Shown here piece by piece: positions 1 to 64,000 of a stretch of DNA of 64,000 bases (the first letter of the stretch is position 1; each line of letters starts with the position of its first letter). Made by a program: the position numbers and the translations under genes. The DNA comes from Vicinamibacterales bacterium. GTDB taxonomy: Bacteria > Acidobacteriota > Vicinamibacteria > Vicinamibacterales > 2-12-FULL-66-21. The notes under the pieces are model-generated. The model was given only the letters and a program-made list of their open reading frames with translations, made no database searches and was not told where the DNA came from. The stretch spans positions 3,056 to 67,055 of the forward strand of contig DATHTE010000133.1 in the NCBI GenBank assembly GCA_035463475.1, in the 5' to 3' direction.

Positions 1-179
1 CCGCGCAAACGGTCTTCTACCGTGACCCTCGCCCGTGGGACCGGCAAGCGCTGCGGGTCCAGCACGAGTCCACCCACCGTCGCAGTCGTCGTCTGCGCGA
101 GAGCGGCCGTGGTCGGTAGCGCCATCCATAGAATCAGTGGAGCAATCCATCCGGCAAGACGCACTAGGCGCGCGCGCAT
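1..179 (-). CDS. Partial CDS (N-terminus only, continues past the window start): secreted protein whose first domain looks carboxypeptidase-regulatory-like, as at the head of TonB-dependent-receptor-like proteins
   Basis: Own translation of the minus strand from the ATG at complement 179-177: MRARLVRLAGWIAPLILWMALPTTAALAQTTTATVGGLVLDPQRLPVPRARVTVEDRLR... This is a signal peptide ending ALAQ followed by a G-x-V-x-D ... A-x-V-x-V pattern. It is absent from the ORF track because it has no stop inside the window. Confidence 0.4.
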   Translation of the reverse strand, partial: MRARLVRLAGWIAPLILWMALPTTAALAQTTTATVGGLVLDPQRLPVPRARVTVEDRLR

Positions 180-389
180 ACAGTCCCCCTCTGCATCGCG
201 TCGGCGACGGGCGAAGTCGCTGAAGGGGCAGGAATGTACACCGCCAAAGATTGCCGCGACAATAATCGAAAAACATGAGCGCTGGTTTTGAGAGGTTGCG
301 GTTCCGCCAGCTCATCGTTACGCGCGCCGCTCAGGCGGACTCCGCCGTCGCAAGCTCCAGCCGACGGACTGCCAGCAGCATAATTCCCC

Positions 390-1283
390 ATGCCCGCCTC
401 ACGTCGCCGCGCCAGCCGCTTCGTCGCCCTCCTGCTGCTTGCGCCCATCACGCCAAACGCATCGCAGGAGCGCGCGCGCGAGCCGCTGACGGTCATGACC
501 TTCAACATCCGGTACGGCACCGCGGACGATGGGGAGAACCGCTGGAGTAGACGACGCGAGATGGTGTTCGAAGTCATCCGCCAGCAGGACCCGGACGTGC
601 TGGGTCTGCAGGAGGCGCTCGACGCACAGATCGATGAGATCATCGCAGCCCTCCCCGACTACGCCGTCGTCGGCGTGGGCCGGGACGATGGACGCGACGG
701 CGGAGAGTACTCGGCCATTCTGTATCGCAAGTCGCGGCTGCACGTCGCCGAGGCCGGGACGTTCTGGTTGTCGAGCACGCCTGCGGTGCCAGGCTCCGCC
801 TCGTGGGGCAATCGCATCCCGCGCATCTGCACGTGGGCGCGCTTCATCGATCGCGACGGGCACGCGTTCTGGCACTTCAACACGCACCTCGATCACGAGT
901 CGCAGCCATCGCGCGAGCGCAGCACGCTGTTGATTCGCGAGCGCGTCGAGGCGCGCACGTTCCGTGAAGATCCAGCCATCGTCACAGGGGACTTCAACGC
1001 GGGCGCGAAGAACCCCGCGCTCGCGACATTGATCGGCGCTGGCGCGGAGCCCGGGAGCCAGCCGGCGCCGTTTGTCGACACCTATCGCAAGGTCCACCCG
1101 GGCGAGCAGGATGTTGGCACCTACACGGCGTTCACGTTCGGAAGAACTGACGGCGAGAAAATCGATTTCGTGCTGGCGCCGCAGGGCAGCGAAATCCTGA
1201 ACGCCGACATCATCCGGTGGGGACGCAACAACAGGTACCCGTCCGATCACTTTCCCGTGGTCGCGCGCGTGCGGCTCCCGTAA
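390..1283 (+). CDS. Endonuclease/exonuclease/phosphatase (EEP) family protein, secreted
   Basis: 297-aa ORF with a signal-like N-terminus (RFVALLLLAPITPNASQ). EEP hallmarks are present: MTFNIRYG, DVLGLQEA, FNTHLDH, VTGDFN and a C-terminal SDHFPV. Confidence 0.85.
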   Translation: MPASRRRASRFVALLLLAPITPNASQERAREPLTVMTFNIRYGTADDGENRWSRRREMVFEVIRQQDPDVLGLQEALDAQIDEIIAALPDYAVVGVGRDDGRDGGEYSAILYRKSRLHVAEAGTFWLSSTPAVPGSASWGNRIPRICTWARFIDRDGHAFWHFNTHLDHESQPSRERSTLLIRERVEARTFREDPAIVTGDFNAGAKNPALATLIGAGAEPGSQPAPFVDTYRKVHPGEQDVGTYTAFTFGRTDGEKIDFVLAPQGSEILNADIIRWGRNNRYPSDHFPVVARVRLP

Positions 1284-1421
1284 ACGCAGAAATGGCGACC
1301 GGCAGCAGGTGCACAGCCTGCAGTTTCTGCAACGCGTTCATGGCGATCGCCCTATTTGCGACGACCTGACGACGGCACGCCTCTCGCTATCTGGACGATG
1401 CTACGATTCGCGAGGACGGGC

Positions 1422-1835
1422 ATGGCAGACGAGGGGCTGGAACGGAGGATCGACAACCTGGCTGTGGAGATGAGGCTAGGGTTCCAGCGGGTGGATGCCC
1501 GCTTCGAGCAGGTGGACCACCGCTTCGAGCAGGTGGACCACCGCTTCGAGCAGATGGACCGACGCTTCGTGCGGGACGATGAGCGATTCGAGAGCCTTCT
1601 GCGGAAGATTGACCACGATTTCGAGGCATTCGCCGCCCGGATTGAGCACCGATTCCAGGTGATTGTCGAGAGACTGGAGGCGAAGTTCGAACTGCTGATT
1701 GACTGGATTCAGGAACAGAAGCGCCGCCTCGACTCGCATGAGATCAGGAACGCGGAAGAGCACCGCCTGATGCAGGCTCAAATCGACGATCTCAACGCGC
1801 GGCTGCCGCGGCCGCGGCGGCGAAAGCCGTCGTAG
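1422..1835 (+). CDS. Hypothetical coiled-coil protein with repeated (D/H)RFEQ(V/M)D heptads
   Basis: The ATG at 1422 is preceded by GAGGA (1412-1416). Translation: MADEGLERRIDNLAVEMRLGFQRVDARFEQVDHRFEQVDHRFEQMDRRF... The sequence is helical and charged and has no enzymatic motif. The ORF track extends to a TTG at 1356. Confidence 0.6.
   Translation: MADEGLERRIDNLAVEMRLGFQRVDARFEQVDHRFEQVDHRFEQMDRRFVRDDERFESLLRKIDHDFEAFAARIEHRFQVIVERLEAKFELLIDWIQEQKRRLDSHEIRNAEEHRLMQAQIDDLNARLPRPRRRKPS
1500..1562 (+). repeat. In-frame 21-bp tandem repeat (3 copies, then degenerating copies)
   Basis: CGCTTCGAGCAGGTGGACCAC occurs at 1500-1520 and 1521-1541, and CGCTTCGAGCAGATGGACCGA at 1542-1562. These encode the RFEQVDH repeats. 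Confidence 0.9.
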
Positions 1836-1910
1836 GAGGCTCGTCCTCGGCGCTGGAGCATCCCGACGGGAACTCGCGCGAGATCCGCGGCGGGCGACGC
1901 GGCGCCTCGG

Positions 1911-2261
1911 TCAGTGCCCTCCGAACACCACGTAGCCCTTCTGCCGCAGCTCCTGGGCGAGCTGCTTCTCCATCTGCACCGCGTCGCGATACGTCATCGG
2001 GTTCAGGTGGGCGTACAGCTTCGGCACGAGCCGCTCGCCGAAGCGCTTCACGAAGCGTGACGCCTTGACGCCGTTTTTGTGCTTTTTGAACCGCTCTTCG
2101 GGCGAGAGGCCGGTCATGCCCACGTAGTAGCCGGCCCGCCCGTCGCCCCTCGGGTTGCGCAGGTACACAACGTAGACAGAATGGTGCGGGCGGCCCGCCA
2201 TGGCAGATGTTTCGGCGGGAGCCTGTCTGGAGGACATAGCGGCGGCGACCTTCGCTCTCAC
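1911..2261 (-). CDS. Small GIY-YIG-like nuclease-domain protein
   Basis: 116-aa ORF. The stretch SVYVVYL...GYYVGMT...RFKKH...QMEKQL fits the GIY-(10-11 aa)-YVG plus downstream R/H/E layout of GIY-YIG modules. The true start may be the internal ATG at complement 2201 (MAGRPHHSVYVV). Confidence 0.55.
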   Translation of the reverse strand: MRAKVAAAMSSRQAPAETSAMAGRPHHSVYVVYLRNPRGDGRAGYYVGMTGLSPEERFKKHKNGVKASRFVKRFGERLVPKLYAHLNPMTYRDAVQMEKQLAQELRQKGYVVFGGH

Positions 2262-2427
2262 GGTTCATCCCTGTGCCGACGCCTTTGGCGTTGGCGCCTC
2301 AGGCATTCATCCCTGCTTTTCGCCCATTCGGCATTGACGCCTTCGGCCTGCGGCCTCTGGCATTGGGCATTAACACCTGCAGGCGAAAGATGGAGTACGC
2401 TTGGAACGTTGCTCCTTGGAGGCTCCC

Positions 2428-5217
2428 ATGCGTGTGAGTCGCGCATCCGGCGCGTTGATTGTCTTGTTCGTTGCGCTCGCCATCACGGCGAGCGCGCAGG
2501 AGAAACCGGCCCCGGCGGGGAGCGCAGCGCGCACTCCCGCCGCCGCTCCTGTCCCCGACATCCCCTACACGAAGTTCGTGCTGAAGAACGGCCTGACGTT
2601 GCTCGTGCACGAGGACCACAAGGCGCCCATCGTCGCCGTGAACGTCTGGTATCACGTCGGCTCAAAGAACGAGAAGCCGGGCAAGACCGGGTTCGCGCAC
2701 CTGTTCGAGCACCTGATGTTCAACGGGAGCGAGCACTTCAACGACGACTACTTCAAGGCCGTTGAGCCGGTCGGCGCGACCGACCTGAACGGGACGACGA
2801 ACGAAGACCGCACCAACTACTTCCAGAACGTGCCGGTCTCCGCGCTCGATCGCATCCTGTGGCTCGAGTCCGATCGCATGGGCCATCTGCTCGGCGTCGT
2901 CACGCAGGCGCGCCTGGACGAGCAGCGCGGTGTCGTGCAGAACGAGAAGCGGCAAAGCGAGAACGAGCCGTACGGGAAGAGTTGGATCACAATCGCCGAG
3001 AATACGTTCCCGCAGGGGCATCCGTATTCGTGGTCCGTCATCGGATCGATGGAGGACCTCAGCGCCGCGTCGCTCGAAGATGTGAAGGAGTGGTTCAGGA
3101 CGTACTACGGACCGTCGAACGCCACGATCGTACTCGCGGGCGACATCGATCCCGAGACCGCTCGCCAGAAGGTCGAGCGCCACTTCGGCGGCATCCCGCC
3201 GGGCCCGCCCGTGATCGAGCAGGACACGTGGATCGCCCGCCCGACCGGCCCACACCGGCAGCGGATGCAGGACCGCGTCCCGCAGGCGCGGATCTACAAG
3301 GTGTGGAACGTTCCGCCGTTCGGATCGAAGGAAGCGACGCAGTTGTCGCTCGTGGGCGAGCTCCTGGCGGGCGGTCGATCGTCGCGCCTCTACAAGCGGC
3401 TCGTCTACAAAGACCGCATCGCGACAGACGTCAACATGTACTTCGACGACCGGGAGATCGCGAGCCAGCTCTATCTGCTCGCGTCAGCGCAGCCTGGCGG
3501 CGACCTCCGCGCGGTGGAGCGCGCGCTCGACGAGGAGCTGGCCAAGCTGATCGCGTCTGGGCCGACGGCGGAGGAACTGGAACGGGTCAAGACGGAATAC
3601 CGGGCGAACTTCGTGCGGGGCGTCGAGCGCATCGGCGGGTTCGGCGGGAAGTCTGACGTGCTCGCAAGAGGGCAGGTCTATCTGGGAAACCCCGACGCGT
3701 ACAGGGATCAGTTGACGTTCGTGCAGGATGCGACCGCCGCGTCGCTCCAGGCGCTCGCGAAGGAATGGCTCGACGACCGCGCGTACGTGCTCGAAGTGGA
3801 GCCGTTCCCCCCGCTGACGACCACGACGACCAACGTGGATCGCAGCAAGCTGCCGGAAGTGGGTCCGCCGCCGAGCGCGCCGCTGCCCGCCTTCGAGCGC
3901 GCAACGCTGTCAAACGGGTTGAAGGTGCTGCTCGTGCGCCGCACGGCTGTGCCGGTGGTGCAGCTCTCGATGCTGCTGGACGCGGGGTTTGCCGCAGACG
4001 ATCCCGACGCGCCTGGCGTGTCGAGCATGGCGATGGCGATGCTGCCCGAGGGCACGACGAAGCGATCCGCGCTGGAGATCGCCGATGAAGCTGCCTCGCT
4101 CGGCGCCCAGCTCTCCTCCACGGCCAGGCTCGACGTCTGCCAGGTCGGCGTGTCGGTCCTTCGGGACAAGCTCGATCCGGCGCTCGACCTCTACTCGGAT
4201 CTCGTGCTGCGCCCGACGTTCCCCGAAACGGAGCTCACGCGCGTCAAGCGAAACCGGCTCGCGCGGATCCAGCAGGAAAAGGTGCAGCCCTTCTCGATGG
4301 CGCTGCGCGTGCTGCCCGGCCTGCTGTACGGCGCGGACCACGCCTACGGCCAGCCGCTGACCGGAACGGGAACGGAAGCGTCCGTGAAAGCCATGACGCG
4401 CGAGGACCTGGCCCGCTTCCACTCCACTTGGTTCAAGCCGAACCACGCCACGCTCATCGCCGTGGGCGACGTCACGCTCGCTGAGCTCACGCCGAAGCTC
4501 GAGAAGGCGTTCGGCGCGTGGAAGCAGGGGGACGTGCCGAAGAAGAACATCGCGGCCGTATCGCCCCGCAGCGGCAATGCCGTCTACATCCTCGACCGTC
4601 CGGGAGCCGAACAGTCGGTGATCCTCGTGGGCACCGTGATCACGCCGAAGTCGAACCCGGACGAGTTCGCGTTCCAGATGTTCAACGAGGCGTTCGGCGG
4701 CGCGTTCACCTCGCGCGTGAACATGAACCTCCGCGAGGACAAGCACTGGTCGTACGGCGCGGGCAGCGTGGCGTTCGACGCGCGCGGACAGCGCCCGTGG
4801 ATCATGTACGCGCCGGTGCAGACCGACAAGACGAAGGAATCGATGCAGGAGCTGGTGAAGGAGCTGCGCGACGTCACCGGCGGTCGTCCGCTTTCGGCGC
4901 AGGAACTGACCGAGGCGAAGGACCGTCAGACGCGAACGCTCGCGGGGCGATGGGAAACGGGACGCGCGATCGGCGGCGCGATCGAGGAAATCGTGACCTT
5001 CGGCCTGCCGGAGGACTACTACCAGACGTTCGCCGAGAAGGTGCACGCCGTGACGGTGCCCGACGTGACGAAGGCCCTCGCGAAAACGGTAGTGCCCGAC
5101 CGCACCGTGTGGGTGGTGATCGGCGATCGCGCGAAGATCGAAGCCGGCGTCCGCGAGCTGAAGCTCGGCGAAGTGCGCGCGCTCGACGCCGACGGCAAGC
5201 CGCTGGGAACGATGTAG
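2428..5217 (+). CDS. M16 (pitrilysin/insulinase) family zinc peptidase, double-unit PqqL-like, secreted
   Basis: GGAGG at 2418-2422 lies 5 nt before the ATG at 2428. There is a signal peptide (ALIVLFVALAITASAQ) and the inverted zinc motif HLFEHLMFNGSEH (HxxEH). The length of about 929 aa equals two M16 halves. Confidence 0.9.
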   Translation: MRVSRASGALIVLFVALAITASAQEKPAPAGSAARTPAAAPVPDIPYTKFVLKNGLTLLVHEDHKAPIVAVNVWYHVGSKNEKPGKTGFAHLFEHLMFNGSEHFNDDYFKAVEPVGATDLNGTTNEDRTNYFQNVPVSALDRILWLESDRMGHLLGVVTQARLDEQRGVVQNEKRQSENEPYGKSWITIAENTFPQGHPYSWSVIGSMEDLSAASLEDVKEWFRTYYGPSNATIVLAGDIDPETARQKVERHFGGIPPGPPVIEQDTWIARPTGPHRQRMQDRVPQARIYKVWNVPPFGSKEATQLSLVGELLAGGRSSRLYKRLVYKDRIATDVNMYFDDREIASQLYLLASAQPGGDLRAVERALDEELAKLIASGPTAEELERVKTEYRANFVRGVERIGGFGGKSDVLARGQVYLGNPDAYRDQLTFVQDATAASLQALAKEWLDDRAYVLEVEPFPPLTTTTTNVDRSKLPEVGPPPSAPLPAFERATLSNGLKVLLVRRTAVPVVQLSMLLDAGFAADDPDAPGVSSMAMAMLPEGTTKRSALEIADEAASLGAQLSSTARLDVCQVGVSVLRDKLDPALDLYSDLVLRPTFPETELTRVKRNRLARIQQEKVQPFSMALRVLPGLLYGADHAYGQPLTGTGTEASVKAMTREDLARFHSTWFKPNHATLIAVGDVTLAELTPKLEKAFGAWKQGDVPKKNIAAVSPRSGNAVYILDRPGAEQSVILVGTVITPKSNPDEFAFQMFNEAFGGAFTSRVNMNLREDKHWSYGAGSVAFDARGQRPWIMYAPVQTDKTKESMQELVKELRDVTGGRPLSAQELTEAKDRQTRTLAGRWETGRAIGGAIEEIVTFGLPEDYYQTFAEKVHAVTVPDVTKALAKTVVPDRTVWVVIGDRAKIEAGVRELKLGEVRALDADGKPLGTM

Positions 5218-5225
5218 TGGACGAT

Positions 5226-5275
5226 GGGGCCTGGCACCGATTGTCCTCGACGAAGGACAATTGGTGACAGGCCCC
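5226..5275. terminator. Long imperfect hairpin between convergent genes (bidirectional terminator-like; member of the GGGG..C..CACC palindromic element family)
   Basis: GGGGCCTGGCACCGATTGTCCT (5226-5247), loop cgacga, AGGACAATTGGTGACAGGCCCC (5254-5275). There are 20 of 22 pairs by my count. It sits between the M16 stop (5217) and the arginase-family stop (5288). Confidence 0.6.
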
Positions 5276-5287
5276 GTGGAAACTGCC

Positions 5288-6280
5288 TCACCGCCGCGCT
5301 TTCACGCCCCTCACCGCCGCCACGATCATCCGGTTCACCGCGGCCAGCGACAGCTTCCCTTCGTCCTTCGCCGGAATCGTCGCGAAGCCGATGCCGGAGA
5401 CCTTCGGATACCTGGCGCAGATCGTCTCGAACACCCTCGCGAGCTGCTCGCTCGAGGGCCCGTTCGGGACCTTGTTCCCGTGCCCCTCGACCTCCGCGGG
5501 ATCGAGCACGTCCATGTCCACGTGCAGGTAGATCTTGTCGGTGAGCTGCGTCAGCCGATCCATCTGCCGGATCACCCCATCGGACATCGTCCGCAGAGCG
5601 TCGACACTGAGCTGCTGGATCTCGGACTTGTCGATGATCTCCTGCTCCAGCGGGTCGTTCAGGCGCACGCCGCCCATCACGATGTGCCGGTCGGAGAGCG
5701 GTGGATCGAGGCCGGCGTCCAGGCGCATGCGCGTGAGGCAGCGGCCTGTCGCCACCGCAACCGGCATCCCGCCAAGTGATCCGCTCCTCGTGGTCTCTGG
5801 CGTGTTGATGTCTGCGTGCGCGTCGAGCCAGAGCATCCCCACCTTGAGCGGCTCCCGCGTCGGCCCGGATCGCTGAAAGCCGGCCACCATGCCGGGCATC
5901 GACGGGCACGTGCCGAGGAGTCCAACCGTGAAGTATCCGTCGCGCTCGTTCGCCGCAACCGTGCGTCCCAGGTGACCGAGGGCGAAGGCAAGCCGCTTCC
6001 AGCCGCCGTACTCCGTCTCTTCGTCCGTGGTGAGCGCGATCTCGCTGACGCGGACGAGGGCTCCCAGCTCTTTCAGCTGCTCCTGTATCCCGCCATTCGC
6101 CATCGTCCGCGGGCCTTGTGACGTGCCGTTCGGCACGAACGGCTGCATCACGAGCCCGACCCTGGCGCGGCCTGCAGGGTCGATGTACTTCGTCGGTTGC
6201 GCGTGCGGCGACGCAATCGTGGCCGCGAAAAGCCCGAGGACTGCCCGTAGCCACCAAGCCGCGGGCCGCGCTGCGTTCAT
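5288..6280 (-). CDS. Arginase/ureohydrolase-family protein with signal peptide
   Basis: The internal ATG at complement 6280 gives MNAARPAAWWLRAVLGLFAATIASPHAQ (signal). The motifs LDAHADINTP (DAHxD) and HVDMDVLDP (DxDxxDP) are present. The first GGDHS-type motif appears replaced by LLGTCPS. Confidence 0.8.
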   Translation of the reverse strand: MNAARPAAWWLRAVLGLFAATIASPHAQPTKYIDPAGRARVGLVMQPFVPNGTSQGPRTMANGGIQEQLKELGALVRVSEIALTTDEETEYGGWKRLAFALGHLGRTVAANERDGYFTVGLLGTCPSMPGMVAGFQRSGPTREPLKVGMLWLDAHADINTPETTRSGSLGGMPVAVATGRCLTRMRLDAGLDPPLSDRHIVMGGVRLNDPLEQEIIDKSEIQQLSVDALRTMSDGVIRQMDRLTQLTDKIYLHVDMDVLDPAEVEGHGNKVPNGPSSEQLARVFETICARYPKVSGIGFATIPAKDEGKLSLAAVNRMIVAAVRGVKARR

Positions 6281-6324
6281 CGTGTTCTTTCCATCCTGAA
6301 GCCTGAAGCCCGTCGGTGTTCGGC

Positions 6325-6906
6325 TCACTTCGGCGGAATCGCGCCCCCTGCCGGCCAGTCCGTATCGCCAACCCGCGTAAGCGTCATCTCGAAGAACCGG
6401 ACCGGCTCGCGACCAGGTGCGATGCGGTCCCCGACCTCGTGCCACGTGCCGTTCTTCACCGTTGCGGTGTAGCGGATTGTCATCGGGCCAGCCGGAATCT
6501 CCCACGAGAATCCGTCGGCTTTCACCGTCACCGGAAAATCGCCGGAACGGCCCTGCGCGTACGAGCGCATGCTGTACGCCTGCTTGTCCGGATCGTACGA
6601 GATGATCGCGAGCGCGTTGAAGCTCACCGTGCCGTCCGCCTCGTACCCGCGCCCTTCGATGACCTTGACCGACCCGTCCAGGAACGGCCCAATCCGCTCG
6701 GTCTGGGTCATGGTGTGCTTCCCCGTCTGGGTGTTCATGGATGCCGGCCCTCGCCAGGTGCCGTCCAGGAACGCGAGCCTGGCCATCGCTTCCTTCTGGG
6801 CCGCGATGCGTGGCTTCGGATCGGGAGGCGCCTGGGCGTCGAGCGACGATGAGGCGAAGACGGCCACCACCGCGGCCGCTGTCAGCAGAAGTCGGGTTGT
6901 GAACAT
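6325..6906 (-). CDS. Secreted hypothetical protein (DUF1579-like by recollection)
   Basis: The ATG at complement 6906 gives MFTTRLLLTAAAVVAVFASSSLDAQ (signal), followed by LAFLDGTWRGPA... The protein is beta-rich and about 190 aa. The family call is from memory only. Confidence 0.5.
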   Translation of the reverse strand: MFTTRLLLTAAAVVAVFASSSLDAQAPPDPKPRIAAQKEAMARLAFLDGTWRGPASMNTQTGKHTMTQTERIGPFLDGSVKVIEGRGYEADGTVSFNALAIISYDPDKQAYSMRSYAQGRSGDFPVTVKADGFSWEIPAGPMTIRYTATVKNGTWHEVGDRIAPGREPVRFFEMTLTRVGDTDWPAGGAIPPK

Positions 6907-7275
6907 GGCGGGGAGTCTACAACGACCGGCAACCCTGGAGATGGAATCCGGTGCCTGAACGCCATCGAGCGAAATGAGCGGAGCCACCATGCGCCTTACA
7001 GCAAGTGCGGTACTGTGTGCGTTTCTGTTGGTGTTCGACCCGCGCGGCCTCGCGTGCGCGCAGTCGGGAAATCAGCCGCCGGCGCTGCTCCAGCGATCTC
7101 GTTGATATCTCTCCAGACTTCTACAGCTACACGAACGAGTACTACGTCGCCGACGCGCTCGCCGACTTCGACACGGCCACCAGTACCGGTCGAGTCGTGT
7201 GGCAACGACACCACCGTTACCTCCGCCTGGCGTTCAACAACATGCTTGCAATCCTGCGGCCGTTCGAAGCAACGT

Positions 7276-7630
7276 CTTCCCGGAAATTTGCCCATGGTGC
7301 GCGCGCTCTTCATCGAGTACCCGGAAGATGCAGGCTCCTGGAAACACCATCGCCGCGGGACCGATTCCGTTGGTACTCGTTCGCGATGGCGCCGCGATTC
7401 CGCACATCGCGCTGGCGCCATCCACGTCGCAGATGGACTGGTCGAAGCTCGAGCTCGTCGTGTTCGCCGCGACGGCGCAGGCGGCGGACGCACTCGTCTA
7501 CCTGCCATCGCGTCAGGCGCTGCAGCGGCTCTCGCTGACGCGAAGAGGCGGACGCTTCGGGCTGGCCAACGATCCGTTCCGCGGTTCGGTGTCGTGGACG
7601 ATCCGCGGGTATGCCGATGCGAGGCGGTAG
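7276..7630 (+). pseudogene. Decayed C-terminal remnant of a GH31-type glycoside hydrolase (frameshifted and internally deleted)
   Basis: One frame reads LPGNLPMVRALFIEYPEDAGSW (compare E. coli YicI GTPMMRAMMMEFPDDPA). Another frame reads GPIPLVLVRDGAAIPHIALAPSTSQMDWSKLELVVF (compare YicI LSLPVYVRDNTLLALG...). The two pieces are about 20 codons apart instead of about 60 or more, and no catalytic core is present. Confidence 0.5.
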
Positions 7631-7708
7631 TGAGGATCGGAACGCAGATTCGGATTCACCGTTCTTCGGCGTCCTCGTTCAATGTTCTGGGTTGCGAAGG
7701 GCGGGGCA

Positions 7709-7736
7709 CTCCGGGCGGACTGTCGTCCGCCCGGAG
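7709..7736. terminator. 12-bp perfect hairpin between convergent units
   Basis: CTCCGGGCGGAC tgtc GTCCGCCCGGAG. It lies between the GH31 remnant end (7630) and the stop of the 7752-8408 gene. Confidence 0.6.
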
Positions 7737-7751
7737 CACTTCTCAAAGCCC

Positions 7752-8408
7752 TTACTCGTCGATCCGGATCGTCAGAGGCTGGGTGAGCCGCACCGCGAGC
7801 ACCGCGCCCCGTCCCACTCGCACGTCCCGGCCGCGCGTCGTCAGGACGACTGCCGTTCCTGCGCCGCCTCCAACTGCCGCGCCGATGCCCGCACCCTTCT
7901 TGCCGTCCACAAGCGCGCCAACGATGGCGCCGCCCGCGGCGGGAATGCCGATCGTCGCCGCGTCTTTCTTCTTGCTGGCAGGAGCGACTGCCACCCACGG
8001 ACGCGTGCGCATCGTGTAGGCCTCGGAGTCATTTGCGGGCACGACACGCGTAAAACGGACCGCCACGCGTCCGCGTCCTTTTACCTTCCCCGGCCGCCTG
8101 GCGTCCGACACGTAGCCGGACACGCGGCTCCCGGCGGGTAGAACAGTGCGCCCGCCGATGACGATGCTGCGCGCGAGCGTCGCGCTGACCGGATCTTCCA
8201 CGCGCGAGAAGTCAGATCCGAACCCGCGCGTCACGCGAAGGCGCAGCACGGTGCCGGCTGGAATCGTCACCTCGCGCTCGAATCTCTCGACCTGCGACGA
8301 AGACGATGAGGACGCCGCTCTCGGGGCCGCAGCGTGAAACGGTGCGCTCAACGCCACAATTGCCCCGGAAAGCGCCGCCGTCCGAACGATGGGTCTCATC
8401 ATGGCCAT
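7752..8408 (-). CDS. Secreted hypothetical protein with C-terminal glycine-zipper segment
   Basis: The ATG at complement 8408 gives MAMMRPIVRTAALSGAIVALSAPFHAAA (signal). IPAGTVLRLRV...VLPAGSRVSGYV are beta-sandwich-like repeats. GIPAAGGAIVGALVDGKKGAGIGAAVGGGAGTAVV is the glycine zipper. Confidence 0.6.
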   Translation of the reverse strand: MAMMRPIVRTAALSGAIVALSAPFHAAAPRAASSSSSSQVERFEREVTIPAGTVLRLRVTRGFGSDFSRVEDPVSATLARSIVIGGRTVLPAGSRVSGYVSDARRPGKVKGRGRVAVRFTRVVPANDSEAYTMRTRPWVAVAPASKKKDAATIGIPAAGGAIVGALVDGKKGAGIGAAVGGGAGTAVVLTTRGRDVRVGRGAVLAVRLTQPLTIRIDE

Positions 8409-8613
8409 CCTCCTGACGGGCGGAGGGGCAAGAGAGGTACCGCGGCGTGCGTGGATGGGGTGGTTGCCAGAAGTCATTTGTTCACCGCATTTGCGGACCG
8501 ACGGCGAACGCGAACGGTGTCTGTACGGTTGTGCTTGCGGTGGGATCCCGACTTGAAAAGCGGACACCCGAGCAGCAGCGTGCGCTGGGGTGGGCTCCTG
8601 CTGCCGTCCTCTC

Positions 8614-11600
8614 CTACGAGCCGGCTGAAAGCAGAACGGCGCTGACAGCTTTCGCCTTCACGCGGTGAACCGCCAAGGCATACGCCTGCAACTGACGCTT
8701 GTAGCGTGCGACGGGCGTCCCCAGCGCGCTGTCAGTCTTGAAGTCCACCAGCACCGTGCGGGCGTCCTCTTCGAACATCAGGTCCACGACGCCGTCCACC
8801 AGTTCGCCGGCGTCGGTGCGAAGCATCACCGGAACTTCCCGCTGAAGCGCGCCGGCTTTGGCTGCGGTCCGCGCGCGCGACATCACCGGATGCGCCAGGA
8901 TGCGCTCGACGACGGCTGGCGCGGCGGCGATCTCGGCTGGCGTGGAGCCGAGAATGCGGCCGTGCACTTCCGCGATGGCCCGAATGGCGTCGATGACGGC
9001 GTCCAGAGGTACGACCGAGAGCACCGAGTGCACCAGCGAACCGAAATGAGCTCCAGACGGCCGGTCTGACGGAAGATCGACGTGGACCACTTCCACTTCC
9101 ACGACTTCGTCCTTCGGCAATCCGGTGTCCGAACGCGCGGCCCACGCAGTCGCGACGTGGACACGCATGCTCGGGTGCGAGCCGGCCTCGACCGCTGCCT
9201 CGCGCGAACGGCGCCAGGACTCGTAGGCAGCGAGCCCCTCGGCGATGACTTCGGCGCTCGCTTCCTTGGTGATCAGCTCCGGACGCCGGATCCCTGACGA
9301 AGGCTCGACACCGAGAATCAGAGCCCGCGGGTCCCACCAGGCCACCGTGTACCGATCCTTCCCCTCGCCGAACTCGTGGAGGCCGGGGGAGACAGTGTCG
9401 GCAGTCGCGGGATCGTCGTTCGGGCGTCCGAGGACGCTGTCCTTCGACTTGAACGGCGGGCAGCCTGGCGCGGCACGCTGCTCGCGGCGGTGCGCGGGCG
9501 ACGGATAGATGGCGGGATTGAGTGGTCGGAGCCAGCCATCATCGAACGGCTTGTCCCCCACGGCAGGCACGACGAGCAAATCGCGGGCGCGCGTCGCGGC
9601 GACGTAAGCGAGCCGCACGCCTTCGGCCTCGTCTCGCACCCGTTCGAGCGCCGCCTGCTCACGCAGCTCAAGCGGCATCCAGCCGGCCAGCTTCAGAACG
9701 CACAGGCGCGACACCGGTTCGATGTACCGATCCGGGTCGCGCTGCGCGAGCTTCGCCGTGATGTCCGCGAGGATGACGACCGGGAACTCGAGCCCCTTGG
9801 CCTTGTGCACCGTCATCAACCGCACGCCGCCGGTGCCCTCTTCGATGACCGGGGCTTCCGCCGCCTGCGCCGACTCCGACTCCTCGCGAAGCCGCTCGAC
9901 GAACCCGCGGAACGAGAGACCGCCTTCCAGCTCGTACTGACGCGCGAGCTCCGCTATCTGCAGCACGTTGGCGAGCACCTGCTCGCCGCGCGGCCGCAGG
10001 ACGAGCGACACGTGCGCGCGCGTGACGTCGATCAGACGATGGACGGTGTCCGCGATCGGCCGATGGTTGCGGGCGATATGCAGCGCCCGCAGGAGCGAAA
10101 GCGACTCGGCGATTGGCTGAAGCCTCTCCGGGACCTCGAGGTCGGCATCCTGCCGAATCCAGGCCGCCACCGCCGACGAGAACGGATGAAAGTGGCCGAA
10201 ACGGTGCCGCCACTCGAGCAACTCCTCGTCGCCGATGGCGAACAACGGCCCGCGCAGCGTGGCAAAGACGGACAGTTCGTCGTCCGGCCATTCCACGGCG
10301 GCGAGCGCCGCCCGCATGTTCTCGACCTCCTCGCGGTCGTGGAACGTGCGCCCTCCAACGAGCACGTGCGGGATCCCGCGCGCTTCCAGTCCCTCGACAT
10401 ACGGACGGGTCACGTCGTCTCCCCACGTGACGAAGCGGCGGAACAACACGCAGATGTGGCGGGCAGCGATCGGCTCCGTCTCGTCCTCGGTGTCAGGCAC
10501 CGAGACGCGCCAGCCACTCCTGTGGATCAACCAGTCGATATAGGCGGCGATGGCTGGAGGAAGCGACTTCTCGATGGCGTACTTCGCCACGTTTCTCTTC
10601 CCGTACGGCGACGGAACGGGCAGCGACACGAGCGCTGGCGCGGCAGGGAGATTGGGACGAGACGGCGTCAACGGAACGTACTCGGCCTGGAGTGCCTGAC
10701 GATCGCCTGTCATCTCGGGCGCGAACGCCGCGTTGACGAGGTTCTGAATCGCACGCTGGGACCGGAAGCTGGTCGTCAGGTTCGCAGCCCGGGCTCCCTG
10801 CGCGAGGAGCAGATCGCGTACTTCGTAATACGTTTCGATATCGGCGCGGCGGAAGCGGTAGATGGACTGTTTCGGATCGGCGACGATGAAGAGCGCGCCG
10901 GGGCGGAGCCGGAGCTTCCGCCAATCCGGTTTTTCAGTGCTGCTCTTCGATGCGCGCCGGGACTCGTCGGCCGCGAGCAGGAAGATGATCTCGGCTTGAA
11001 CGGGATCCGTGTCCTGGAACTCGTCCACGAAGATCCGCTTGAACCGGCCCTGAAACGTCCGGCGCACCTCCGGACTGTCATACAGCAGATTGCGAGCGCA
11101 GAGGAGCAGGTCAAGAAAGTCCACCGACCCGTCGCGCTCCTTCAGATGTTCGTAGCGCTCCACTGCGCCGCGCAGCTCGGAGGCCAGCAGCGCCGCGAGG
11201 TCCGCATCCGCGCGCTGGCAAAATTCCCTGACGAGCTGAACGAAGCTGTCGCGAGCCGCAATCACTTCCGGGCGCGGCACACCCGACTTGTACACCGCCG
11301 CTCGGCCGACGCTGATGCGATCGAGCGACTCGTGAGCAAGATCGACGAGCCTCGCTTCCCAACCGTCGTAATCCGTCACGCCGGAGGCCTGGTCTCTCGC
11401 GATCGCGTCACTCGCCTGCCGGACGGGACGAGTGCCTTCGTATAGGTAGTCTTTGTCCCACGAGGGCGATCGGGTCAGCGCGGCAAAGGCGTGGAGCTCA
11501 CCAACGAGCTGGTCGATTTCCCGATCGCGGCTATATTCAGGCCGGCGCCATTCGCACGTGAAGTCCCGCCACTCCGCGAGTTTCCACGCCGCGCCCCTGA

Positions 11601-12156
11601 GACGATCGATCGGCGCGCTGGCGTCGTCGTCGGAGGAACTGCTCCGGAACGGTGACGCCGGCGTGCGTCGCAACGCCCGACGGATACCTTCCGGCGGGTT
11701 CACCAGCTGCTCCTGGAACCACAACATGAACGCACGGTCGAACACGTCCTGCGACTGGCCCTCGGTCAGCGTGGTGAAGAGCGGGTCCAGCCGGGCCTCG
11801 ACCGGACGCTCGCGAAGCAGGTCGGCGCAGAATCCGTGAATGGTGCTGACGTGCGCTTCCTCGAGGTGCGCCAGTGCATCGGTGAGACGCTGACGCTTGA
11901 CACCCGACGCCCTGCTTCGCGCCTTTTCCAGCTGCTCGCGAACGCGCAGCTTCAGCTCGCCGGCGGCCTTCTCGGTAAAGGTGACCGCGACGATCTCGCG
12001 AATCTGCGCCACTCCTTCTTCAATGACCCGAACGATACGGTTCACCAGCTGAGTCGTCTTGCCAGTGCCCGCGGCCGCCTCCACGAGGAAGGTAGAGTCG
12101 AGGTCGTTCAGAATGAGATCGCGGTGCAGCTGATCGTCGAGATGTCTTCGGGTCAT
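8614..12156 (-). CDS. addA: UvrD/PcrA-type helicase with C-terminal PD-(D/E)XK nuclease (AddA-type)
   Basis: 1180 aa. Walker A AAAGTGKTT near the N-terminus, DEFQDT (motif II), a C-terminal nuclease motif VDLMFEE...VLVDFKTD...YKRQLQAYA, and a 4-bp overlap with the upstream partner gene. Confidence 0.85.
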   Translation of the reverse strand: MTRRHLDDQLHRDLILNDLDSTFLVEAAAGTGKTTQLVNRIVRVIEEGVAQIREIVAVTFTEKAAGELKLRVREQLEKARSRASGVKRQRLTDALAHLEEAHVSTIHGFCADLLRERPVEARLDPLFTTLTEGQSQDVFDRAFMLWFQEQLVNPPEGIRRALRRTPASPFRSSSSDDDASAPIDRLRGAAWKLAEWRDFTCEWRRPEYSRDREIDQLVGELHAFAALTRSPSWDKDYLYEGTRPVRQASDAIARDQASGVTDYDGWEARLVDLAHESLDRISVGRAAVYKSGVPRPEVIAARDSFVQLVREFCQRADADLAALLASELRGAVERYEHLKERDGSVDFLDLLLCARNLLYDSPEVRRTFQGRFKRIFVDEFQDTDPVQAEIIFLLAADESRRASKSSTEKPDWRKLRLRPGALFIVADPKQSIYRFRRADIETYYEVRDLLLAQGARAANLTTSFRSQRAIQNLVNAAFAPEMTGDRQALQAEYVPLTPSRPNLPAAPALVSLPVPSPYGKRNVAKYAIEKSLPPAIAAYIDWLIHRSGWRVSVPDTEDETEPIAARHICVLFRRFVTWGDDVTRPYVEGLEARGIPHVLVGGRTFHDREEVENMRAALAAVEWPDDELSVFATLRGPLFAIGDEELLEWRHRFGHFHPFSSAVAAWIRQDADLEVPERLQPIAESLSLLRALHIARNHRPIADTVHRLIDVTRAHVSLVLRPRGEQVLANVLQIAELARQYELEGGLSFRGFVERLREESESAQAAEAPVIEEGTGGVRLMTVHKAKGLEFPVVILADITAKLAQRDPDRYIEPVSRLCVLKLAGWMPLELREQAALERVRDEAEGVRLAYVAATRARDLLVVPAVGDKPFDDGWLRPLNPAIYPSPAHRREQRAAPGCPPFKSKDSVLGRPNDDPATADTVSPGLHEFGEGKDRYTVAWWDPRALILGVEPSSGIRRPELITKEASAEVIAEGLAAYESWRRSREAAVEAGSHPSMRVHVATAWAARSDTGLPKDEVVEVEVVHVDLPSDRPSGAHFGSLVHSVLSVVPLDAVIDAIRAIAEVHGRILGSTPAEIAAAPAVVERILAHPVMSRARTAAKAGALQREVPVMLRTDAGELVDGVVDLMFEEDARTVLVDFKTDSALGTPVARYKRQLQAYALAVHRVKAKAVSAVLLSAGS

Positions 12157-15100
12157 GGCTTCTCCCTCAGCGCGATGAGGTCGGCCAGGCGCCCCGGGTG
12201 TTTTTTGGCGACGCGGCGTTCCTCGGCGGGGCCGCAGACCACGTGGAAGTCACACCAGTTGCATGCCCCTTCGCCCGGCGCCGCAACGAGAAAGCCCGTC
12301 TCGATCGCACGATCGATGATCTCGAGCACCTCCAGGGCAGAGCGACGGTTCGCCTCGGAGAGCGGCACGTCGTGCGTGGAGAAATCGCCGGCGGAGGTGC
12401 AGTAGGAAAGCCGTCCAGCCAGCACCGGGTCCCCCAGCGCCAATTCCACCGCCAGGCCATAGAGAAGGGGCTGCAGCACGCGTCCGCCGCCGACCACCGT
12501 GCCCGGTTCCGAGCGGTTTCGCCCCGTCTTGTGATCCGTGATCCGGCGCTGGCGCGTGCCGCGTTTGCGCTCCACCAGGTCGACGGATCCCCGGAGGACG
12601 AACCGGCCGCCGACGGTGACGGGCTCCGCCCGGCTCTGCGGGTCGCGCCGATCGTGCCCGACGTCGCCAGCGGCACCGAGGCCGAAGGCGAACTCGAAGA
12701 ACTCCGGATCAAAGTCGTCGGCTGTTTCAACCAGGCGGCGGACCCATTCGAGCAGGTCGGAGCGGATGCTCTCGATTTCATCGCGCCACACGCGGTCGAT
12801 TGCGGGGGCGAGCTCGTCCTCGAACTGGGCCGCAACCCGGTCGATAGTCGCTGTCATCACGTTCAGAGCACGACCGAGGCGCTCCGGCGCGAGCGGCAGG
12901 TTTCCATCGGCCTGCAGCGTCCGGAACCACTCCGCCTGAACGCGATGCACCAGGCTGCCCTTCGTCAGGGCATCGAGACGCTGCAGCGGAAGCGGGATCT
13001 CAAAGGGCTCCAGCCGGTGGATAGCCGACAGCAGGAACCGGTAAGGGCACTCGGCGAAGTTCTGCAGCGCAGAAAGCGAGTACGGGCGCGCCGTGAGGCG
13101 CTGCGACGCGAGGGCCTCCTTCACGTCTTTCGACGCGCGGATGATTCCGTCCGATCTTCCCCACGCGTGCTGCCAGCGCTCCCATCGACTCGTGACCGAC
13201 CGACGCAAGGTGTCACTGAGCTGGACGAGGTACCGTGCCCGGCCGACTAGGCTGTTGATGTCGTCGGTCTTCAGCAGCGGCGCCAGCACCGCGAGATCGT
13301 GCTCGAAGTCGTCGAGCGCGGCATCGGGCGTGCCGGGCGCCGGCCACGCCAGCGATGCATCGGTGGCGGCAGCCGCCAGCTGCCGCAATCTGTCCGGACC
13401 CATCACCTCGCCAGTGACGGCGCGCATCACTTCCAGCCCGTAGAACGAAGGGACACGCTCCCTGGCCTCGGCCGAGTCCACTCGCGGGTAGGACACGTAG
13501 AGGCGTTCGGTCGCCGCACCAGAGGCCAGGCGCAGCAGCAATCGCTCCGTCGTGGCGCGATCCGTTTCAACGGCGAGACCCGCATGAAGCCCGCGGCGGA
13601 CCTCGTCTACGAGCAGGGGGTCTTCGCGCAGGCGCTGCGGGAACATGCGCTCAGCGAGCCCGGGGACGAAGACGACTCTGAAAGTGCGCGCGCGCGCCTG
13701 GTGCGGACTGCCGACGAACACGCGACCATACCGATGTCGAGGGGCCGGGGATTCGATCGCGAGCAACCGTTCGCTCAGGACGTGCACGACCTCGTCCAGC
13801 GGGACCGGTCCGATCGCGCTCATCGGGCGAAGGTCAGCAAGGACGCCCCTCACCTCCTCGGGCCGGCGAAGCACCCGAGGAGCCAGTCCGTCGAACAGCT
13901 GGAGCCAGTCGCCCCAGTTGGCGGCAGCCGGCCAGGACGCGAGCGTCTCGATCAAGGGCAGCGCGAACTCACGAAGACGGCGCAGGTTCTCCCGGTCGCG
14001 GACGATACGATCCAGCCTCGGATCGTCGGGGTCCTTGCCCTGAAGCTGCGCCGCGTTCAGCTGGTACTCGCGATCGAGCCCCTCGAGACGCCGCCGCCAA
14101 CGGTCCGCACCCCCGATGACGGCGGACTCGACGAGGAGCCGCTCCCATTTCCACGGTGCACGAAGTGAACCGGCGATGACAGCGGCGTCGGTCGAGGAAG
14201 ACTCTGCGTCGCCAGGATCCCAGCCCTCGTCAGCGGAGGAATTCTCTTCTTCCCCGTCGTCGGCTCTACGCGTGAACGCGGCGAGCACTTCATCGTCCGG
14301 GGCTGTGGATGGTGCGCCGGGGGCGGTCCTCCTCGAACTGACATCAAGGCGCGGGACCTGCGCGAGGGAGAGATATTCCGCGAAGCGCGAAGCGGACAGG
14401 TTCTCCGTGGCACACGCGAGGACGGCCAGAAAGGCTCGGCCTGCCGGGTGCGGGCGTCGAGTCCCCCGATCGAACCACGCCGGAACTCCCGCTCGCGCCA
14501 ATGCGTGTTCGAGCTGCCCCTGGTAGCGCTGCGGCGCCCTCAGCAGGATCGCCATTTCGTCGAAGGGAACGCCCGCTCGCGCTTCAGCGAGAATGAACCG
14601 GGCGATCTCGACGCACTCCCTGCCCTCGCCTGGCGCCGAGAACCATCTCACCTCGCCGGCAACTGACCGCTCCTTCGGCTGCGTTTCCGCGAAGAGATGG
14701 CGCCGGAGGTGCGTCAGGTCCGACTCACCGCTCTCGTCATCAAGGTGCTCGACCACGGTCAGGTTGCCGGCCGCGCGCAGCGATAGCTCGTCGCCGGCAG
14801 GAATCGTCATCAGAGAGGCAGGCGCGGCGGCCACCAGCGCCGAGATGAATTCGCGCTCGGCCGGCGAGTCAGAGGCCACATCAAGCAGCAGGAGCGGTCG
14901 GCCAGACCATGCGCTGCGCCCGCGCCGGACTTCTTCAGTCGCCACGCGGAACAGCTCGGCGCGGTCGGCCGCGGCGGCGCTCGCGAACTGAGCTTCGAAG
15001 TTGTCCAGGAGCGCCGCGAGATCGCCACCAACACGCGGCGCCCGGCGCACTCGTTCTGCACCGAGGAACGCCTCGCGCAGCTCGCGGAGCGTCGAGGCGA

Positions 15101-15503
15101 GCGCGCGCGGGAATCCCGGCGTGCCGACGACGGGCGTGAAGTAGTCGAGCGCGTCGGCCTTCGACGTTTCGAACGTCGCGCGCGCCGCGACGGCTTCCGT
15201 GCCGAGCGTGCTCGACGGGCCAACGCCGCGCAACACCAGAGGCGACGCGGCAATCCTTGCCGCCAGCTGCGCAAGGCTGAAGCGATGCAGTCCCACGACC
15301 GCGCCCCTCCGCAGCGCGATCCGGCGAACGAAATCATCTGCGGCACCGCGCGACGCCGCGACGACGAGGAGCTCGGTCGCCGGAGGTACGGCTTCTACGA
15401 ATGCCTGCGCATGCCGGAGCCGGGCCGCAGCGAACGCTGAGGACAGCGCCCGGACGGACGCCGCCGGCGGCGGCGCCGATGAATGCGGATTGCTGCGAGG
15501 CAC
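12153..15503 (-). CDS. addB: PD-(D/E)XK nuclease-family partner subunit with Fe-S cysteine set (AddB-type)
   Basis: 1116 aa with a degenerate helicase-like N-terminal half. The C-terminal nuclease carries NFAECPYRF plus GEGACNWCDFHVVCG, the C...C-x2-C-x5-C arrangement described for the AddB iron-sulfur cluster. It is translationally coupled to the helicase gene. Confidence 0.8.
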   Translation of the reverse strand: MPRSNPHSSAPPPAASVRALSSAFAAARLRHAQAFVEAVPPATELLVVAASRGAADDFVRRIALRRGAVVGLHRFSLAQLAARIAASPLVLRGVGPSSTLGTEAVAARATFETSKADALDYFTPVVGTPGFPRALASTLRELREAFLGAERVRRAPRVGGDLAALLDNFEAQFASAAAADRAELFRVATEEVRRGRSAWSGRPLLLLDVASDSPAEREFISALVAAAPASLMTIPAGDELSLRAAGNLTVVEHLDDESGESDLTHLRRHLFAETQPKERSVAGEVRWFSAPGEGRECVEIARFILAEARAGVPFDEMAILLRAPQRYQGQLEHALARAGVPAWFDRGTRRPHPAGRAFLAVLACATENLSASRFAEYLSLAQVPRLDVSSRRTAPGAPSTAPDDEVLAAFTRRADDGEEENSSADEGWDPGDAESSSTDAAVIAGSLRAPWKWERLLVESAVIGGADRWRRRLEGLDREYQLNAAQLQGKDPDDPRLDRIVRDRENLRRLREFALPLIETLASWPAAANWGDWLQLFDGLAPRVLRRPEEVRGVLADLRPMSAIGPVPLDEVVHVLSERLLAIESPAPRHRYGRVFVGSPHQARARTFRVVFVPGLAERMFPQRLREDPLLVDEVRRGLHAGLAVETDRATTERLLLRLASGAATERLYVSYPRVDSAEARERVPSFYGLEVMRAVTGEVMGPDRLRQLAAAATDASLAWPAPGTPDAALDDFEHDLAVLAPLLKTDDINSLVGRARYLVQLSDTLRRSVTSRWERWQHAWGRSDGIIRASKDVKEALASQRLTARPYSLSALQNFAECPYRFLLSAIHRLEPFEIPLPLQRLDALTKGSLVHRVQAEWFRTLQADGNLPLAPERLGRALNVMTATIDRVAAQFEDELAPAIDRVWRDEIESIRSDLLEWVRRLVETADDFDPEFFEFAFGLGAAGDVGHDRRDPQSRAEPVTVGGRFVLRGSVDLVERKRGTRQRRITDHKTGRNRSEPGTVVGGGRVLQPLLYGLAVELALGDPVLAGRLSYCTSAGDFSTHDVPLSEANRRSALEVLEIIDRAIETGFLVAAPGEGACNWCDFHVVCGPAEERRVAKKHPGRLADLIALREKP

Positions 15504-15671
15504 AGCCGCACCTTCAGCAACGCGCGAAATGTGAGAGGGATTGGAGCTTCTGGCGGGTCTTCATTCGTCACCTCCCCGGGTGGTCGTGCCGGGAAAACGC
15601 GTCAAACGGCGGCGCGACACCGCCGTGAATGCGCAGAGCCTAGCATCGCGGTGCTGGATCGTCAATGTCGA

Positions 15672-16019
15672 TCATCGCGCGAGCGATTCAAGGTGCGCGA
15701 GCATCAGGCGGCGGTGCGCGATCTGGGCGAGCGTCAGCTCGCGTGGGAAACGGGGACAGGCACCGTGTTCACTGTAAGGGGGACAGGCACCGTTTTCACT
15801 TGCACCTGAGAAAACGGTGGCTGTCCCCTGCATGACTGTCCCTGCAAGCTCACGCGCTCGGATCCGCTCCCGCTCGGAGCGGAAACAGCGAAAACAGAGC
15901 ACGTGCTGGCGATCGGCGCGGACGTGGCCGCGATACTGGTACTTCGCCCGGCGCTGCTTGCACCGGGCGCAGAGGCGTTCGTTCGCGCGACTCCGTCGGC
16001 GGCGTTCGGCGGCAGACAT
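15672..16019 (-). CDS. Hypothetical small protein with CxxC...CxxC zinc-ribbon-like N-terminus; the middle of the ORF is made of palindromic repeat elements
   Basis: MSAAERRRRSRANERLCARCKQRRAKYQYRGHVRADRQHVLCFRCFRSERE... Residues encoded by 15752-15842 (GTATVFSGASENGACPPYSEHGACPRFP) are the translated repeat copies. Coding status is uncertain. Confidence 0.4.
   Translation of the reverse strand: MSAAERRRRSRANERLCARCKQRRAKYQYRGHVRADRQHVLCFRCFRSERERIRARELAGTVMQGTATVFSGASENGACPPYSEHGACPRFPRELTLAQIAHRRLMLAHLESLAR
15752..15842. repeat. Cluster of GGGGACAGGCACCGT(G/T)TTCAC elements (2 direct, 1 inverted, 1 partial)
   Basis: GGGGACAGGCACCGTGTTCAC at 15752-15772, GGGGGACAGGCACCGTTTTCAC at 15778-15799 and the inverted GAGAAAACGGTGGCTGTCCCC at 15808-15828. 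The last two form a 19-bp stem with one central mismatch. A partial TGACTGTCCC lies at 15834-15842. Confidence 0.85.
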
Positions 16020-16130
16020 GGGTCCCTCCTCTTTCTGGCGGCCCCGAACCGTGCGTCGCGAGCCGCCCTTACCTGGCGCGAGGATCTCAGGTCGCCGTGA
16101 CAGGGCCGGTCCTACGTCGTTTCTTCGCTG

Positions 16131-16197
16131 TCAGGCGTCAGGGAAGGGTTCCGGGGGTCAGGGGCCACGGTCAGGGGTTTGGGGTCAGGCTGCAGGG
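16131..16197 (+). repeat. Degenerate GGTCAGG-type heptamer tract, G-run rich
   Basis: tcaggcgtcagggaagggttccgggggtcaggggccacggtcaggggtttggggtcaggctgcaggg. G runs of 3 or more occur at 16141, 16146, 16153, 16161, 16174, 16181 and 16195. Confidence 0.6.
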
Positions 16198-16270
16198 CTT
16201 CAGCTTCGCCGGAGGTAATCAACCGGCCGCCTTCGATCCCCTTTACCTGCAGAAGGGGAGAGACGAACCC

Positions 16271-16492
16271 ATGGCGAGCAGGGCCGAGACCGTCAGCCAC
16301 ACCGAAGTCCTCGAGAGATGGCGACACATGGCCGCCGCCTTCAACCGCGCCGGGATTCCGTGCGACATGCTCAGCTACCTCGCCATTGTCGAGGGGCTGT
16401 CTCTGATGGCGCAGGCCCCGGACGGCGGGTTTGCTCTCCCCGATACCGCGCGGCCCGCGCGGGACGGCGGTCTGATGTACTGGGCGAACTAA
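16271..16492 (+). CDS. Possible small hypothetical protein (73 aa)
   Basis: The ATG at 16271 follows AAGGGGAG (16252-16259). The third codon position is G/C-rich, as in neighbouring genes. There is no recognisable motif (MASRAETVSHTEVLERWRHMAAAFNRAGIPCDML...). Confidence 0.3.
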   Translation: MASRAETVSHTEVLERWRHMAAAFNRAGIPCDMLSYLAIVEGLSLMAQAPDGGFALPDTARPARDGGLMYWAN

Positions 16493-16508
16493 GGTGCCCT
16501 CGGCGCCA

Positions 16509-16563
16509 GGGCGCTCAGGCTCTGGGCGCTAGGGCGCTTAGGCTCTGGGCGCTAGGGCGCTGG
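16509..16563 (+). repeat. 23-bp tandem repeat, about 2.4 copies
   Basis: GGGCGCTCAGGCTCTGGGCGCTA at 16509-16531, GGGCGCTTAGGCTCTGGGCGCTA at 16532-16554, and a partial GGGCGCTGG at 16555-16563. Confidence 0.85.
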
Positions 16564-17103
16564 CGGCCTTCGCCCTCCGGGCTTCGGCGAGCCAAGGGAC
16601 CTTGGGCACTGGGGCCTCGGGACCGGCGCTCGGGGCTATCGGCGCTGCTTCGGTGAGTGGCCAGGGACAGAAAGCTATGCCGGATGCGGGGGCTGAATGC
16701 CGAAGCGGTGGCATTCGGCCCTCGCATTTCACGTTGCACACCTGTGTCGTCGCGCCTGGCCGTCGGGCTCACGGACCTGACGTTGAGCCGCTGAGGCGCC
16801 GGTCGGAGGCCGGAAGGTGAGGCCAAGCGAGCGACGCTTCGCTCGGTCATGCGCGGCGGGCCTTGGCCTTCGCCTTACGGCCGCGCTCTCGTCCGCGCAG
16901 CCGTACGCGGCGCGCGACCGGCGCAGCCACTCGCCGGCTTGACCATCGCCGGTCTGTGGCACATACCGAATCCGGTCCAGTCGTTGCAGGTTTTGCGCGA
17001 CTTCGAGTGGGTCGCGTGCTGAAGTGCCTGCACACGGGGCGACCCGCCCCGAGCGAATCCCGCGGGAATCCTGCTGGCACCTCCCTCGCTAGACGACGGT
17101 AGA

Positions 17104-17670
17104 ATGGCGCCCGTGAGCCGGGTGGTGAGACCGCGGGTGGGTTACACCGATCTTCAGCATCAGCCGGAGGACGGGCGCCGTTACGAAATCTACGACGGCG
17201 AGGTACTCGTGGTCCCGTCTCCCCTGCCGCTGCACCAGGTGGTCGCTGACAACCTGGCACGGGTCCTCCACGCGTACGCAGAAGAGCACGGCGGGATCGC
17301 GATCACCGCGCCGTTGGACATCGTGTTTTCGGAGTACAACGTACTGCAGCCCGATGTCGTGTTCTTCAGCGCGGCGCGGCGACATCTCGTGAAGCTGCTC
17401 GAACCGATTCGCGAGCGCCCGGACCTGGTGGTCGAGGTACTGTCACCCTCGACGGAGACGACCGATCGCGGAAGGAAGCTGCAGACGTTTGCGCGGTTCG
17501 GAGTGCCTGAGTACTGGATCATCGATCCCACTGCCCGATCGATCGAGGTCCTGCACTTCGAGACTGACGCCTACGTGCTCCGCTCGCGCGCCACCGCCGG
17601 CGGGAAGGCGGAGTCGGCCACGCTGCCGCACCTCGAGGTCGCCGTCGCGGCAACGATTCCTGACGCCTGA
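17104..17670 (+). CDS. Uma2-family (DUF820) endonuclease
   Basis: 188 aa. RYEIYDGEVLVVPSP, LQPDVVFF, DLVVEVLSPST, KLQTFARFGVPEYWIIDP match the restriction-endonuclease-like Uma2 signature (E-x-x-x-G ... PD ... E-V-x-S ... Y). Confidence 0.85.
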   Translation: MAPVSRVVRPRVGYTDLQHQPEDGRRYEIYDGEVLVVPSPLPLHQVVADNLARVLHAYAEEHGGIAITAPLDIVFSEYNVLQPDVVFFSAARRHLVKLLEPIRERPDLVVEVLSPSTETTDRGRKLQTFARFGVPEYWIIDPTARSIEVLHFETDAYVLRSRATAGGKAESATLPHLEVAVAATIPDA

Positions 17671-17776
17671 CCAGGGTCAGGGTTTCTCCGACGCCTGCAC
17701 CTTCCTCTTGCCCGCTCTAGTCCGCCAGGACGCTCAGGCCACGGCCCAAGTACACCGCCGTGGGCGTTTGATCGTC

Positions 17777-18148
17777 TCAGCCAAGGTTGCCGTGCGCGAC
17801 CGTCCACTTCTCGATCTTGCGCGGCTCGAGGACCGGCTTGCCGAGCGCTGGCGTCGACATGCAGTAGGTGCCCTGGTGCGTCCCCACCCAAATCAGGTTG
17901 CGATCCCACTCGACGAACACGGTCTCGGCACCGTCGCGGAAGTACTCGTCCCAGTTGTCGAGAGACGATGAGCGCTGCGGCACGAACCAGGCGGTTTCCT
18001 TCGGCTGCGTGGGATCGGAGAGCCACGGCTGGATGTTGTGCGTGCCGAACCGTCCGCGCGCGAAGCAGAAGTCAGTATACGGCGCCTCCTTCGGCGCCAC
18101 CGGGCGCGGGAACAACCCGACGACGCGCGGGTTGCGCGGGTTCGGCAT
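17777..18148 (-). CDS. Hypothetical protein (123 aa), no family recognised
   Basis: ATG at complement 18148. Translation: MPNPRNPRVVGLFPRPVAPKEAPYTDFCFARGRFGTHNIQPWL...FVEWDRNLIWVGTHQGTYCM... Amino-acid use looks coding and the segment is slightly A/T-richer than its flanks. Confidence 0.5.
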   Translation of the reverse strand: MPNPRNPRVVGLFPRPVAPKEAPYTDFCFARGRFGTHNIQPWLSDPTQPKETAWFVPQRSSSLDNWDEYFRDGAETVFVEWDRNLIWVGTHQGTYCMSTPALGKPVLEPRKIEKWTVAHGNLG

Positions 18149-18318
18149 TCGGCATTGCCTCACAAGTCTCCTTTCTTGTACGCTCAATTGCGAGTTCCGT
18201 TCCCAGTCCCTTCGAGCACAAGCCGATGCAGAACGAGAGCGACGGCGACCGGATTTGGACCAGCAGTGCCGGCCCGGGCCGAGGTGCGACACCCCCCGTC
18301 ACGCGTGAGACCGAGACC

Positions 18319-18711
18319 ATGGTCGAGACGTCGAGACCGCGTCGCGTGCTGATCGTGGAAGACGACGCCGACAGCCGGCAGATGCTCTCCCTGTTTCTGT
18401 CCCAGCACGGCTACGAGGTTGACGTCGCCTCGTCGCTCACCGAGGGCCTGAACAAGCTCGAACGCCCGTGGGACGTCGTCCTGAGCGACCTCGGCCTTCC
18501 CGACGGCAGCGGCCTGGAGATAGGCCGGAAGGCCGCTCGCCTGCCGCGGCCGCCTGAAAAGCTGATTGCATTCACCGGATACGGCACGAGCGACGACATC
18601 CAGGCAACGCGAGACGCGGGGTTCCAGGATCACGTCGTCAAACCGATCGATCCCAACAAACTGCTCCAAATCCTCGGCGGCACCTTGACCGTACCTACCC
18701 CAAGCCGCTGA
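18319..18711 (+). CDS. Single-domain response regulator (CheY-like receiver)
   Basis: MVETSRPRRVLIVEDDADSRQML...VVLSDLGLPDGSG...VKPID, with the acidic pocket DD, phospho-acceptor D and conserved K. An alternative upstream ATG lies at 18226. Confidence 0.85.
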   Translation: MVETSRPRRVLIVEDDADSRQMLSLFLSQHGYEVDVASSLTEGLNKLERPWDVVLSDLGLPDGSGLEIGRKAARLPRPPEKLIAFTGYGTSDDIQATRDAGFQDHVVKPIDPNKLLQILGGTLTVPTPSR

Positions 18712-18744
18712 CGCGTGGTGCACGCCGATGTCCGCGAGGTCCAC

Positions 18745-20970
18745 ATGAAACGCGCTGAACGAGTCCTCACTTTCTTGATCTGCGCATCCGCATTCGCGGC
18801 CGGCCTGGCCGCGCAACAGGCGGCGCCCCCGCAGCGGTCGCTGCACTACCCCGACACGCGCCAGGGGGACGTGGTGACCGATTACCACGGCACGAAAGTC
18901 CCCGACCCGTACCGATGGATGGAAGACCTGAACTCGAAGGAGGTGGCGGACTGGGTGGCGGCCCAGAACAAGGTGACGTTCGGGTACCTCGAGTCGCTGC
19001 CGGTCCGCAAGCACCTCCGCGACCGCATCGAACAGCTCTGGAACTACCCCAAGACCACGCTCCCGGTGCTCGAGGCCGGCCGGCTGTTCTACCGGAAGAA
19101 CAGCGGCCTCCAGAAACAATCGCCGATCTACGTGCGCGCGAGCCTGACCTCGGAACCGACCCTGCTCATCGATCCGAACCAGGACAACGCCTTCTGGAAG
19201 AACGGCGATGTGGCGCTCGCGGCATTCGCGCCGTCGCCGGACGGCAAGTACGTCGCCTATACGACGTCGGAAGGTGGCGCGGACTGGCAGACGGTCCACG
19301 TGCTCGACGTCGCGACAAAGCAAGACCTCGGCGACCAGGTGAACTGGATGCGCTTCTCAGGGCTTTCCTGGACAAAAGACGGGAAGGGGTTCTTCTACTC
19401 GCGTTATCCCGAACCGCCGCAGGGGAAGGCGCTGGCCGCGGCGCTTTCGGGGCAGGCCGTCTACTACCACCGCGTCGGCACGCCGCAGGCGCAGGACGTC
19501 CTGATCTACGAGCGGAAGGACCTGCCGTCGTGGTTCGTCAACGGCGGCGTGACGGAAGACGGGCGCTACCTGCTCATCGCGCTCGCGCAGGGATCCGACA
19601 ACAAGAACCGTCTGTATTTCGCCGACCTCGGCGATCCGATGCAGCCGAACGTGAAGGCCGCGGTCACGCCTCTCGTCGAAGCCGACGACGCGGAGTACGC
19701 GCCGTTCGGCAACCAGGGACCGGTCCTGTTCCTGCGCAGCGATAAAGATGCGCCGAACCGCAAGGTGATCGCGCTCGACGTGCGCAACCCGCAGCCCGCC
19801 AACTGGAAGACGATCGTCCCCGAGCAGAAACAGGCGATCGAGAGCGTCTCGTTCATCGGCGGGCGCATCGTCGCCGAGTACCTCGTGGACGTGCAGAGCC
19901 GGCTGTCGATGTTCGCGGGGGACGGGAAGCCGTTGGGCGACCTGAAGCTCCCCGGCACCGGGACCGTGGCCGGCGTGCGCGGCCGTGAAGACGCGCCGAC
20001 GATCTTCTACAGCTTCACCTCGCCGCTCTACCCGACGACGGTGTTCGCGTACGACCCGAAGACAAGTGGGAGCACGCCATTCGAAGCCGCGAAGCCGCCG
20101 ATCGACGTGAGCCAGTACGAAACGCGGCAGTTCTTTGCCACCTCGAAAGACGGAACGCGCGTCCCGTTCTTCCTGACGACGAGAAAGGGGCTTCCGCGGA
20201 ACGGGCAGAACCCGACGATGCTGTACGGTTACGGCGGGTTCTCGGTCACCACGTCGCCGACGTATCGACCGGAGGTTCCGGCGTGGCTCGAGCTGGGGGG
20301 CATCTGGGTGACCGCCAACATGCGCGGTGGTTCGGAGTACGGAGAAGCCTGGCACAAGGCGGGGATGCTCGAGAAGAAGCAGAACGTGTTCGACGACTTC
20401 ATCGCGGTGGCGGAACATCTGGTGCGGGAGAAGTACACGTCTCCTTCGAAGCTGGCGATCATGGGGGGCTCGAACGGCGGGCTGCTGGTTGGCGCGGTGA
20501 TGGAGCAGCGCCCGGATCTGTTCGCCGTGGCGCTGCCCGCCGTCGGCGTGATGGACATGCTCCGCTACGACCACTTCACCGGCGGGAAGGCGTGGGCCAC
20601 GGAGTACGGCTCATCGTCGAGTCCCGAGCAGTTCAAGTTCCTCATCAAGTACTCGCCGTTACATAACATCAAGCCGGGGACCTGCTACCCGGCGACGTTC
20701 GTCACGACGGCGGACCATGACGACCGCGTGGTGCCGAGCCATTCGTTCAAGTTCACGGCGGCGCTGCAGAAGGCGCAGGGGTGCAGCAACCCGGTCCTGA
20801 TTCGCGTGGAAACCGCGGGCTCGCACGGCTACCGGCCGACGAACAAGCGGATCGAGGAACTCGCCGACCAGTGGGCGTTCACGGCGGCGCAGATGGGGCT
20901 GACGGTCCCCGCGCTTGTCACCGTCGCCCGTCTTTCGTACGCTGAGGCGCGGCACTTCGCTGTCACGTGA
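18745..20970 (+). CDS. Prolyl oligopeptidase (S9A family serine peptidase), secreted
   Basis: The ATG at 18745 gives MKRAERVLTFLICASAFAAGLAAQ. DPYRWMEDLNS is the N-terminal POP signature, followed by a beta-propeller region. The catalytic GGSNGGLL is present, along with C-terminal DDRV and SHG. Confidence 0.9.
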   Translation: MKRAERVLTFLICASAFAAGLAAQQAAPPQRSLHYPDTRQGDVVTDYHGTKVPDPYRWMEDLNSKEVADWVAAQNKVTFGYLESLPVRKHLRDRIEQLWNYPKTTLPVLEAGRLFYRKNSGLQKQSPIYVRASLTSEPTLLIDPNQDNAFWKNGDVALAAFAPSPDGKYVAYTTSEGGADWQTVHVLDVATKQDLGDQVNWMRFSGLSWTKDGKGFFYSRYPEPPQGKALAAALSGQAVYYHRVGTPQAQDVLIYERKDLPSWFVNGGVTEDGRYLLIALAQGSDNKNRLYFADLGDPMQPNVKAAVTPLVEADDAEYAPFGNQGPVLFLRSDKDAPNRKVIALDVRNPQPANWKTIVPEQKQAIESVSFIGGRIVAEYLVDVQSRLSMFAGDGKPLGDLKLPGTGTVAGVRGREDAPTIFYSFTSPLYPTTVFAYDPKTSGSTPFEAAKPPIDVSQYETRQFFATSKDGTRVPFFLTTRKGLPRNGQNPTMLYGYGGFSVTTSPTYRPEVPAWLELGGIWVTANMRGGSEYGEAWHKAGMLEKKQNVFDDFIAVAEHLVREKYTSPSKLAIMGGSNGGLLVGAVMEQRPDLFAVALPAVGVMDMLRYDHFTGGKAWATEYGSSSSPEQFKFLIKYSPLHNIKPGTCYPATFVTTADHDDRVVPSHSFKFTAALQKAQGCSNPVLIRVETAGSHGYRPTNKRIEELADQWAFTAAQMGLTVPALVTVARLSYAEARHFAVT

Positions 20971-21126
20971 GAGCTGTCGCGCTCGATCGTCCGCGTCGTC
21001 CGGCGCGTCCTCGTAGGCGATCCGATCGGCGAACGCCCATCCGTCCCGTCCGAGAGGTGAGAGAATCGAAGACGGTGGCCTGGATGAGGCGTCAACAGCG
21101 GCGCCAGACGGCCTGGTTGATTGTCG

Positions 21127-24100
21127 ATGGCGAAGAAACGCAGCCGTTCCAAAATCACGCGGCCTGAGAGACGAGCGCTGGACAAGCCAGCGGCTCCAGA
21201 GCGCCAGCTACAGACGCCCGCGGTCTCGAGGTCGGTGGAACCGGCCCCTCCGGCGGACTCAGGAGCCGCGGCCGTGACGGCTCCCCCGACCGTCGTCGCG
21301 GTCGGGGCATCGGCCGGCGGGCTCGACGCCTTTTCGCAGATCCTCGACCGGCTCGCGCCGTCGCCCGGTGTCGCGTTCGTCTTCGTCCAGCACCTGTCGC
21401 CGCAGTACGAGAGCGCCCTGGCGACGTTGTTGTCCGCCAGGACCCCTCTGCCGGTTGTCCAGGCGACGGACAGGATGCAGATCGAGGCGAACCACGTGTA
21501 CGTGATGCCCCCCAACGTGCACATGGAAATCGCGGACGGGCGTCTCAGGTTGCTGCCCAGACCGCACGATCGAACGCAGTTCACCCCGATTGACTTCTTC
21601 TTCGAATCGCTCGCCCGCTGGGCGCAGGAGCGGGCGATCGGGGTGATCCTGTCGGGCACCGCGTCGGACGGCGCCGTCGGCGTTCGCGAGATCAAAGCGG
21701 TGGGCGGAATCACCATCGCCCAGAGGCCGGAGTCCGCAAGGTATGACGGCATGCCACGAGCGGCAATCGCGACCGGCATGGTCGACCTGGTGCTCTCACC
21801 TAACGAGATCGCCGAGCACATCGGTCACATTCATCAGCATCCGTACCTGGTTCGAAGACCAAGCGCGGAACCTGGCGAGGAGCTCGGGCCGACCGAGGAG
21901 CAGTTGGGGGAGTTCTTCGCGTTGCTGCGGCGTACCTGCGGCATCGATTTCAGGCATTACAAACCGCCGACGGTGCGACGACGGCTGCTGCGTCGCATGG
22001 CCCTCCATCGCCTGACCGACGTCAGCGCCTACCTCCGCTACATGCGCGAGCAACCGGGCGAAATCACGTCTCTCTGCCAGGACCTTCTGATTCACGTCAC
22101 CCGATTCTTCCGGGACCCGGAAGCGTTCAAGGCGCTGGAGGCCCACGTCCTTCCCGAAATCGCCCTGGCGCGGACGGAGGTACCGATCCGGATCTGGGTT
22201 CCCGGCTGCGCCACGGGGGAAGAAGCGTACAGCGTCGCGATCGTGCTCATGGAGATGCTGGGCGATCGGGCGGCCGGACGGAGGATCCAGATCTTCGCCA
22301 CGGACGTCAGCGAAGCGGCGATCGAGCGTGCGCGCGCCGGGACCTACACGCCGGAGATCTCGGCCGACGTGTCGCCGGAACGGCTGAAGCGGTTTTTCAC
22401 GAAGTCCGACGGGGGCTATCGGGTCTCCAAGATCCTGCGCGACGTGTGCGTGTTCGCGCGGCACGATCTCGCTCAAGACCCCCCGTTCTCGCGCATCGAT
22501 CTCATCGTGTGCCGGAACGTGCTGATCTACCTCGACTCGGCGCTGCAGAAGCGCCTGATCACGGTCTTTCACTACGCGCTCAAGACACGAGGGTTCCTGA
22601 TGCTCGGATCCGCTGAAACCACGGGCACCCAGGCCTCCTTTGCCGTCGTCGACAAGAAATGGCGGATCTATCGGAAGGCGCCCGTCGAGGCGGTCGTCAC
22701 CCTCGCCATGCCGGCGGAACGGCTGCCCGAGCTTCGCCCGGACAGGCCGGCGACGCACGCCGTGCCGCATCCGGAGGGTCAGTCGGTTCAGGAGGAAGCG
22801 AACCGCGTCCTCCTCGAGAAGTACGGCCCGCCCGGCGTGGTGGTCGACACGAATCTCGAGATCGTTCACTTTCGCGGCCATACCGGCGCGTATCTCGAGG
22901 CGCCATCCGGCGAGCCGAGCCTGAACGTGCTGAAGATGGCGCGGGGAGGACTGCTCCACACGCTGCGATCGGCGCTGAATACCGTGCGCCGGAAGCGACG
23001 CCCGTTTCGCAAGGAAGGGGTGCTCGTTCAGCGCAATGGCGAACGGCGGCCCGTCACCCTCGAGGTCCTGCCGTTCACCACGTCGCGTGGCGAGTACTTC
23101 CTCATTCTCTTCGAGACGCCGTCGGCCCGCACGAAGCCGACCAGGGGCAGACCCGCGGCCGGCGCGACTGCGAAGAAGCGGGATGCCGCCACGGATGCGC
23201 AAGTCGCGGACCTCCGCCGCGAGCTGGCCGCCAACCGCGAGTACCTGCAGTCCATCATCCCGGAGCTCGAGACCGCCAACGAGGAGCTGCAGGCGGCCAA
23301 CGAAGAGATCCTGTCCAGTAACGAAGAACTGCAGAGCACGAACGAAGAGCTGGATACCGCTAAGGAGGAGCTGCAGAGCACGAATGAAGAGCTCAATACG
23401 CTGAACGAAGAGTTACACTCCCGCAACGAGGAACTGGCGCGAGTGAACAGCGACCTCTTCAACGTTCTCCGCAGCGCTGACTTGCCGATCGTCATCATCG
23501 GCGACGACCTGGCCATTCGACGGTTCACGCCCGCGGCCGAGCGGCTCTTCAACCTCATTCCGGGGGACGTGGGGCGTCCGATCCGTCAGATCAACCCGAA
23601 CGTCGTCTCTGAGAACCTCGACGACCTCGTCCGTGCCACTATTGGCGGTGCCGAATCGCAGGAGCGCGAAGTCCAGGACCGCGAAGGACGCTGGTACTCG
23701 CTCGGCATCCGCCCATACAGGAGCGACGACAAACGGCTCGACGGCGTCGTGCTGACCGCGATCGACATCGATGCCGCAAAGCGCTACCAGCGGCAGGTCG
23801 AGCGATCCCGCGATTACTTCATGGCGGTCATCGAGACCGTCAGCCAGCCGCTGCTGGTCCTCGACTCGCACCTGCGAGTACAGACGGCGAACAAGAGCTT
23901 CTGTGAGCGGTTCCAGACCGACGTCCAGGAGACGCAAGGCAAGTCGATCAACGACCTCGCGGGCGGACGGCTGGACACCGCCGAGTTGCATGCGACACTC
24001 GCCGCCACGGTTGCTGACGAGGCGCCGCATCGCGTACGAATCGCGAAGGTCATGGCTCAAACGGATGCGAGCGTGGTGATCACGGCGCGAGGCTTCGATC

Positions 24101-24165
24101 TCGGCGACGGAGAACATTGGATTCTCGTGGCCATGGACATCGCCGATGCGCAGCAAAGGGCCTAA
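21127..24165 (+). CDS. CheB methylesterase - CheR methyltransferase fusion with coiled-coil and PAS modules
   Basis: VVAVGASAGGLDAF (CheB-like), IRIWVPGCATGEEAYSVAI and LIVCRNVLIYL (CheR SAM fold), a NEEL heptad run (ANEELQAANEEILSSNEELQSTNEELDTAKEELQSTNEELNTLNEEL), then PAS-like repeats. The ORF track begins at a TTG at 21121. Confidence 0.9.
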   Translation: MAKKRSRSKITRPERRALDKPAAPERQLQTPAVSRSVEPAPPADSGAAAVTAPPTVVAVGASAGGLDAFSQILDRLAPSPGVAFVFVQHLSPQYESALATLLSARTPLPVVQATDRMQIEANHVYVMPPNVHMEIADGRLRLLPRPHDRTQFTPIDFFFESLARWAQERAIGVILSGTASDGAVGVREIKAVGGITIAQRPESARYDGMPRAAIATGMVDLVLSPNEIAEHIGHIHQHPYLVRRPSAEPGEELGPTEEQLGEFFALLRRTCGIDFRHYKPPTVRRRLLRRMALHRLTDVSAYLRYMREQPGEITSLCQDLLIHVTRFFRDPEAFKALEAHVLPEIALARTEVPIRIWVPGCATGEEAYSVAIVLMEMLGDRAAGRRIQIFATDVSEAAIERARAGTYTPEISADVSPERLKRFFTKSDGGYRVSKILRDVCVFARHDLAQDPPFSRIDLIVCRNVLIYLDSALQKRLITVFHYALKTRGFLMLGSAETTGTQASFAVVDKKWRIYRKAPVEAVVTLAMPAERLPELRPDRPATHAVPHPEGQSVQEEANRVLLEKYGPPGVVVDTNLEIVHFRGHTGAYLEAPSGEPSLNVLKMARGGLLHTLRSALNTVRRKRRPFRKEGVLVQRNGERRPVTLEVLPFTTSRGEYFLILFETPSARTKPTRGRPAAGATAKKRDAATDAQVADLRRELAANREYLQSIIPELETANEELQAANEEILSSNEELQSTNEELDTAKEELQSTNEELNTLNEELHSRNEELARVNSDLFNVLRSADLPIVIIGDDLAIRRFTPAAERLFNLIPGDVGRPIRQINPNVVSENLDDLVRATIGGAESQEREVQDREGRWYSLGIRPYRSDDKRLDGVVLTAIDIDAAKRYQRQVERSRDYFMAVIETVSQPLLVLDSHLRVQTANKSFCERFQTDVQETQGKSINDLAGGRLDTAELHATLAATVADEAPHRVRIAKVMAQTDASVVITARGFDLGDGEHWILVAMDIADAQQRA

Positions 24166-25870
24166 GACCGCGGCTCCGAGCCGCAACGCCAGGCTGCGCT
24201 CACGCCGCTCCGGCAGCGGCTCACGTCGATCCGCGCCATTTCCTGAAGAAGTTCAGCGGGAACTGCGGACGGCAAACCGGGAGCTCAGCACCCAGGTGCG
24301 AGCGCTAACCGACACCCAGAAACAACTCCAGCAGACGCGCGCGCACTACGTCGAGCTCTTCGATTTTGCCCCCGTCACGTACGCGCTGCTCGATTCGGTC
24401 GGGTTGATCCTGAACGTCAGCCTCGCGGGGTGCCGGCTGCTGAACATCCAGCGAAGCCATCTCATCGGCCACCCGCTCCTCTCGTTCGTCGTCCAGGAGG
24501 ATCGACGCGAGATGCTGGAGCACCTGCGCCGGTGCCGAACGGGAACGGGTGTCGTGGAGAGCGAGATACGCTTCTCATCGCGAGACGGCCGGCGTGTGAC
24601 ATGTCGGCTTCACAGCAGGGCCGCGTCGTACGACGGCCGGGACCTCGTTCCGACGCTTATTGTCGACCAGACCGAGCACCTGGCGCTCGACGAAGCGCGC
24701 CTGGCCGCCGAACGGCGGCGGGAACAGGCAGAACGCGATGCGCAGGCTGCCATGGCGGCCAACGCGTTGAAGGACCGGCTCATCGCGACCGTGAGCCACG
24801 AGCTGCGCACCCCCCTCACGCCCGCGCTCTTCGCGGCAAGCCATCTGGCGGCAGCGGACGGGCTCTCCGGCGACGTGAGAACGCTGGCGGCCACGATCAA
24901 GCGAAACATCGAGTTCGAGGCGCGCCTGATCGACGACCTCCTCGACGTTGCGTGTATCAATCGAAACGCCCTCGAGCTTCGACTGGAGACGGTCGATGTG
25001 CACATGGTCATCGATGAGGCGGTCGAGACGTGCCGTGCGGACGCCCGCCAGGGCGACGTGGCAATCCAGACGCACCTGACGGCGCCGGCTCATCACGTGC
25101 GCGGTGACCGGGTCCGCCTGCGACAGGTGTTCTGGAACCTCCTGAACAACGCCGTCAAGTTCACGGGGCCCGGCGGCCGGATCATCGTCGCTTCCAGCAA
25201 TGGATCGGACACCGCACTCCGGGTGACGATTCGCGACGAAGGGGTGGGCATGGAACCCGTCGTTCTCGAGAGCCTCTTTGCCCCCTTCGAGCACAGGCCA
25301 GTGCAGCCGGAGAGTCGGACGGGCCTGGGCCTGGGATTGTCGATCTGCAAAGGGATCGTCGCCTTGCACGGCGGCCAGATCTGGGCCAGCAGCGAGGGGC
25401 CGGGCCGTGGCTCCACGTTCGGAGTCGAGCTGAACACCACGGTCGGTCCGGAAGCGCAGACGGCTGCGGAGGGGGCGCCTGACACCGCGCGCGAGGCCTC
25501 GACGGGGCGGCGCGTGCTCATCGTCGAAGACGACGCGGACAGCGGCCACCTGCTCTCTCTCTTCCTGTCTACGCAGGGTTATGAAGTCGAGGTCGCGTCT
25601 TCGCTCGCCGAGGCTCTCAGCAAGCTCGATCGACCGTGGGACGTCGTCATCAGCGACATCGGCCTTTCAGACGGCAGCGGCCTCGAGGTGGCGCGGCGCG
25701 CCGTCCGCCTGCCACGGCCGCCGGAACGACTGATTGCGTTGACCGGATACGGCACGAGCGACGACCTCGAGGCGACCCGCGAGGCCGGATTCCACGATCA
25801 CGTCGTCAAGCCGATCGATCCCCACAAACTGCTGCGCACGATCGGCGACCCGGCGAAGATCCCCACCTAA
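24146..25870 (+). CDS. Hybrid sensor histidine kinase / response regulator with PAS domain
   Basis: H-box ATVSHELRTPLTP, N-box WNLLNNAVKF, G-boxes IRDEGVGM and GLGLGLSICKGIV, and a C-terminal receiver RRVLIVEDDADSG...VISDIGLSDGSG...VKPID. It overlaps the CheB-CheR gene by 20 bp. Confidence 0.9.
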   Translation: MRSKGPKTAAPSRNARLRSRRSGSGSRRSAPFPEEVQRELRTANRELSTQVRALTDTQKQLQQTRAHYVELFDFAPVTYALLDSVGLILNVSLAGCRLLNIQRSHLIGHPLLSFVVQEDRREMLEHLRRCRTGTGVVESEIRFSSRDGRRVTCRLHSRAASYDGRDLVPTLIVDQTEHLALDEARLAAERRREQAERDAQAAMAANALKDRLIATVSHELRTPLTPALFAASHLAAADGLSGDVRTLAATIKRNIEFEARLIDDLLDVACINRNALELRLETVDVHMVIDEAVETCRADARQGDVAIQTHLTAPAHHVRGDRVRLRQVFWNLLNNAVKFTGPGGRIIVASSNGSDTALRVTIRDEGVGMEPVVLESLFAPFEHRPVQPESRTGLGLGLSICKGIVALHGGQIWASSEGPGRGSTFGVELNTTVGPEAQTAAEGAPDTAREASTGRRVLIVEDDADSGHLLSLFLSTQGYEVEVASSLAEALSKLDRPWDVVISDIGLSDGSGLEVARRAVRLPRPPERLIALTGYGTSDDLEATREAGFHDHVVKPIDPHKLLRTIGDPAKIPT

Positions 25871-25990
25871 TGCCCAACGGCCCACGAGGGCCCTTGTGTT
25901 GACGGCGCTGAGCTGTAGACAGATCGCGGAGCGGTCCCGCGCGCGGAACCGGGGCGCGACCAGCGGCTGTCGGCTCGCCAGAGTTTCCAG

Positions 25991-26033
25991 CGTACCTGCG
26001 TCAACAGCAGCGCGCTTCGGGGCGCTTCGGGTT
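25991..26033 (-). repeat. Copy B of a 30-bp intergenic repeat (plus a local duplication of CCGAAGCGC)
   Basis: The reverse complement of 25991-26020 is CCGAAGCGCGCTGCTGTTGACGCAGGTACG, matching 31980-32009 at 29 of 30 positions. Confidence 0.9.
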
Positions 26034-26057
26034 AAGCGTTGCTGACGCGGCGGACAT

Positions 26058-26693
26058 TCACGAGGCCATCGCGAGCGTGGCGACGCTCGTCACGACGAGG
26101 GCTACCGCCCACACCAGGTCGAGATTGATCCAAGCCTTGCGCAGCAGTCCGACGCCGAGCTTCTCGAACACCACCAGCGCGACGAGGGCGCTGACGGCGA
26201 GGTAACCGGCGCTGTGGATCATCGTCGCGCCGGCCGCGGACCAGGCACCGGCGCCCGCGGCGTGAAGGGCGCAGTGCTGGGCGGAGGTCCCACCCAGCAC
26301 GAGCGGCAGTACCATCAGCCCCGCGCCGTGCGCGGAGGCCATCAGGAACGACCACACCGTCAGGTCCTTCATCCCCACCTGCATGCCGACCCAGCGCGGG
26401 TGGCCGTGCCTGAAGAAGCGCGTGACGCCCAGCACCAGCAGCACGATGGCCACGCCCCACTGAAGCGCGCGCAACGGGACGACGGCGCCCGCGAGCAACG
26501 CCAGCATGACCGCCGCGCCGATCGCCAGCGCGTGACCCAGTGCGAGCGGGAGCATGGCGCGGTAGACGGCGGCGCGGCGGCGCTCCTGCATCCCAAGCGC
26601 AACCGCGAACAGCCATCCCATGCCGGGATTGACCCCGTGGAACGCGCCGAGGGCCAGGAGCCCCGCCCACGACCAGTTCATCGAATCGAGCAT
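26058..26693 (-). CDS. Integral membrane protein downstream of SBP56 (possible metal-handling permease)
   Basis: The ATG at complement 26693 lies 8 nt after the SBP56 stop. The 211-aa product is very hydrophobic with about 6 predicted TM segments. GAFHGVNPGMGW and RHGHPRW motifs weakly recall the H-x3-PGHG motif of NicO/RcnA-type transporters. Confidence 0.6.
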   Translation of the reverse strand: MLDSMNWSWAGLLALGAFHGVNPGMGWLFAVALGMQERRRAAVYRAMLPLALGHALAIGAAVMLALLAGAVVPLRALQWGVAIVLLVLGVTRFFRHGHPRWVGMQVGMKDLTVWSFLMASAHGAGLMVLPLVLGGTSAQHCALHAAGAGAWSAAGATMIHSAGYLAVSALVALVVFEKLGVGLLRKAWINLDLVWAVALVVTSVATLAMAS

Positions 26694-26700
26694 CGCCGCC

Positions 26701-28104
26701 TCACGCGAAGCAGTACGAATCGGACGAAGCGTCGCCTCCCTGCAGCCTGACCTGGTGCGGCCGCAGTCCGTCCGTTTCGAGCAGGAAGTTCGGGTCGAGC
26801 GCCATCCCGCCGTTCGGGTTGGCATCGAGCTTCGCCATCCAGCCACGGATGCCGTCCGGATAGAACTGCTCGTCCCAGGTGCGATACAGCGAGTTGGTCA
26901 GGTACACGCGCTTGCCGTCGCGGCTGATCTCGACCATCTGTGGACCGCCGTTCAGCGCCTTGCCCGGCTGCTTCGGGTGCGCCGCGCGCGCGGCGATGCC
27001 GCCGATCTGCACGGTCCCGGTCAGCACGGGGTTGAACGGATCGCAGACGTCGTACTGCCGCAGCTCGCCCGAGCCCCAGCAGGAGACGTAGAGGAAGCGA
27101 TCGTCGAGCGACAGGTTGATGTCGGTCACGAGCGGAGGCACCGCGCCAAAACCCTTCAGCAGGTCGGGCAGCTGCGCCGCGTCCGTCGGCTGCGCGGGGA
27201 TCTCGATCACCTTGCGGATCTTCCACTGGCTCCCGCCGTTGCTCCCCTCGCGATGCCACAGCCAGATCGAGGACGAAAGATCCTTGATGGAAGTCACGAC
27301 GCCCACAAAGCCGTAGGTTTCCGTCGGATTGTGCGCAGGACGCAGCTCGAGCACCATCTGCTGTTCGGCGCCGAGATCGAGCACCTGCTGGTGCGTGCGC
27401 TTGCGGAGGTCCCACACGTGCAGCGAGTGGCCGTACTTTCCACCCAGGAGCAGCTCGGGGTTGACGCCGGCTTCCACCATCTTCGGCGTTCCCCACTCGC
27501 TGGTGATCATCGTGTCGTGGCCGAGGTGCCACCAGAAGTCGTACGCGAGGTGCTGCGGCCCGCGGTCCGACTCCCATGTTCCGCGCACGTCGAACGTCTC
27601 GGCGTCGAGGACGAAGATCCCTCCGGGTCCGCCACCATCCGGAGAGCCGAGCGCGTTCAGGTAGATGCCGTCGGGCCCGCAGTGGGTGGTGTGAGGTCGG
27701 CTGTAACCCGTTCGCCTCGCGACCTCCTCTCCCTCGATGACCTTCACCAGGCGCGGCTTCCGAGGATCGGGCTTTGTGTCGAGGATGTGGATGCGAGACG
27801 ACCGCAGGCCGGGCACCACGAGGTAGCGCCGCTCCATGTGCGGATGCGGCGAGGAGGGGCAGAGGCAGGAGCTGCACGCGTTCCAGCCGAAATGATGCAG
27901 TTCGTCCCCCGTGCCGGGCATGTCCACCTGCTCGACCAGACGGCCGTAGCTGCTCGAGTCGGGATCGAGGTCCACCACCGCCATGGCGTCGGGCTTCTGC
28001 GGATCCGGGTTGAGCATGGCCACGTAGGCCAGCTTCTCCGGCTCTGCCGCCATCGCCATGGTGGGGGACGGGTAAAAGCTCTGATCCGGGGTCAGTCTTG
28101 GCAT
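26701..28104 (-). CDS. Selenium-binding protein family (SBP56; methanethiol-oxidase-like)
   Basis: 467 aa, with GGAGGAG 6 nt upstream of the ATG. The translation reads as full-length SBP56: FYPSPTMAMAAEPEKLAYVAMLNPD..., ELHHFGWNACSSCLCP, HCGPDGIY, WWH, GGPQMVEISRDGKRVY. Confidence 0.9.
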   Translation of the reverse strand: MPRLTPDQSFYPSPTMAMAAEPEKLAYVAMLNPDPQKPDAMAVVDLDPDSSSYGRLVEQVDMPGTGDELHHFGWNACSSCLCPSSPHPHMERRYLVVPGLRSSRIHILDTKPDPRKPRLVKVIEGEEVARRTGYSRPHTTHCGPDGIYLNALGSPDGGGPGGIFVLDAETFDVRGTWESDRGPQHLAYDFWWHLGHDTMITSEWGTPKMVEAGVNPELLLGGKYGHSLHVWDLRKRTHQQVLDLGAEQQMVLELRPAHNPTETYGFVGVVTSIKDLSSSIWLWHREGSNGGSQWKIRKVIEIPAQPTDAAQLPDLLKGFGAVPPLVTDINLSLDDRFLYVSCWGSGELRQYDVCDPFNPVLTGTVQIGGIAARAAHPKQPGKALNGGPQMVEISRDGKRVYLTNSLYRTWDEQFYPDGIRGWMAKLDANPNGGMALDPNFLLETDGLRPHQVRLQGGDASSDSYCFA

Positions 28105-28254
28105 GTCAGTCTCCTCCGTTGCCGCGTGCCGTGCGCCTGCGTAAAATGTCGACTCCTCAAAGCCGAACGGTTGTCGGGTCGAGCAGCCATTAGGCCTGAG
28201 AGCAGTCGCCGGTGTCCTTTATCAACCCTTAACCTTTGCTGAAATCTTTCTGAA

Positions 28255-29535
28255 ATGGCCGCAGGGTCCAGCGCGACGTACGAATTCGGGCCGTTCCGGC
28301 TAGAGGTGGGTGAACGCCGGCTGTCGTGTGAGGGGCGCGTCGTGCCGCTGCGGACGAAGGTCTTCGACACGCTCTGCGTGCTGGTGGAGCACTCGGGACG
28401 ACTGCTCACGAAGCATGAGCTGATGCTGAGCATCTGGCCCGACGCCTCCGTCGAGGAGAACAACCTCAACCACAACATCTCAACGCTGCGGCGCGCGTTG
28501 GGAGAGCAGGCGACGGGGCAGAAGTATATCGAAACCGTGCCGCGCGTCGGATACCGGTTTGTTGCCGACGTGTCATATGCCAATGGGGGGGCCGCGGCCC
28601 TGGCTCCAGCGCCCCCGGCGGCCCCCGCCCGCAGCCTGCGCCAGGAGATCCGCCTCTGCACGGCGAAGGACGGTACCCGGATCGCCTACTCGACGGTGGG
28701 AACCGGGCCGCCGCTCGTCAAGGCCGCCAACTGGCTCAACCATCTCGAATACGAGTGGGAGAGCCCGGTGTGGAAGCACTGGACCGACGCGATCACCCTA
28801 CACCACACGTTCGTGCGCTACGACGAACGCGGGTGCGGGCTTTCCGACTGGCGCGTCCAGGACCTTTCCTTCGAGTCGTTCGTTCACGATCTCGAGACGG
28901 TCGTGGACGCGCTGGGCGTCGAGCGGTTCGATCTCCTGGGCATCTCGCAAGGGGGCGCCGTGGCGGCCGCGTATGCCGCGCGTCATCCCGAGCGGATCGG
29001 GCGCTTGATCCTGTGCGGCGCGTACGCGTGCGGGTGGAAGGTCCGCGGCGACCTTCGAGAGATCGAAGGACGGACGGCGCTGATCAAGCTCGTTCGGCTG
29101 GACTGGGGACAGAACAACCCGGCGTTCCGCCAGGTGTTCACGACGCGGTTCATCCCGGACGCGGGACCGGAGCAGATGGAGTGGTTCAACGAGCTTCAGC
29201 ACATCTCCGCCTCTCCGGAAAACGCCGCGCGGCTGATGGAGGAGTTCTCGCGGATCGACGTGCGGGCGCTGCTCGGCGGCGTCAAGGCGCCAACCATCGT
29301 TCTCCACAGCGAGGGAGACGCCGCGATCCCGTTCGACGAGGGACGGCAGCTCGCGGCCGGCATCAGCGGGGCGCGATTCGTGCCGCTGCCGAGCCGCAAT
29401 CATCTCGTGCTGGAACACGAGCGCGCCTGGCCAATCCTGCTCCGGGAGCTTGGCGAGTTCCTGGGATGGGAAGTACAGGAGCGCGCCGGGACCGCACGGC
29501 TGCAGAGATCGCAGGCGACCGCACATGGCGTTTGA
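28255..29535 (+). CDS. Winged-helix (OmpR/CadC-type) DNA-binding domain fused to an alpha/beta hydrolase fold
   Basis: N-terminus YEFGPFRLEVGERRLSCEGRVVPLRTKVFDTLCVLVEH...LRRALGEQATGQKYIETVPRVGYRF is a trans_reg_C-type domain. The C-terminal half carries GISQGG (nucleophile elbow GxSxG) and a distal H. Confidence 0.8.
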   Translation: MAAGSSATYEFGPFRLEVGERRLSCEGRVVPLRTKVFDTLCVLVEHSGRLLTKHELMLSIWPDASVEENNLNHNISTLRRALGEQATGQKYIETVPRVGYRFVADVSYANGGAAALAPAPPAAPARSLRQEIRLCTAKDGTRIAYSTVGTGPPLVKAANWLNHLEYEWESPVWKHWTDAITLHHTFVRYDERGCGLSDWRVQDLSFESFVHDLETVVDALGVERFDLLGISQGGAVAAAYAARHPERIGRLILCGAYACGWKVRGDLREIEGRTALIKLVRLDWGQNNPAFRQVFTTRFIPDAGPEQMEWFNELQHISASPENAARLMEEFSRIDVRALLGGVKAPTIVLHSEGDAAIPFDEGRQLAAGISGARFVPLPSRNHLVLEHERAWPILLRELGEFLGWEVQERAGTARLQRSQATAHGV

Positions 29536-31966
29536 GCAAGAGTGGAACGACCTGAGGCTGGCGGCGCGCGGCCTGTGGCGCGCGCGCGGCTTCAGCCTCG
29601 CGGCCGTGCTGACGCTCGCCTGCGCAATCGCGGGCACGACCGCGATGTTCGCGATTGTCGAAGGCGTGTTGCTGCGGCCGCTGCCCGTGCGCGAACAGGA
29701 CGGTCTGCTCGTCGCCTGGAAGGAGCTGCGATCCTCCGGCTTCGCGCACTACCCGTTCGGCGCCGACGAGATCGACGCGGTCTCCCGGGCGAGCCAGCTC
29801 CTGGCGAACGTCGCGGGCGTGACCAGCAACGGTGCGGGACGCTCGGTCATCGTCGAGGACGGCAGCGCAGGGTACGTGAAGGTGGCCCTGGTCACCGGCG
29901 GGTTCTTCGAGGTCCTCGGGATCGACGCGGTCCGCGGCCGCGCGATCACGCGCTCTGACGACCGGGAAGGCGCCGAGAACGTGCTGGTGATCAGCCACGG
30001 GCTCTGGCAGCGCCGCTACGGCGGAGCGGCCAGCGTCATCGGGCGCAGGGTGCAGCTCGCCGAGCAACCCTTCACGATTGTCGGCGTGATACCGCCGGAC
30101 ATCGACTATCCGAGGGGCGTCGAAGCGTGGAGGACGACCCGGTCGGTCCCGGTCGGCGGACCGTTCGGCGATGCGGCACGGCGGGAGATCGATTTGGTCG
30201 CAAGGCTCCGCCCCGGTGTCGCGCTCGAGCAGGCCGCCGGCGAACTCACTGCCCTGACGCGGCGGTTCGAGGCGGATGCGCCGCCAAACCTGCCGCGCGG
30301 CCTCGTCCCCGTGGTTCGTTCGTTCGAAGAGGTCGTTGTGGGCGACATGCGCCCTGCGATCGTCGCGCTCGTGGCGTCGGTCGGCCTCGTGCTGCTCATC
30401 GCGAGCGCCAACGTCGCCAACCTGCTGCTGATGCGCGGAGAGGCGCGCCGGTCGGAGCTGGCGCTGCGGGCGGCGCTGGGCGCCGGACGCGGCCGAATCG
30501 TACGCCACGTGCTGGCGGAGAGCCTGGTGCTCGCGCTTGCGGCCGCCGTCGTGGCCCTCGCGGCGACGTGGTGGAGCCTCGATGCAGCGATCGCGCTGAT
30601 TCCCCAGGGCCTGCCCCGCATCGAGTCGGTGCGTGTGGACGCGACCGTCTTTCTGTTCACCATGGCCACGGCGTTTCTCACCGCGCTGCTGTCAGGCTTG
30701 GCCCCGGCCGCATCGTCGATGCGCCGCGATCTGGTGCTCCAGCTGAGACGCGGCGGACCGGGAGTCGCGGGCGCGCCGGTTCGCCGTGTCCGACGCTCGC
30801 TTGTCGTGGTCCAGGTCGCCCTGGCCGTGGCGGTCGTTGCGGGCGCCGGCCTGCTGGCGCGGAGTCTTCTCCGGCTGCAGTCCATCGATACAGGTCTCGC
30901 TGCCGACCGCCTCGTGTTCGTCGATCTCGCGGTACCACCGGCGAAGTACAAGGATCGGGTCCGGCACGCGAACTTTCTCGACGAGGTCATGTCCCGGCTC
31001 GAAGCCATGCCGAGCATCGCGGCGGCGACTCCAGTGAACGTTCCTCCGTTCTCGGTGGAGGGGGGCTGGGACGTGCCGAGGTTCGCGGCGGAAGGACAGG
31101 GCGCCGATCGGGCCGCCAGGAACCCCGCGCTCAATCTCGAGTCGGTCCATCCGAACTACTTCGAGACGTTCGAGGTGACGGTCGTGCGCGGGCGCGCTTT
31201 CACGAGCGCGGATCGCGAGGGGATGCCCGCGGTGGCGATCGTCAGCCAGGATGTGGCGACGGCGACGTGGCCCGGCGAGGATCCGATCGGTAAACGGCTA
31301 AAGATGGGCGGCGCGGATTCGCGCGCGCCCTGGTACACCATCGTCGGCGTCGCTGCTCCGACACGTTACCGCGAGCTCGACAAGCCGCGGCCGACGCTCT
31401 ATCTGCCCGCCGCGCAGTTCCAGATGACGGCGCGGATGCTCGTGCTCCGAACGAGCGCAACGGTCGATCGCATCGCGTCGCTGGCACGCGACGCTGTTCG
31501 AAGCGTGGACGCTGACGTGCAGGTGGTGCGGGTCACGCCGTTCGCGGAGATGCTCGCCGTACCCCTGGCGCGTGCCCGGTTCAACGCGCTCCTCCTGACG
31601 ACGTTCGCCGTGACGGCGCTGCTGCTCGCCGGCATAGGCCTGTATGCGGTGATGGCGGCGCACGTCAGGCAACGGGAACGCGAGCTGGCGATCCGACTTG
31701 CTCTCGGCGCGACCGGCGCGCGGCTGCGGCGTCTGGTGCTCGGCGAGGCCCTGCGGCTCGCCGGCGCCGGTGTGATCGCCGGCCTGGCGGGCGCGGCAGC
31801 GGCGACACAACTGCTGCGTGGACTGCTGTTCGGCGTGCACCCGCTCGATCCCGCGTCCCTCGCGGGCGCCGCACTGCTGCTGGTGACAGTCTCCGCGGCG
31901 GCCGCGTCGATTCCGGCCTGGAGCGCGACGCGGCGGGATCCCGCGGCGGCGCTGCGCGCTGATTGA
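29525..31966 (+). CDS. Duplicated FtsX/MacB-type ABC permease without adjacent ATPase (ADOP-type)
   Basis: The ATG at 29525 gives MAFEQEWNDLRLAARGLWRARGFSLAAVLTLACAIAGTTAMFAIVEGVLLRPLP. There are two MacB-periplasmic plus FtsX 4-TM halves in about 813 aa. No ABC ATPase gene is nearby. It overlaps the upstream regulator gene by 11 bp. Confidence 0.85.
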   Translation: MAFEQEWNDLRLAARGLWRARGFSLAAVLTLACAIAGTTAMFAIVEGVLLRPLPVREQDGLLVAWKELRSSGFAHYPFGADEIDAVSRASQLLANVAGVTSNGAGRSVIVEDGSAGYVKVALVTGGFFEVLGIDAVRGRAITRSDDREGAENVLVISHGLWQRRYGGAASVIGRRVQLAEQPFTIVGVIPPDIDYPRGVEAWRTTRSVPVGGPFGDAARREIDLVARLRPGVALEQAAGELTALTRRFEADAPPNLPRGLVPVVRSFEEVVVGDMRPAIVALVASVGLVLLIASANVANLLLMRGEARRSELALRAALGAGRGRIVRHVLAESLVLALAAAVVALAATWWSLDAAIALIPQGLPRIESVRVDATVFLFTMATAFLTALLSGLAPAASSMRRDLVLQLRRGGPGVAGAPVRRVRRSLVVVQVALAVAVVAGAGLLARSLLRLQSIDTGLAADRLVFVDLAVPPAKYKDRVRHANFLDEVMSRLEAMPSIAAATPVNVPPFSVEGGWDVPRFAAEGQGADRAARNPALNLESVHPNYFETFEVTVVRGRAFTSADREGMPAVAIVSQDVATATWPGEDPIGKRLKMGGADSRAPWYTIVGVAAPTRYRELDKPRPTLYLPAAQFQMTARMLVLRTSATVDRIASLARDAVRSVDADVQVVRVTPFAEMLAVPLARARFNALLLTTFAVTALLLAGIGLYAVMAAHVRQRERELAIRLALGATGARLRRLVLGEALRLAGAGVIAGLAGAAAATQLLRGLLFGVHPLDPASLAGAALLLVTVSAAAASIPAWSATRRDPAAALRAD

Positions 31967-31976
31967 GCGGCGCGCC

Positions 31977-32009
31977 AACCCGAAGCGCGCTGGTGTTGAC
32001 GCAGGTACG
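31977..32009 (+). repeat. Copy A of the 30-bp intergenic repeat, upstream of the peroxiredoxin gene
   Basis: AACCCGAAGCGCGCTGGTGTTGACGCAGGTACG. It contains the palindrome AGCGCGCT and a TTGACG hexamer. Confidence 0.9.
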
Positions 32010-32070
32010 TTTGACGAATGTTACTCACGCCGCTAGAGTGTTCGCTTCTTTTCTGTGAGGAGGTACGCAG

Positions 32071-32772
32071 ATGGCCCTACACATTGGTGAGGTCGCGCCG
32101 GATTTCGAGGCGGACACCACCCACGGCCGGATCCGGTTCCACGATTGGATTGGCGACAGCTGGGCGGTGCTGTTTTCCCACCCGAAGGACTTCACTCCGG
32201 TCTGCACGACCGAGCTCGGTTACATGGCGAAGCTCAAGCCGGAGTTCGACAGGCGGAACGTCAAGATCATCGGGTTGAGCGTCGATCCGGTCGAGAACCA
32301 CGGGCGGTGGGCGAACGACATCGAGGAGACACAGGGGTACGCGCCGAACTACCCGATGATCGGCGACACGGACCTGAAGGTGTCCAAGCTCTACGGCATG
32401 CTCCCCGCGACCCTGGAAGGCAGTTGCGACGGCAGGACCGCGGCGGACAACCAGACGGTGCGCAACGTTTTCGTGATCGGCCCGGACAAGAAGGTGAAGC
32501 TGATCATCGTGTACCCGATGACGACCGGCCGGAACTTCGATGAAGTGCTGCGCGTGATCGATTCGCTGCAGCTCACCGCGGCACACAAGGTGTCCACGCC
32601 GGTGAACTGGAAGCCGGGCGAGGACGTGATCATCGCCGGCTCGGTGAGCGACGAAGAGGCGAAGAAGATCTTCCCTGCCGGCTGGAAGGCCCCGCGTCCG
32701 TACCTGCGGATCGTCGCGCAGCCGCTGAACGCGCCGATCGATGAGGGGACGGCCAAGCCCGCGACGACGTGA
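32071..32772 (+). CDS. 1-Cys peroxiredoxin (Prx6-type)
   Basis: GAGGAGG lies 7 nt upstream of the ATG. MALHIGEVAPDFEADTTHGRIRFHDWIGDSWAVLFSHPKDFTPVCTTELG contains the PVCTTE peroxidatic-cysteine motif. 233 aa. Confidence 0.92.
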   Translation: MALHIGEVAPDFEADTTHGRIRFHDWIGDSWAVLFSHPKDFTPVCTTELGYMAKLKPEFDRRNVKIIGLSVDPVENHGRWANDIEETQGYAPNYPMIGDTDLKVSKLYGMLPATLEGSCDGRTAADNQTVRNVFVIGPDKKVKLIIVYPMTTGRNFDEVLRVIDSLQLTAAHKVSTPVNWKPGEDVIIAGSVSDEEAKKIFPAGWKAPRPYLRIVAQPLNAPIDEGTAKPATT

Positions 32773-32886
32773 GATAGGCCGGAATCGTATTCTCGACATA
32801 CGCCTCCGAAGGGGGTGAGCTCATTCGACGCCGGGCCGGGCTTTGAACCGCTCGGCGTCTCCTTCTCCTATACTGGTCCCAACCTC

Positions 32887-34695
32887 ATGCAGCTTGCGCC
32901 GATCGACTGGGCGATTGTCGCGCTGTCCGTCGCCGCCTCGTTCGCCCCCGCGATCTTCCTCGCCCGCCGAGCTGGATCGAACACCGCGGAGTTCTTCACC
33001 TCGGGCCGCGCCGCACCCTGGTGGCTGATCGGCGTCTCGATGGTCGCCACCACCTTCAGCACCGACACGCCGAACCTCGTGACGAACCTGGTGCGTGAGA
33101 ACGGCGTCGCGCAGAACTGGGCGTGGTGGGCGTTCCTGTTGACGGGCATGACGACGGTCTTCTTCTACGCGCGGCTGTGGCGCCGCTCGCGCGTGCTGAC
33201 CGACCTCGAGTTCTACGAGCTGCGCTACTCGGGGCGTCCCGCCTCGATCGTCCGCGGCTTCCGCGCCGTGTACCTCGGGCTCTTCTTCAACTGCGTGATC
33301 ATGGCGGCGGTCAACCTCGCCGCGGCCAAAATCGCGAACGTGCTCTTCGCCTGGCCGATGGCCGAGACGCTGGTCGGCTGCGCGATCCTGAACGTCGCGT
33401 TCGCTGCCACCGCCGGGCTCTGGGGCGTGATGGTGACCGACTTCATCCAGTTCGGCATCGCCATGACCGGCTCGATCGCGGCGGCGTGGTATGCGCTGGA
33501 TCACCCGCAGGTCGGCGGGCTGACGGGCCTGCTCGAGCGCGTGCCGGCGCGGACGCTCGCGCTCGTCCCCGACTTCGGGGATTGGGGGCTCACCGTCTCC
33601 ATCCTGATCGTTCCGCTGACTGTGCAGTGGTGGTCGGTATGGTATCCGGGAGCGGAGCCAGGAGGCGGCAGCTACATCGCGCAGCGCATGCTCGCGTCGC
33701 GCAGCGAGCGCGACGCGCTCGCGGGAACGTTTCTCTTCAACTGCGCGCACTACGCGCTGCGCCCCTGGCCCTGGATCCTGGTCGCGCTCTCGTCGATGCT
33801 GGTCTTCCCGGACCTGGACGACATCGCGCGCGCGTTCCCGTGGGTGGATCGCGGGCTGATCGGCCACGACATGGCGTACCCCGCGATGCTGACGTTCCTG
33901 CCGCACGGCCTGATGGGCGTCACCGTGGCCGGTCTCCTCGCCGCGTACGTCTCGACCTTGTCCACGCACCTCAACTGGGGCGCGTCGTACCTCGTGCACG
34001 ACGCCTATCGACGGTTCGTCCGGCCGGGCGCGCCGGAACGGCACTACGTGGCGATGGGACGGATCGCCACCGCGGCCCTGATGCTGCTCGCGACGCTGCT
34101 GACGTTCGTCCTGGACACCGCGCGGCAGGCATTCGAGTTGCTGTTGTCTGTCGGCGCCGGCACGGGGCTGATCTACCTGCTGCGCTGGTTCTGGTGGCGC
34201 ATCAACGCGTGGAGCGAGATCGCGGCGATGATCTCCTCGTTCCTCGTCGCGGCGGGGTTCGCGATCGCCGCGCGCGCCGGCGCCGGCGTGCCGTCGCATG
34301 TCGCGCTCATGAGCACGGTCGCCGTCACCACCGCGGTCTGGATCGCCGTGACGTACCTGACGCCGCCGACCGACGCGCGCACGCTCCTCGCCTTTTACGA
34401 GCGGGTGCGCCCGTCGGGTCCGGGCTGGGAGCCGGTCCGGCGGCTGGCACGCAACAACGCCCGTGACGATGCGCCGTCGCCCGCGACCGAAGCGGACGGC
34501 GGCGGCAGCCTCGCCGATGCGGCGCTCGCGAGCGTACTCGGCTGCGCGTTCGTGTACGCCGCGCTGTTCGGCACGGGCAGCGCGCTCTACGGGAAATGGC
34601 CGCAGGCCGCGCTGTGGGCGGTCGTGTTCGCGGCGAGCGGCGCGGTGCTCCGGCGCGTCGTGCGGCGGAGCGGGGGCGGGCAGGCGTCCGCCTGA
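32887..34695 (+). CDS. Sodium:solute symporter (SSS) family transporter
   Basis: The ATG at 32887 gives MQLAPIDWAIVALSVAASFAPAIFLARRAGSNTAEFFTSGRAAPWWLIGVSMVATTFSTDTP. About 13-14 hydrophobic segments over about 600 aa. Confidence 0.85.
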   Translation: MQLAPIDWAIVALSVAASFAPAIFLARRAGSNTAEFFTSGRAAPWWLIGVSMVATTFSTDTPNLVTNLVRENGVAQNWAWWAFLLTGMTTVFFYARLWRRSRVLTDLEFYELRYSGRPASIVRGFRAVYLGLFFNCVIMAAVNLAAAKIANVLFAWPMAETLVGCAILNVAFAATAGLWGVMVTDFIQFGIAMTGSIAAAWYALDHPQVGGLTGLLERVPARTLALVPDFGDWGLTVSILIVPLTVQWWSVWYPGAEPGGGSYIAQRMLASRSERDALAGTFLFNCAHYALRPWPWILVALSSMLVFPDLDDIARAFPWVDRGLIGHDMAYPAMLTFLPHGLMGVTVAGLLAAYVSTLSTHLNWGASYLVHDAYRRFVRPGAPERHYVAMGRIATAALMLLATLLTFVLDTARQAFELLLSVGAGTGLIYLLRWFWWRINAWSEIAAMISSFLVAAGFAIAARAGAGVPSHVALMSTVAVTTAVWIAVTYLTPPTDARTLLAFYERVRPSGPGWEPVRRLARNNARDDAPSPATEADGGGSLADAALASVLGCAFVYAALFGTGSALYGKWPQAALWAVVFAASGAVLRRVVRRSGGGQASA

Positions 34696-34732
34696 AGGCG
34701 GATACTGTGGAGTCGTCCGCCTGAAGGCGGAC
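34686..34732 (+). terminator. Two tandem GTCCGCC-TGAA-GGCGGA(T/C) hairpins (the first encloses the SSS stop codon)
   Basis: GTCCGCCTGAAGGCGGAT at 34686-34703 and GTCCGCCTGAAGGCGGAC at 34715-34732. Each has a 7-bp stem and a 4-nt loop. They are located in the 49-bp gap before the kinase gene. Confidence 0.55.
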
Positions 34733-34744
34733 ACGGCGGCAACA

Positions 34745-35944
34745 ATGCGACGACGGGCGTGGTTCGTGCCGGGGCGGATCGAGGTGCTGGGGAAACACAC
34801 GGACTATGCCGGCGGGCGAAGCCTGCTCTGCGCCATCGACCGGGGGTTCCGCATCGAGGCCGCGCCGCGGGACGACTCGATTGTCACCGTGACGGATCGG
34901 CGCGGCGGCGCGTCGATTGCCCTGCCGATCGATCCGCAGCTGCCCCCGGCGCCCGGCGACTGGCCGCACTACGCTCGAACGGTCGTGCGCCGGTTCGCGC
35001 GCGACTTCCCTTCGGCACGCCGCGGCGCCGATCTGATCTTCGAGAGCGATCTGCCGGCGGCCGCCGGCCTGAGCAGCTCGAGCGCGTTCATCGTATCGGT
35101 CTTTCTCGCGCTCGCCGGACTGAACGATCTCAGCCACGACAAGGCATACACGGAATCGATCCGGACCCTCGAAGACCTCGCGACCTACCTCTCGGCCGTC
35201 GAGAACGGCTCCGCCTTCGGGCCGCTCAGAGCCGATGAAGGGGTCGGCACCGCGGGCGGGTCGGAGGATCACACGGCGATGCTGTGCTGTCGTGAAGGGC
35301 GCGTGAGCCAGTTTCGCTTCTACCCCACGCGCTTCGAGCGGTCGATCGAGCTGCCGGAGCGCTACACGTTCGCGGTAGCGGCGAGCGGGGTGGCGGCGGA
35401 AAAGGCGGGCGCCGCGCGCGAGCCGTACAATCGCGCCGCGCACCTCGCGAAGCTCGTGCTCGAGGCGTGGCACGCTGCAGCCGGCAGCGCGGACGCGTCG
35501 CTCGGAGACGCGGTGCGGAGCACGCCAGATGCGCCCGAGCAGATCCGCCGCGTGCTCACGAGACCTGAGTTAATCGACCGGTTCGAGCAGTTCGTCGAGG
35601 AGAGCGAGTCGATCGTGCCGGCCGCGGGGGACGCGCTCGCGGACGGGCGGCTCGAGGAGTTCGGCCGTATCGTCGATCGCTCGCAGCACCTCGCGGAGCA
35701 GAAGCTCCGCAACCAGGTGCCGGAAACGGTCGCGCTTGCGATCGCCGCGCGCGAGAACGGCGCGCTGGCGGCGTCCTCGTTCGGCGCCGGGTTCGGCGGC
35801 GCCGTGTGGGCGCTCGTCGAGGCCGCAAACGCCGGACCGTTCCTCGCCGGCTGGCTTGAGGCGTACCGGCGGCAGTTCGGTGACGCCGCTGCTCGCGCCG
35901 AGTTCTTCGTGTCGCGGCCCGGGCACGCGGCCAGGGAGATCTAG
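34745..35944 (+). CDS. GHMP-family sugar kinase (galactokinase-like)
   Basis: The ATG at 34745 gives MRRRAWFVPGRIEVLGKHTDYAGGRSLLCAID, similar to the galactokinase signature GRxNLIGEHxDY. The GHMP motif LPAAAGLSSSSAF is present. Confidence 0.8.
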   Translation: MRRRAWFVPGRIEVLGKHTDYAGGRSLLCAIDRGFRIEAAPRDDSIVTVTDRRGGASIALPIDPQLPPAPGDWPHYARTVVRRFARDFPSARRGADLIFESDLPAAAGLSSSSAFIVSVFLALAGLNDLSHDKAYTESIRTLEDLATYLSAVENGSAFGPLRADEGVGTAGGSEDHTAMLCCREGRVSQFRFYPTRFERSIELPERYTFAVAASGVAAEKAGAAREPYNRAAHLAKLVLEAWHAAAGSADASLGDAVRSTPDAPEQIRRVLTRPELIDRFEQFVEESESIVPAAGDALADGRLEEFGRIVDRSQHLAEQKLRNQVPETVALAIAARENGALAASSFGAGFGGAVWALVEAANAGPFLAGWLEAYRRQFGDAAARAEFFVSRPGHAAREI

Positions 35945-35947
35945 TTC

Positions 35948-37294
35948 ATGTCGAACAGACGCGAGTTCATGCGGATTACAGGGTCACTTCTGGGCGCCTC
36001 GCTTCTCGGCGGCCGGCGCGCCGACGCGCTCGGCGAGAGTCTCCGTGGGCCGCAACGGACCCTCTCAGCGGAGCCGTTCTCGGCGCCGCCGCTCGCGGAG
36101 GTGCGCATCGGCATGGTCGGCGTCGGCCTGCAGGGCACGAGCCACATCGAGAATCTCCTGCGCGTGCCCGGCGCCCGCGTCACCGCCGTCTGCGACATCG
36201 TCGAGGAGAAGGTGCAGCGCGCGCGAAAGATGGTCGCGGACGCGGGCCAGCCGGAACCGGCGGGCTTCTCGAGAGGGCCGCGCGACTTCGAGCGGCTGTG
36301 CCAGGCGAACGACGTCGATCTCGTCTTCACGTCCACGCCGTGGGAATGGCACGTCCCGGTCTGCCTCGCCGCGATGAAGAACGGCAAGCACGCCGCCACC
36401 GAGGTGCCCGCGGCGATGTCCCTCGACGAGTGCTGGGCGCTCGTCGAAGCGGCCGAGAAACACCGCCGCCACTGCGTGATGATGGAGAACTGCAACTACG
36501 GGCGGTCGGAGCTGATGGTGCTGAACATGGCGCGCCAGGGCCTCTTCGGCGAAATCCTGCACGCCGAGGGAGGCTACCTGCACGATCTGCGCGGGGTGAA
36601 GTTCGAGAACGCGAACGAGGGGCTCTGGCGGCGCGCATGGTCGATGAAGAAGAACGCGAACCTCTACCCGACGCACGGCCTCGGCCCTGTCGCCAACTGC
36701 ATGGACATCAATCGCGGGGACCGGTTCGACTATCTCGTCTCCATGAGCAGCCCGTCGCGCGGCCTGCAGCTGTTCGCGCAGGCGAATTTCCCGGAAGGGG
36801 CGCCGCAGCGCGCGGAGCGCTACGTGCTCGGCGACGTGAACACGTCGATGATTCGAACCGCCAGGGGGCGCTCGATTCTCGTCGTCCACGACACGAACCT
36901 CCCGCGCCCGTACAGCCGCATCAATCTGGTGCAGGGGACGCGCGGGCTGTTCCAGGGCTACCCCGATCGTGTGCACATCGAGGGGCGCAGCCCCGAACAC
37001 ACGTGGGAAGACGCGAAGACGTACCTGACCGAGTTCGATCATCCCTTCTGGAAGAAACTCGAGCGCGACGCCGCCGGCGCGGGCCACGGCGGGATGGATT
37101 ACCTGGAGGACTACCGGCTGATCGAGTGCCTCCGCGAGGGGACCCCGACGGACATGGACGTGTACGACGCCGCCGCGCTGAGCGCGGTCGTCGAGTTGAG
37201 CGAGCGCTCGGTGGCCCGCCGCAGCGAGCCCGTGGAGTTCCCCGACTTCACGCGGGGGCGTTGGAAGGCACGGCCGGCGGGGGGCTACACGTAG
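35948..37294 (+). CDS. Gfo/Idh/MocA-family NAD-dependent oxidoreductase with Tat signal (GH109-like)
   Basis: MSNRREFMRITGSLLGASLLGG is a twin-arginine motif and VRIGMVGVGLQGTSH a Rossmann motif. The size of about 448 aa and this architecture match GH109 alpha-N-acetylgalactosaminidase-like proteins. Confidence 0.75.
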   Translation: MSNRREFMRITGSLLGASLLGGRRADALGESLRGPQRTLSAEPFSAPPLAEVRIGMVGVGLQGTSHIENLLRVPGARVTAVCDIVEEKVQRARKMVADAGQPEPAGFSRGPRDFERLCQANDVDLVFTSTPWEWHVPVCLAAMKNGKHAATEVPAAMSLDECWALVEAAEKHRRHCVMMENCNYGRSELMVLNMARQGLFGEILHAEGGYLHDLRGVKFENANEGLWRRAWSMKKNANLYPTHGLGPVANCMDINRGDRFDYLVSMSSPSRGLQLFAQANFPEGAPQRAERYVLGDVNTSMIRTARGRSILVVHDTNLPRPYSRINLVQGTRGLFQGYPDRVHIEGRSPEHTWEDAKTYLTEFDHPFWKKLERDAAGAGHGGMDYLEDYRLIECLREGTPTDMDVYDAAALSAVVELSERSVARRSEPVEFPDFTRGRWKARPAGGYT

Positions 37295-37418
37295 GCGTCA
37301 CGCGTCAGGGTTTCGCCCTCGCGCGGGATGTTTCGGCGGGCCGAAGCGTTCGGCGTGTTATCCTTCACCGCATCCGCCAAAGCGTTGTGATTCTCGGCCC
37401 CGGAGATGAATCTCCGGA

Positions 37419-37448
37419 GGGCGAGAACCGTCTCGTGCCCGATTTTCG
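37419..37448 (+). terminator. Weak terminator-like hairpin plus U-tract after the GH109-like gene
   Basis: GGGCGAGA accg TCTCGTGCCC (4+4 bp with a 2-nt bulge) followed by GATTTTCG. It is preceded by a second hairpin, CCGGAGA tgaa TCTCCGG (37400-37417). Confidence 0.3.
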
Positions 37449-37469
37449 CATTCCGGGCAGGAGGCACAT

Positions 37470-38318
37470 ATGCGCGCGCGCAGATTGTCGGCGGCGGCGT
37501 TGTGCGGAATTCTCTTCACGTCGGGCGGTCTCATCGCGTGCGGCGGCGGGGGCGGCGGCGGCTCGACGACGAGCCCCAGCGCCACGGTGACGTCGCTCGG
37601 CATCAGCCCCGGCACGGACACGCTCAAGCTGAGAGCGAGCGAGTCGTTCACCGCGAACGCCACCATGTCGAACGGGACGACGAACGTCGTCACCGCGACG
37701 TGGCGGAGCGACAACACGTCGGTCGCCACGATCGATTCGACCGGGCGCGCGACGGGAGTCGCGTCCGGCAGGGCGACAATCACGGCGGAGTACCAGGGAC
37801 TGTCCGCGAACCGGACCCTGCGCGTCGTCCCGGATTACCAGGGGACCTGGCGCGGGTTCCTCAGCATGCGCAGTTGCTCGGCGACGGGTGACTGGCAGCT
37901 GGCGGATGTGTGCGGGGACCTGACGGCCGGCGATCAGGACACTCTCAGCCTGACCCTCTCGCAGCAGAGCGCCAACGTCAGCGGAACGATCGACATCGGT
38001 GGCTTTGCGGGTCCGATCACCGGCACGATCGCGGACAATGGGTCCCTCTCGCTCACGGGCCTCTACAACACGTCCTACGATGGGTTCCCCGTCCAGATCG
38101 GCGTCTCCGACTGGCAGACGATGTCCTCGGACAACTCGCGCATGACCGGGCGCTTCGTCTTCACGGTTCGGTCGCAGCCGGCGCTCAGCGGAGACGTGCG
38201 CGTGGAAACGGACCTCGTGGACGTGAACAAGACGGCGGCGACCCTCATGCCGATGCGGAGCACCCACGGCGCGCTCGGCGCCGCGGTGCGGCGAGCGCGC
38301 GGGCGCGTCCCGCACTAG
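37470..38318 (+). CDS. Lipoprotein with Big_2 (bacterial Ig-like) domain
   Basis: AGGAGG lies upstream. MRARRLSAAALCGILFTSGGLIACGGGGGGGS is a lipobox LIAC followed by a Gly linker. LGISPGTDTLKLRASESFTANATMSNGTTNVVTATWRSDNTSVATIDSTGRATGVASGRATITAEY is a typical Big_2 pattern. Confidence 0.7.
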   Translation: MRARRLSAAALCGILFTSGGLIACGGGGGGGSTTSPSATVTSLGISPGTDTLKLRASESFTANATMSNGTTNVVTATWRSDNTSVATIDSTGRATGVASGRATITAEYQGLSANRTLRVVPDYQGTWRGFLSMRSCSATGDWQLADVCGDLTAGDQDTLSLTLSQQSANVSGTIDIGGFAGPITGTIADNGSLSLTGLYNTSYDGFPVQIGVSDWQTMSSDNSRMTGRFVFTVRSQPALSGDVRVETDLVDVNKTAATLMPMRSTHGALGAAVRRARGRVPH

Positions 38319-38462
38319 TGTGGACCGTTACTCGCCGTTGAAGGACCGGTATCGTTTTGGAACCGCGGAGCTCGCGGAGGACGCGGAGGCGCGCTGCCGG
38401 CCGGCACCTGCGTTGCACCCGCCCTCGGCGGTCTCCGCGCTCTCCTCCCGATACCAAGGGGC

Positions 38463-38759
38463 TCACCGCTCCCAGCCCCTTAACCGGTAATACTTGTCCT
38501 TCGGCTCACCAGTCCAACCGTTGATACCGTGTTTGGGAAGCCACCACATGTGAATCACCACGAAGGGGACGACCGCTGCAACAACAAGAAAGGCCAACGC
38601 CCAGGCGCGGCCAAAACTGGCCGAGATGGCAATCGTGAGCCCCACGAACACAAGCACCTTCAACGCCCGGCGGCCCCTTGGCGTCCTCTCCTCGAAGTGC
38701 CCGAAGAAGATGTTCCCAAACGCAAAGATGGTCATGACGATGGCGACCTCGAACCACAT
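38463..38759 (-). CDS. Small membrane protein (98 aa, about 3 TM)
   Basis: The ATG at complement 38759 gives MWFEVAIVMTIFAFGNIFFGHFEERTPRGRRALKVLVFVGLTIAISASF... The gene is visibly more A/T-rich than the window average. Confidence 0.55.
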   Translation of the reverse strand: MWFEVAIVMTIFAFGNIFFGHFEERTPRGRRALKVLVFVGLTIAISASFGRAWALAFLVVAAVVPFVVIHMWWLPKHGINGWTGEPKDKYYRLRGWER

Positions 38760-39109
38760 CTGAGCACTCCGCTTCCTTTCCAGTGAACCAGGCAGATTGT
38801 GCGTTCCGATTGACCGTCTGACGAATACCGGGCCGACCAGCATATCGCGGCCGGCCCTACGGCGCTCGCCGCATTACGCCAAAGCGCCGGCACCCTGGAG
38901 ATCCGCCGGCGTCCCGTGAGGTAGAGCACGACGCCCGTGATCAGGCCAGGCGAGTAGCGGCCCGTGGCAAACACGCTGGCAGGGAGCGGGCGCCCGGCAA
39001 CGGTCGCGAACCACTGGGGGAAACCGCCCAGCCACTCTTCCACGATGTGCGCCGCGTACGCGGCCACGAAGAGCTACACGAGCGGCGGATCGTTATACTG
39101 CCAGCGCAT
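38732..39109 (-). pseudogene. HXXEE-domain membrane protein gene interrupted by an in-frame TAG at codon 12 (probable pseudogene)
   Basis: Own reading from the ATG at complement 39109: MRWQYNDPPLV-TAG-LFVAAYAAHIVEEWLGGFPQWFATVAGRPL..., with the TAG at complement 39076-39074. After about residue 60 the hydrophobic character is lost, suggesting an additional frameshift. Confidence 0.45.
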
Positions 39110-39158
39110 GTCTGGTGTCGCTCGAGTCCGTTAGATCGGCGATTCGAGACCTGACCCT

Positions 39159-39776
39159 ATGAGCTTCTCCTCAGAACTTCGAGACGAGTTCGGCGAGATC
39201 GACATATACCTTTTCGACCAGCTCCTCAAGGGACGGTTCGATTCGCGTCGCACGATCCTGGACGCGGGCTGCGGGATCGGCCGGAACATCCGCTGGTTCA
39301 TCAGGCATGGGTTTGCCGTGCACGGAATCGACGCCGACGCGGCGGCGATCGGACGCCTGCGGAAGATTGCCGCCGAGCTCGCGCCCTCGCTGCCGCCGGC
39401 GCACTTCATCGCCGGCGACCTCTCGATCTTGCCTTGGCGCGACCGGACGATGGACGCGGTCATCAGCAGCGCCGTGCTCCACTTCGCGCGCGATGACACC
39501 CACTTCGCCGACATGCTGCAAGAGCTGTGGCGGGTGCTCAGATCCGGCGGCCTCCTCTTCGCCCGGCTCGCCTCCACCATCGGTCTCGAAACGCGCGTCC
39601 GCTGGCTGAACGGCCGCCGCGCGCGGCTACCGGACGGCAGCGAGCGGTTCCTCGTGGACGAACCGTTCCTGCTCGACTGGACCGACCAGCTCGGCGCCAG
39701 GCTGCTCGAACCGATCAAGACCACCAACGTGCAGAACCAGCGCTGCATGACGACGTGGGTCATCGGCAAGGACTAG
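39159..39776 (+). CDS. Class I SAM-dependent methyltransferase
   Basis: ILDAGCGIGRNIRWFIRHGFAVHGIDADAAAI (motif I plus the acidic post-I residue), MDAVISSAVLHF and LRSGGLLF. 205 aa. Confidence 0.8.
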   Translation: MSFSSELRDEFGEIDIYLFDQLLKGRFDSRRTILDAGCGIGRNIRWFIRHGFAVHGIDADAAAIGRLRKIAAELAPSLPPAHFIAGDLSILPWRDRTMDAVISSAVLHFARDDTHFADMLQELWRVLRSGGLLFARLASTIGLETRVRWLNGRRARLPDGSERFLVDEPFLLDWTDQLGARLLEPIKTTNVQNQRCMTTWVIGKD

Positions 39777-39777
39777 G

Positions 39778-40125
39778 TTAAAGCACCTCCGCCACCGCGC
39801 CCGGCGTGACCGTGAGATCCGGCTGCTCCGCGTCGTCCGGCGCGCCGTGTGAGACCACGTGCTGGGCGCGGCGGAGCAAGTTCTCCTTCACCCACTCTGT
39901 GTCTGCAATCACGCGGTAGATGTGCACGTGCACCCCTGGACGGTATCGGCGTTCGGCCGCCGCCCACTCGCGGGCTTCCTCCTCCGTCCAGAACGCCCTG
40001 GCAAGTCGCGGGCGCGCCGCGGGCCGGGCAGCGGTTGGCGCAGGTTGTTCGTACGCAAGCCAGATCGTGCAGATCCCGCCGCGTTGGGAGATCCGACGCC
40101 CGAGGAGCTTCAGCGTCGTCGGCAT
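39778..40125 (-). CDS. Hypothetical 115-aa protein, second gene of the operon under the WYL regulator locus
   Basis: The ATG at complement 40125 is preceded by GAGGGTGG and lies 14 nt after the stop of the upstream gene. Translation: MPTTLKLLGRRISQRGGICTIWLAYEQ...AFWTEEEAREWAAAERRYRPGVHVHIYRVIADTEWVKEN... No motif recognised. Confidence 0.5.
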   Translation of the reverse strand: MPTTLKLLGRRISQRGGICTIWLAYEQPAPTAARPAARPRLARAFWTEEEAREWAAAERRYRPGVHVHIYRVIADTEWVKENLLRRAQHVVSHGAPDDAEQPDLTVTPGAVAEVL

Positions 40126-40139
40126 GGGACCACCCTCGG

Positions 40140-41108
40140 CTATGCGGCAAACGCGCCCAGATGGACGACGCGATCGTCGTGCACGAGTGCGGCAGCTGTG
40201 ACACCGGGCGCGTGGATCCGGACATCGACGCCGAACCCGATCGCCGACATCGGCTTGCCCGGGACGCGCGCCGTGGCGTCCAGGAACTGGCTGGCCGCCA
40301 CGCGAAGCGACCCCTCCGCGCGCCGCCGATGGCGATGCCGGCCTTGCGTCCCCTCGCCCGAGCGTGTCCGGTCATCGTCGATGGCGTCGAGTGCGTAGCT
40401 CCGAACGATTTTCGGGAGCAGTTTGCGCAGGAGCGGCGCCGTGGCGAAGAGCTCGAACCCGGCTACGCGCTCCCCGACGGCGAACAGCGCGCCCGTCTGG
40501 CCCGGCGCGGGAAGCAGTGCGGCCACGAACTTCTCGATCGAATCCTCGTAGCTGACGAACATCGCTTCCATAGCGGAGGTGGGCGAGTGCGCCTGCATGC
40601 GAGCGGACTTCTGCGCGATGTCGTCCCAGACGGCACACTGGTCCGCCATGCGGGCGCCGTGGCTCATCATCGACGCGGTGACCTGCTGCATCTTGCGCGC
40701 GCGGCCGGCGGCGAACTGCACTCGCGGCGCGGCGGCAAACGTCCGCGATCGCGCGTGCCAGCGCCCCGCCTCCACGCACGAAACGGGGATCTTCAGCACC
40801 GACCGTGGCGGGACCAGGATCGACAGGTTGACCACGCGGTTCTGCTTCGCCCCAATCAGTTCCTCGCCGTCGAGGATGAAAACGGGCGCGTCAGAAGTGT
40901 TCGAGACACGGAGCTCGGGAACGCTCCCCTGCTCCGAGACCTCGGTGATGCGCGCCCAGCCGCCGCTGAGCGCCTCGTCGAGGGTGAGAAATTGATCCGC
41001 GGGGCCCGGCTCGTTCTCGCGGCCGAGGAGCGGAAACATGGTCAGGTTCTGGACGGTGACGTCGATGCCTATGGTCACGCCGGCGATGGCGGAGGTGATT
41101 GCGCTCAT
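40140..41108 (-). CDS. Conserved-looking protein of unknown function, resembling the DUF6569 / ARPP-1 family (from memory, unverified)
   Basis: 322 aa. VQNLTMFPLLG...FLTLDEALSGGWARITEVSEQGSVPELRVSNTSDAPVFILDGEELIGAKQNRVVNLSILVPPRSVLKIPVSCVEAGRW. The GEEL-x-GAKQNR and PVSCVE-x-GRW motifs are what I associate with that family. The CDS itself is well supported; the family name is tentative. Confidence 0.6.
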   Translation of the reverse strand: MSAITSAIAGVTIGIDVTVQNLTMFPLLGRENEPGPADQFLTLDEALSGGWARITEVSEQGSVPELRVSNTSDAPVFILDGEELIGAKQNRVVNLSILVPPRSVLKIPVSCVEAGRWHARSRTFAAAPRVQFAAGRARKMQQVTASMMSHGARMADQCAVWDDIAQKSARMQAHSPTSAMEAMFVSYEDSIEKFVAALLPAPGQTGALFAVGERVAGFELFATAPLLRKLLPKIVRSYALDAIDDDRTRSGEGTQGRHRHRRRAEGSLRVAASQFLDATARVPGKPMSAIGFGVDVRIHAPGVTAAALVHDDRVVHLGAFAA

Positions 41109-41158
41109 GCCTGCGAGGGTAGAACTGGCTGTGGACAGGGCTGGTCACACTTTCAGGA

Positions 41159-41185
41159 GGCAGAAGACAGAAGGCAGGAGACAGA
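41159..41185. promoter_or_regulatory. 13-bp direct repeat in the divergent intergenic region (candidate operator)
   Basis: GGCAGAAGACAGA at 41159-41171 and GGCAGGAGACAGA at 41173-41185. They lie inside the 140-bp gap between the divergently transcribed 40140-41108 gene and the WYL gene. Confidence 0.25.
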
Positions 41186-41248
41186 TGCTCCGCCGCGCGT
41201 TGCCGGTTGCCCGCGCCATGTTTCTGTCCTTCGGCGTAAAATTCGGCC

Positions 41249-42307
41249 GTGAGAAACAGCGAGCTGGTGCGGCAGTGGGAAATCCTGCGGACGATCGACG
41301 CCACCGAGACGGGCGTCAGCGTGCAGAAGCTGGCAAGGGCGAGCAGGGTGCACCCGCGCACGATTCGGCGTGACCTCGAGGCGCTCGAACGCGCGGGATT
41401 CCCGCTCTATACCGATCGCGAAAGCGGCACGACGCTCTACAAGTTCAGCTCCAAACCGTTCAAGAGACTGGCGCAGACAGGGCTGGGCCTGCCGGAGATG
41501 TGCGCGCTCTATATGAGCCGGTCGATGCTGGAGGCGCTCGCGTCGGCGCCGTTCCGCGACGAGCTGACGCGCGCGATGGCGAAGCTCGAGGCGACGCTGC
41601 CTGAGGGGGTGCGCCGCTTCCTGGATCGACTGCCGGCGGTGCTGCAGGCGAAGAGCGAGCCGCGCAAGCGGCGCGACGAGAAGCGGCTGCGCGAGATCGT
41701 GCCGCGCATCATCGATACGGCGCTCGACAAGAAGCGCGTCACCATGACGTACCACTCCTTCTCCAGCGGCCGCGTGAAGGAATACGTGATCGAGCCATAC
41801 CGGCTCACGTACGCGCAGGGAGGGATCTATCTCATCGCGTTCGTGCCGGAGTACGGTCAAATGCGCACCTTCGCCGTGGAGCGCATCCGCGCGTACGCCG
41901 AGACCGGGCAGCGCTTCGACGGCAAGCGCACGCTCACCGACAAGCCGTTCAAGAACTCCCTCGGCGTCCACACGGGCGATCCTGCCCGCGTCGAGATCGA
42001 GTTCGACCGCAGCATCGCGGCCTACGTGTTCGAGCGCGACTGGCACGCGTCGCAGCGCGCGGAAGAGCGGCCGGACGGCTCGCTGCTCCTGACGCTCGAC
42101 GTCTGCATCGACCCCGCCCTTCGAAGCTGGATCCTCAGCTTCGGCCCGCTCGCGCGGGTCGTCGCGCCGCGCGCGCTGGCGGAGGAGATCCTCGAGGAAC
42201 TGGAAGAGGCGCGGGAGAAGTACGCGCCGCGCATGGAGTTCGACGAGCCTGCGACGCGGCTGTACGCGGCGCTCGGGCCGCGGCTGCCGTTCGCGAGGCC
42301 GAGCTAG
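41249..42307 (+). CDS. WYL-domain transcriptional regulator (HTH - WYL - C-terminal extension)
   Basis: The GTG at 41249 is the first start after an in-frame TAA. HTH: VSVQKLARASRVHPRTIRRDLEALERAGFPLY. WYL region: RVTMTYHSFSSGRVKEYVIEPYRLTYAQGGIYLIAFVPEYGQMRTFAVERI. The C-terminal part (WHASQ...LLLTLDV...SWILSFGPLARVVAP) resembles the WCX extension. Confidence 0.85.
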   Translation: MRNSELVRQWEILRTIDATETGVSVQKLARASRVHPRTIRRDLEALERAGFPLYTDRESGTTLYKFSSKPFKRLAQTGLGLPEMCALYMSRSMLEALASAPFRDELTRAMAKLEATLPEGVRRFLDRLPAVLQAKSEPRKRRDEKRLREIVPRIIDTALDKKRVTMTYHSFSSGRVKEYVIEPYRLTYAQGGIYLIAFVPEYGQMRTFAVERIRAYAETGQRFDGKRTLTDKPFKNSLGVHTGDPARVEIEFDRSIAAYVFERDWHASQRAEERPDGSLLLTLDVCIDPALRSWILSFGPLARVVAPRALAEEILEELEEAREKYAPRMEFDEPATRLYAALGPRLPFARPS

Positions 42308-42309
42308 TG

Positions 42310-43185
42310 TCAGGGCTCAGGGTCGAGGGGGTCGGTAATCGGTCGTATCGTCTCGTGAAGCGGCGTTGTCGCGCGGACCAGGCGATCGCCGCGCGGGACC
42401 AGCAGACCTTCTGCGGCCGCGTCGTACATCTCGGCGAGCGCCTCGGCCGCCGATTGCCCCAGTCCCGCCTGCAGGAGCGCCGGCACCCACTGCGGCTGCG
42501 GGATGTTCACCACCCGCAGCGGCTTGCCCAGCGCGTCGCCGAGCGCCTTGGCGACGTCCCGCTGGGTGTAGTCGGGGCCGACGAGATCGACCACTTCACT
42601 CGCCTGCGGCGGGCGCGAGAGGCACTTCGCCACCTCGTCCCCGATGTCCCTGGTCGCGATCATCGGGAACGCCACATCGTCGCGGTCACCGAAGTTCGGG
42701 AAGATGCCGGCGCTCTGTGCCAGGAGGAGAGCCTCGGCGGCGTTCTCCTGGAAGTACGACGCGCGGAGCGCTGTCAACGAGACTCCAGTGCTGCGCAGGC
42801 ACTCCTCGAAATAGTGCAACCCCTTGATCGGTCCGGTGCCCTCCGGCAAATCGGCGCCCACCGAGGAGAGCAGGACCACATGCGGGACTTCGCTTGCGCG
42901 GACGGCCGCGGTCACCGCCTCCGCGACCCGTCGCTGCGCGGCGAACAAATCGGCTGCGCCGTAGTCGGGTGGCAGCAGCACGAAGAAGCCTGTCGCGCCT
43001 CGAAGCGGGCCGGCAAGCGACTGCGCGTCCCGCAAGTCCGCGACCGCGACGTGCGCGCCGCGCGCCGCCCAGCGCGCGCCCCTCGCCGAATCCCGGACGA
43101 TCACCCGAACCGGCTTCCGCTCCGCCAGGAGCCGACCGGCTGCCACGGAGCCCACGTGACCAGTTGCACCGGCGATCACAAGCAT
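42310..43185 (-). CDS. NmrA-like / NAD(P)H-binding SDR-type protein
   Basis: MLVIAGATGHVGSVAAGRLL is a GxxGxxG Rossmann motif. 291 aa. The stop codon lies 2 bp from the WYL gene stop (convergent). Confidence 0.8.
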   Translation of the reverse strand: MLVIAGATGHVGSVAAGRLLAERKPVRVIVRDSARGARWAARGAHVAVADLRDAQSLAGPLRGATGFFVLLPPDYGAADLFAAQRRVAEAVTAAVRASEVPHVVLLSSVGADLPEGTGPIKGLHYFEECLRSTGVSLTALRASYFQENAAEALLLAQSAGIFPNFGDRDDVAFPMIATRDIGDEVAKCLSRPPQASEVVDLVGPDYTQRDVAKALGDALGKPLRVVNIPQPQWVPALLQAGLGQSAAEALAEMYDAAAEGLLVPRGDRLVRATTPLHETIRPITDPLDPEP

Positions 43186-43266
43186 CGCAGCACCTTTTTC
43201 TAAACGTCTTCCGGCGCACGCTTCGTGCGCTCTGGGCCACCACGTGGCTGGTGAAAACGTTCTGCG

Positions 43267-43284
43267 GTCCGCCCGAAGGCGGAC
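43267..43284 (-). terminator. GTCCGCC-loop-GGCGGAC hairpin immediately after the DsbI-like gene stop
   Basis: On the transcribed (minus) strand this reads GTCCGCC TTCG GGCGGAC, a 7-bp stem closing a UUCG tetraloop, followed by CGCAGAACGTTTTC. Confidence 0.5.
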
Positions 43285-43285
43285 A

Positions 43286-44779
43286 CTACTCGTATTGCAC
43301 GATTGTCAGTTGGCCGTCCGCGCCCACGATGAACAACTGGTCTTCCTTCAACGCCATGCCGGTCGGTCGCGACAGCCCGGGGATTGCCTGCGCGGCGACG
43401 ATGGTGCGGGCGCGGAGGTCGATGGCCAGCAGCGTGCTGTGCGCAGCGCTGAGTGCGTAGAGGCGGTCCCCCGCGATCGCGGCGCCAGTCACGTAGTACG
43501 CATCGAGCGGGCGTTCCCCCGAACCCGCCCTCGCCATCGCCGCAAGCTCCGGAGCCAGCGCAGGCACGAACTCCTCCGACAGCAGGCGGTCGGTCATGGA
43601 GAACCGCGAGACGACGAGCCCTTTCACTTTCGCGTTCGGAACGGCGAGCGTGTACATCGAGTTCGACGCGGCATCGTACGCCGCGGACATGATGTACATC
43701 ATGCGCGCGCGCACTGTTGCGAAACGGGAGCGCGACACTTCCGTGAACTGGTCGAACGATTCCAGGAAATACCGGTAGTTCCGATCGACATCCGCGGACC
43801 CCTCCGGCTCGCGGAGGATCACGTAGCTCTTGTTCTCGCTGACGGCGATGACGGTCCGGCTGTCGACGAACGCCGCGGCCGCAAAGCGCGCAATGTCAAC
43901 CGAGAAGGCGGGATCGATCACGGTGTGACGCAGGACCCGCGAGAGCGACCCGTCGGTCACGTACACGCCGTGTTCCGTCGTCAGAAGAAACCGTCCGCTC
44001 GTCTGGTCGTACGCGAGGCCCGTCGGCGCGCCGCGCAACGGCAGCGCGAGAGGGCGGCGTTCCACGACCCGCAGTTGCGGAAGCCCCTGCAGTGGGCCGC
44101 TGCCCGGATCCGGATCGACGGCCGCCACGTCCGGCTTGTCGATTCCCCAGCGGCCGCGGAACGAGATCGGCGCCGGAGCGTACTCGTCCAGCGACCAGAT
44201 CCAGTGCCGCGGGTTGAACGAGAAGCGTACGGGGTCCGCCTGACCGATGAACGGCGGCGGGCCGGTGCTCGCGAATGCCTGGACGATGTTCGCCGCGATG
44301 ACAACCAGAAAGACGACGAAGGCGACGCTGTCGATGCGGCGGAGCGGGCGCGGCGGCCCCGGCGCGAGGTCGGCGTCGCGGGCGAGCATGATCAACGCGC
44401 CGATCGCTGCGGTGCTGCACCAGAAGATGACGAACGACCACGTGTAGGTGTGCGCGCCCAGCATCTCGAGGCTGAAGCCCTGCCCGATGTCGCGGGCGAC
44501 GTGAAGCGCCGAATGCCGGACCGCCATGTAAATGCCCCACACGCCGACCAGGACGGCCAGCCCCAAGTACCGGGGCTTCGCGCCGTAACGCAGCACGAAC
44601 AGCCCGATCAGCGCGATGAGGGCCATGCCGATGCGCTGCTGCCAGCAGAGAATGCAGGGAGACTCGCCTCCGAAAAAGCCCAGGACGAACGCGGCGATGC
44701 CCACCGGCACGGCCGAGAGAAAGAGGACGGCAAGGGCGAGCACGGTGTCGATCGCGGAGGCCGGGGGGCGGTCGGACAT
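43286..44779 (-). CDS. DsbB-family disulfide oxidoreductase fused to a large C-terminal soluble domain (DsbI-like architecture)
   Basis: The N-terminal about 160 aa has 4-5 TM segments and the DsbB hallmark SPCILCWQQRIGM (C-x-x-C-x-x-QR). The C-terminal about 330 aa is non-membrane and beta-rich. The same layout is described for Campylobacter/Helicobacter DsbI (DsbB domain plus beta-propeller). Confidence 0.7.
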   Translation of the reverse strand: MSDRPPASAIDTVLALAVLFLSAVPVGIAAFVLGFFGGESPCILCWQQRIGMALIALIGLFVLRYGAKPRYLGLAVLVGVWGIYMAVRHSALHVARDIGQGFSLEMLGAHTYTWSFVIFWCSTAAIGALIMLARDADLAPGPPRPLRRIDSVAFVVFLVVIAANIVQAFASTGPPPFIGQADPVRFSFNPRHWIWSLDEYAPAPISFRGRWGIDKPDVAAVDPDPGSGPLQGLPQLRVVERRPLALPLRGAPTGLAYDQTSGRFLLTTEHGVYVTDGSLSRVLRHTVIDPAFSVDIARFAAAAFVDSRTVIAVSENKSYVILREPEGSADVDRNYRYFLESFDQFTEVSRSRFATVRARMMYIMSAAYDAASNSMYTLAVPNAKVKGLVVSRFSMTDRLLSEEFVPALAPELAAMARAGSGERPLDAYYVTGAAIAGDRLYALSAAHSTLLAIDLRARTIVAAQAIPGLSRPTGMALKEDQLFIVGADGQLTIVQYE

Positions 44780-44787
44780 CGGGCGCC

Positions 44788-44955
44788 TCAGTAGTTCACG
44801 CCAGGCAGGAGCGACGTGCGGGTGCCCAGCGCGTAGAGCAACACCATCAAAACGACGCTGATGACGACGAGCCCGAACGCGAGCCGTTCCCGTTCCGGCC
44901 TCCTGAACGCGATCCAGGCGGCGGCAAACATCAGTACGAGGCTGAAGAACTCCAT
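44788..44955 (-). CDS. Small 2-TM membrane protein just upstream of the DsbI-like gene
   Basis: MEFFSLVLMFAAAWIAFRRPERERLAFGLVVISVVLMVLLYALGTRTSLLPGVNY. Its stop is 8 nt before the DsbI-like start. The ORF track extends it to a GTG at 44979. Confidence 0.5.
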   Translation of the reverse strand: MEFFSLVLMFAAAWIAFRRPERERLAFGLVVISVVLMVLLYALGTRTSLLPGVNY

Positions 44956-45075
44956 GGGATGGGCCCTATTGTGCGTCACGACGGGCGTCGCAGGGTAGAG
45001 GCAGAGCGGCCCGCCATGCGTCCACCGGAGCGCCAGCCGCCGGAAAATCGCCGGGCGGCGCGATAAAATCCCGGT

Positions 45076-45348
45076 GTGACGACAGTGCTGCTGCTGCTGC
45101 TGATGTCTGCGGGCCGTGTACAGGCAGCTCCCGACGACCAGTTGCGCGCGGGACGGCTTGTCGAACCACCGGCGGACCGGCCGTATCGCGGCGTGGGAAT
45201 TGCCGGCGGCGCGCCCGGCACGAGCTCGGTGCTGCCCTCGAGCGGCTCCTGGACGATCGTCGTGCTCACGAACCTCGATCCTCCCACCGGCGAACAGATT
45301 GGGTCCGCCATCGCGCGGAGACTGAGCGGGAAGGGCACGCAGGAGTGA
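45076..45348 (+). pseudogene. Possible remnant of a serine hydrolase/beta-lactamase-family gene (signal peptide joined to the C-terminal tail)
   Basis: MTTVLLLLLMSAGRVQAAP... is followed directly by GIAGGAPGTSSVLPSSGSWTIVVLTNLDPP, which resembles the C-terminal G-x-G-G...vvvLtN segment of class-C-like serine hydrolases. The catalytic SxxK region is absent. It could alternatively be a real 90-aa ORF, since its stop overlaps the next start (GTGA). Confidence 0.3.
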
Positions 45349-46157
45349 AGGCCGTCGTGCTTGCGCGTGGGAGGGGGACGCGGATGCAGCGCGCCGCGGG
45401 CAAAGCGGCAGGGCTCACCGACGCGCAGCGGGAGATGGCCGCGCGCGGGCTCAAGGCGATGATCCCCTTCAAGCGACCCTTCCTCGACTACGTGATCAGC
45501 GCGCTCGCCGACGCCGGTTGCACCGACGTCTGCCTGATCGTCGGCCCGGGTCAGGACGCGATCCGCGAACACTATGAGCACGCGCATCCGCCCCGGCGCG
45601 CGCGCGTGTCTTTTGCCGTGCAGCCGGCGGCGCTCGGCACCGCCGACGCGATCCTCACGGCCGCACCGTTCACGCGAGACGAGGCATTCCTCGCGCTCAA
45701 CGCGGACAACTATTACCCAGTCGAGGTGTACCGCGCGCTCGCGGCGCTCGGTGGCCAGGGGCTGCCCGCCTTCTCGCGCGACGCGCTGTTGCGCGACAGC
45801 AACATCGATCCGGAGCGAATCCGGAGCTTCGCTCTACTCCGCCTCTCGCCGAACGGCGACCTCCAGGACATCGTCGAGAAGCCGGATGACGACACCTACA
45901 GCGCCATGGCAGAAGGGGACGTGTCGGTCAGCATGAACATCTGGCGATTCGACGAACGGATTCATGAGGCGTGCCGCCGCATCCAGCCCTCTCCGCGCGG
46001 CGAGCTGGAGCTGCCCAACGCCGTTCGGTTCGCGGTCCGCGAGCTGCGGCAGCGCTTCCGCACCTTCCCGGTGGAGACCGGCGTGCTGGATCTCTCCAGG
46101 CCGGACGACATTCCCGAGGTCGGGCGGCGGCTGGCGGCGATCGATCCCCAACCCTGA
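45345..46157 (+). CDS. Sugar-phosphate nucleotidyltransferase family protein
   Basis: MKAVVLARGRGTRMQ is the G-x-G-T-R-x signature at the extreme N-terminus. The layout resembles RmlA/GlmU N-terminal domains. 270 aa. Confidence 0.8.
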   Translation: MKAVVLARGRGTRMQRAAGKAAGLTDAQREMAARGLKAMIPFKRPFLDYVISALADAGCTDVCLIVGPGQDAIREHYEHAHPPRRARVSFAVQPAALGTADAILTAAPFTRDEAFLALNADNYYPVEVYRALAALGGQGLPAFSRDALLRDSNIDPERIRSFALLRLSPNGDLQDIVEKPDDDTYSAMAEGDVSVSMNIWRFDERIHEACRRIQPSPRGELELPNAVRFAVRELRQRFRTFPVETGVLDLSRPDDIPEVGRRLAAIDPQP

Positions 46158-46172
46158 CCGCGCAGAACGTCT

Positions 46173-47522
46173 ATGGAACAACTCCTGTCCTGGGAACGCG
46201 TCGTCAACAGTTATGTGTGGGGCGGTCCGATGATCGTCATGCTCGTGGGCACGGGCGTGCTCCTCACGATTCTCACCGGGCTCGTCCAGTTCCGCCGCCT
46301 GGGCACCGCGCTGTCCGAGGTGCTGAGCAAGGTCTTCTCGCGGGGCGAAGGGCGCGGCAGCGTCACGCCGTTCCAGGCCGTCGCGACGGCGCTGGCCTCG
46401 ACGGTCGGCGTCGGGAACATCGCCGGCGTGGCCACCGCGATCTTCCTCGGGGGGCCCGGCGCGTTGTTCTGGCTGTGGATGTCCGGCGTGCTCGGCATGT
46501 GCACGAAGTACGCGGAGATCGTCGTGGCGCTTCACTACCGCGAGCCGGACGAGTCCGGCACGATGCGCGGCGGAGCGATGTACACGCTTCGAAAGGGGCT
46601 AAAGATGCCCTTGCTCGGGGGCATCTTCGCGCTGCTCACCGCGCTGGCGGCGTTCGGCATCGGCAACATGGTGCAGGCGAATTCGCTCGCGGAGTCGCTG
46701 CAGGCGAGCTTCGGAGTGCCGCACTGGCTGACCGGCGTCGTGCTGGTCGTGCTGACCGCCGCCGTCATCCTCGGGGGCATCAAGCGCATCGGCGAGTTCA
46801 CGTCGGTGCTGGTGCCGTTCATGGCGATTCTGTACCTTGGCGGCGGCGCGGCAGTGCTCATCCTGCACGCCGGGGCGCTGCCCGGCGCGATCGCGCTCGT
46901 CCTGGACGGCGCGTTCACCGGCACGGCCGCGACCGGCGGCTTCGCCGGCGGCACGGTCATGCTGGCGTTGCGATACGGCATCGCGCGCGGGTTGTTCTCG
47001 AACGAGGCGGGCCTGGGCAGCGCGCCGATGGTGCATGCCGCCGCCCAGACGGACCACCCCGTGCGGCAGGGGATGTACGGCATCTTCGAGGTGTTCGTCG
47101 ACACGATTCTGATCTGCACGATGACGGGGCTGGTGATTCTGGTCACCGACACGTGGGCGAGCGGCCTCACCGGCGCCGCGCTGTCCGCGCGCGCGTTCGA
47201 AACCGGCCTGCCCGGCACCTGGGGCCACATCGTCGTCACGGGCGGGATCCTGTTATTCGCCTTCTCCACACTGATCGGGTGGAGCTACTACGGCGAGACG
47301 GGCATCGTCTACCTGCTGGGCGCGCGCGCCGCGCTCCCGTACCGGCTCCTCTGGCTGGTGTTCATCTACGTGGGGGCGACTGGATCGCTGCACGTGGTCT
47401 GGAACGTCGCCGACACGCTGAACGGCCTGATGGCGCTGCCGAACCTCGTGGCGGTGCTCGGATCGATCCCCCTCCTGCTGCGGCTGCAGCGGGAGTTCTT
47501 TCAGGTTCGACGGGTTCGATAG
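46173..47522 (+). CDS. Alanine/glycine:cation symporter (AGCS family)
   Basis: 449 aa. VTPFQAVATALASTVGVGNIAGVATAI is the AGCS signature. About 11 hydrophobic segments. Confidence 0.9.
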   Translation: MEQLLSWERVVNSYVWGGPMIVMLVGTGVLLTILTGLVQFRRLGTALSEVLSKVFSRGEGRGSVTPFQAVATALASTVGVGNIAGVATAIFLGGPGALFWLWMSGVLGMCTKYAEIVVALHYREPDESGTMRGGAMYTLRKGLKMPLLGGIFALLTALAAFGIGNMVQANSLAESLQASFGVPHWLTGVVLVVLTAAVILGGIKRIGEFTSVLVPFMAILYLGGGAAVLILHAGALPGAIALVLDGAFTGTAATGGFAGGTVMLALRYGIARGLFSNEAGLGSAPMVHAAAQTDHPVRQGMYGIFEVFVDTILICTMTGLVILVTDTWASGLTGAALSARAFETGLPGTWGHIVVTGGILLFAFSTLIGWSYYGETGIVYLLGARAALPYRLLWLVFIYVGATGSLHVVWNVADTLNGLMALPNLVAVLGSIPLLLRLQREFFQVRRVR

Positions 47523-47530
47523 GTCTGACG

Positions 47531-47571
47531 GGTCAGGGTTCAGGGTTCAGTGTTCAGGTTCAGGGTTCAGG
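47531..47571. repeat. GGTTCAG-type heptamer tandem tract at convergent gene ends
   Basis: ggtcagg gttcagg gttcagt gttcag gttcagg gttcagg. It overlaps the last codons of the dynamin-like gene (...LNPEPEH). Confidence 0.8.
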
Positions 47572-49355
47572 CCGGCGTCAGGTCGGCCGCGTGAGAACGC
47601 TGCCAATTCGTCCACCCGCGAACGCAGCACCTCGAGGTCGCAGGTGAGGGCGAGGAGCTGCTGTTCGGTTGCGCGGAGCTTGTCTCCTTCAGCGCGGACG
47701 AAGCGGCTGTAAGGCGCGATGCCTTCGCGAATCCGCGCCGTGCTCGCCCTGATCTCGCGCTCGAACTGCGTGCGCAGCGCCAGCGACAGCCGCTCCCGCA
47801 CGTCGGTGATCTTGCGGCGCATCTCATCCTTGGCTTTCTGGCGGCGCGCCGGGATGATGAAGAAGCCGAGCGCCGCGAGCACGCTCGCCATGATGAGGCC
47901 CGTGACGTCGGCGACCGCCGTGCTCGCGGCGACCGTCACCAGCGTGCCCAAGCCGAGCGCGCCCGCGCCGGCGGCGGCAGCGGCGGCCACCGCGTTCCGG
48001 GCGCCGTCGGCGAGCTCGCTCGCCTCGCGCCGGCGGTCGAACGTGTCCACGGCGCGCTGCGTCTCCCTGCCGACCGCCTCGACGAGCCGCGTGCGATCGT
48101 GATGGAACGCGCGCGTCTCGGGATCGCCGCGCTCGCCCAGGATCCGCTCGCGATACTCGCGCCGGCGCTCCGCCAGGTGTGAAGACACGCGCTGCCACTG
48201 GCGATAGTCGTTGTCCACGAGCCAGTCCACCAGTTCGTGGACCTTCCGCTCGATCTGCTGCGGCGCGTCCGCCACGACCTGCTGCTCGAACCCCTGCTGC
48301 ACGCGCGCGCGGTTCAGGAGGTCCATCACCCGGCCGATCCGGAGCGTGTCATCGAAGAAGTCATGGCCGCGCCGCTCCATCTGCAGCAACACGTTTTCGA
48401 CTTCCGCCATCCTCCCCTCGAACTCCCGCAGCATGTCCTGCTCGTAGAGCCCGAGCTGCGCCTCGACGTCTTCAAGCGCCGCGAAGTCGTCGGCGAGCAG
48501 CGTCAGCCGCTCGCGTGTCAGGCCCAGGTACCGGTTCGTGAGCGACACGCCGATGCCGAGCGGGTTGAGCAGCTTCAGCTTCAGGCGGCTCGCCTGGTCC
48601 AGCGTGTCGCGGATGTAGCGCTCGAGCGGCTCGAACCGGCTCGCCTGCCAATGCGACGGGTCGCCGCGCTTGGCGCGAATCGCGAGGCGGGCGCTGACCG
48701 GGAAGATCTCCGGGACCGTGCCCAGCAACAACTGCGCGTTCGCCTCCACGAACCGGCGCACCTCCTCCAGCTCGCCCTCGTCGTGGAAGATGTCGATCTT
48801 GTTGATGACGATGACGATCTTCTTGCCCCATTCGCGGATGTACTCGAGGAAAGCGCGCTCCGTCTCGGTGAACGGCCGGTCCGCCGACGTGACGAACAGC
48901 ACGAGGTCCGAGCGCGGAACGAACTCGGACGTCAGGCGCTCGTGCTCGCGCATGACCGCGTTCGTCCCCGGAGTGTCCACGATGTGGATGTCCCGGAGGA
49001 TATCGGCCGACGCCGTCACCACGACAACGTTATCGCGTGTGACCTCCCCGCGCGTGCCGACAGGCACCGACTCGCCGTGCTTCAGCAGCGTGACCTGGGC
49101 GGTCGTGGGCGTCACACCTTCCGGCAAGACGGGCCCGCCAACAAGCGCATTGATGAAGGCGCTCTTTCCCGCGTTGAACTCGCCCACGACGACGAGCAGG
49201 AAGAGCTCGTCGAGCTGTTCGATGGAGCGGTCGAGCGTGGCGCGCGTGTCTTCGCTCGCGCCGAAGCGGATGAGGGCCGCGCGCAGGTCGTTCAGGAGGC
49301 GGCGCTCGCTCCGGATGAGCTCCTGGTCCGCAACGCGGAGAATCTGGTTCAGCAT
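47547..49355 (-). CDS. Bacterial dynamin-like GTPase with C-terminal membrane hairpin
   Basis: The ATG at complement 49355 gives MLNQILRV... G1 is VVVGEFNAGKSAFINALVG, G3 is IVDTPG and G4 is VINKID. A long helical stalk follows. The hydrophobic segment is GAGALGLGTLVTVAASTAVADVTGLIMASVLAALGFFIIP. Confidence 0.85.
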   Translation of the reverse strand: MLNQILRVADQELIRSERRLLNDLRAALIRFGASEDTRATLDRSIEQLDELFLLVVVGEFNAGKSAFINALVGGPVLPEGVTPTTAQVTLLKHGESVPVGTRGEVTRDNVVVVTASADILRDIHIVDTPGTNAVMREHERLTSEFVPRSDLVLFVTSADRPFTETERAFLEYIREWGKKIVIVINKIDIFHDEGELEEVRRFVEANAQLLLGTVPEIFPVSARLAIRAKRGDPSHWQASRFEPLERYIRDTLDQASRLKLKLLNPLGIGVSLTNRYLGLTRERLTLLADDFAALEDVEAQLGLYEQDMLREFEGRMAEVENVLLQMERRGHDFFDDTLRIGRVMDLLNRARVQQGFEQQVVADAPQQIERKVHELVDWLVDNDYRQWQRVSSHLAERRREYRERILGERGDPETRAFHHDRTRLVEAVGRETQRAVDTFDRRREASELADGARNAVAAAAAAGAGALGLGTLVTVAASTAVADVTGLIMASVLAALGFFIIPARRQKAKDEMRRKITDVRERLSLALRTQFEREIRASTARIREGIAPYSRFVRAEGDKLRATEQQLLALTCDLEVLRSRVDELAAFSRGRPDAGLNPEPEH

Positions 49356-49394
49356 CGCCGAACGGGCGTAGAGTGCAAAGCGCGTGCGCGGGAC

Positions 49395-49454
49395 CAAAAC
49401 GGGGACTGTCCCCTTTTTCCTTAAGTAGGAAAAACGGTGACTGTCCCCGTTTTT
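49395..49454. repeat. Two palindromic GGGGAC(A/T)GTC(A/C)CCGTTTT elements between the 99-aa gene and the dynamin-like gene
   Basis: AAAACGGGGACTGTCCCCTTTTT at 49395-49417 and GGAAAAACGGTGACTGTCCCCGTTTTTC at 49427-49454 (9-bp stem GAAAAACGG/CCGTTTTTC). The position fits a terminator/attenuator after the 49463-49762 gene. Confidence 0.8.
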
Positions 49455-49462
49455 CTGTTCTT

Positions 49463-49762
49463 CTACTCCCGGGCGCGGATCTCTTCGACCTTCCGCTCCC
49501 GCTCCGACGTGAGCCGCTCGCGCTCGCGACGGTAGTTCTCCTCGGCCTCCTGCCACGCCTGCGGATCGACGGCCTTGGCGAGCGCCGACTGGTGCATCAC
49601 CTCCGCCTGCGCGATCTTCGCCTCGTAGAGGTTCCGCACTTCCGCGATTTCAGCTTTCTGTGCGTCGGTCAGCGGACGCTCGACGATGCCCTGCTCGGCG
49701 TCCTTCTTCAGGAGGCGCTCCATCGCGAGCTCGTAGGCGGATTTCGGGCCCTTTTCGGTCAT
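49463..49762 (-). CDS. Hypothetical small helical, charged protein (99 aa)
   Basis: MTEKGPKSAYELAMERLLKKDAEQGIVERPLTDAQKAEIAEVRNLYEAKIAQAEVMH... The composition is coding-like. It is on the same strand as, and upstream of, the dynamin-like gene. Confidence 0.6.
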   Translation of the reverse strand: MTEKGPKSAYELAMERLLKKDAEQGIVERPLTDAQKAEIAEVRNLYEAKIAQAEVMHQSALAKAVDPQAWQEAEENYRRERERLTSERERKVEEIRARE

Positions 49763-49794
49763 GGGCGGAATGATCGCACAAGCCGCCAGAGGCT

Positions 49795-49885
<91 letters not shown>

Positions 49886-49934
49886 ATCGGAGGCCGCGGC
49901 AGGCGCCTGATGAGTTGGACAGGCGGACGGGTGC

Positions 49935-50672
49935 TTGCATTACTGCCCCACCGTGAGGTCCGCTGCGCAGCTGGGCTTCGGATTTCTGACGCTCGCGGTG
50001 CTCACCGCGGCGCCATCGCTACACGGCGATGCGGACGCAGTGCGACTCGAGCCGGCGGTCGCGCGCTACCTCGACCGCTGCACAGATCCCTTGACCAGCT
50101 ACCGGGCCTTCAGACGCCTCGAGGCCGATGGCATGGGCCAGGCGGGCTGGCTGGAAGCGTGGACGAGCCTCGAGGGGGACACGTTCTCGTACGAAATCGT
50201 CGCCGAGGGTGGGTCGGAGCGCGTGCGGCGTCGCGTGCTGCGCAAGGTCCTCGAAACCGAGCGCCTGGCATGGGTGTCCGGCGAGGCGCGCCGGAGCGGC
50301 ATCGACGCGGACAACTACGAGTTTCTCAGCGCGCCCGAGCAGCCGGAGGACCTGTTGAAAGTCCTCCTCAAGCCGCGGCGCAAGGGCAAGCTGCTGGTCA
50401 ACGGCGCGATGTTCCTCGGACGCCACGACGCGGCGCTGGTGCGCGTCGAGGGGCGCCTCGCGTCGAGCCCGTCGTTCTGGATCAAGCACGTGGACCTGAC
50501 GCGCCGCTACGAACAGGTGAACGGCTTCAACCTGCCGGTGGACGTCGAAACGCTCGCCGACCTTCGGTTCGCGGGCACCGGCACACTGCGGATGTCCTAC
50601 CGTTACACGCACGTGAACGGCCGGCCGATCGGCCTGCCTGCCGTCGTCACGTCCATCGGCTCGGGTCGCTGA
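49935..50672 (+). CDS. Secreted hypothetical protein (possibly LolA/RseB-like fold)
   Basis: The start is a TTG at 49935 or, more likely, a GTG at 49953 (VRSAAQLGFGFLTLAVLTAAPSLHG signal). The sequence is beta-rich (...TFSYEIVAEGGSERVRRRVL...LVRVEGRLASSPSFWIKHVDLTRRYEQVNGFNLPV...). The fold guess is weak. Confidence 0.55.
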   Translation: MHYCPTVRSAAQLGFGFLTLAVLTAAPSLHGDADAVRLEPAVARYLDRCTDPLTSYRAFRRLEADGMGQAGWLEAWTSLEGDTFSYEIVAEGGSERVRRRVLRKVLETERLAWVSGEARRSGIDADNYEFLSAPEQPEDLLKVLLKPRRKGKLLVNGAMFLGRHDAALVRVEGRLASSPSFWIKHVDLTRRYEQVNGFNLPVDVETLADLRFAGTGTLRMSYRYTHVNGRPIGLPAVVTSIGSGR

Positions 50673-50775
50673 CCCCCGGGCGGGCCGACCTCCGCCTCGC
50701 CGTACGCCGCGAGCAGAGCCGGCAGACCGAACTCCGGAGGCGGTCTCCCCCCGGACGCTGCGACTCATCCGATCG

Positions 50776-51045
50776 TCAGCTCGCGAACGGCAGAGCCCCA
50801 GACCGAACCGATGTGGCCGGATCGCGGTCCTCGAGGGCGCGCCGCGCCCGGATTTGCGCGCGGCGGCGCTTCAGCTCGAGTTCCCGAAGCCGCTCCCGGA
50901 GCACTTCTTCGCCCGAGCGGAAGGTCAGCGCGGCGCGCTCGAAGGAGCGTCCCACCAGGATGGGGTCCCACAGCACCCCCTGCGCTGCCGAGCGGGCCGG
51001 CGACGAGCGTCGGCGTGCGGTCTTGCGGGTGAGCATCAATGCCAT
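50776..51045 (-). CDS. Hypothetical 89-aa protein
   Basis: GAGGAG lies about 8 nt upstream of the ATG at complement 51045. The third codon position is G/C-rich. Translation: MALMLTRKTARRRSSPARSAAQGVLWDPILVGRSFERAALTFRSGEEVLRERLRELELKRRR... Confidence 0.45.
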   Translation of the reverse strand: MALMLTRKTARRRSSPARSAAQGVLWDPILVGRSFERAALTFRSGEEVLRERLRELELKRRRAQIRARRALEDRDPATSVRSGALPFAS

Positions 51046-51115
51046 TGGTTTCTCTCCTCTTGAAGCGACTATAGAAAAGGGGTGTGACAGACTGGGTCAC
51101 ACTGAGGAGATCTGC

Positions 51116-51688
51116 GTGACACAGCTGACCGAGCGGTTCATGGAGGCGGTGCGGTATGCGGCGGACGTCCACAAGGAGCAGCCGCGCAAGGGGACCGGCA
51201 GGCCCTACATCGCGCACCTGCTGGGAGTGGCGTCGTTCGTGCTCGATGACGGCGGCGACGAGGATGCGGCGATCGCGGCGCTCCTGCACGATGCGCCGGA
51301 AGACAGGGGAGGACGCGCGCGCCTCGAGGACATCCGACGCCGCTTCGGTCCGAAGGTCGCCCACATGGTCGAGGGATGCACGGACAGCTGGTCAGAGCCG
51401 AAGGAGCCGTGGCTGGACCGGAAGAAGAAGTATGTCGAGCATGCGAGAGCGCTCGACGCCGAGACCCTTCGAGTGTCGGCCGCAGACAAGGTGCACAACG
51501 CGTACGCGATCCTGCGTGACCTGCGGACGCACGGCGAGGAGGTGTGGGCCCGGTTCAACGCCTCGCCTGACGACATCCTGTGGTACTACGACACGCTCGT
51601 GCGTTCCTTCCGCGAGGCGGGCGGCGGGAGCCTGGTCGATGAGCTCGAGCGGGTCGTCCGCGGGATCAAGAGAGAGATGGGGTACTGA
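51116..51688 (+). CDS. HD-domain metal-dependent phosphohydrolase (SpoT/RelA-N-terminal-like)
   Basis: GAGGAG at 51104-51109 precedes the GTG at 51116. Motifs: YAADVHKEQPRKGTGRPYIAHLLGVA...AALLHDAPED (H...HD) and VSAADKVHN. Confidence 0.8.
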   Translation: MTQLTERFMEAVRYAADVHKEQPRKGTGRPYIAHLLGVASFVLDDGGDEDAAIAALLHDAPEDRGGRARLEDIRRRFGPKVAHMVEGCTDSWSEPKEPWLDRKKKYVEHARALDAETLRVSAADKVHNAYAILRDLRTHGEEVWARFNASPDDILWYYDTLVRSFREAGGGSLVDELERVVRGIKREMGY

Positions 51689-51698
51689 GCAGCCCCGC

Positions 51699-52493
51699 AT
51701 GCCGCGCTTCAAGCTGACGATCGAGTACGCGGGGACGCGCTACAGCGGCTGGCAGATCCAGAAGAACGCGAAAACGGTCCAGGGGGAGATCGACCGTGCG
51801 TTACGCGAGGTTGCGGCGGGACGCAAGTTCGAGCTTTACGGGTCCGGCCGCACTGATGCCGGCGTGCATGCGCTGGCGCAGGTCGCGCACCTCGACATCG
51901 CCGCGACGCTCCCGCCCGAAACGCTGCGACGCCGCCTCAACGACGAGCTGCCGTCCGACATCAACGTGCTCGCCGTGGAAACGGTGACCCACAGGTTCCA
52001 CGCGCGGCACAGCGCGGTGGCCCGCAGCTACCTCTATCAGATCGCCAGGCGGCGCACGGCGTTCGGCAAGGCGCTTGTCTGGTGGATCCGCGAGCCGATC
52101 GATCTCGATCGGATGCGGGACGCCGCGCTCCTGTTCCGGGGGCTTCGCGACTTCCAGTCGTTCACGGAAGACGATCCCGAGCTGAAATCGACGAAGGTGC
52201 AGGTGGACGGCATCCGCATCGAGCCGAGCGGCGACCTGGTGCTCCTCCGCATCGAGGGCTCGCACTTCATCTGGAAAATGGCGCGCCGCATCGTCGGCGT
52301 CCTTGCGGCGGTGGGAACGGGCGACCTGACGCGCGAGGACGTGCGGCGGTTCCTCGAAGAGAGGTCCGGAACCCCCGCGAAGCTGACAGCGCCCGCGTCC
52401 GGCCTGTTTCTCGAACGGGTGTATTACGAAGGGGACCGGCGCCTGGACGCGCTGGTACCCGTGCTGAATCTCGACCCGCGGCAGCCTACCTGA
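51699..52493 (+). CDS. truA: tRNA pseudouridine(38-40) synthase
   Basis: MPRFKLTIEYAGTRYSGWQIQKN...LYGSGRTDAGVHALAQVAH contains the catalytic GRTDAGVHA motif. 264 aa. Confidence 0.9.
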   Translation: MPRFKLTIEYAGTRYSGWQIQKNAKTVQGEIDRALREVAAGRKFELYGSGRTDAGVHALAQVAHLDIAATLPPETLRRRLNDELPSDINVLAVETVTHRFHARHSAVARSYLYQIARRRTAFGKALVWWIREPIDLDRMRDAALLFRGLRDFQSFTEDDPELKSTKVQVDGIRIEPSGDLVLLRIEGSHFIWKMARRIVGVLAAVGTGDLTREDVRRFLEERSGTPAKLTAPASGLFLERVYYEGDRRLDALVPVLNLDPRQPT

Positions 52494-53724
52494 CGATGCG
52501 AAGGTTCCGGGGCGGTGCCGGCCGTCCGAGAAGCTGCAGGACCTCTCCGCGCGAATAGCTGACGATGTACAGCTCGCCCGATGCGTCGACGCCGAACGAG
52601 CTGATGTTGCCGAGCCCCGCAGTGCCGCCCAGTTCCACCGTGTGCTCGATCAGGCCGGAAGCGGTGGCCTCGCCCGCGGCGTCGAGGGTGAGCGCGATCG
52701 ACCAGATCCGACCGCTGATGAAATCGGCGAAGAAATAGCGGCCGCGCATCGCGGCGCCCATCAGACGGCCCCGGTACACGAACCCGCCCGTGATCGAGCT
52801 GCCAGATGTCCGGTCGTACTCGTGAATCGGGTCGATCAGCGGCGTGAACGCGGGCGGCAGCGTCTGGACGTTCGGATGGGCGCCTTCACGATTCCGCCAG
52901 CCGTAGTTCCGGCCGCCCCGGTTGCGCGGCTCGTAATCGACTTCTTCCCACGCGTTCTGACCGACGTCGGCGATCACGAGCGCACCGGTGCCGCCGAACG
53001 TCGGATCGTCGAAGCTGAATCGCCACGGGTTCCGGAGCCCGAAGCTCCAGATCTCCGGCAGCGCAGACCCGATGAAGGGGTTATCAGGGGGAATCCGATA
53101 GCCGATCGGGTCCGTGTCTGGAACGCTCACGTCGATGCGCAGGAATTTCCCGAGACGGGACTGGGGGTTCTGGGCAAAGTGCTGCGGGTCGTTGCCGCTG
53201 CCGCCGTCTCCCATGCCGATGTAGAGATGGCCATCGGGGCCGAAGGCGAGATGTCCGCCGTTGTGGTTCGAATAGGGCTGCTCGATGTAGCGCAGCGGAC
53301 CCCACGAGAGGTCGAACCGCGACGCGTGATCTGCGACCAGGGGGTTCGCCGAGCGCCGGAAGCGCGCGATGACCGTGTGCCCCTGCGGATTCGTGAAGTT
53401 CACGTAGAAACGGCCGCTCGTCGCGTAATCCGGCGGAAATACCAGGCCGAGCAGCCCGCGTTCGCCGCCTGAGAGGATGCTGCCGGACAGGTTCAGGAAA
53501 TCATCTGCCTGCAGGACACCAGCCCGCAGCACGCGAATTCGCCCGCCCTGCTCGACGACGTACTGCACCGCAGGATCGGAGGGGTCCTGGACGAAGCCAA
53601 GCGGGGCGGTCAACCCAGAGACGATGGTGCGGCTGACGAGCTGTGCGAGAGCCTGCGCGGGTTCGCCAAGCAGAATGCACACAGGCAGGCAGAGCAACGC
53701 GGTCAGGTGGCGCGGCCCGATCAT
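52486..53724 (-). CDS. PQQ-dependent sugar dehydrogenase (soluble Asd/sGDH-like), secreted
   Basis: The ATG at complement 53724 gives MIGPRHLTALLCLPVCILL (signal). Motifs: YSNHNGGHLAFGPDGHLYIGMGDGGSGNDP and GLRNPWRFSFD. Its stop overlaps the truA stop by 8 bp. Confidence 0.85.
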   Translation of the reverse strand: MIGPRHLTALLCLPVCILLGEPAQALAQLVSRTIVSGLTAPLGFVQDPSDPAVQYVVEQGGRIRVLRAGVLQADDFLNLSGSILSGGERGLLGLVFPPDYATSGRFYVNFTNPQGHTVIARFRRSANPLVADHASRFDLSWGPLRYIEQPYSNHNGGHLAFGPDGHLYIGMGDGGSGNDPQHFAQNPQSRLGKFLRIDVSVPDTDPIGYRIPPDNPFIGSALPEIWSFGLRNPWRFSFDDPTFGGTGALVIADVGQNAWEEVDYEPRNRGGRNYGWRNREGAHPNVQTLPPAFTPLIDPIHEYDRTSGSSITGGFVYRGRLMGAAMRGRYFFADFISGRIWSIALTLDAAGEATASGLIEHTVELGGTAGLGNISSFGVDASGELYIVSYSRGEVLQLLGRPAPPRNLRIVR

Positions 53725-53806
53725 GGAGGTCCCCTCCAACGCGGCGTGGCTCCGGGGAGGCAATCATACCGCTGTGGGGCCGCTGGCACCATGTGGTTGC
53801 TGAATC

Positions 53807-55663
53807 TCACCGCCCCGGCAGCAGCCAGGTCGTCAGCCACGGCACGTAGGTGATGAGCAGCACGCCCACGGCCAGGATGATGAGCGGCGGGACCACCGCG
53901 CGGAACACTTCGAACACCGGGCGATCGAATCGATAGGATGCGAGGAAGAGGTTCAGGCCAACTGGCGGCGTCAGGTACCCGAGCTCCAGGTTTGCCACGA
54001 AGATGATCCCGAGGTGCACGGGATCGACACCGAACGCGGCCCCGAGCGGCGCGATCAACGGGACGACGACGATCATCGCCGAGAAGATGTCCATCAGACA
54101 CCCGACGATGAGCAGCAGGCCGTTCAAGGCGAGCAGGAACATCGCGCGCGACTCGATGTGCTGCTGCGTCCAACGAAGCAGCTGGCCGGGCACGTCGGCC
54201 GTCACCATGTAGCTGGTGAGGCCGACGGCCACGCCGAGAATGATCAGCACACCGCCCACGACCGCGGCACAGTCGCACGTCACGCGGCGCAGGTCTCCCT
54301 TCAGCCCGATCTCCCGGTGGATCAGGCCCTGCGTGACGAGCACATAGAACGCGGTGACGGCGGCCGACTCGATGGGCGTCGCCCAGCCGCTGAAGATCGA
54401 CACGATGATCACCAGCGGCGCGAGCGCCTCCCATTTCGCCTCCCAGAGCGCGCTCCACGCCTCGCCCGCGCGGAACGGCGCGCGCGGCGTCCGCCCGACG
54501 AGCCCCTCGCGAATGCCCCACGCGGCGACCATCGTGGTCAGCAGCAGGCCGGGCAGCGCGCCACCGGCGAAGAGCTCCTCGACGGGCACCATCGCGATCA
54601 CCGCGTAGACGATGAGAGGGAGCGCCGGCGGAAGCAGCAGGCCGAGCGAACCAGACGCGGTCATCAGGCCGAGCGCGAAGCGATCGCGGTAGCCGTCCCG
54701 CAGCAACGCAGGGAACAGCAGGCCGCCGAGCGCGAGAATCGTCACGCCCGAGCCGCCGGTGAGGACGGTGAAGAACGAGCAGAGGATCGCGGCGACGACG
54801 GCGGTGCCCCCCGGCATCCACCCGACCCACGCGCGGAACAGCCGCAACAACCGGTGCGAGGCCCGGCCGTGCGCGAGGACGAACCCGGCGAGCGTGAACA
54901 GCGGAATGGCGGGAAGCGTGGGAGAAACAGCGAGGGCGTACGTCTCGATGAGCACGGCGACGGGTGCGAACCCCTCGGCGAGGAACAACAGCAACGCGGC
55001 GCCGCCCAGCACGGCGTAGATCGGCGTTCCGAGCACGCCGGCGCCGATGAGGAGGGCCATCGCGATCGTCAGGCCGGGACCGCCGAGGACGGCCGGCTTC
55101 CACAGGACGAGCGCGCCGGCCACGAGTCCGGCCGCCGCGAGGGCCCGGCGCCGCGCGTCCGGCGCGGCGTGCCGCACCAGCCGGATCGCGATTGCCGCGA
55201 GCGCCAAGGGCAGCACGATCTGTACCGTCCAGACCGGGATGCCGAACGCCATCTCCTGTGCGAGTTCCCGTTGCGTCACGATGAGCTGCACGGATCCCCA
55301 GAAGAGCATCACCGTGACGGCGGCGGCCATCGCGCCCGCGAACACCCCGGTCACGCGGCGCGCGGCATCCGGCAGCAGCGCGCCGCTCCCGAGCGCGAGC
55401 AGGCGGTTGTCGCGCGCGGCCAGCGCGGCGCCGACGAAGCCCACCCAGAGCGTGAGGTGCTGCACGATCGACCCGGCGCCAGGGATGCCGCTGGTGAGCA
55501 GCCGCCGGACGAGGATTTCTGCGAGCGGCAGCGCCGTCATCACGAGCAGCGCGAAGGCCGCGACGTGCTCTTCGACGCGGCCGGCCAGCGCGCTAACGCG
55601 TGAACGCGGCTCCCTGCCGGCGGAAGGCATCGCGCTCGCGGAGGGCGGCAGCGTAGAAGTCAT
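53807..55663 (-). CDS. TRAP transporter fused small/large permease (DctQ-DctM)
   Basis: 618 aa with a DctQ-like N-terminal 4-TM part and a DctM-like 12-TM part. Its 5' end overlaps the upstream DctP-like gene, so the exact start is uncertain (alternative ATG at complement 55630). Confidence 0.85.
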   Translation of the reverse strand: MTSTLPPSASAMPSAGREPRSRVSALAGRVEEHVAAFALLVMTALPLAEILVRRLLTSGIPGAGSIVQHLTLWVGFVGAALAARDNRLLALGSGALLPDAARRVTGVFAGAMAAAVTVMLFWGSVQLIVTQRELAQEMAFGIPVWTVQIVLPLALAAIAIRLVRHAAPDARRRALAAAGLVAGALVLWKPAVLGGPGLTIAMALLIGAGVLGTPIYAVLGGAALLLFLAEGFAPVAVLIETYALAVSPTLPAIPLFTLAGFVLAHGRASHRLLRLFRAWVGWMPGGTAVVAAILCSFFTVLTGGSGVTILALGGLLFPALLRDGYRDRFALGLMTASGSLGLLLPPALPLIVYAVIAMVPVEELFAGGALPGLLLTTMVAAWGIREGLVGRTPRAPFRAGEAWSALWEAKWEALAPLVIIVSIFSGWATPIESAAVTAFYVLVTQGLIHREIGLKGDLRRVTCDCAAVVGGVLIILGVAVGLTSYMVTADVPGQLLRWTQQHIESRAMFLLALNGLLLIVGCLMDIFSAMIVVVPLIAPLGAAFGVDPVHLGIIFVANLELGYLTPPVGLNLFLASYRFDRPVFEVFRAVVPPLIILAVGVLLITYVPWLTTWLLPGR

Positions 55664-56597
55664 CCGGCACCAGGCCCTTCATCGCGTCCGCGAAGCGCTG
55701 GCCCTCGGCGGACCAGCCGTCGCCGGACGTGGTGGTGACGATCAGTCCCTTCCTCCGCATCACCTGGACGGACTCGTCGTCGTGTTTCGGGATCTCGCGC
55801 TCGAGCCGCGCTTCGACCGTTTTCGCGGCCTGCAGGATCGCGGCGCGGTCGTTCTCGTCGATCGCGCGCCACGCGCGCAAGCTGATCACGGTAGCGCCGA
55901 TGAAGGGGGTGACGGGCACGTCGAGCATGTACCGCGCCCGCCCGTACCACTGCGAGAACAGCATGACGGTCGGCGTGGTCGGCACCGCCTCGATCATGCC
56001 GCTCGTCAGCCCGGTCAGGATGGCGGTCGTCGGCAACCCGATCGGCCGGTAGCCGTGCCGCTGGTAGATGGCGATCATCTCGTCGTCACCGGCCGTGGTC
56101 CACATCTTGAGCGCCTTCAGATCGTCGAGGGTCTTCACCGGCTTCGTGCTGAAGAAGCGAACCCAGCCCGCATGACCCCAGTGCAGCAGCGCGTATCCGC
56201 GTTTCTCCACGCGCTCGCGGAGCGAGGGGGTCAGCCGCGCGAGGACGTGGTTCAGCTCGGGGTACGACTGGAAGAACAGCGGGATGCTGAAGACGTTGAA
56301 CGCGGGATCGATGCGCGCGAGCCCGTTCAGGGTGAACGCCGCCGCCTCGATGGTGCCGCTCTGCAGCTTCAGCAGCACGGTGTTCTCGTCCCCCTGCTGC
56401 CCGCTCGGGTAGACCGTGCCGCGCACGCGTCCCTCGGTGGCGCGCGCCCAGTCCGACCGCATCTGCTGGAGGGCGTTGTCCCAGACCGATCGCGCGGGCG
56501 CCAGCGATGCGATGCGGATGACCCGCTGCTGCTGCGCCGGCACGCTCGCGACCGCGCCGGCAACGAGCAGCGGGACGAGGAGAAGTCTGCGATTCAT
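55593..56597 (-). CDS. TRAP transporter substrate-binding protein (DctP-type)
   Basis: MNRRLLLVPLLVAGAVASVPAQ is the signal. Further matches: IRIASLAPARSVW..., GTVYPSGQQGDENTVLLKLQSGTIEAAAFT..., FSIPLFF. Confidence 0.85.
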   Translation of the reverse strand: MNRRLLLVPLLVAGAVASVPAQQQRVIRIASLAPARSVWDNALQQMRSDWARATEGRVRGTVYPSGQQGDENTVLLKLQSGTIEAAAFTLNGLARIDPAFNVFSIPLFFQSYPELNHVLARLTPSLRERVEKRGYALLHWGHAGWVRFFSTKPVKTLDDLKALKMWTTAGDDEMIAIYQRHGYRPIGLPTTAILTGLTSGMIEAVPTTPTVMLFSQWYGRARYMLDVPVTPFIGATVISLRAWRAIDENDRAAILQAAKTVEARLEREIPKHDDESVQVMRRKGLIVTTTSGDGWSAEGQRFADAMKGLVPDDFYAAALRERDAFRRQGAAFTR

Positions 56598-57523
56598 GGC
56601 AGTCGGTCCTCCGATGTGACGAACAGGTCGTCCACCCGGGACAACAGGTCGCGGGCGCGTTTCTGCGCGATGAGGTTCGCGAGACGCCGGCTCTTGTCCG
56701 CGTCAACGTCCACCGCGAGCGCCCGCTCGAGCAGGCGGACGAATTCCGCGCGATCGTGCGCGGGGAGCGCCACCGCCGTCGCCAGCGTCACGTACGCGCC
56801 GGCGCCGCGCCCGCGCTGCAGCTCCACGGCGCGCTCGAAGTGCGCCCGCGCGCGTTCGACTGAGCCCCCCATCTCCGCGGGGAGCGCCTCGAGCGAGATC
56901 AGCACCTCGTGGATCGCCCCTTGCCCGAACGTCGGATCCAGCGCCAGCGCGCGGTCCATGAGGGCGCGCACGATGGGCATGTCGCCGACCAGCGCGGGCC
57001 GATCGAGACCGAGGCTGACCGCGGCGCCCCACGCCGCGCCGGTCCAGTAGAGCAGCGGCACGTCGCCCTTCTTCTTGACGGCCAGCAGCGCCGCACCCGG
57101 GTCGGGGCCGGCGTTCAGCCGCGCGGGCAGCCCAGGATGCGCCACCTCGATGGCGCGGAGGCAGTAGTCGCGCGCGCGCAGGTACAACTTCAGGCTGCGC
57201 TCGCGCACGGCCAGCGACCGCTCGTACTCACGCGCCTCGAGGGCCTCCGCCTCCGGTTCCACGAACGCGTAGCTGTACTGCGTGAAGCCGCTGCAGGTGG
57301 CGAGCAGCAGCCCGCGGTGACGCGGGAGGGATTCGAGCAGCGATTCGTAGGTTTTCAGCGCGAACGGCACGGCGTCGCGGACGAGCTCCGGATCGTCGTC
57401 CGAGGCGAACGTTTCGCCGCTGGTGGACAGGGTGTCGGCGACGCTCTTCAGCGCGAGCGTTTTCAGCGCGCACCCTTGCGACAGCACCAGCACCAGTGCA
57501 CCGACGGCGGCGTGTGCACGCAT
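56594..57523 (-). CDS. TatT-like TPR/helical lipoprotein associated with TRAP transporters
   Basis: LVLVLSQGCA is a lipoprotein-like signal. FASDDDPELVRDAVPFALKTYESLLESLP... is helical-repeat sequence. There is a 4-bp overlap with the DctP-like gene. The family call is from memory of TatT component proteins. Confidence 0.65.
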   Translation of the reverse strand: MRAHAAVGALVLVLSQGCALKTLALKSVADTLSTSGETFASDDDPELVRDAVPFALKTYESLLESLPRHRGLLLATCSGFTQYSYAFVEPEAEALEAREYERSLAVRERSLKLYLRARDYCLRAIEVAHPGLPARLNAGPDPGAALLAVKKKGDVPLLYWTGAAWGAAVSLGLDRPALVGDMPIVRALMDRALALDPTFGQGAIHEVLISLEALPAEMGGSVERARAHFERAVELQRGRGAGAYVTLATAVALPAHDRAEFVRLLERALAVDVDADKSRRLANLIAQKRARDLLSRVDDLFVTSEDRLP

Positions 57524-57788
57524 ACATCCTCAATGGTAGAGGCCGGTCGTGTGAAAAGTCCTGAGCGGCGGCTGAGAAAGGCTGAATCGGCGCGTGCGGC
57601 CCGCTCACGACTCTCGCGGCACGAGCGGCGTTTGATGGAGACTGGTAAGCGTGATCGTACACCAGGAGGTCGCCGGGGGAAAACGAAACCGCAGAGATAC
57701 GCGGAGACGCGCGAGGGAAGCCGTCCAGCCGGCGCTCACGCACCGCCCGGACGAGAGAAGGGGCGCGTGAGCCCTCTGAGAGCCCGCT

Positions 57789-60464
57789 TCAGAAGTTCAG
57801 CCAGTACGACAGCTTCACCAGGAACACGTTGCTGGCCGGCGTGCTGAACACGCGGCCCACGTCGCGGCCGAAGCGGAAGTCGCCGTAGTCCGCGACGTTC
57901 TCCCGCCCCTGCTGCCAGACGACGAACAACGTCGAGCCGGGCTTGTACTCCCATCGAAGCACGTTGGTGGTGCGGAAGGACCGGTAGTTGAACGACGGGT
58001 TGCCATCGTAGGCGGCATACGCCGCGTACCGGTCGGCAAGCTGGTTCGCGCGGCCGTCCACCAGGCGCAGGAAATCAGTGTAGTCGCCGGCCGAAACGAA
58101 TGGCCGCGCGTAGATCTGGATCGACAGCGTCGGGGTGATGGTGTAGTTCACGCGCGTGTTCAGCGAGATCGTGCGCTGCTTCAGGTGCCCGAAGACGTAC
58201 TCGCCCGCCCCGTCCTGCTCGACCCACTGCGTCTCCTGGCTGAACGCGGACCAGCCCATGCCGGCCGATACATTGACAAATGATGCGGGGCGCACCGTCA
58301 CCGACGGCTCGAAGTCGAAGAACACGGGGCCGTGCGCGTACCGCCCGCCACCGAGGAACCAGCTCACCATCACGGGCTTCCGGCTGTCAGTATCCACGTA
58401 GCTCCAGCCGTTCCAGCCTGATTGGGTCACGGCGCCCGGGCCGCCGCGCGTCGCCCGATCGTCGAAGCCGCTTGTTTCGCCGTTCAATCCGCCGCCGAAC
58501 GCCCAGTTGCTCGTCAGCACCCAGTGCGCGTTGACGTTGCCCCCCATGTAGAGGCGGTCGCCGTCGAAGTTCCGGGCGCTCCACTGGTTGATGTTCCAGC
58601 GGAAGGATCGCACGTACTTGCCTGGCCGATCGTCGCGCCACTGCAGCCAGTTGCTCTGGTTGATGGTGTCGGCGCGGCGCATGAACCCGAGGTCGTTGGT
58701 GTCGAAACCGGGGGACTTGAAGGCCACGTTCGTCGTGAACCGCACGCGCTCACCGCTGATCTTCGAGAACGCCATCGAGCCCGCGTGGCCCGCCAGCGAC
58801 GTGCGTTCCGGGTCGAACTCGACGTGTCCCGCGTCCGGCCGCTGGAAGCTGTGGACCGTGCTCTCCTGGATCTCCGCGATGGCATTGGTGTCCCCGGCGA
58901 GCGCGCTCCCCGCCCAGTAGCCCGTCACCGAGTACTTCTTGAGGACGCGCCAGTCCCAGTCCACGCCTCCCGTGGTCGCGTTGCCCGGAAGCGCGCGCAG
59001 CGGGCTGTCCGTCCCCTGCAGGTCGCGGTTCGTGGAGGTGACCATGAACCCGAGCGAGGACTGGTTGGCGAACTCCTTCTTCGTGCGCAGGACGCTGTAG
59101 CTCGTGAACGGCTCCACCGGCGCCTTCGTGCGCGCCGCGCCATCCGCGATGACCGCGCTCTCCTGCCCCGTGAGCGCGTTGAGCGCGCCGATCCGGAACC
59201 CGCCGACGCGCCCCGTCAGCTTCGCCGCACCGAGGATCGTCGTCTGCGCCGGCTTCGTCCAGAACCCGTCGTCGCCGACCTCCGGCTCGAGCCGCGGCTG
59301 CCGTCCGATGCGCCGGCTGTAGAACATGCCGGTGCACGAGCCGTCGTTGCAGTCCATGTCGAAGTTGAACGCGCTCGAGCCCTCGATGAAGAACGGGCGT
59401 CGCTCCGAGAAGAACGTTTCGAACCCGGAGAGGTTCACGACCGCGGGGTCCGCTTCGACCTGGCCGAAGTCCGGGTTCACCGTAGCGGTGAGCGTCAGGC
59501 CGGGCGTGACCGCGTACTTCAGGTCGAGCCCGTACGACGCCCCCGGATTCCGCGTGTCCACGAGCGGGTTCCCGTCGCCGGGCGCGGGTTCCGTCTTCAG
59601 CTCCGCGACCGTATACGGTGTCAGTTCCAGGCGCTTCGGCGCGCGCGACATCTGCAGCCCGTTCAACTGGCCGAACTGCGAGACGAACCCGTTGCGGCTC
59701 TTCGCGATCAACGGCCACGTCGACAACTCGTTCAGGCGCGCGTTCTGCCGGAGCACCGCGAATCCGAACGTCGGGTTCGGGCTGGCCGGGAAGCGAAGCT
59801 GCGAGAACGGGATGCGGAACTCGGCTCGCCACCCCTCGGCGTTGCGAGAGACTGCGACGTCCCAGACGGCATCCCAGCCCTGGTCCTCGCTGCCGTCGTT
59901 GAAATAGTACTTGTCAAGCTTGACGCCCGCCGGGTTGACCGCGAACTCGTACGCGGTTCGGCGATCGTGGTAGGAGTCCACGATGACGCGCAGCCAGTCC
60001 GATGGAGAGTGGCTGTCGCGGCGCGTGAGGATGCCGACGATCTTCTCCGGTTCCGGGTCGTAGGCCTGCACGGCAACGTAGAGGGCCTCGGCGTCGTACG
60101 CAACGCGCGCGTCAGTCCGGAAGGTCGCGGGAGCCCCTTCCTTCGGTTCGCGCTGCAGGAAATCGTTGATGGCGTTCGCCCTCGTCCACGCGTCGTCGTT
60201 CAACTCCCCGTCGAGTTTGAGGGCGCTCGCTTCGGTGAGCGGGGCGGCAACGACGACCGCGGCGCCCGGGACCGCCCGGGCGTCCGCGCGCGCGCGGACC
60301 GGCACGTCGGTGCGATCGGCGTTTGCGGCCACCGCCGACAGGCTGAAGGTCAGAGCGAGCGGCAGCGCAGGCGTCCAGTGCACGAAAACTCCTCTTTTCT
60401 TACGGCTGCCAGCGTTAGACGGATTCAGGGGCTTCCGGGTTTGTCGCCGCCCGTCTTTTTTCAC
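57789..60464 (-). CDS. CBM9-like plus DUF5916 outer-membrane beta-barrel protein
   Basis: LDGELNDDAWTRANAINDFLQREPKEGAPATFRTDARVAYDAEALYVAVQAYD... is a CBM9-like N-terminal module. A long beta-strand-rich region follows, ending in aromatic ...LVKLSYWLNF. The GTG start overlaps the ppc stop (GTGA). Confidence 0.8.
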   Translation of the reverse strand: MKKDGRRQTRKPLNPSNAGSRKKRGVFVHWTPALPLALTFSLSAVAANADRTDVPVRARADARAVPGAAVVVAAPLTEASALKLDGELNDDAWTRANAINDFLQREPKEGAPATFRTDARVAYDAEALYVAVQAYDPEPEKIVGILTRRDSHSPSDWLRVIVDSYHDRRTAYEFAVNPAGVKLDKYYFNDGSEDQGWDAVWDVAVSRNAEGWRAEFRIPFSQLRFPASPNPTFGFAVLRQNARLNELSTWPLIAKSRNGFVSQFGQLNGLQMSRAPKRLELTPYTVAELKTEPAPGDGNPLVDTRNPGASYGLDLKYAVTPGLTLTATVNPDFGQVEADPAVVNLSGFETFFSERRPFFIEGSSAFNFDMDCNDGSCTGMFYSRRIGRQPRLEPEVGDDGFWTKPAQTTILGAAKLTGRVGGFRIGALNALTGQESAVIADGAARTKAPVEPFTSYSVLRTKKEFANQSSLGFMVTSTNRDLQGTDSPLRALPGNATTGGVDWDWRVLKKYSVTGYWAGSALAGDTNAIAEIQESTVHSFQRPDAGHVEFDPERTSLAGHAGSMAFSKISGERVRFTTNVAFKSPGFDTNDLGFMRRADTINQSNWLQWRDDRPGKYVRSFRWNINQWSARNFDGDRLYMGGNVNAHWVLTSNWAFGGGLNGETSGFDDRATRGGPGAVTQSGWNGWSYVDTDSRKPVMVSWFLGGGRYAHGPVFFDFEPSVTVRPASFVNVSAGMGWSAFSQETQWVEQDGAGEYVFGHLKQRTISLNTRVNYTITPTLSIQIYARPFVSAGDYTDFLRLVDGRANQLADRYAAYAAYDGNPSFNYRSFRTTNVLRWEYKPGSTLFVVWQQGRENVADYGDFRFGRDVGRVFSTPASNVFLVKLSYWLNF

Positions 60465-63097
60465 CCGGTGTTCCGCATGCCTGCCGCCACGCCGTTCACG
60501 GTGGCAACGAACGCTGACTCCGTCCCACCGTTCGTCCCGGCCCGGAGCCGCCGGAGGAGCTCGATCTGCACGAGGTTGATGGGATCGACGTAGGGGTTTC
60601 GCACATCGATCGATCGCCGCAGGACCCGGTTGTTCCCAACCAGCTCGGCGTGATTCGTAATTCCCAGGACCGCGCGAATCGCGCTCTCGAGGCGGCGGCG
60701 CAGGTCACGGCCGACATCCTGGAGTTCCTCACGGACGAGGCGCCTGTCGTACTCCGCCGCGATTCGGGCATCTGCCTTCGCGAGCACCATCTCGATGAGA
60801 TCGACCGCCGACCTGAAGAATGGCCAGCCGGCGTACATCCGCCGCGCACGATCGAGATCGGTATCCCCGGCAAATGCCGCCTCCACGCCGAGCCACGAGG
60901 CGAGCAGGAGTCGCGTCTGGGTCCACGAGAACTGCCACGGGATGGCGCGCAGCCCCTCTACGCCCTCCTTCGCGGACGATCCACGGCGCGCCGGGCGGCT
61001 GCCGATGTTCGTCAACTCCAGCTCGCGCTCCGGGGTCGCTTCTCTGAAGTACTCGAGGAAGCGCGCGTCTTCGATCGTGCGCCGATAGGCCGCGCGCGAA
61101 CGTTCGACGAAGCGATCCAGCTCCGCGCGGAACTCCGCCGGCGGCGCGGCCGGCGGCACGAGCGTGGCGTCGAGCGTCGCGGACACGTAGACCTCGAGCG
61201 TGCGGACAGCGATCCCCGTCAGCCCGAACTTCGCCTGGAGCATCTCCCCCTGCTCCGTCACGCGGATCGTGCCGTCCACGGATCCCGGCGGCTGCGACTG
61301 GATGGCGAGATACGTCGGCCCGCCGCCGCGGCCGACGCTGCCGCCGCGGCCGTGAAAGAGCGTGAGCTGCACGCCGGACGCGCGGCAGCCGTTGACGATT
61401 TCCTCCTGCGCGCGGTAGAGGTCCCACGCCGCGGCGAAGCGGCCGGCATCCTTGGACGAATCCGAGTAGCCGACCATCACTTCCTGCCGGCCGCCGCCCG
61501 CGTCGATGCGCGCGCGGTACCACGGAATCGCGAGCAGATCGCGCAGCACGGCTGGGGCCGCGCGAAGGTCCGCGCCCGTCTCGAACAGCGGCACCACGCG
61601 CATGCGCGGGGCGACGCCGGCGATCTGTTGCAGGTACTCCACTTCGAGGACGTCCGACGGGGCGCCCGCCATCGTGATCACGTAGGCGCCGAGCGAGTCC
61701 CGGTGCAGGGCTGCCGCTATGCGCAGCGTGTCGAGGACGTCGCCGTTCGGCGCGTGTGCCTTCACGCTCGTGGCGTCCGCCTTCAGGCGGACCGGCCGCT
61801 CCAACCTGTCGATCAGCCACCGCTGCCGCCCCTGTTCGTCGAGGCGGAGGTACTCACCGCCGGACAGGGCGTCAATCGCCTCCGCGTGCTTGTCTGCTTC
61901 CTGCCTGATGTCGAGCGGCACGAGCGCGAGGCCGAACACCTGCGCGCGGCGCATCGCATCGAGCAGGCGGCCGTTCGCGACGACCTCGTTGCGCGTGTCC
62001 ACGAGCGAGCTGTGACAGAGCGCGAGAGCGGCGCGCAGTTCTTCTGTCGGGATCGGCTCGTCGATGCGGGTGGCCCCCGACTCGATCGCCTCGGCGAGCT
62101 GCGTCCGCGTGAGCCGCAGCCGGTCGCGCACGTCGTGGAGCAGCGCGCGATAGGGTTCCCTGGACGCGCCCGTGTGGTCATGGAGGCGCTCGCTCCCGGT
62201 CTCGAACGACAGCTCGGCGACCAGTGCGTCGACGTTCCGCTCGAACAGGTTTGCCGCGACCCAACGCGCCATCAGGGTCGCCCGGCGGGTGACGTCCGGC
62301 GTCACGTGCGGGTTGCCGTCGCGGTCCCCTCCGATCCAGGAACCGAACCGGATCGGCAGCGCGGACGCGCCGAGCGACCGGCCCGTGTGGCGGACGAGCG
62401 CGCGATCCAGCGCGCGGTACGCCTGCGGCACGGCGTCCCAGAGCGTCTGCTCGAAGACCGCCAGCCCCCATCGCACTTCGTCGAGCGGCGTCGGCCGCGT
62501 CTGACGCACTTCGTCCGTTCCCCAGACGATCGCGATCTCCTGCCGAAGCTCGTCGAGCGTCGTGTCCCGATCCTGCGCCGTCAGGTCCGGGCGGTCATGC
62601 TCCGAGAGCAGATCGGCGATGCGCGCGTACGCGTGGATGAGCGTGCGGCGCGTGATCTCGGTCGGGTGAGCGGTGAACACGAGCTCGACCGACATCGCGC
62701 CGACCGCGGCGTGCAGCCGCTCCGGCGACACGCCGCCGCGGATCAGCCGCGCGAACGTCTCGTCGAACGACGCCGGCTGCGGCGAGGCTGACGGATCGCG
62801 CTGGTAATCGCGACGCCGGCGGATGCGGTGGTGCTGCTCGGCGACGTTCGCGAGCGTGAGGAAGTGCGAGAACGCGCGGGCGACCGTCAGCGCGCGCGCG
62901 GCCGGCAGCGCGGCGAGCAGCGCGGCCAGCTCCGCGAACGCCGCGTCTCCGGTCTCGCCGTGCGCCGCCTTCGACAGCGCGCGCACGCGCTCGACGGTGT
63001 CGAAGAGGTCCTGGCCTTCGGAGACGCGCAGCCGCTCGCCGAGGAGATCGCCGAGCAGGTGGATGTCGTCGCGGAGGGGCGCGTGGGCGTCAGCCAT
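60461..63097 (-). CDS. ppc: Phosphoenolpyruvate carboxylase
   Basis: 878 aa. Motifs: VFTAHPTE, GYSDSSKDAG, FHGRGGSVGRGGGP and the C-terminal MRNTG. Confidence 0.95.
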   Translation of the reverse strand: MADAHAPLRDDIHLLGDLLGERLRVSEGQDLFDTVERVRALSKAAHGETGDAAFAELAALLAALPAARALTVARAFSHFLTLANVAEQHHRIRRRRDYQRDPSASPQPASFDETFARLIRGGVSPERLHAAVGAMSVELVFTAHPTEITRRTLIHAYARIADLLSEHDRPDLTAQDRDTTLDELRQEIAIVWGTDEVRQTRPTPLDEVRWGLAVFEQTLWDAVPQAYRALDRALVRHTGRSLGASALPIRFGSWIGGDRDGNPHVTPDVTRRATLMARWVAANLFERNVDALVAELSFETGSERLHDHTGASREPYRALLHDVRDRLRLTRTQLAEAIESGATRIDEPIPTEELRAALALCHSSLVDTRNEVVANGRLLDAMRRAQVFGLALVPLDIRQEADKHAEAIDALSGGEYLRLDEQGRQRWLIDRLERPVRLKADATSVKAHAPNGDVLDTLRIAAALHRDSLGAYVITMAGAPSDVLEVEYLQQIAGVAPRMRVVPLFETGADLRAAPAVLRDLLAIPWYRARIDAGGGRQEVMVGYSDSSKDAGRFAAAWDLYRAQEEIVNGCRASGVQLTLFHGRGGSVGRGGGPTYLAIQSQPPGSVDGTIRVTEQGEMLQAKFGLTGIAVRTLEVYVSATLDATLVPPAAPPAEFRAELDRFVERSRAAYRRTIEDARFLEYFREATPERELELTNIGSRPARRGSSAKEGVEGLRAIPWQFSWTQTRLLLASWLGVEAAFAGDTDLDRARRMYAGWPFFRSAVDLIEMVLAKADARIAAEYDRRLVREELQDVGRDLRRRLESAIRAVLGITNHAELVGNNRVLRRSIDVRNPYVDPINLVQIELLRRLRAGTNGGTESAFVATVNGVAAGMRNTG

Positions 63098-63193
63098 AAA
63101 TGGGGTCAGACCCCATTTTTACGTTCTTCGTAAGCGGAACTGCAACGGTCCCGTCACTTACGTAAAACGTAAAAATGGGGTCTGACCCCATTT
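63098..63193. repeat. Perfect 26-bp inverted repeat filling the whole intergenic gap upstream of ppc
   Basis: AAATGGGGTCAGACCCCATTTTTACG at 63098-63123 and its exact reverse complement CGTAAAAATGGGGTCTGACCCCATTT at 63168-63193, separated by a 44-nt spacer. Each arm is itself a palindrome (AAATGGGGTC/GACCCCATTT). The left arm abuts the ppc ATG and the right arm contains the upstream gene stop codon. Confidence 0.95.
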
Positions 63194-64000
63194 ACCGTTT
63201 CGTCCGCACCGTGCTGAAGCCCAATGAGATGCCGCCGCTTACCGCGAGCGTGGACGCGTTGGCGTCCGCGCGGGAGATCGTTCGGCCCAGGCTGCCGAAC
63301 ACCGCGGCGGTCGGCGTCAGCACGTACATGAGCGCGCCGTTCAGGTCGTACCGGCTCTTGCCGAGCTCGAGCGCGTCGGCCAGCGGATCGTCGGAGAGCG
63401 AGCGCGAGTGACTGAGCGTGGCTACCACGACGATGCGATCGTTCAGCGGCACTTCGATCGCGCCGGCCCCGAACACCGACCCGCGAGAGAAGTATCCGCC
63501 CGAACCGTAGACGCGGAAGCTCGGAAATCGACGCTCGACGGTCACGGGGATCGCCCAGTTGACCCGGCTCTCTCCTTCGATCGCGGAGCCGGAGCTGAGA
63601 ATCTCCACGACGGGCGCCACCGCCAGTCCGAACGTACGCCCCTCGACGTCCGGATCGATGATTCCGACCTTGGCCGACAGGTACGTGTCGCCCAGGCCGC
63701 GGCTGGTGTAGCCATCGGTGTACGACGCATGCGAATACGGCGCGTTCACACTGACGTGCACCCGCCGATCGAGCGCGTACCCGGCGTCCATGCTCGGAAG
63801 GTCCCACTGGTGGCCGAACCTCGACTGCCAGTAGCCGACGCCGAACGTCGTCCAGCCTTTGCCCTTCGGCAGGAACGAGGCATCGTCCAGCCACATGCCG
63901 AAGTGGCGGACGCCGGTGCCCGCAATTGTTGCAGCCTGTTCGGAAGTGGCCGGCGGCTGCGGCGCCTTCGCGCCACGCCCCTTGCCCAGGCTCTTGCCCT
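63192..64000 (-). CDS. Putative outer-membrane beta-barrel protein (5' end beyond the window)
   Basis: The translation shows an alternating-hydrophobic beta-strand pattern with aromatic strand ends (...GISLGFSTVRTKR terminus). My reading shows the frame stays open from 63897 to 64000 (GKSLGKGRGAKAPQPPATSEQAATIAGTGVRHFG-MWLDD), so the real start probably lies outside the window. Confidence 0.55.
   Translation of the reverse strand, partial: GKSLGKGRGAKAPQPPATSEQAATIAGTGVRHFGMWLDDASFLPKGKGWTTFGVGYWQSRFGHQWDLPSMDAGYALDRRVHVSVNAPYSHASYTDGYTSRGLGDTYLSAKVGIIDPDVEGRTFGLAVAPVVEILSSGSAIEGESRVNWAIPVTVERRFPSFRVYGSGGYFSRGSVFGAGAIEVPLNDRIVVVATLSHSRSLSDDPLADALELGKSRYDLNGALMYVLTPTAAVFGSLGRTISRADANASTLAVSGGISLGFSTVRTKR

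Follow-up and report, generated by a model that had tools for sequence, protein, structure and literature searches.

A conserved, predicted promoter box upstream of the ARPP-1/DUF6569 gene is what is new at the locus described here, which comes from a soil acidobacterium. Sequence comparisons indicate that the divergently encoded WYL transcription factor is probably an activator of the DriD/PafBC type, and that the three-gene locus represents this regulator plus one arm of a dispersed, likely damage-induced regulon, because the same box is predicted to drive a Zn-ribbon/AddB-like/AddA-like operon and a third ORF elsewhere in the window (the whole stretch of DNA analyzed, 64 kb). The promoter signal shared with a DNA-break repair operon suggests that the trio takes part in a DNA-damage response and is not a stand-alone anti-phage module. 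The locus, in which the WYL gene is divergent from ARPP-1 and the small gene that follows it, is organized as follows:

Ends at 39776, convergent: methyltransferase ORF, 1 bp from the small gene
39778-40125, minus strand: small protein of 115 aa, from a rare unnamed family (RGG..WL, RAFW and YR..D..W motifs; homologues and structural model)
40126-40139: 14 nt separating the ARPP-1 stop from the small-gene ATG
40130-40137, minus strand: Shine-Dalgarno of the small gene, GAGGGTGG, 4 nt before the ATG at 40125 (read from the sequence)
40140-41108, minus strand: ARPP-1/DUF6569 protein of 322 aa, first gene of the operon (PF20208)
41109-41248: divergent intergenic gap between WYL and ARPP-1, 140 bp
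41116-41121, minus strand: predicted -10 hexamer of ARPP-1, TACCCT, separated by 12 nt from the box and by 7 nt from the ATG, which would give a leaderless mRNA
41132-41148, minus strand: predicted operator box of the ARPP-1 promoter, GTGACCAGCCCTGTCCA (GAC-N7-GTC; -35/-26 position, conserved core)
41154-41185, no strand: direct repeat with a 14-nt period
41237-41242, plus strand: candidate -10 hexamer of the WYL gene, TAAAAT, 6 nt before the GTG, which might likewise give a leaderless mRNA
41249-42307, plus strand: WYL transcription factor of 352 aa with HTH_11, WYL and WCX domains (Pfam) and a GTG start
Ends at 42310, convergent: NmrA-like ORF, 2 bp from the WYL stop

This layout agrees with an earlier, sequence-only reading of the same DNA in its three ORFs, both gaps, the ribosome site and the two convergent ends. 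Pfam assigns the neighbors as a methyltransferase, an NmrA-like protein, a DsbB-domain protein and an Ig-like lipoprotein. The proposal that the trio is an insert-like unit finds no compositional support, since its GC content is that of its surroundings, and the nearby patch at 38463-39109, described as decayed, lower-GC genes, does show a GC dip (0.60-0.65 at 38400-39400 vs 0.68-0.72 around it) but not the decay, as the small membrane protein encoded by ORF 38463-38843 looks intact, if lower in GC3 (0.74). Similarly, the 13-bp direct repeat pointed out in the intergenic gap is real (41154-41181 at 86% by repeat search; 41154-41185 with 2.3 copies at 88% by TRF) but is not the operator, which is a different element at 41132-41148; the repeat is not visibly common to the orthologous intergenic regions compared.

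The box consensus reads tGACC-N3-CCTGTC and is followed by 12 nt, the -10 hexamer, 7 nt and the ATG, the window copy standing 25 nt upstream of the ARPP-1 start. With as many as two mismatches allowed, the 17-mer matches the window once; the full bipartite pattern of box and -10, matched here at 41116-41146, occurs three times against 0.08 expected, a count reached in none of 100 shuffles, and the box core is found 42 times in 865 kb vs 5.5 in shuffles. Sigma-70 promoter prediction yields no -35/-10 pair in 39600-42500. In silico, the GTC-N12-nAnnnT layout is present in most of 37 distinct sites, and 24-26 nt usually separate box and ATG. Among the numbered loci of relatives, the box precedes ARPP-1 in L001-L009, L011, L013, L018, L023, L040, L084-L086 and L090, and also in L065 (at 42 nt); it remains in place in L001, with its convergent WYL gene, and in L004, L008 and L023, where that gene is about 3 kb off. 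It is also found upstream of the small-protein gene alone (L087/88, L091/92), of Zn-ribbon genes lying directly 5' of the WYL gene on the same strand (L004, L008, L085, L091), and of genes for Ig-like lipoproteins (L087, L089) and a DUF932 protein (L090). The earlier suggestion that the operon is under WYL control is thus backed by a predicted, conserved operator in the ARPP-1 promoter. Counter to a damage-related reading, the Ig-like lipoproteins, DUF932 and unknowns under the box, together with their neighbors, look more like variable-island or conflict content.

Two further copies of the bipartite pattern occur in the window, and the first of them precedes a putative repair operon:

16081-16111, minus strand: second box and -10, GACCGGCCCTGTC-N12-GATCCT (bipartite pattern), 25 kb from the trio
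15672-16019, minus strand: Zn-ribbon protein of 115 aa (CxxC...CxxC, ADR-H, CFRCFR), first gene after the second box
12153-15503, minus strand: AddB-like gene, PD-(D/E)XK (Pfam), downstream of the Zn-ribbon gene
8614-12156, minus strand: AddA-like gene, UvrD helicase and PD-(D/E)XK (Pfam), downstream of the Zn-ribbon gene
51068-51098, minus strand: third box and -10, GACCCAGTCTGTC-N12-TATAGT (bipartite pattern), 10 kb from the trio
50776-51045, minus strand: 89-aa ORF behind the third box, with coding-like GC3

The AddB-like protein of the window is homologous (E=1e-21) to the product of a gene closely following ARPP-1 in L005, where a PKD lipoprotein gene lies between the two, and members of the same AddB-like cluster (c12) are found downstream of ARPP-1 in L004 and L065. 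These AddB-like neighbors, the second box before the AddAB-like operon and the pairing of ARPP-1 with an RtcR/CARF activator in other loci favor a link to damage. The AddAB-like operon is the one clearly repair-related operon under the box in the 64 kb of genome inspected. The 89-aa ORF has no homologue among the relatives' loci compared, and that the third box drives such an unconserved ORF is a further observation running counter to a damage reading. With the same box at these two other promoters, the trio does not behave as the self-contained unit it had been taken for; nor do its genes consistently co-occur in relatives, where the regulator can be convergent to ARPP-1 or several kb from it and the small gene is missing within 5 kb in 80 of 80 reference-genome ARPP-1 loci.

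The regulator itself was recognized in the sequence-only reading as a full HTH-WYL-C-terminal-extension protein, and Pfam matches all three parts (HTH_11, residues 9-60, 7.9e-8; WYL, 151-215, 1.7e-15; WCX, 245-321, 1.4e-14), with a GTG start consistent with the N-termini of orthologues. Among solved structures, PafBC (6sj9, 1.7e-7) and DriD (8tp8, 3.9e-7, full-length alignment) are nearest to it in sequence. DriD of Caulobacter crescentus, a homodimeric HTH-3HB-WYL-WCX protein activated by ssDNA, switches on an SOS-independent response to DNA damage; in its promoters, which have no -35 element, the target CGxC-N7-GxCG overlaps with the -35 position and keeps a fixed spacing to the -10, and the guanines are read by Arg37 and Arg41 (PMC10853764, PMC13004042). 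The window protein shares the domain order and length of DriD and, in the alignment, retains the DNA-contact residues Arg2, Arg8, Arg37, Thr38 and Arg41 at identical positions, and its predicted target has, in silico, the same geometry: GAC-N7-GTC, overlapping the -35 position, a fixed -10 distance and no -35 element. R-T-I-(R/Y)-R-D is found in almost every WYL orthologue from a box locus (L062 differs at T38), and the gammaproteobacterial WYL proteins adjoining ARPP-1 in box-less loci carry Ala37, so that the recognition helix co-varies with the presence of the box. Both the DriD regulon, which spans several operons and includes recombination and repair genes, and the one outlined here, with its predicted box before the Zn-ribbon/AddB-like/AddA-like genes, are dispersed, and autoregulation, known for driD, is likely in relatives in which the box precedes a Zn-ribbon-WYL operon. 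The similarity is nonetheless only about E=1e-7, and differences are evident: DriD Glu40 is Arg40 in the window protein, the half-site is TGAC and not CGAC, the spacer is GC-rich and not AT-rich, and no canonical box was found upstream of the WYL gene in this window. The system outlined here moreover belongs to a different phylum, Acidobacteriota, and has ARPP-1, the small protein, the Zn-ribbon protein and Ig-like lipoproteins as its predicted targets. Finally, among 11 DriD residues contacting ssDNA, five are identical in the HMMER alignment at this similarity of about 1e-7 (Y168, S172, R176, Y192, R204), three are conservatively replaced (R178K, W206F, Y240H) and three are lost (R189Q, R207A, R288P).

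These features bear on whether the WYL protein is the reader of the box at all. It is very improbable that another factor, for example the box-driven Zn-ribbon protein, reads the box and that the WYL gene is a mere regulon member, even though the Zn-ribbon gene is itself box-driven just 5' of the WYL gene in several loci and the box-bearing ARPP-1 loci L005, L040, L065, L084 and L090 lack a WYL gene within 5 kb: the two DriD arginines that read a GAC-N7-GTC geometry are conserved in the window protein, the recognition helix follows the box, and a regulon-type transcription factor need not adjoin every target.

Two other WYL activators offer comparisons. PafBC of mycobacteria acts through sigma adaptation via a -26 element and recognizes the motif tGTCgg(N10)tA(N3)T (PMC8635444). 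The GTC of the window box lies 12 nt upstream of a TAnnnT-type -10, exactly as in that motif (PMC8635444), and the two systems share promoters without a -35 element and, by prediction here, many leaderless transcripts, 6sj9 being also the best PDB sequence match. The PafB recognition-helix arginines R46 and R50 correspond in role to DriD R37 and R41, both of which the window protein has. The PafB/PafC heterodimer, however, reads one half-site and requires RNA polymerase for binding, whereas here a single WYL gene is combined with a palindrome-like box of two half-sites, as expected for a homodimer. SiwR of Mycobacterium smegmatis is a local WYL activator of adjacent DinB-like genes that binds ssDNA, is induced by genotoxic stress and uses a -26 element (PMC10693628). 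A WYL activator beside a target operon of unassigned biochemical function would be common to both systems, as would induction by genotoxic stress and a -26 promoter element, but SiwR uses a GGA triplet and acts on genes for DinB/YfiT-like proteins (PMC10693628), and while SiwR controls adjacent genes (PMC10693628), the box described here is found at several unlinked promoters. Repressors of the BrxR/CapW type, in contrast, adjoin recognized defense systems, which the window regulator does not, as judged from Pfam neighbors and PADLOC.

The 322-aa protein was thought to belong to the ARPP-1/DUF6569 family, and a full-length PF20208 match bears this out (E=1.5e-91; score 307.3 bits, gathering threshold 27; residues 12-320 align with profile positions 3-297 of 297). 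Both of its claimed motifs, DGEELIGAKQNR and IPVSCVEAGRW, occur in it and do not vary within the family, and in an alignment of 15 diverse members the invariant residues include Q89 (GAKQNR), C111 (PVSCVE), E113 and H316, in keeping with the absolutely conserved Cys and Gln reported within an inserted conserved region of ARPP (PMC9503650). The AF2 model has a pLDDT of 72.9, and no PDB relative is found by fold or profile. The family is large and highly conserved, its invariant residues being enzyme-like, with more than 4,500 matches in our search and 586 loci in species-representative genomes. The trio had been suggested to form an undescribed WYL-controlled effector pair; the pairing of WYL and ARPP genes is already described computationally by Iyer, Burroughs, Anantharaman & Aravind (2022, Viruses 14:1977; PMC9503650), who list a WYL transcription factor beside ARPP explicitly as one of three conserved two-gene ARPP neighborhoods, and it is this alternative context that is present at the window locus. 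That work describes no operator, small protein or AddAB-like link (PMC9503650).

ARPP was defined in predicted conflict systems, and the same study proposed their WYL/Nudix transcription factors as negative, ADPr-sensing regulators in anti-viral systems (PMC9503650), from which a different reading of the trio follows: a dedicated anti-phage module in which a BrxR/CapW-type repressor holds back an ARPP-1/small-protein effector pair until released by a phage-derived nucleotide or ADP-ribose signal. We consider this fairly unlikely. Loci of ARPP-1 and the small protein do lie in variable neighborhoods rich in toxin-antitoxin pairs, nucleases and helicases, with SNase and proteases among the neighbors, the flanks of the module differ between close relatives, and a repressor, too, could use a site that overlaps the -35 position. 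On the other hand, neither ARPP-1 nor the small protein matches PADLOC-DB v2 or PHROGs, and in 2.9 million viral contigs ARPP-1 has one partial match and the small protein none. PADLOC finds no recognized defense system (BREX, CBASS and the like) near the trio, and the regulator matches mainly generic WYL accessory models in PADLOC-DB v2, with weaker domain-level matches to Cas3c, AbiEii and CARF3. Genes for ADP-ribosylglycohydrolase (ARG), rhodanese-phosphatase/PTP, Macro and NADAR proteins are absent from the 64-kb window (tblastn for ARG and PTP), a difference from the ARG-centered ARPP systems, confirming that the usual ARPP partners are missing throughout; the family owes its name to its association with ARG and a rhodanese-phosphatase, yet ARG is present in 9 of 88 ARPP-1 loci examined. 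The box at the AddAB-like operon and at another promoter argues that the regulator is not dedicated to the ARPP-1/small-protein pair, and the promoter geometry (no -35, fixed GTC to -10 spacing) and DNA-reading residues match those of the activators DriD and PafBC. No anti-phage marking of the trio is thus apparent, and of the conflict or stress module proposed earlier the stress half fares better than the conflict half, since the evidence favors a response of the DriD/PafBC type, directed at DNA damage or nucleic-acid stress.

The 115-aa protein, previously called an orphan, is encoded by a conserved, coding gene. An exhaustive HMMER search of 1.84e9 proteins returned 8 representatives and a profile search 74, defining a family of about 74 proteins, although a word-indexed search found only the protein itself; a syntenic 114-aa gene in L003 encodes a 49% identical product, the GC1/2/3 values (0.73/0.53/0.81) are coding-like, and the AF2 model is confident (pLDDT 93.5, pTM 0.85). 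It has no Pfam model and no structural match in PDB or BFVD. Tight coupling with ARPP-1 on one strand, across 14 nt here and with overlapping stop and start in L003 and L085, together with the confidently predicted fold of the small partner, would be compatible with a toxin/immunity or enzyme/inhibitor pair in which the small protein neutralizes ARPP-1. This is improbable: the 80 reference loci that lack the small gene within 5 kb imply that ARPP-1 does not need its product, the small gene has its own box promoter and no ARPP-1 in L087/88, L089 and L091/92, it is intact in L086 where ARPP-1 is frameshifted, and Pfam places neither protein in a toxin or antitoxin family.

For the DriD/PafBC-type activator we propose the following mechanism. 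A WYL homodimer would bind tGACC-N3-CCTGTC (GAC-N7-GTC), which takes up the -35/-26 position in promoters with a -10 but without a -35 element; its WYL domain would sense a nucleic-acid signal, most likely ssDNA arising from DNA damage, and RNA polymerase would then be recruited. The box would drive a leaderless ARPP-1 mRNA also carrying the 115-aa gene, the latter translated from its own Shine-Dalgarno, as well as the Zn-ribbon/AddB/AddA-like double-strand-break resection operon and a third small ORF. Activation rather than repression, the ssDNA ligand and DNA damage as the trigger are the conditional steps: a -35-overlapping site could also serve a repressor, and the ligand could be another nucleic acid or a nucleotide, given the weak similarity to DriD and PafBC and the three lost contacts. 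ARPP-1, with its invariant Cys111, Gln89, Glu113 and His316, may be an enzyme whose substrate is a sugar or nucleotide moiety in damaged nucleic acid, and the small protein a possible accessory factor.

A defined 17-bp predicted site is thereby provided, and from the predicted DriD/PafBC-like operator that ARPP-1 shares with an AddAB-like operon follows the testable hypothesis that ARPP-1 is expressed under genotoxic stress and acts on damaged nucleic acid. Two unnamed small-protein families, that of the 115-aa protein and that of the Zn-ribbon protein, are brought to light as traveling with the regulator, and WYL-activator damage responses would extend to a major soil phylum. Should the damage link fail, the idea of a self-contained defense module is still corrected and the supposed orphan remains a real conserved gene. 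More tentatively, Acidobacteriota (Vicinamibacteria and relatives) might possess a third, independently diversified, WYL-controlled and SOS-independent DNA-damage regulon beside those of PafBC in Actinobacteria and DriD in Alphaproteobacteria, defined by the box and with a core including the 115-aa RGG-FWTR protein, the four-Cys Zn-ribbon protein and ARPP-1, which as a Cys/Gln/Glu/His enzyme might process sugar or ADP-ribosyl moieties that are damaged on DNA, much as SRAP acts at abasic sites. If so, ARPP would move from an NAD/ADPr conflict accessory to a nucleic-acid damage-response enzyme, which would fit its RtcR/CARF regulator and published HIRAN association; ARPP-1 is paired with an RtcR/CARF sigma-54 activator in 14 other loci, in 5 of which a sigma-54-like promoter precedes it.

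In the window, which belongs to a 205-kb MAG contig from Vicinamibacterales (Acidobacteriota), the three genes of the trio are arranged as the sequence-only reading described them, every position and gap being confirmed by ORF calls and sequence:

41249-42307, + strand: WYL gene, regulator with HTH_11, WYL and WCX domains
40140-41108, - strand: ARPP-1 gene, 322 aa
39778-40125, - strand: small-protein gene, 115 aa

A 140-bp gap separates the divergent WYL and ARPP-1 genes, the ARPP-1 stop lies 14 nt from the ATG of the small gene, with GAGGGTGG 4 nt 5' of that ATG, and convergent neighbours end 1 bp from the small gene (a methyltransferase ORF) and 2 bp from the WYL stop (an NmrA-like ORF). Assignment of the 322-aa protein to ARPP-1/DUF6569 was borne out by a full-length PF20208 match (E=1.5e-91) and by the invariance, among 15 diverse homologues, of the motifs first quoted for it together with Q89, C111, E113 and H316. 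On balance, we consider the trio to be probably a DriD/PafBC-like activator with one arm of its regulon. Control by the WYL protein and an uncharacterised effector pair survive from the earlier interpretation, but its terms 'undescribed', 'self-contained' and 'orphan' have to be dropped. Both the type of regulator and the adjacency of WYL and ARPP genes are already known, 'a WYL domain TF' being among three conserved two-gene neighbourhoods of ARPP (Iyer et al. 2022, PMC9503650). As far as the literature searched shows, the following are new: a promoter box, the dispersed set of targets that it has in Acidobacteriota, a connection between ARPP-1 and an AddAB-like operon, and two small-protein families without a name.

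The box emerged from an alignment of ARPP-1 upstream regions as GTGACC-N3-CCTGTCCA (window copy at 41132-41148, - strand). There are 42 copies of its core, GACC-N3-YCTGTC, across 865 kb (the window plus fetched homologous loci) versus 5.5 in shuffles. For nearly all core copies, a TAnnnT-like hexamer comes 12 nt after the box and a start codon about 7 nt after the hexamer. At most sites the box-to-ATG spacing is 24-26 nt, implying leaderless mRNAs, which would explain why ARPP-1 lacks a Shine-Dalgarno sequence and the internal small gene has one. The full bipartite pattern of box and -10 is present three times in the window versus 0.08 expected, a number reached in 0 of 100 shuffles, and these two further promoters contradict a self-contained trio:

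41116-41146, - strand: box 1 and -10, GACCAGCCCTGTC-N12-TACCCT, preceding ARPP-1 and the small protein
16081-16111, - strand: box 2 and -10, GACCGGCCCTGTC-N12-GATCCT, preceding the Zn-ribbon, AddB-like and AddA-like genes
51068-51098, - strand: box 3 and -10, GACCCAGTCTGTC-N12-TATAGT, preceding an 89-aa ORF

The box stands 5' of ARPP-1 in at least 20 relatives' loci, some with the WYL gene convergent or about 3 kb away, and is also found in relatives 5' of the small-protein gene alone, of genes for Ig-like lipoproteins, of a DUF932 gene and of a conserved 4-Cys Zn-ribbon gene. A metagenome scan with the 15-mer TGACCACCCCTGTCC, which is not an unbiased view of the regulon, returned 120 matches, nearly all by chance within unrelated sequence, with genuine ARPP-1 promoters in loci L100 and L144 only. 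Interpreting the box as part of an ECF or sigma-70 -35/-10 promoter was rejected on spacing, the distance to the -10 being 21 nt from TGACC and 12 nt from CCTGTC. The direct repeat noticed earlier is real, forming part of a genuine tandem repeat at 41154-41185, but its 13-bp unit was rejected as the operator: orthologues have no visible counterpart, and it lacks the GAC-N7-GTC arrangement.

The closest solved relatives of the window's WYL protein are PafBC and DriD (E ~1e-7). The DriD target, CGxC(N7)GxCG, keeps a constant spacing to the -10 and overlaps the -35 position in promoters that have no -35 element, its guanines being read by Arg37 and Arg41 and phosphates contacted by Arg2, Arg8 and Thr38 (PMC10853764, PMC13004042); the PafBC promoter motif is tGTCgg(N10)tA(N3)T (PMC8635444), and SiwR likewise works with a -26 element (PMC10693628). 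The GAC-N7-GTC box has the geometry of the DriD target, and its GTC-N12-TAnnnT spacing equals that of PafBC. In a full-length alignment the window's protein keeps R2, R8, R37, T38 and R41, whereas DriD's Glu40, which reads C1, is replaced by Arg40, the half-site here being correspondingly TGAC. The DriD ssDNA pocket has 11 residues, of which the window's protein shares 5 unchanged, shows conservative substitutions at 3 and lacks 3. Across 23 WYL proteins adjoining ARPP-1, R-T-I-(R/Y)-R-D is found in nearly all from box loci (that of locus L062 deviates at T38), and distant gammaproteobacterial ones from box-less ARPP-1 loci carry Ala37. Furthermore, no sigma-70 -35/-10 pair was predicted within 39600-42500. 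Because box geometry, DNA-reading residues, co-occurrence of helix and box, and the lack of a sigma-70 pair combine, the trio's WYL protein is, as judged from sequence, most likely the reader of the box, at which it would act as an activator.

Box 2 would then drive an operon of three genes:

8614-16111, - strand: Zn-ribbon/AddB-like/AddA-like operon
15672-16019, - strand: Zn-ribbon gene heading it, with a 50-aa C-terminal extension

The AddB-like (1116 aa, PD-(D/E)XK) and AddA-like (1180 aa, UvrD helicase plus PD-(D/E)XK) proteins, whose genes share a 4-nt overlap, form a double-strand-break resection machine. The former is homologous (E=1e-21) to the product of a gene closely 3' of ARPP-1 in locus L005, and the same cluster is found 3' of ARPP-1 in L004 and L065. 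The Zn-ribbon family is unnamed, with four cysteines (CxxC...ARFRYRG-VRADRDH-LCFRCFRA) and no Pfam or PHROG match. Its homologues (L004:994-1239, L008:1064-1249, L085:1957-2157, L087:4766-4969 and L091:1793-1975) have the box upstream in every case, and in L004, L008, L085 and L091 the gene lies just 5' of the WYL gene and is co-oriented with it; possibly its product works with the WYL protein, as a co-regulator or a DNA-binding partner. Box 3 combines a perfect TATAGT -10 and a Shine-Dalgarno sequence with an 89-aa ORF (50776-51098 including the box, - strand) that has no homologue among the fetched loci. An ORF at 50019-50768 (- strand) was rejected as its second gene, since GC3 favours the opposite-strand ORF 49935-50672. 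Divergent from the 89-aa ORF lies an HD_4 ((p)ppGpp-hydrolase-like) gene (51104-51688, + strand), of a family (cluster c14) that adjoins ARPP-1 in five other loci, followed by the only tRNA of the window (Ser-CGA, 51795-51884, + strand).

Several box-driven units may also lie within a few kb of one another, forming regulon islands in L087 (boxes at 560, 3400 and 4729), L090 (2477 and 5922) and L089 (458 and 538). The products of these units are a Big_2 lipoprotein, the small protein, the Zn-ribbon with a 220-aa unknown, ARPP-1 and DUF932. Between the units lie genes for toxin-antitoxin pairs (PemK/MazE or PIN), for a PTP-like phosphatase and for an AddB-like nuclease.

Synteny of the trio holds in part. 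We examined 88 ARPP-1 loci (the three closest relatives, 80 reference genomes and loci found via the small protein); a WYL regulator lies within 5 kb in 22, mostly divergent and concentrated in the closest acidobacterial relatives, but the small protein occurs in none of the 80 reference-genome loci. Other neighbours are RtcR/CARF-type sigma-54 activators (14/88), ADP-ribosylglycohydrolase (9/88), HD-type phosphohydrolases (7 and 5 of 88), the AddB-like PD-(D/E)XK protein (5/88) and PKD lipoproteins (4/88). The small gene directly follows ARPP-1 in the window, L003 and L085, follows ARPP-1 plus a PKD lipoprotein gene in L084 and L090, and follows the latter in L089 and in L086, where a frameshifted ARPP-1 is retained; it stands alone in L087/88 and is divergent from a WYL gene, without ARPP-1, in L091/92. 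Module flanks are unlike one another in the window, L001, L002 and L003. In L001, the closest long-contig relative, the WYL gene converges on ARPP-1 and overlaps its 3' end; there, a metallo-beta-lactamase-fold protein matching the Anti-Pycsar Apyc1 family (cyclic-nucleotide phosphodiesterase type) is encoded divergently from ARPP-1 (L001:4885-5871, - strand). The L086 pseudogene (L086:3095-3855) still has its start and box; apart from the frameshift the locus is collinear with L084, and the PKD and small-protein genes 3' of the pseudogene are intact.

At the RtcR/CARF loci (L017, L020, L035, L044, L049, L054, L058, L063, L067, L070, L072, L074, L077 and L083), from Gammaproteobacteria and some Acidobacteriota, the activator replaces WYL. 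A sigma-54-like promoter (TGGCAC-N5-xTGC) precedes ARPP-1 in 5 of these 14 versus 4 of 66 other loci, about 50 nt away in four of the five and 117 nt away in L035. With this family, noted for damaged-RNA sensing according to reference 165 as cited in PMC9503650, ARPP-1 would have a second class of regulator that senses nucleic acids.

Our preferred reading is that the regulon answers DNA damage or nucleic-acid stress, because an AddAB-like operon lies under the box and recA, recJ, recB and helicases belong to the DriD and PafBC regulons, and likewise because of the RtcR/CARF neighbours and because 2.9 million viral contigs are essentially devoid of ARPP-1 and the small protein, which also have no match in defence and phage HMM libraries, PADLOC included. 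Box-regulon evidence for this genome comes from the 64-kb window. Contrary to the damage reading, many box-driven or neighbouring genes resemble variable-island content (Ig-like lipoproteins, DUF932, toxin-antitoxin pairs, SNase, proteases, helicases), and secreted Ig-like lipoproteins sit oddly in a DNA-damage regulon.

Genes for such Big_2/PKD lipoproteins recur right 3' of ARPP-1 or right 5' of the small protein:

37470-38318, + strand: Ig-like lipoprotein, window
L002:7130-7810: Ig-like lipoprotein; others in L005, L008, L084, L086, L089 and L090

Between the Big_2 lipoprotein of the window and the product of the gene after ARPP-1 in L002, identity is 35% (E=6e-31); the window's gene lies 1.5 kb off on the opposite strand with no box upstream.

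The 115-aa ORF is a genuine gene, and it is conserved. A word-indexed search returned the self-match only, which is misleading next to 8 relatives by exhaustive HMMER (1.84 billion representatives) and 74 by profile (5.8 billion); in the close relative L003, moreover, the gene just 3' of ARPP-1 has a 114-aa product that shares 49% identity with the 115-aa protein (E=7e-36), so that the latter is no orphan. The family shares invariant RGG..WL, RAFW and YR..D..W, and GC1/2/3 is coding-like at 0.73/0.53/0.81 (0.70/0.77/0.65 in the overlapping shadow ORF). A 214-aa fusion of it in L091 was rejected, box and ATG placing the true start at 2174 and giving 109 aa. It has no Pfam, NCBIfam or PHROG match; its confident alpha/beta AlphaFold model (pLDDT 93.5, pTM 0.85) gave no usable Foldseek assignment against the PDB (E>=0.03) and, against BFVD, weak partial matches only, to uncharacterised phage proteins of ~60 aa. 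ARPP-1 is a large family (>4,572 matches by protein search, 586 loci in species-representative genomes), suggested to act on ribose/sugar moieties, possibly via a conserved Cys and SRAP-like (Iyer et al. 2022, PMC9503650). AF2 gave a moderate model of ARPP-1 (pLDDT 72.9, pTM 0.74), which found no solved relative by fold (best PDB E=0.046, TM ~0.2). Neither protein's profile matched PDB sequences.

Rfam and tRNA scans around the trio gave nothing relevant. An imperfect inverted repeat (16 nt, 75% complementary, 41210-41225 / 41252-41267) flanks the WYL start codon and is possibly a translational or transcriptional control element for the WYL gene itself. GC drops to 0.60-0.65 at 38400-39400, that of the trio matching its surroundings. 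The decay earlier ascribed to genes in this patch was not demonstrated, and ORF 38463-38843 (- strand), with no Pfam match and no homologue among the fetched loci, looks like an intact small membrane protein (GC3 0.74). Elsewhere in the window, and with no bearing on the trio, are a 497-aa protein whose N-terminal DsbB domain is followed by a long C-terminal part of no assigned family (43286-44779, - strand) and a 669-aa dynamin-family GTPase (47547-49556, - strand).
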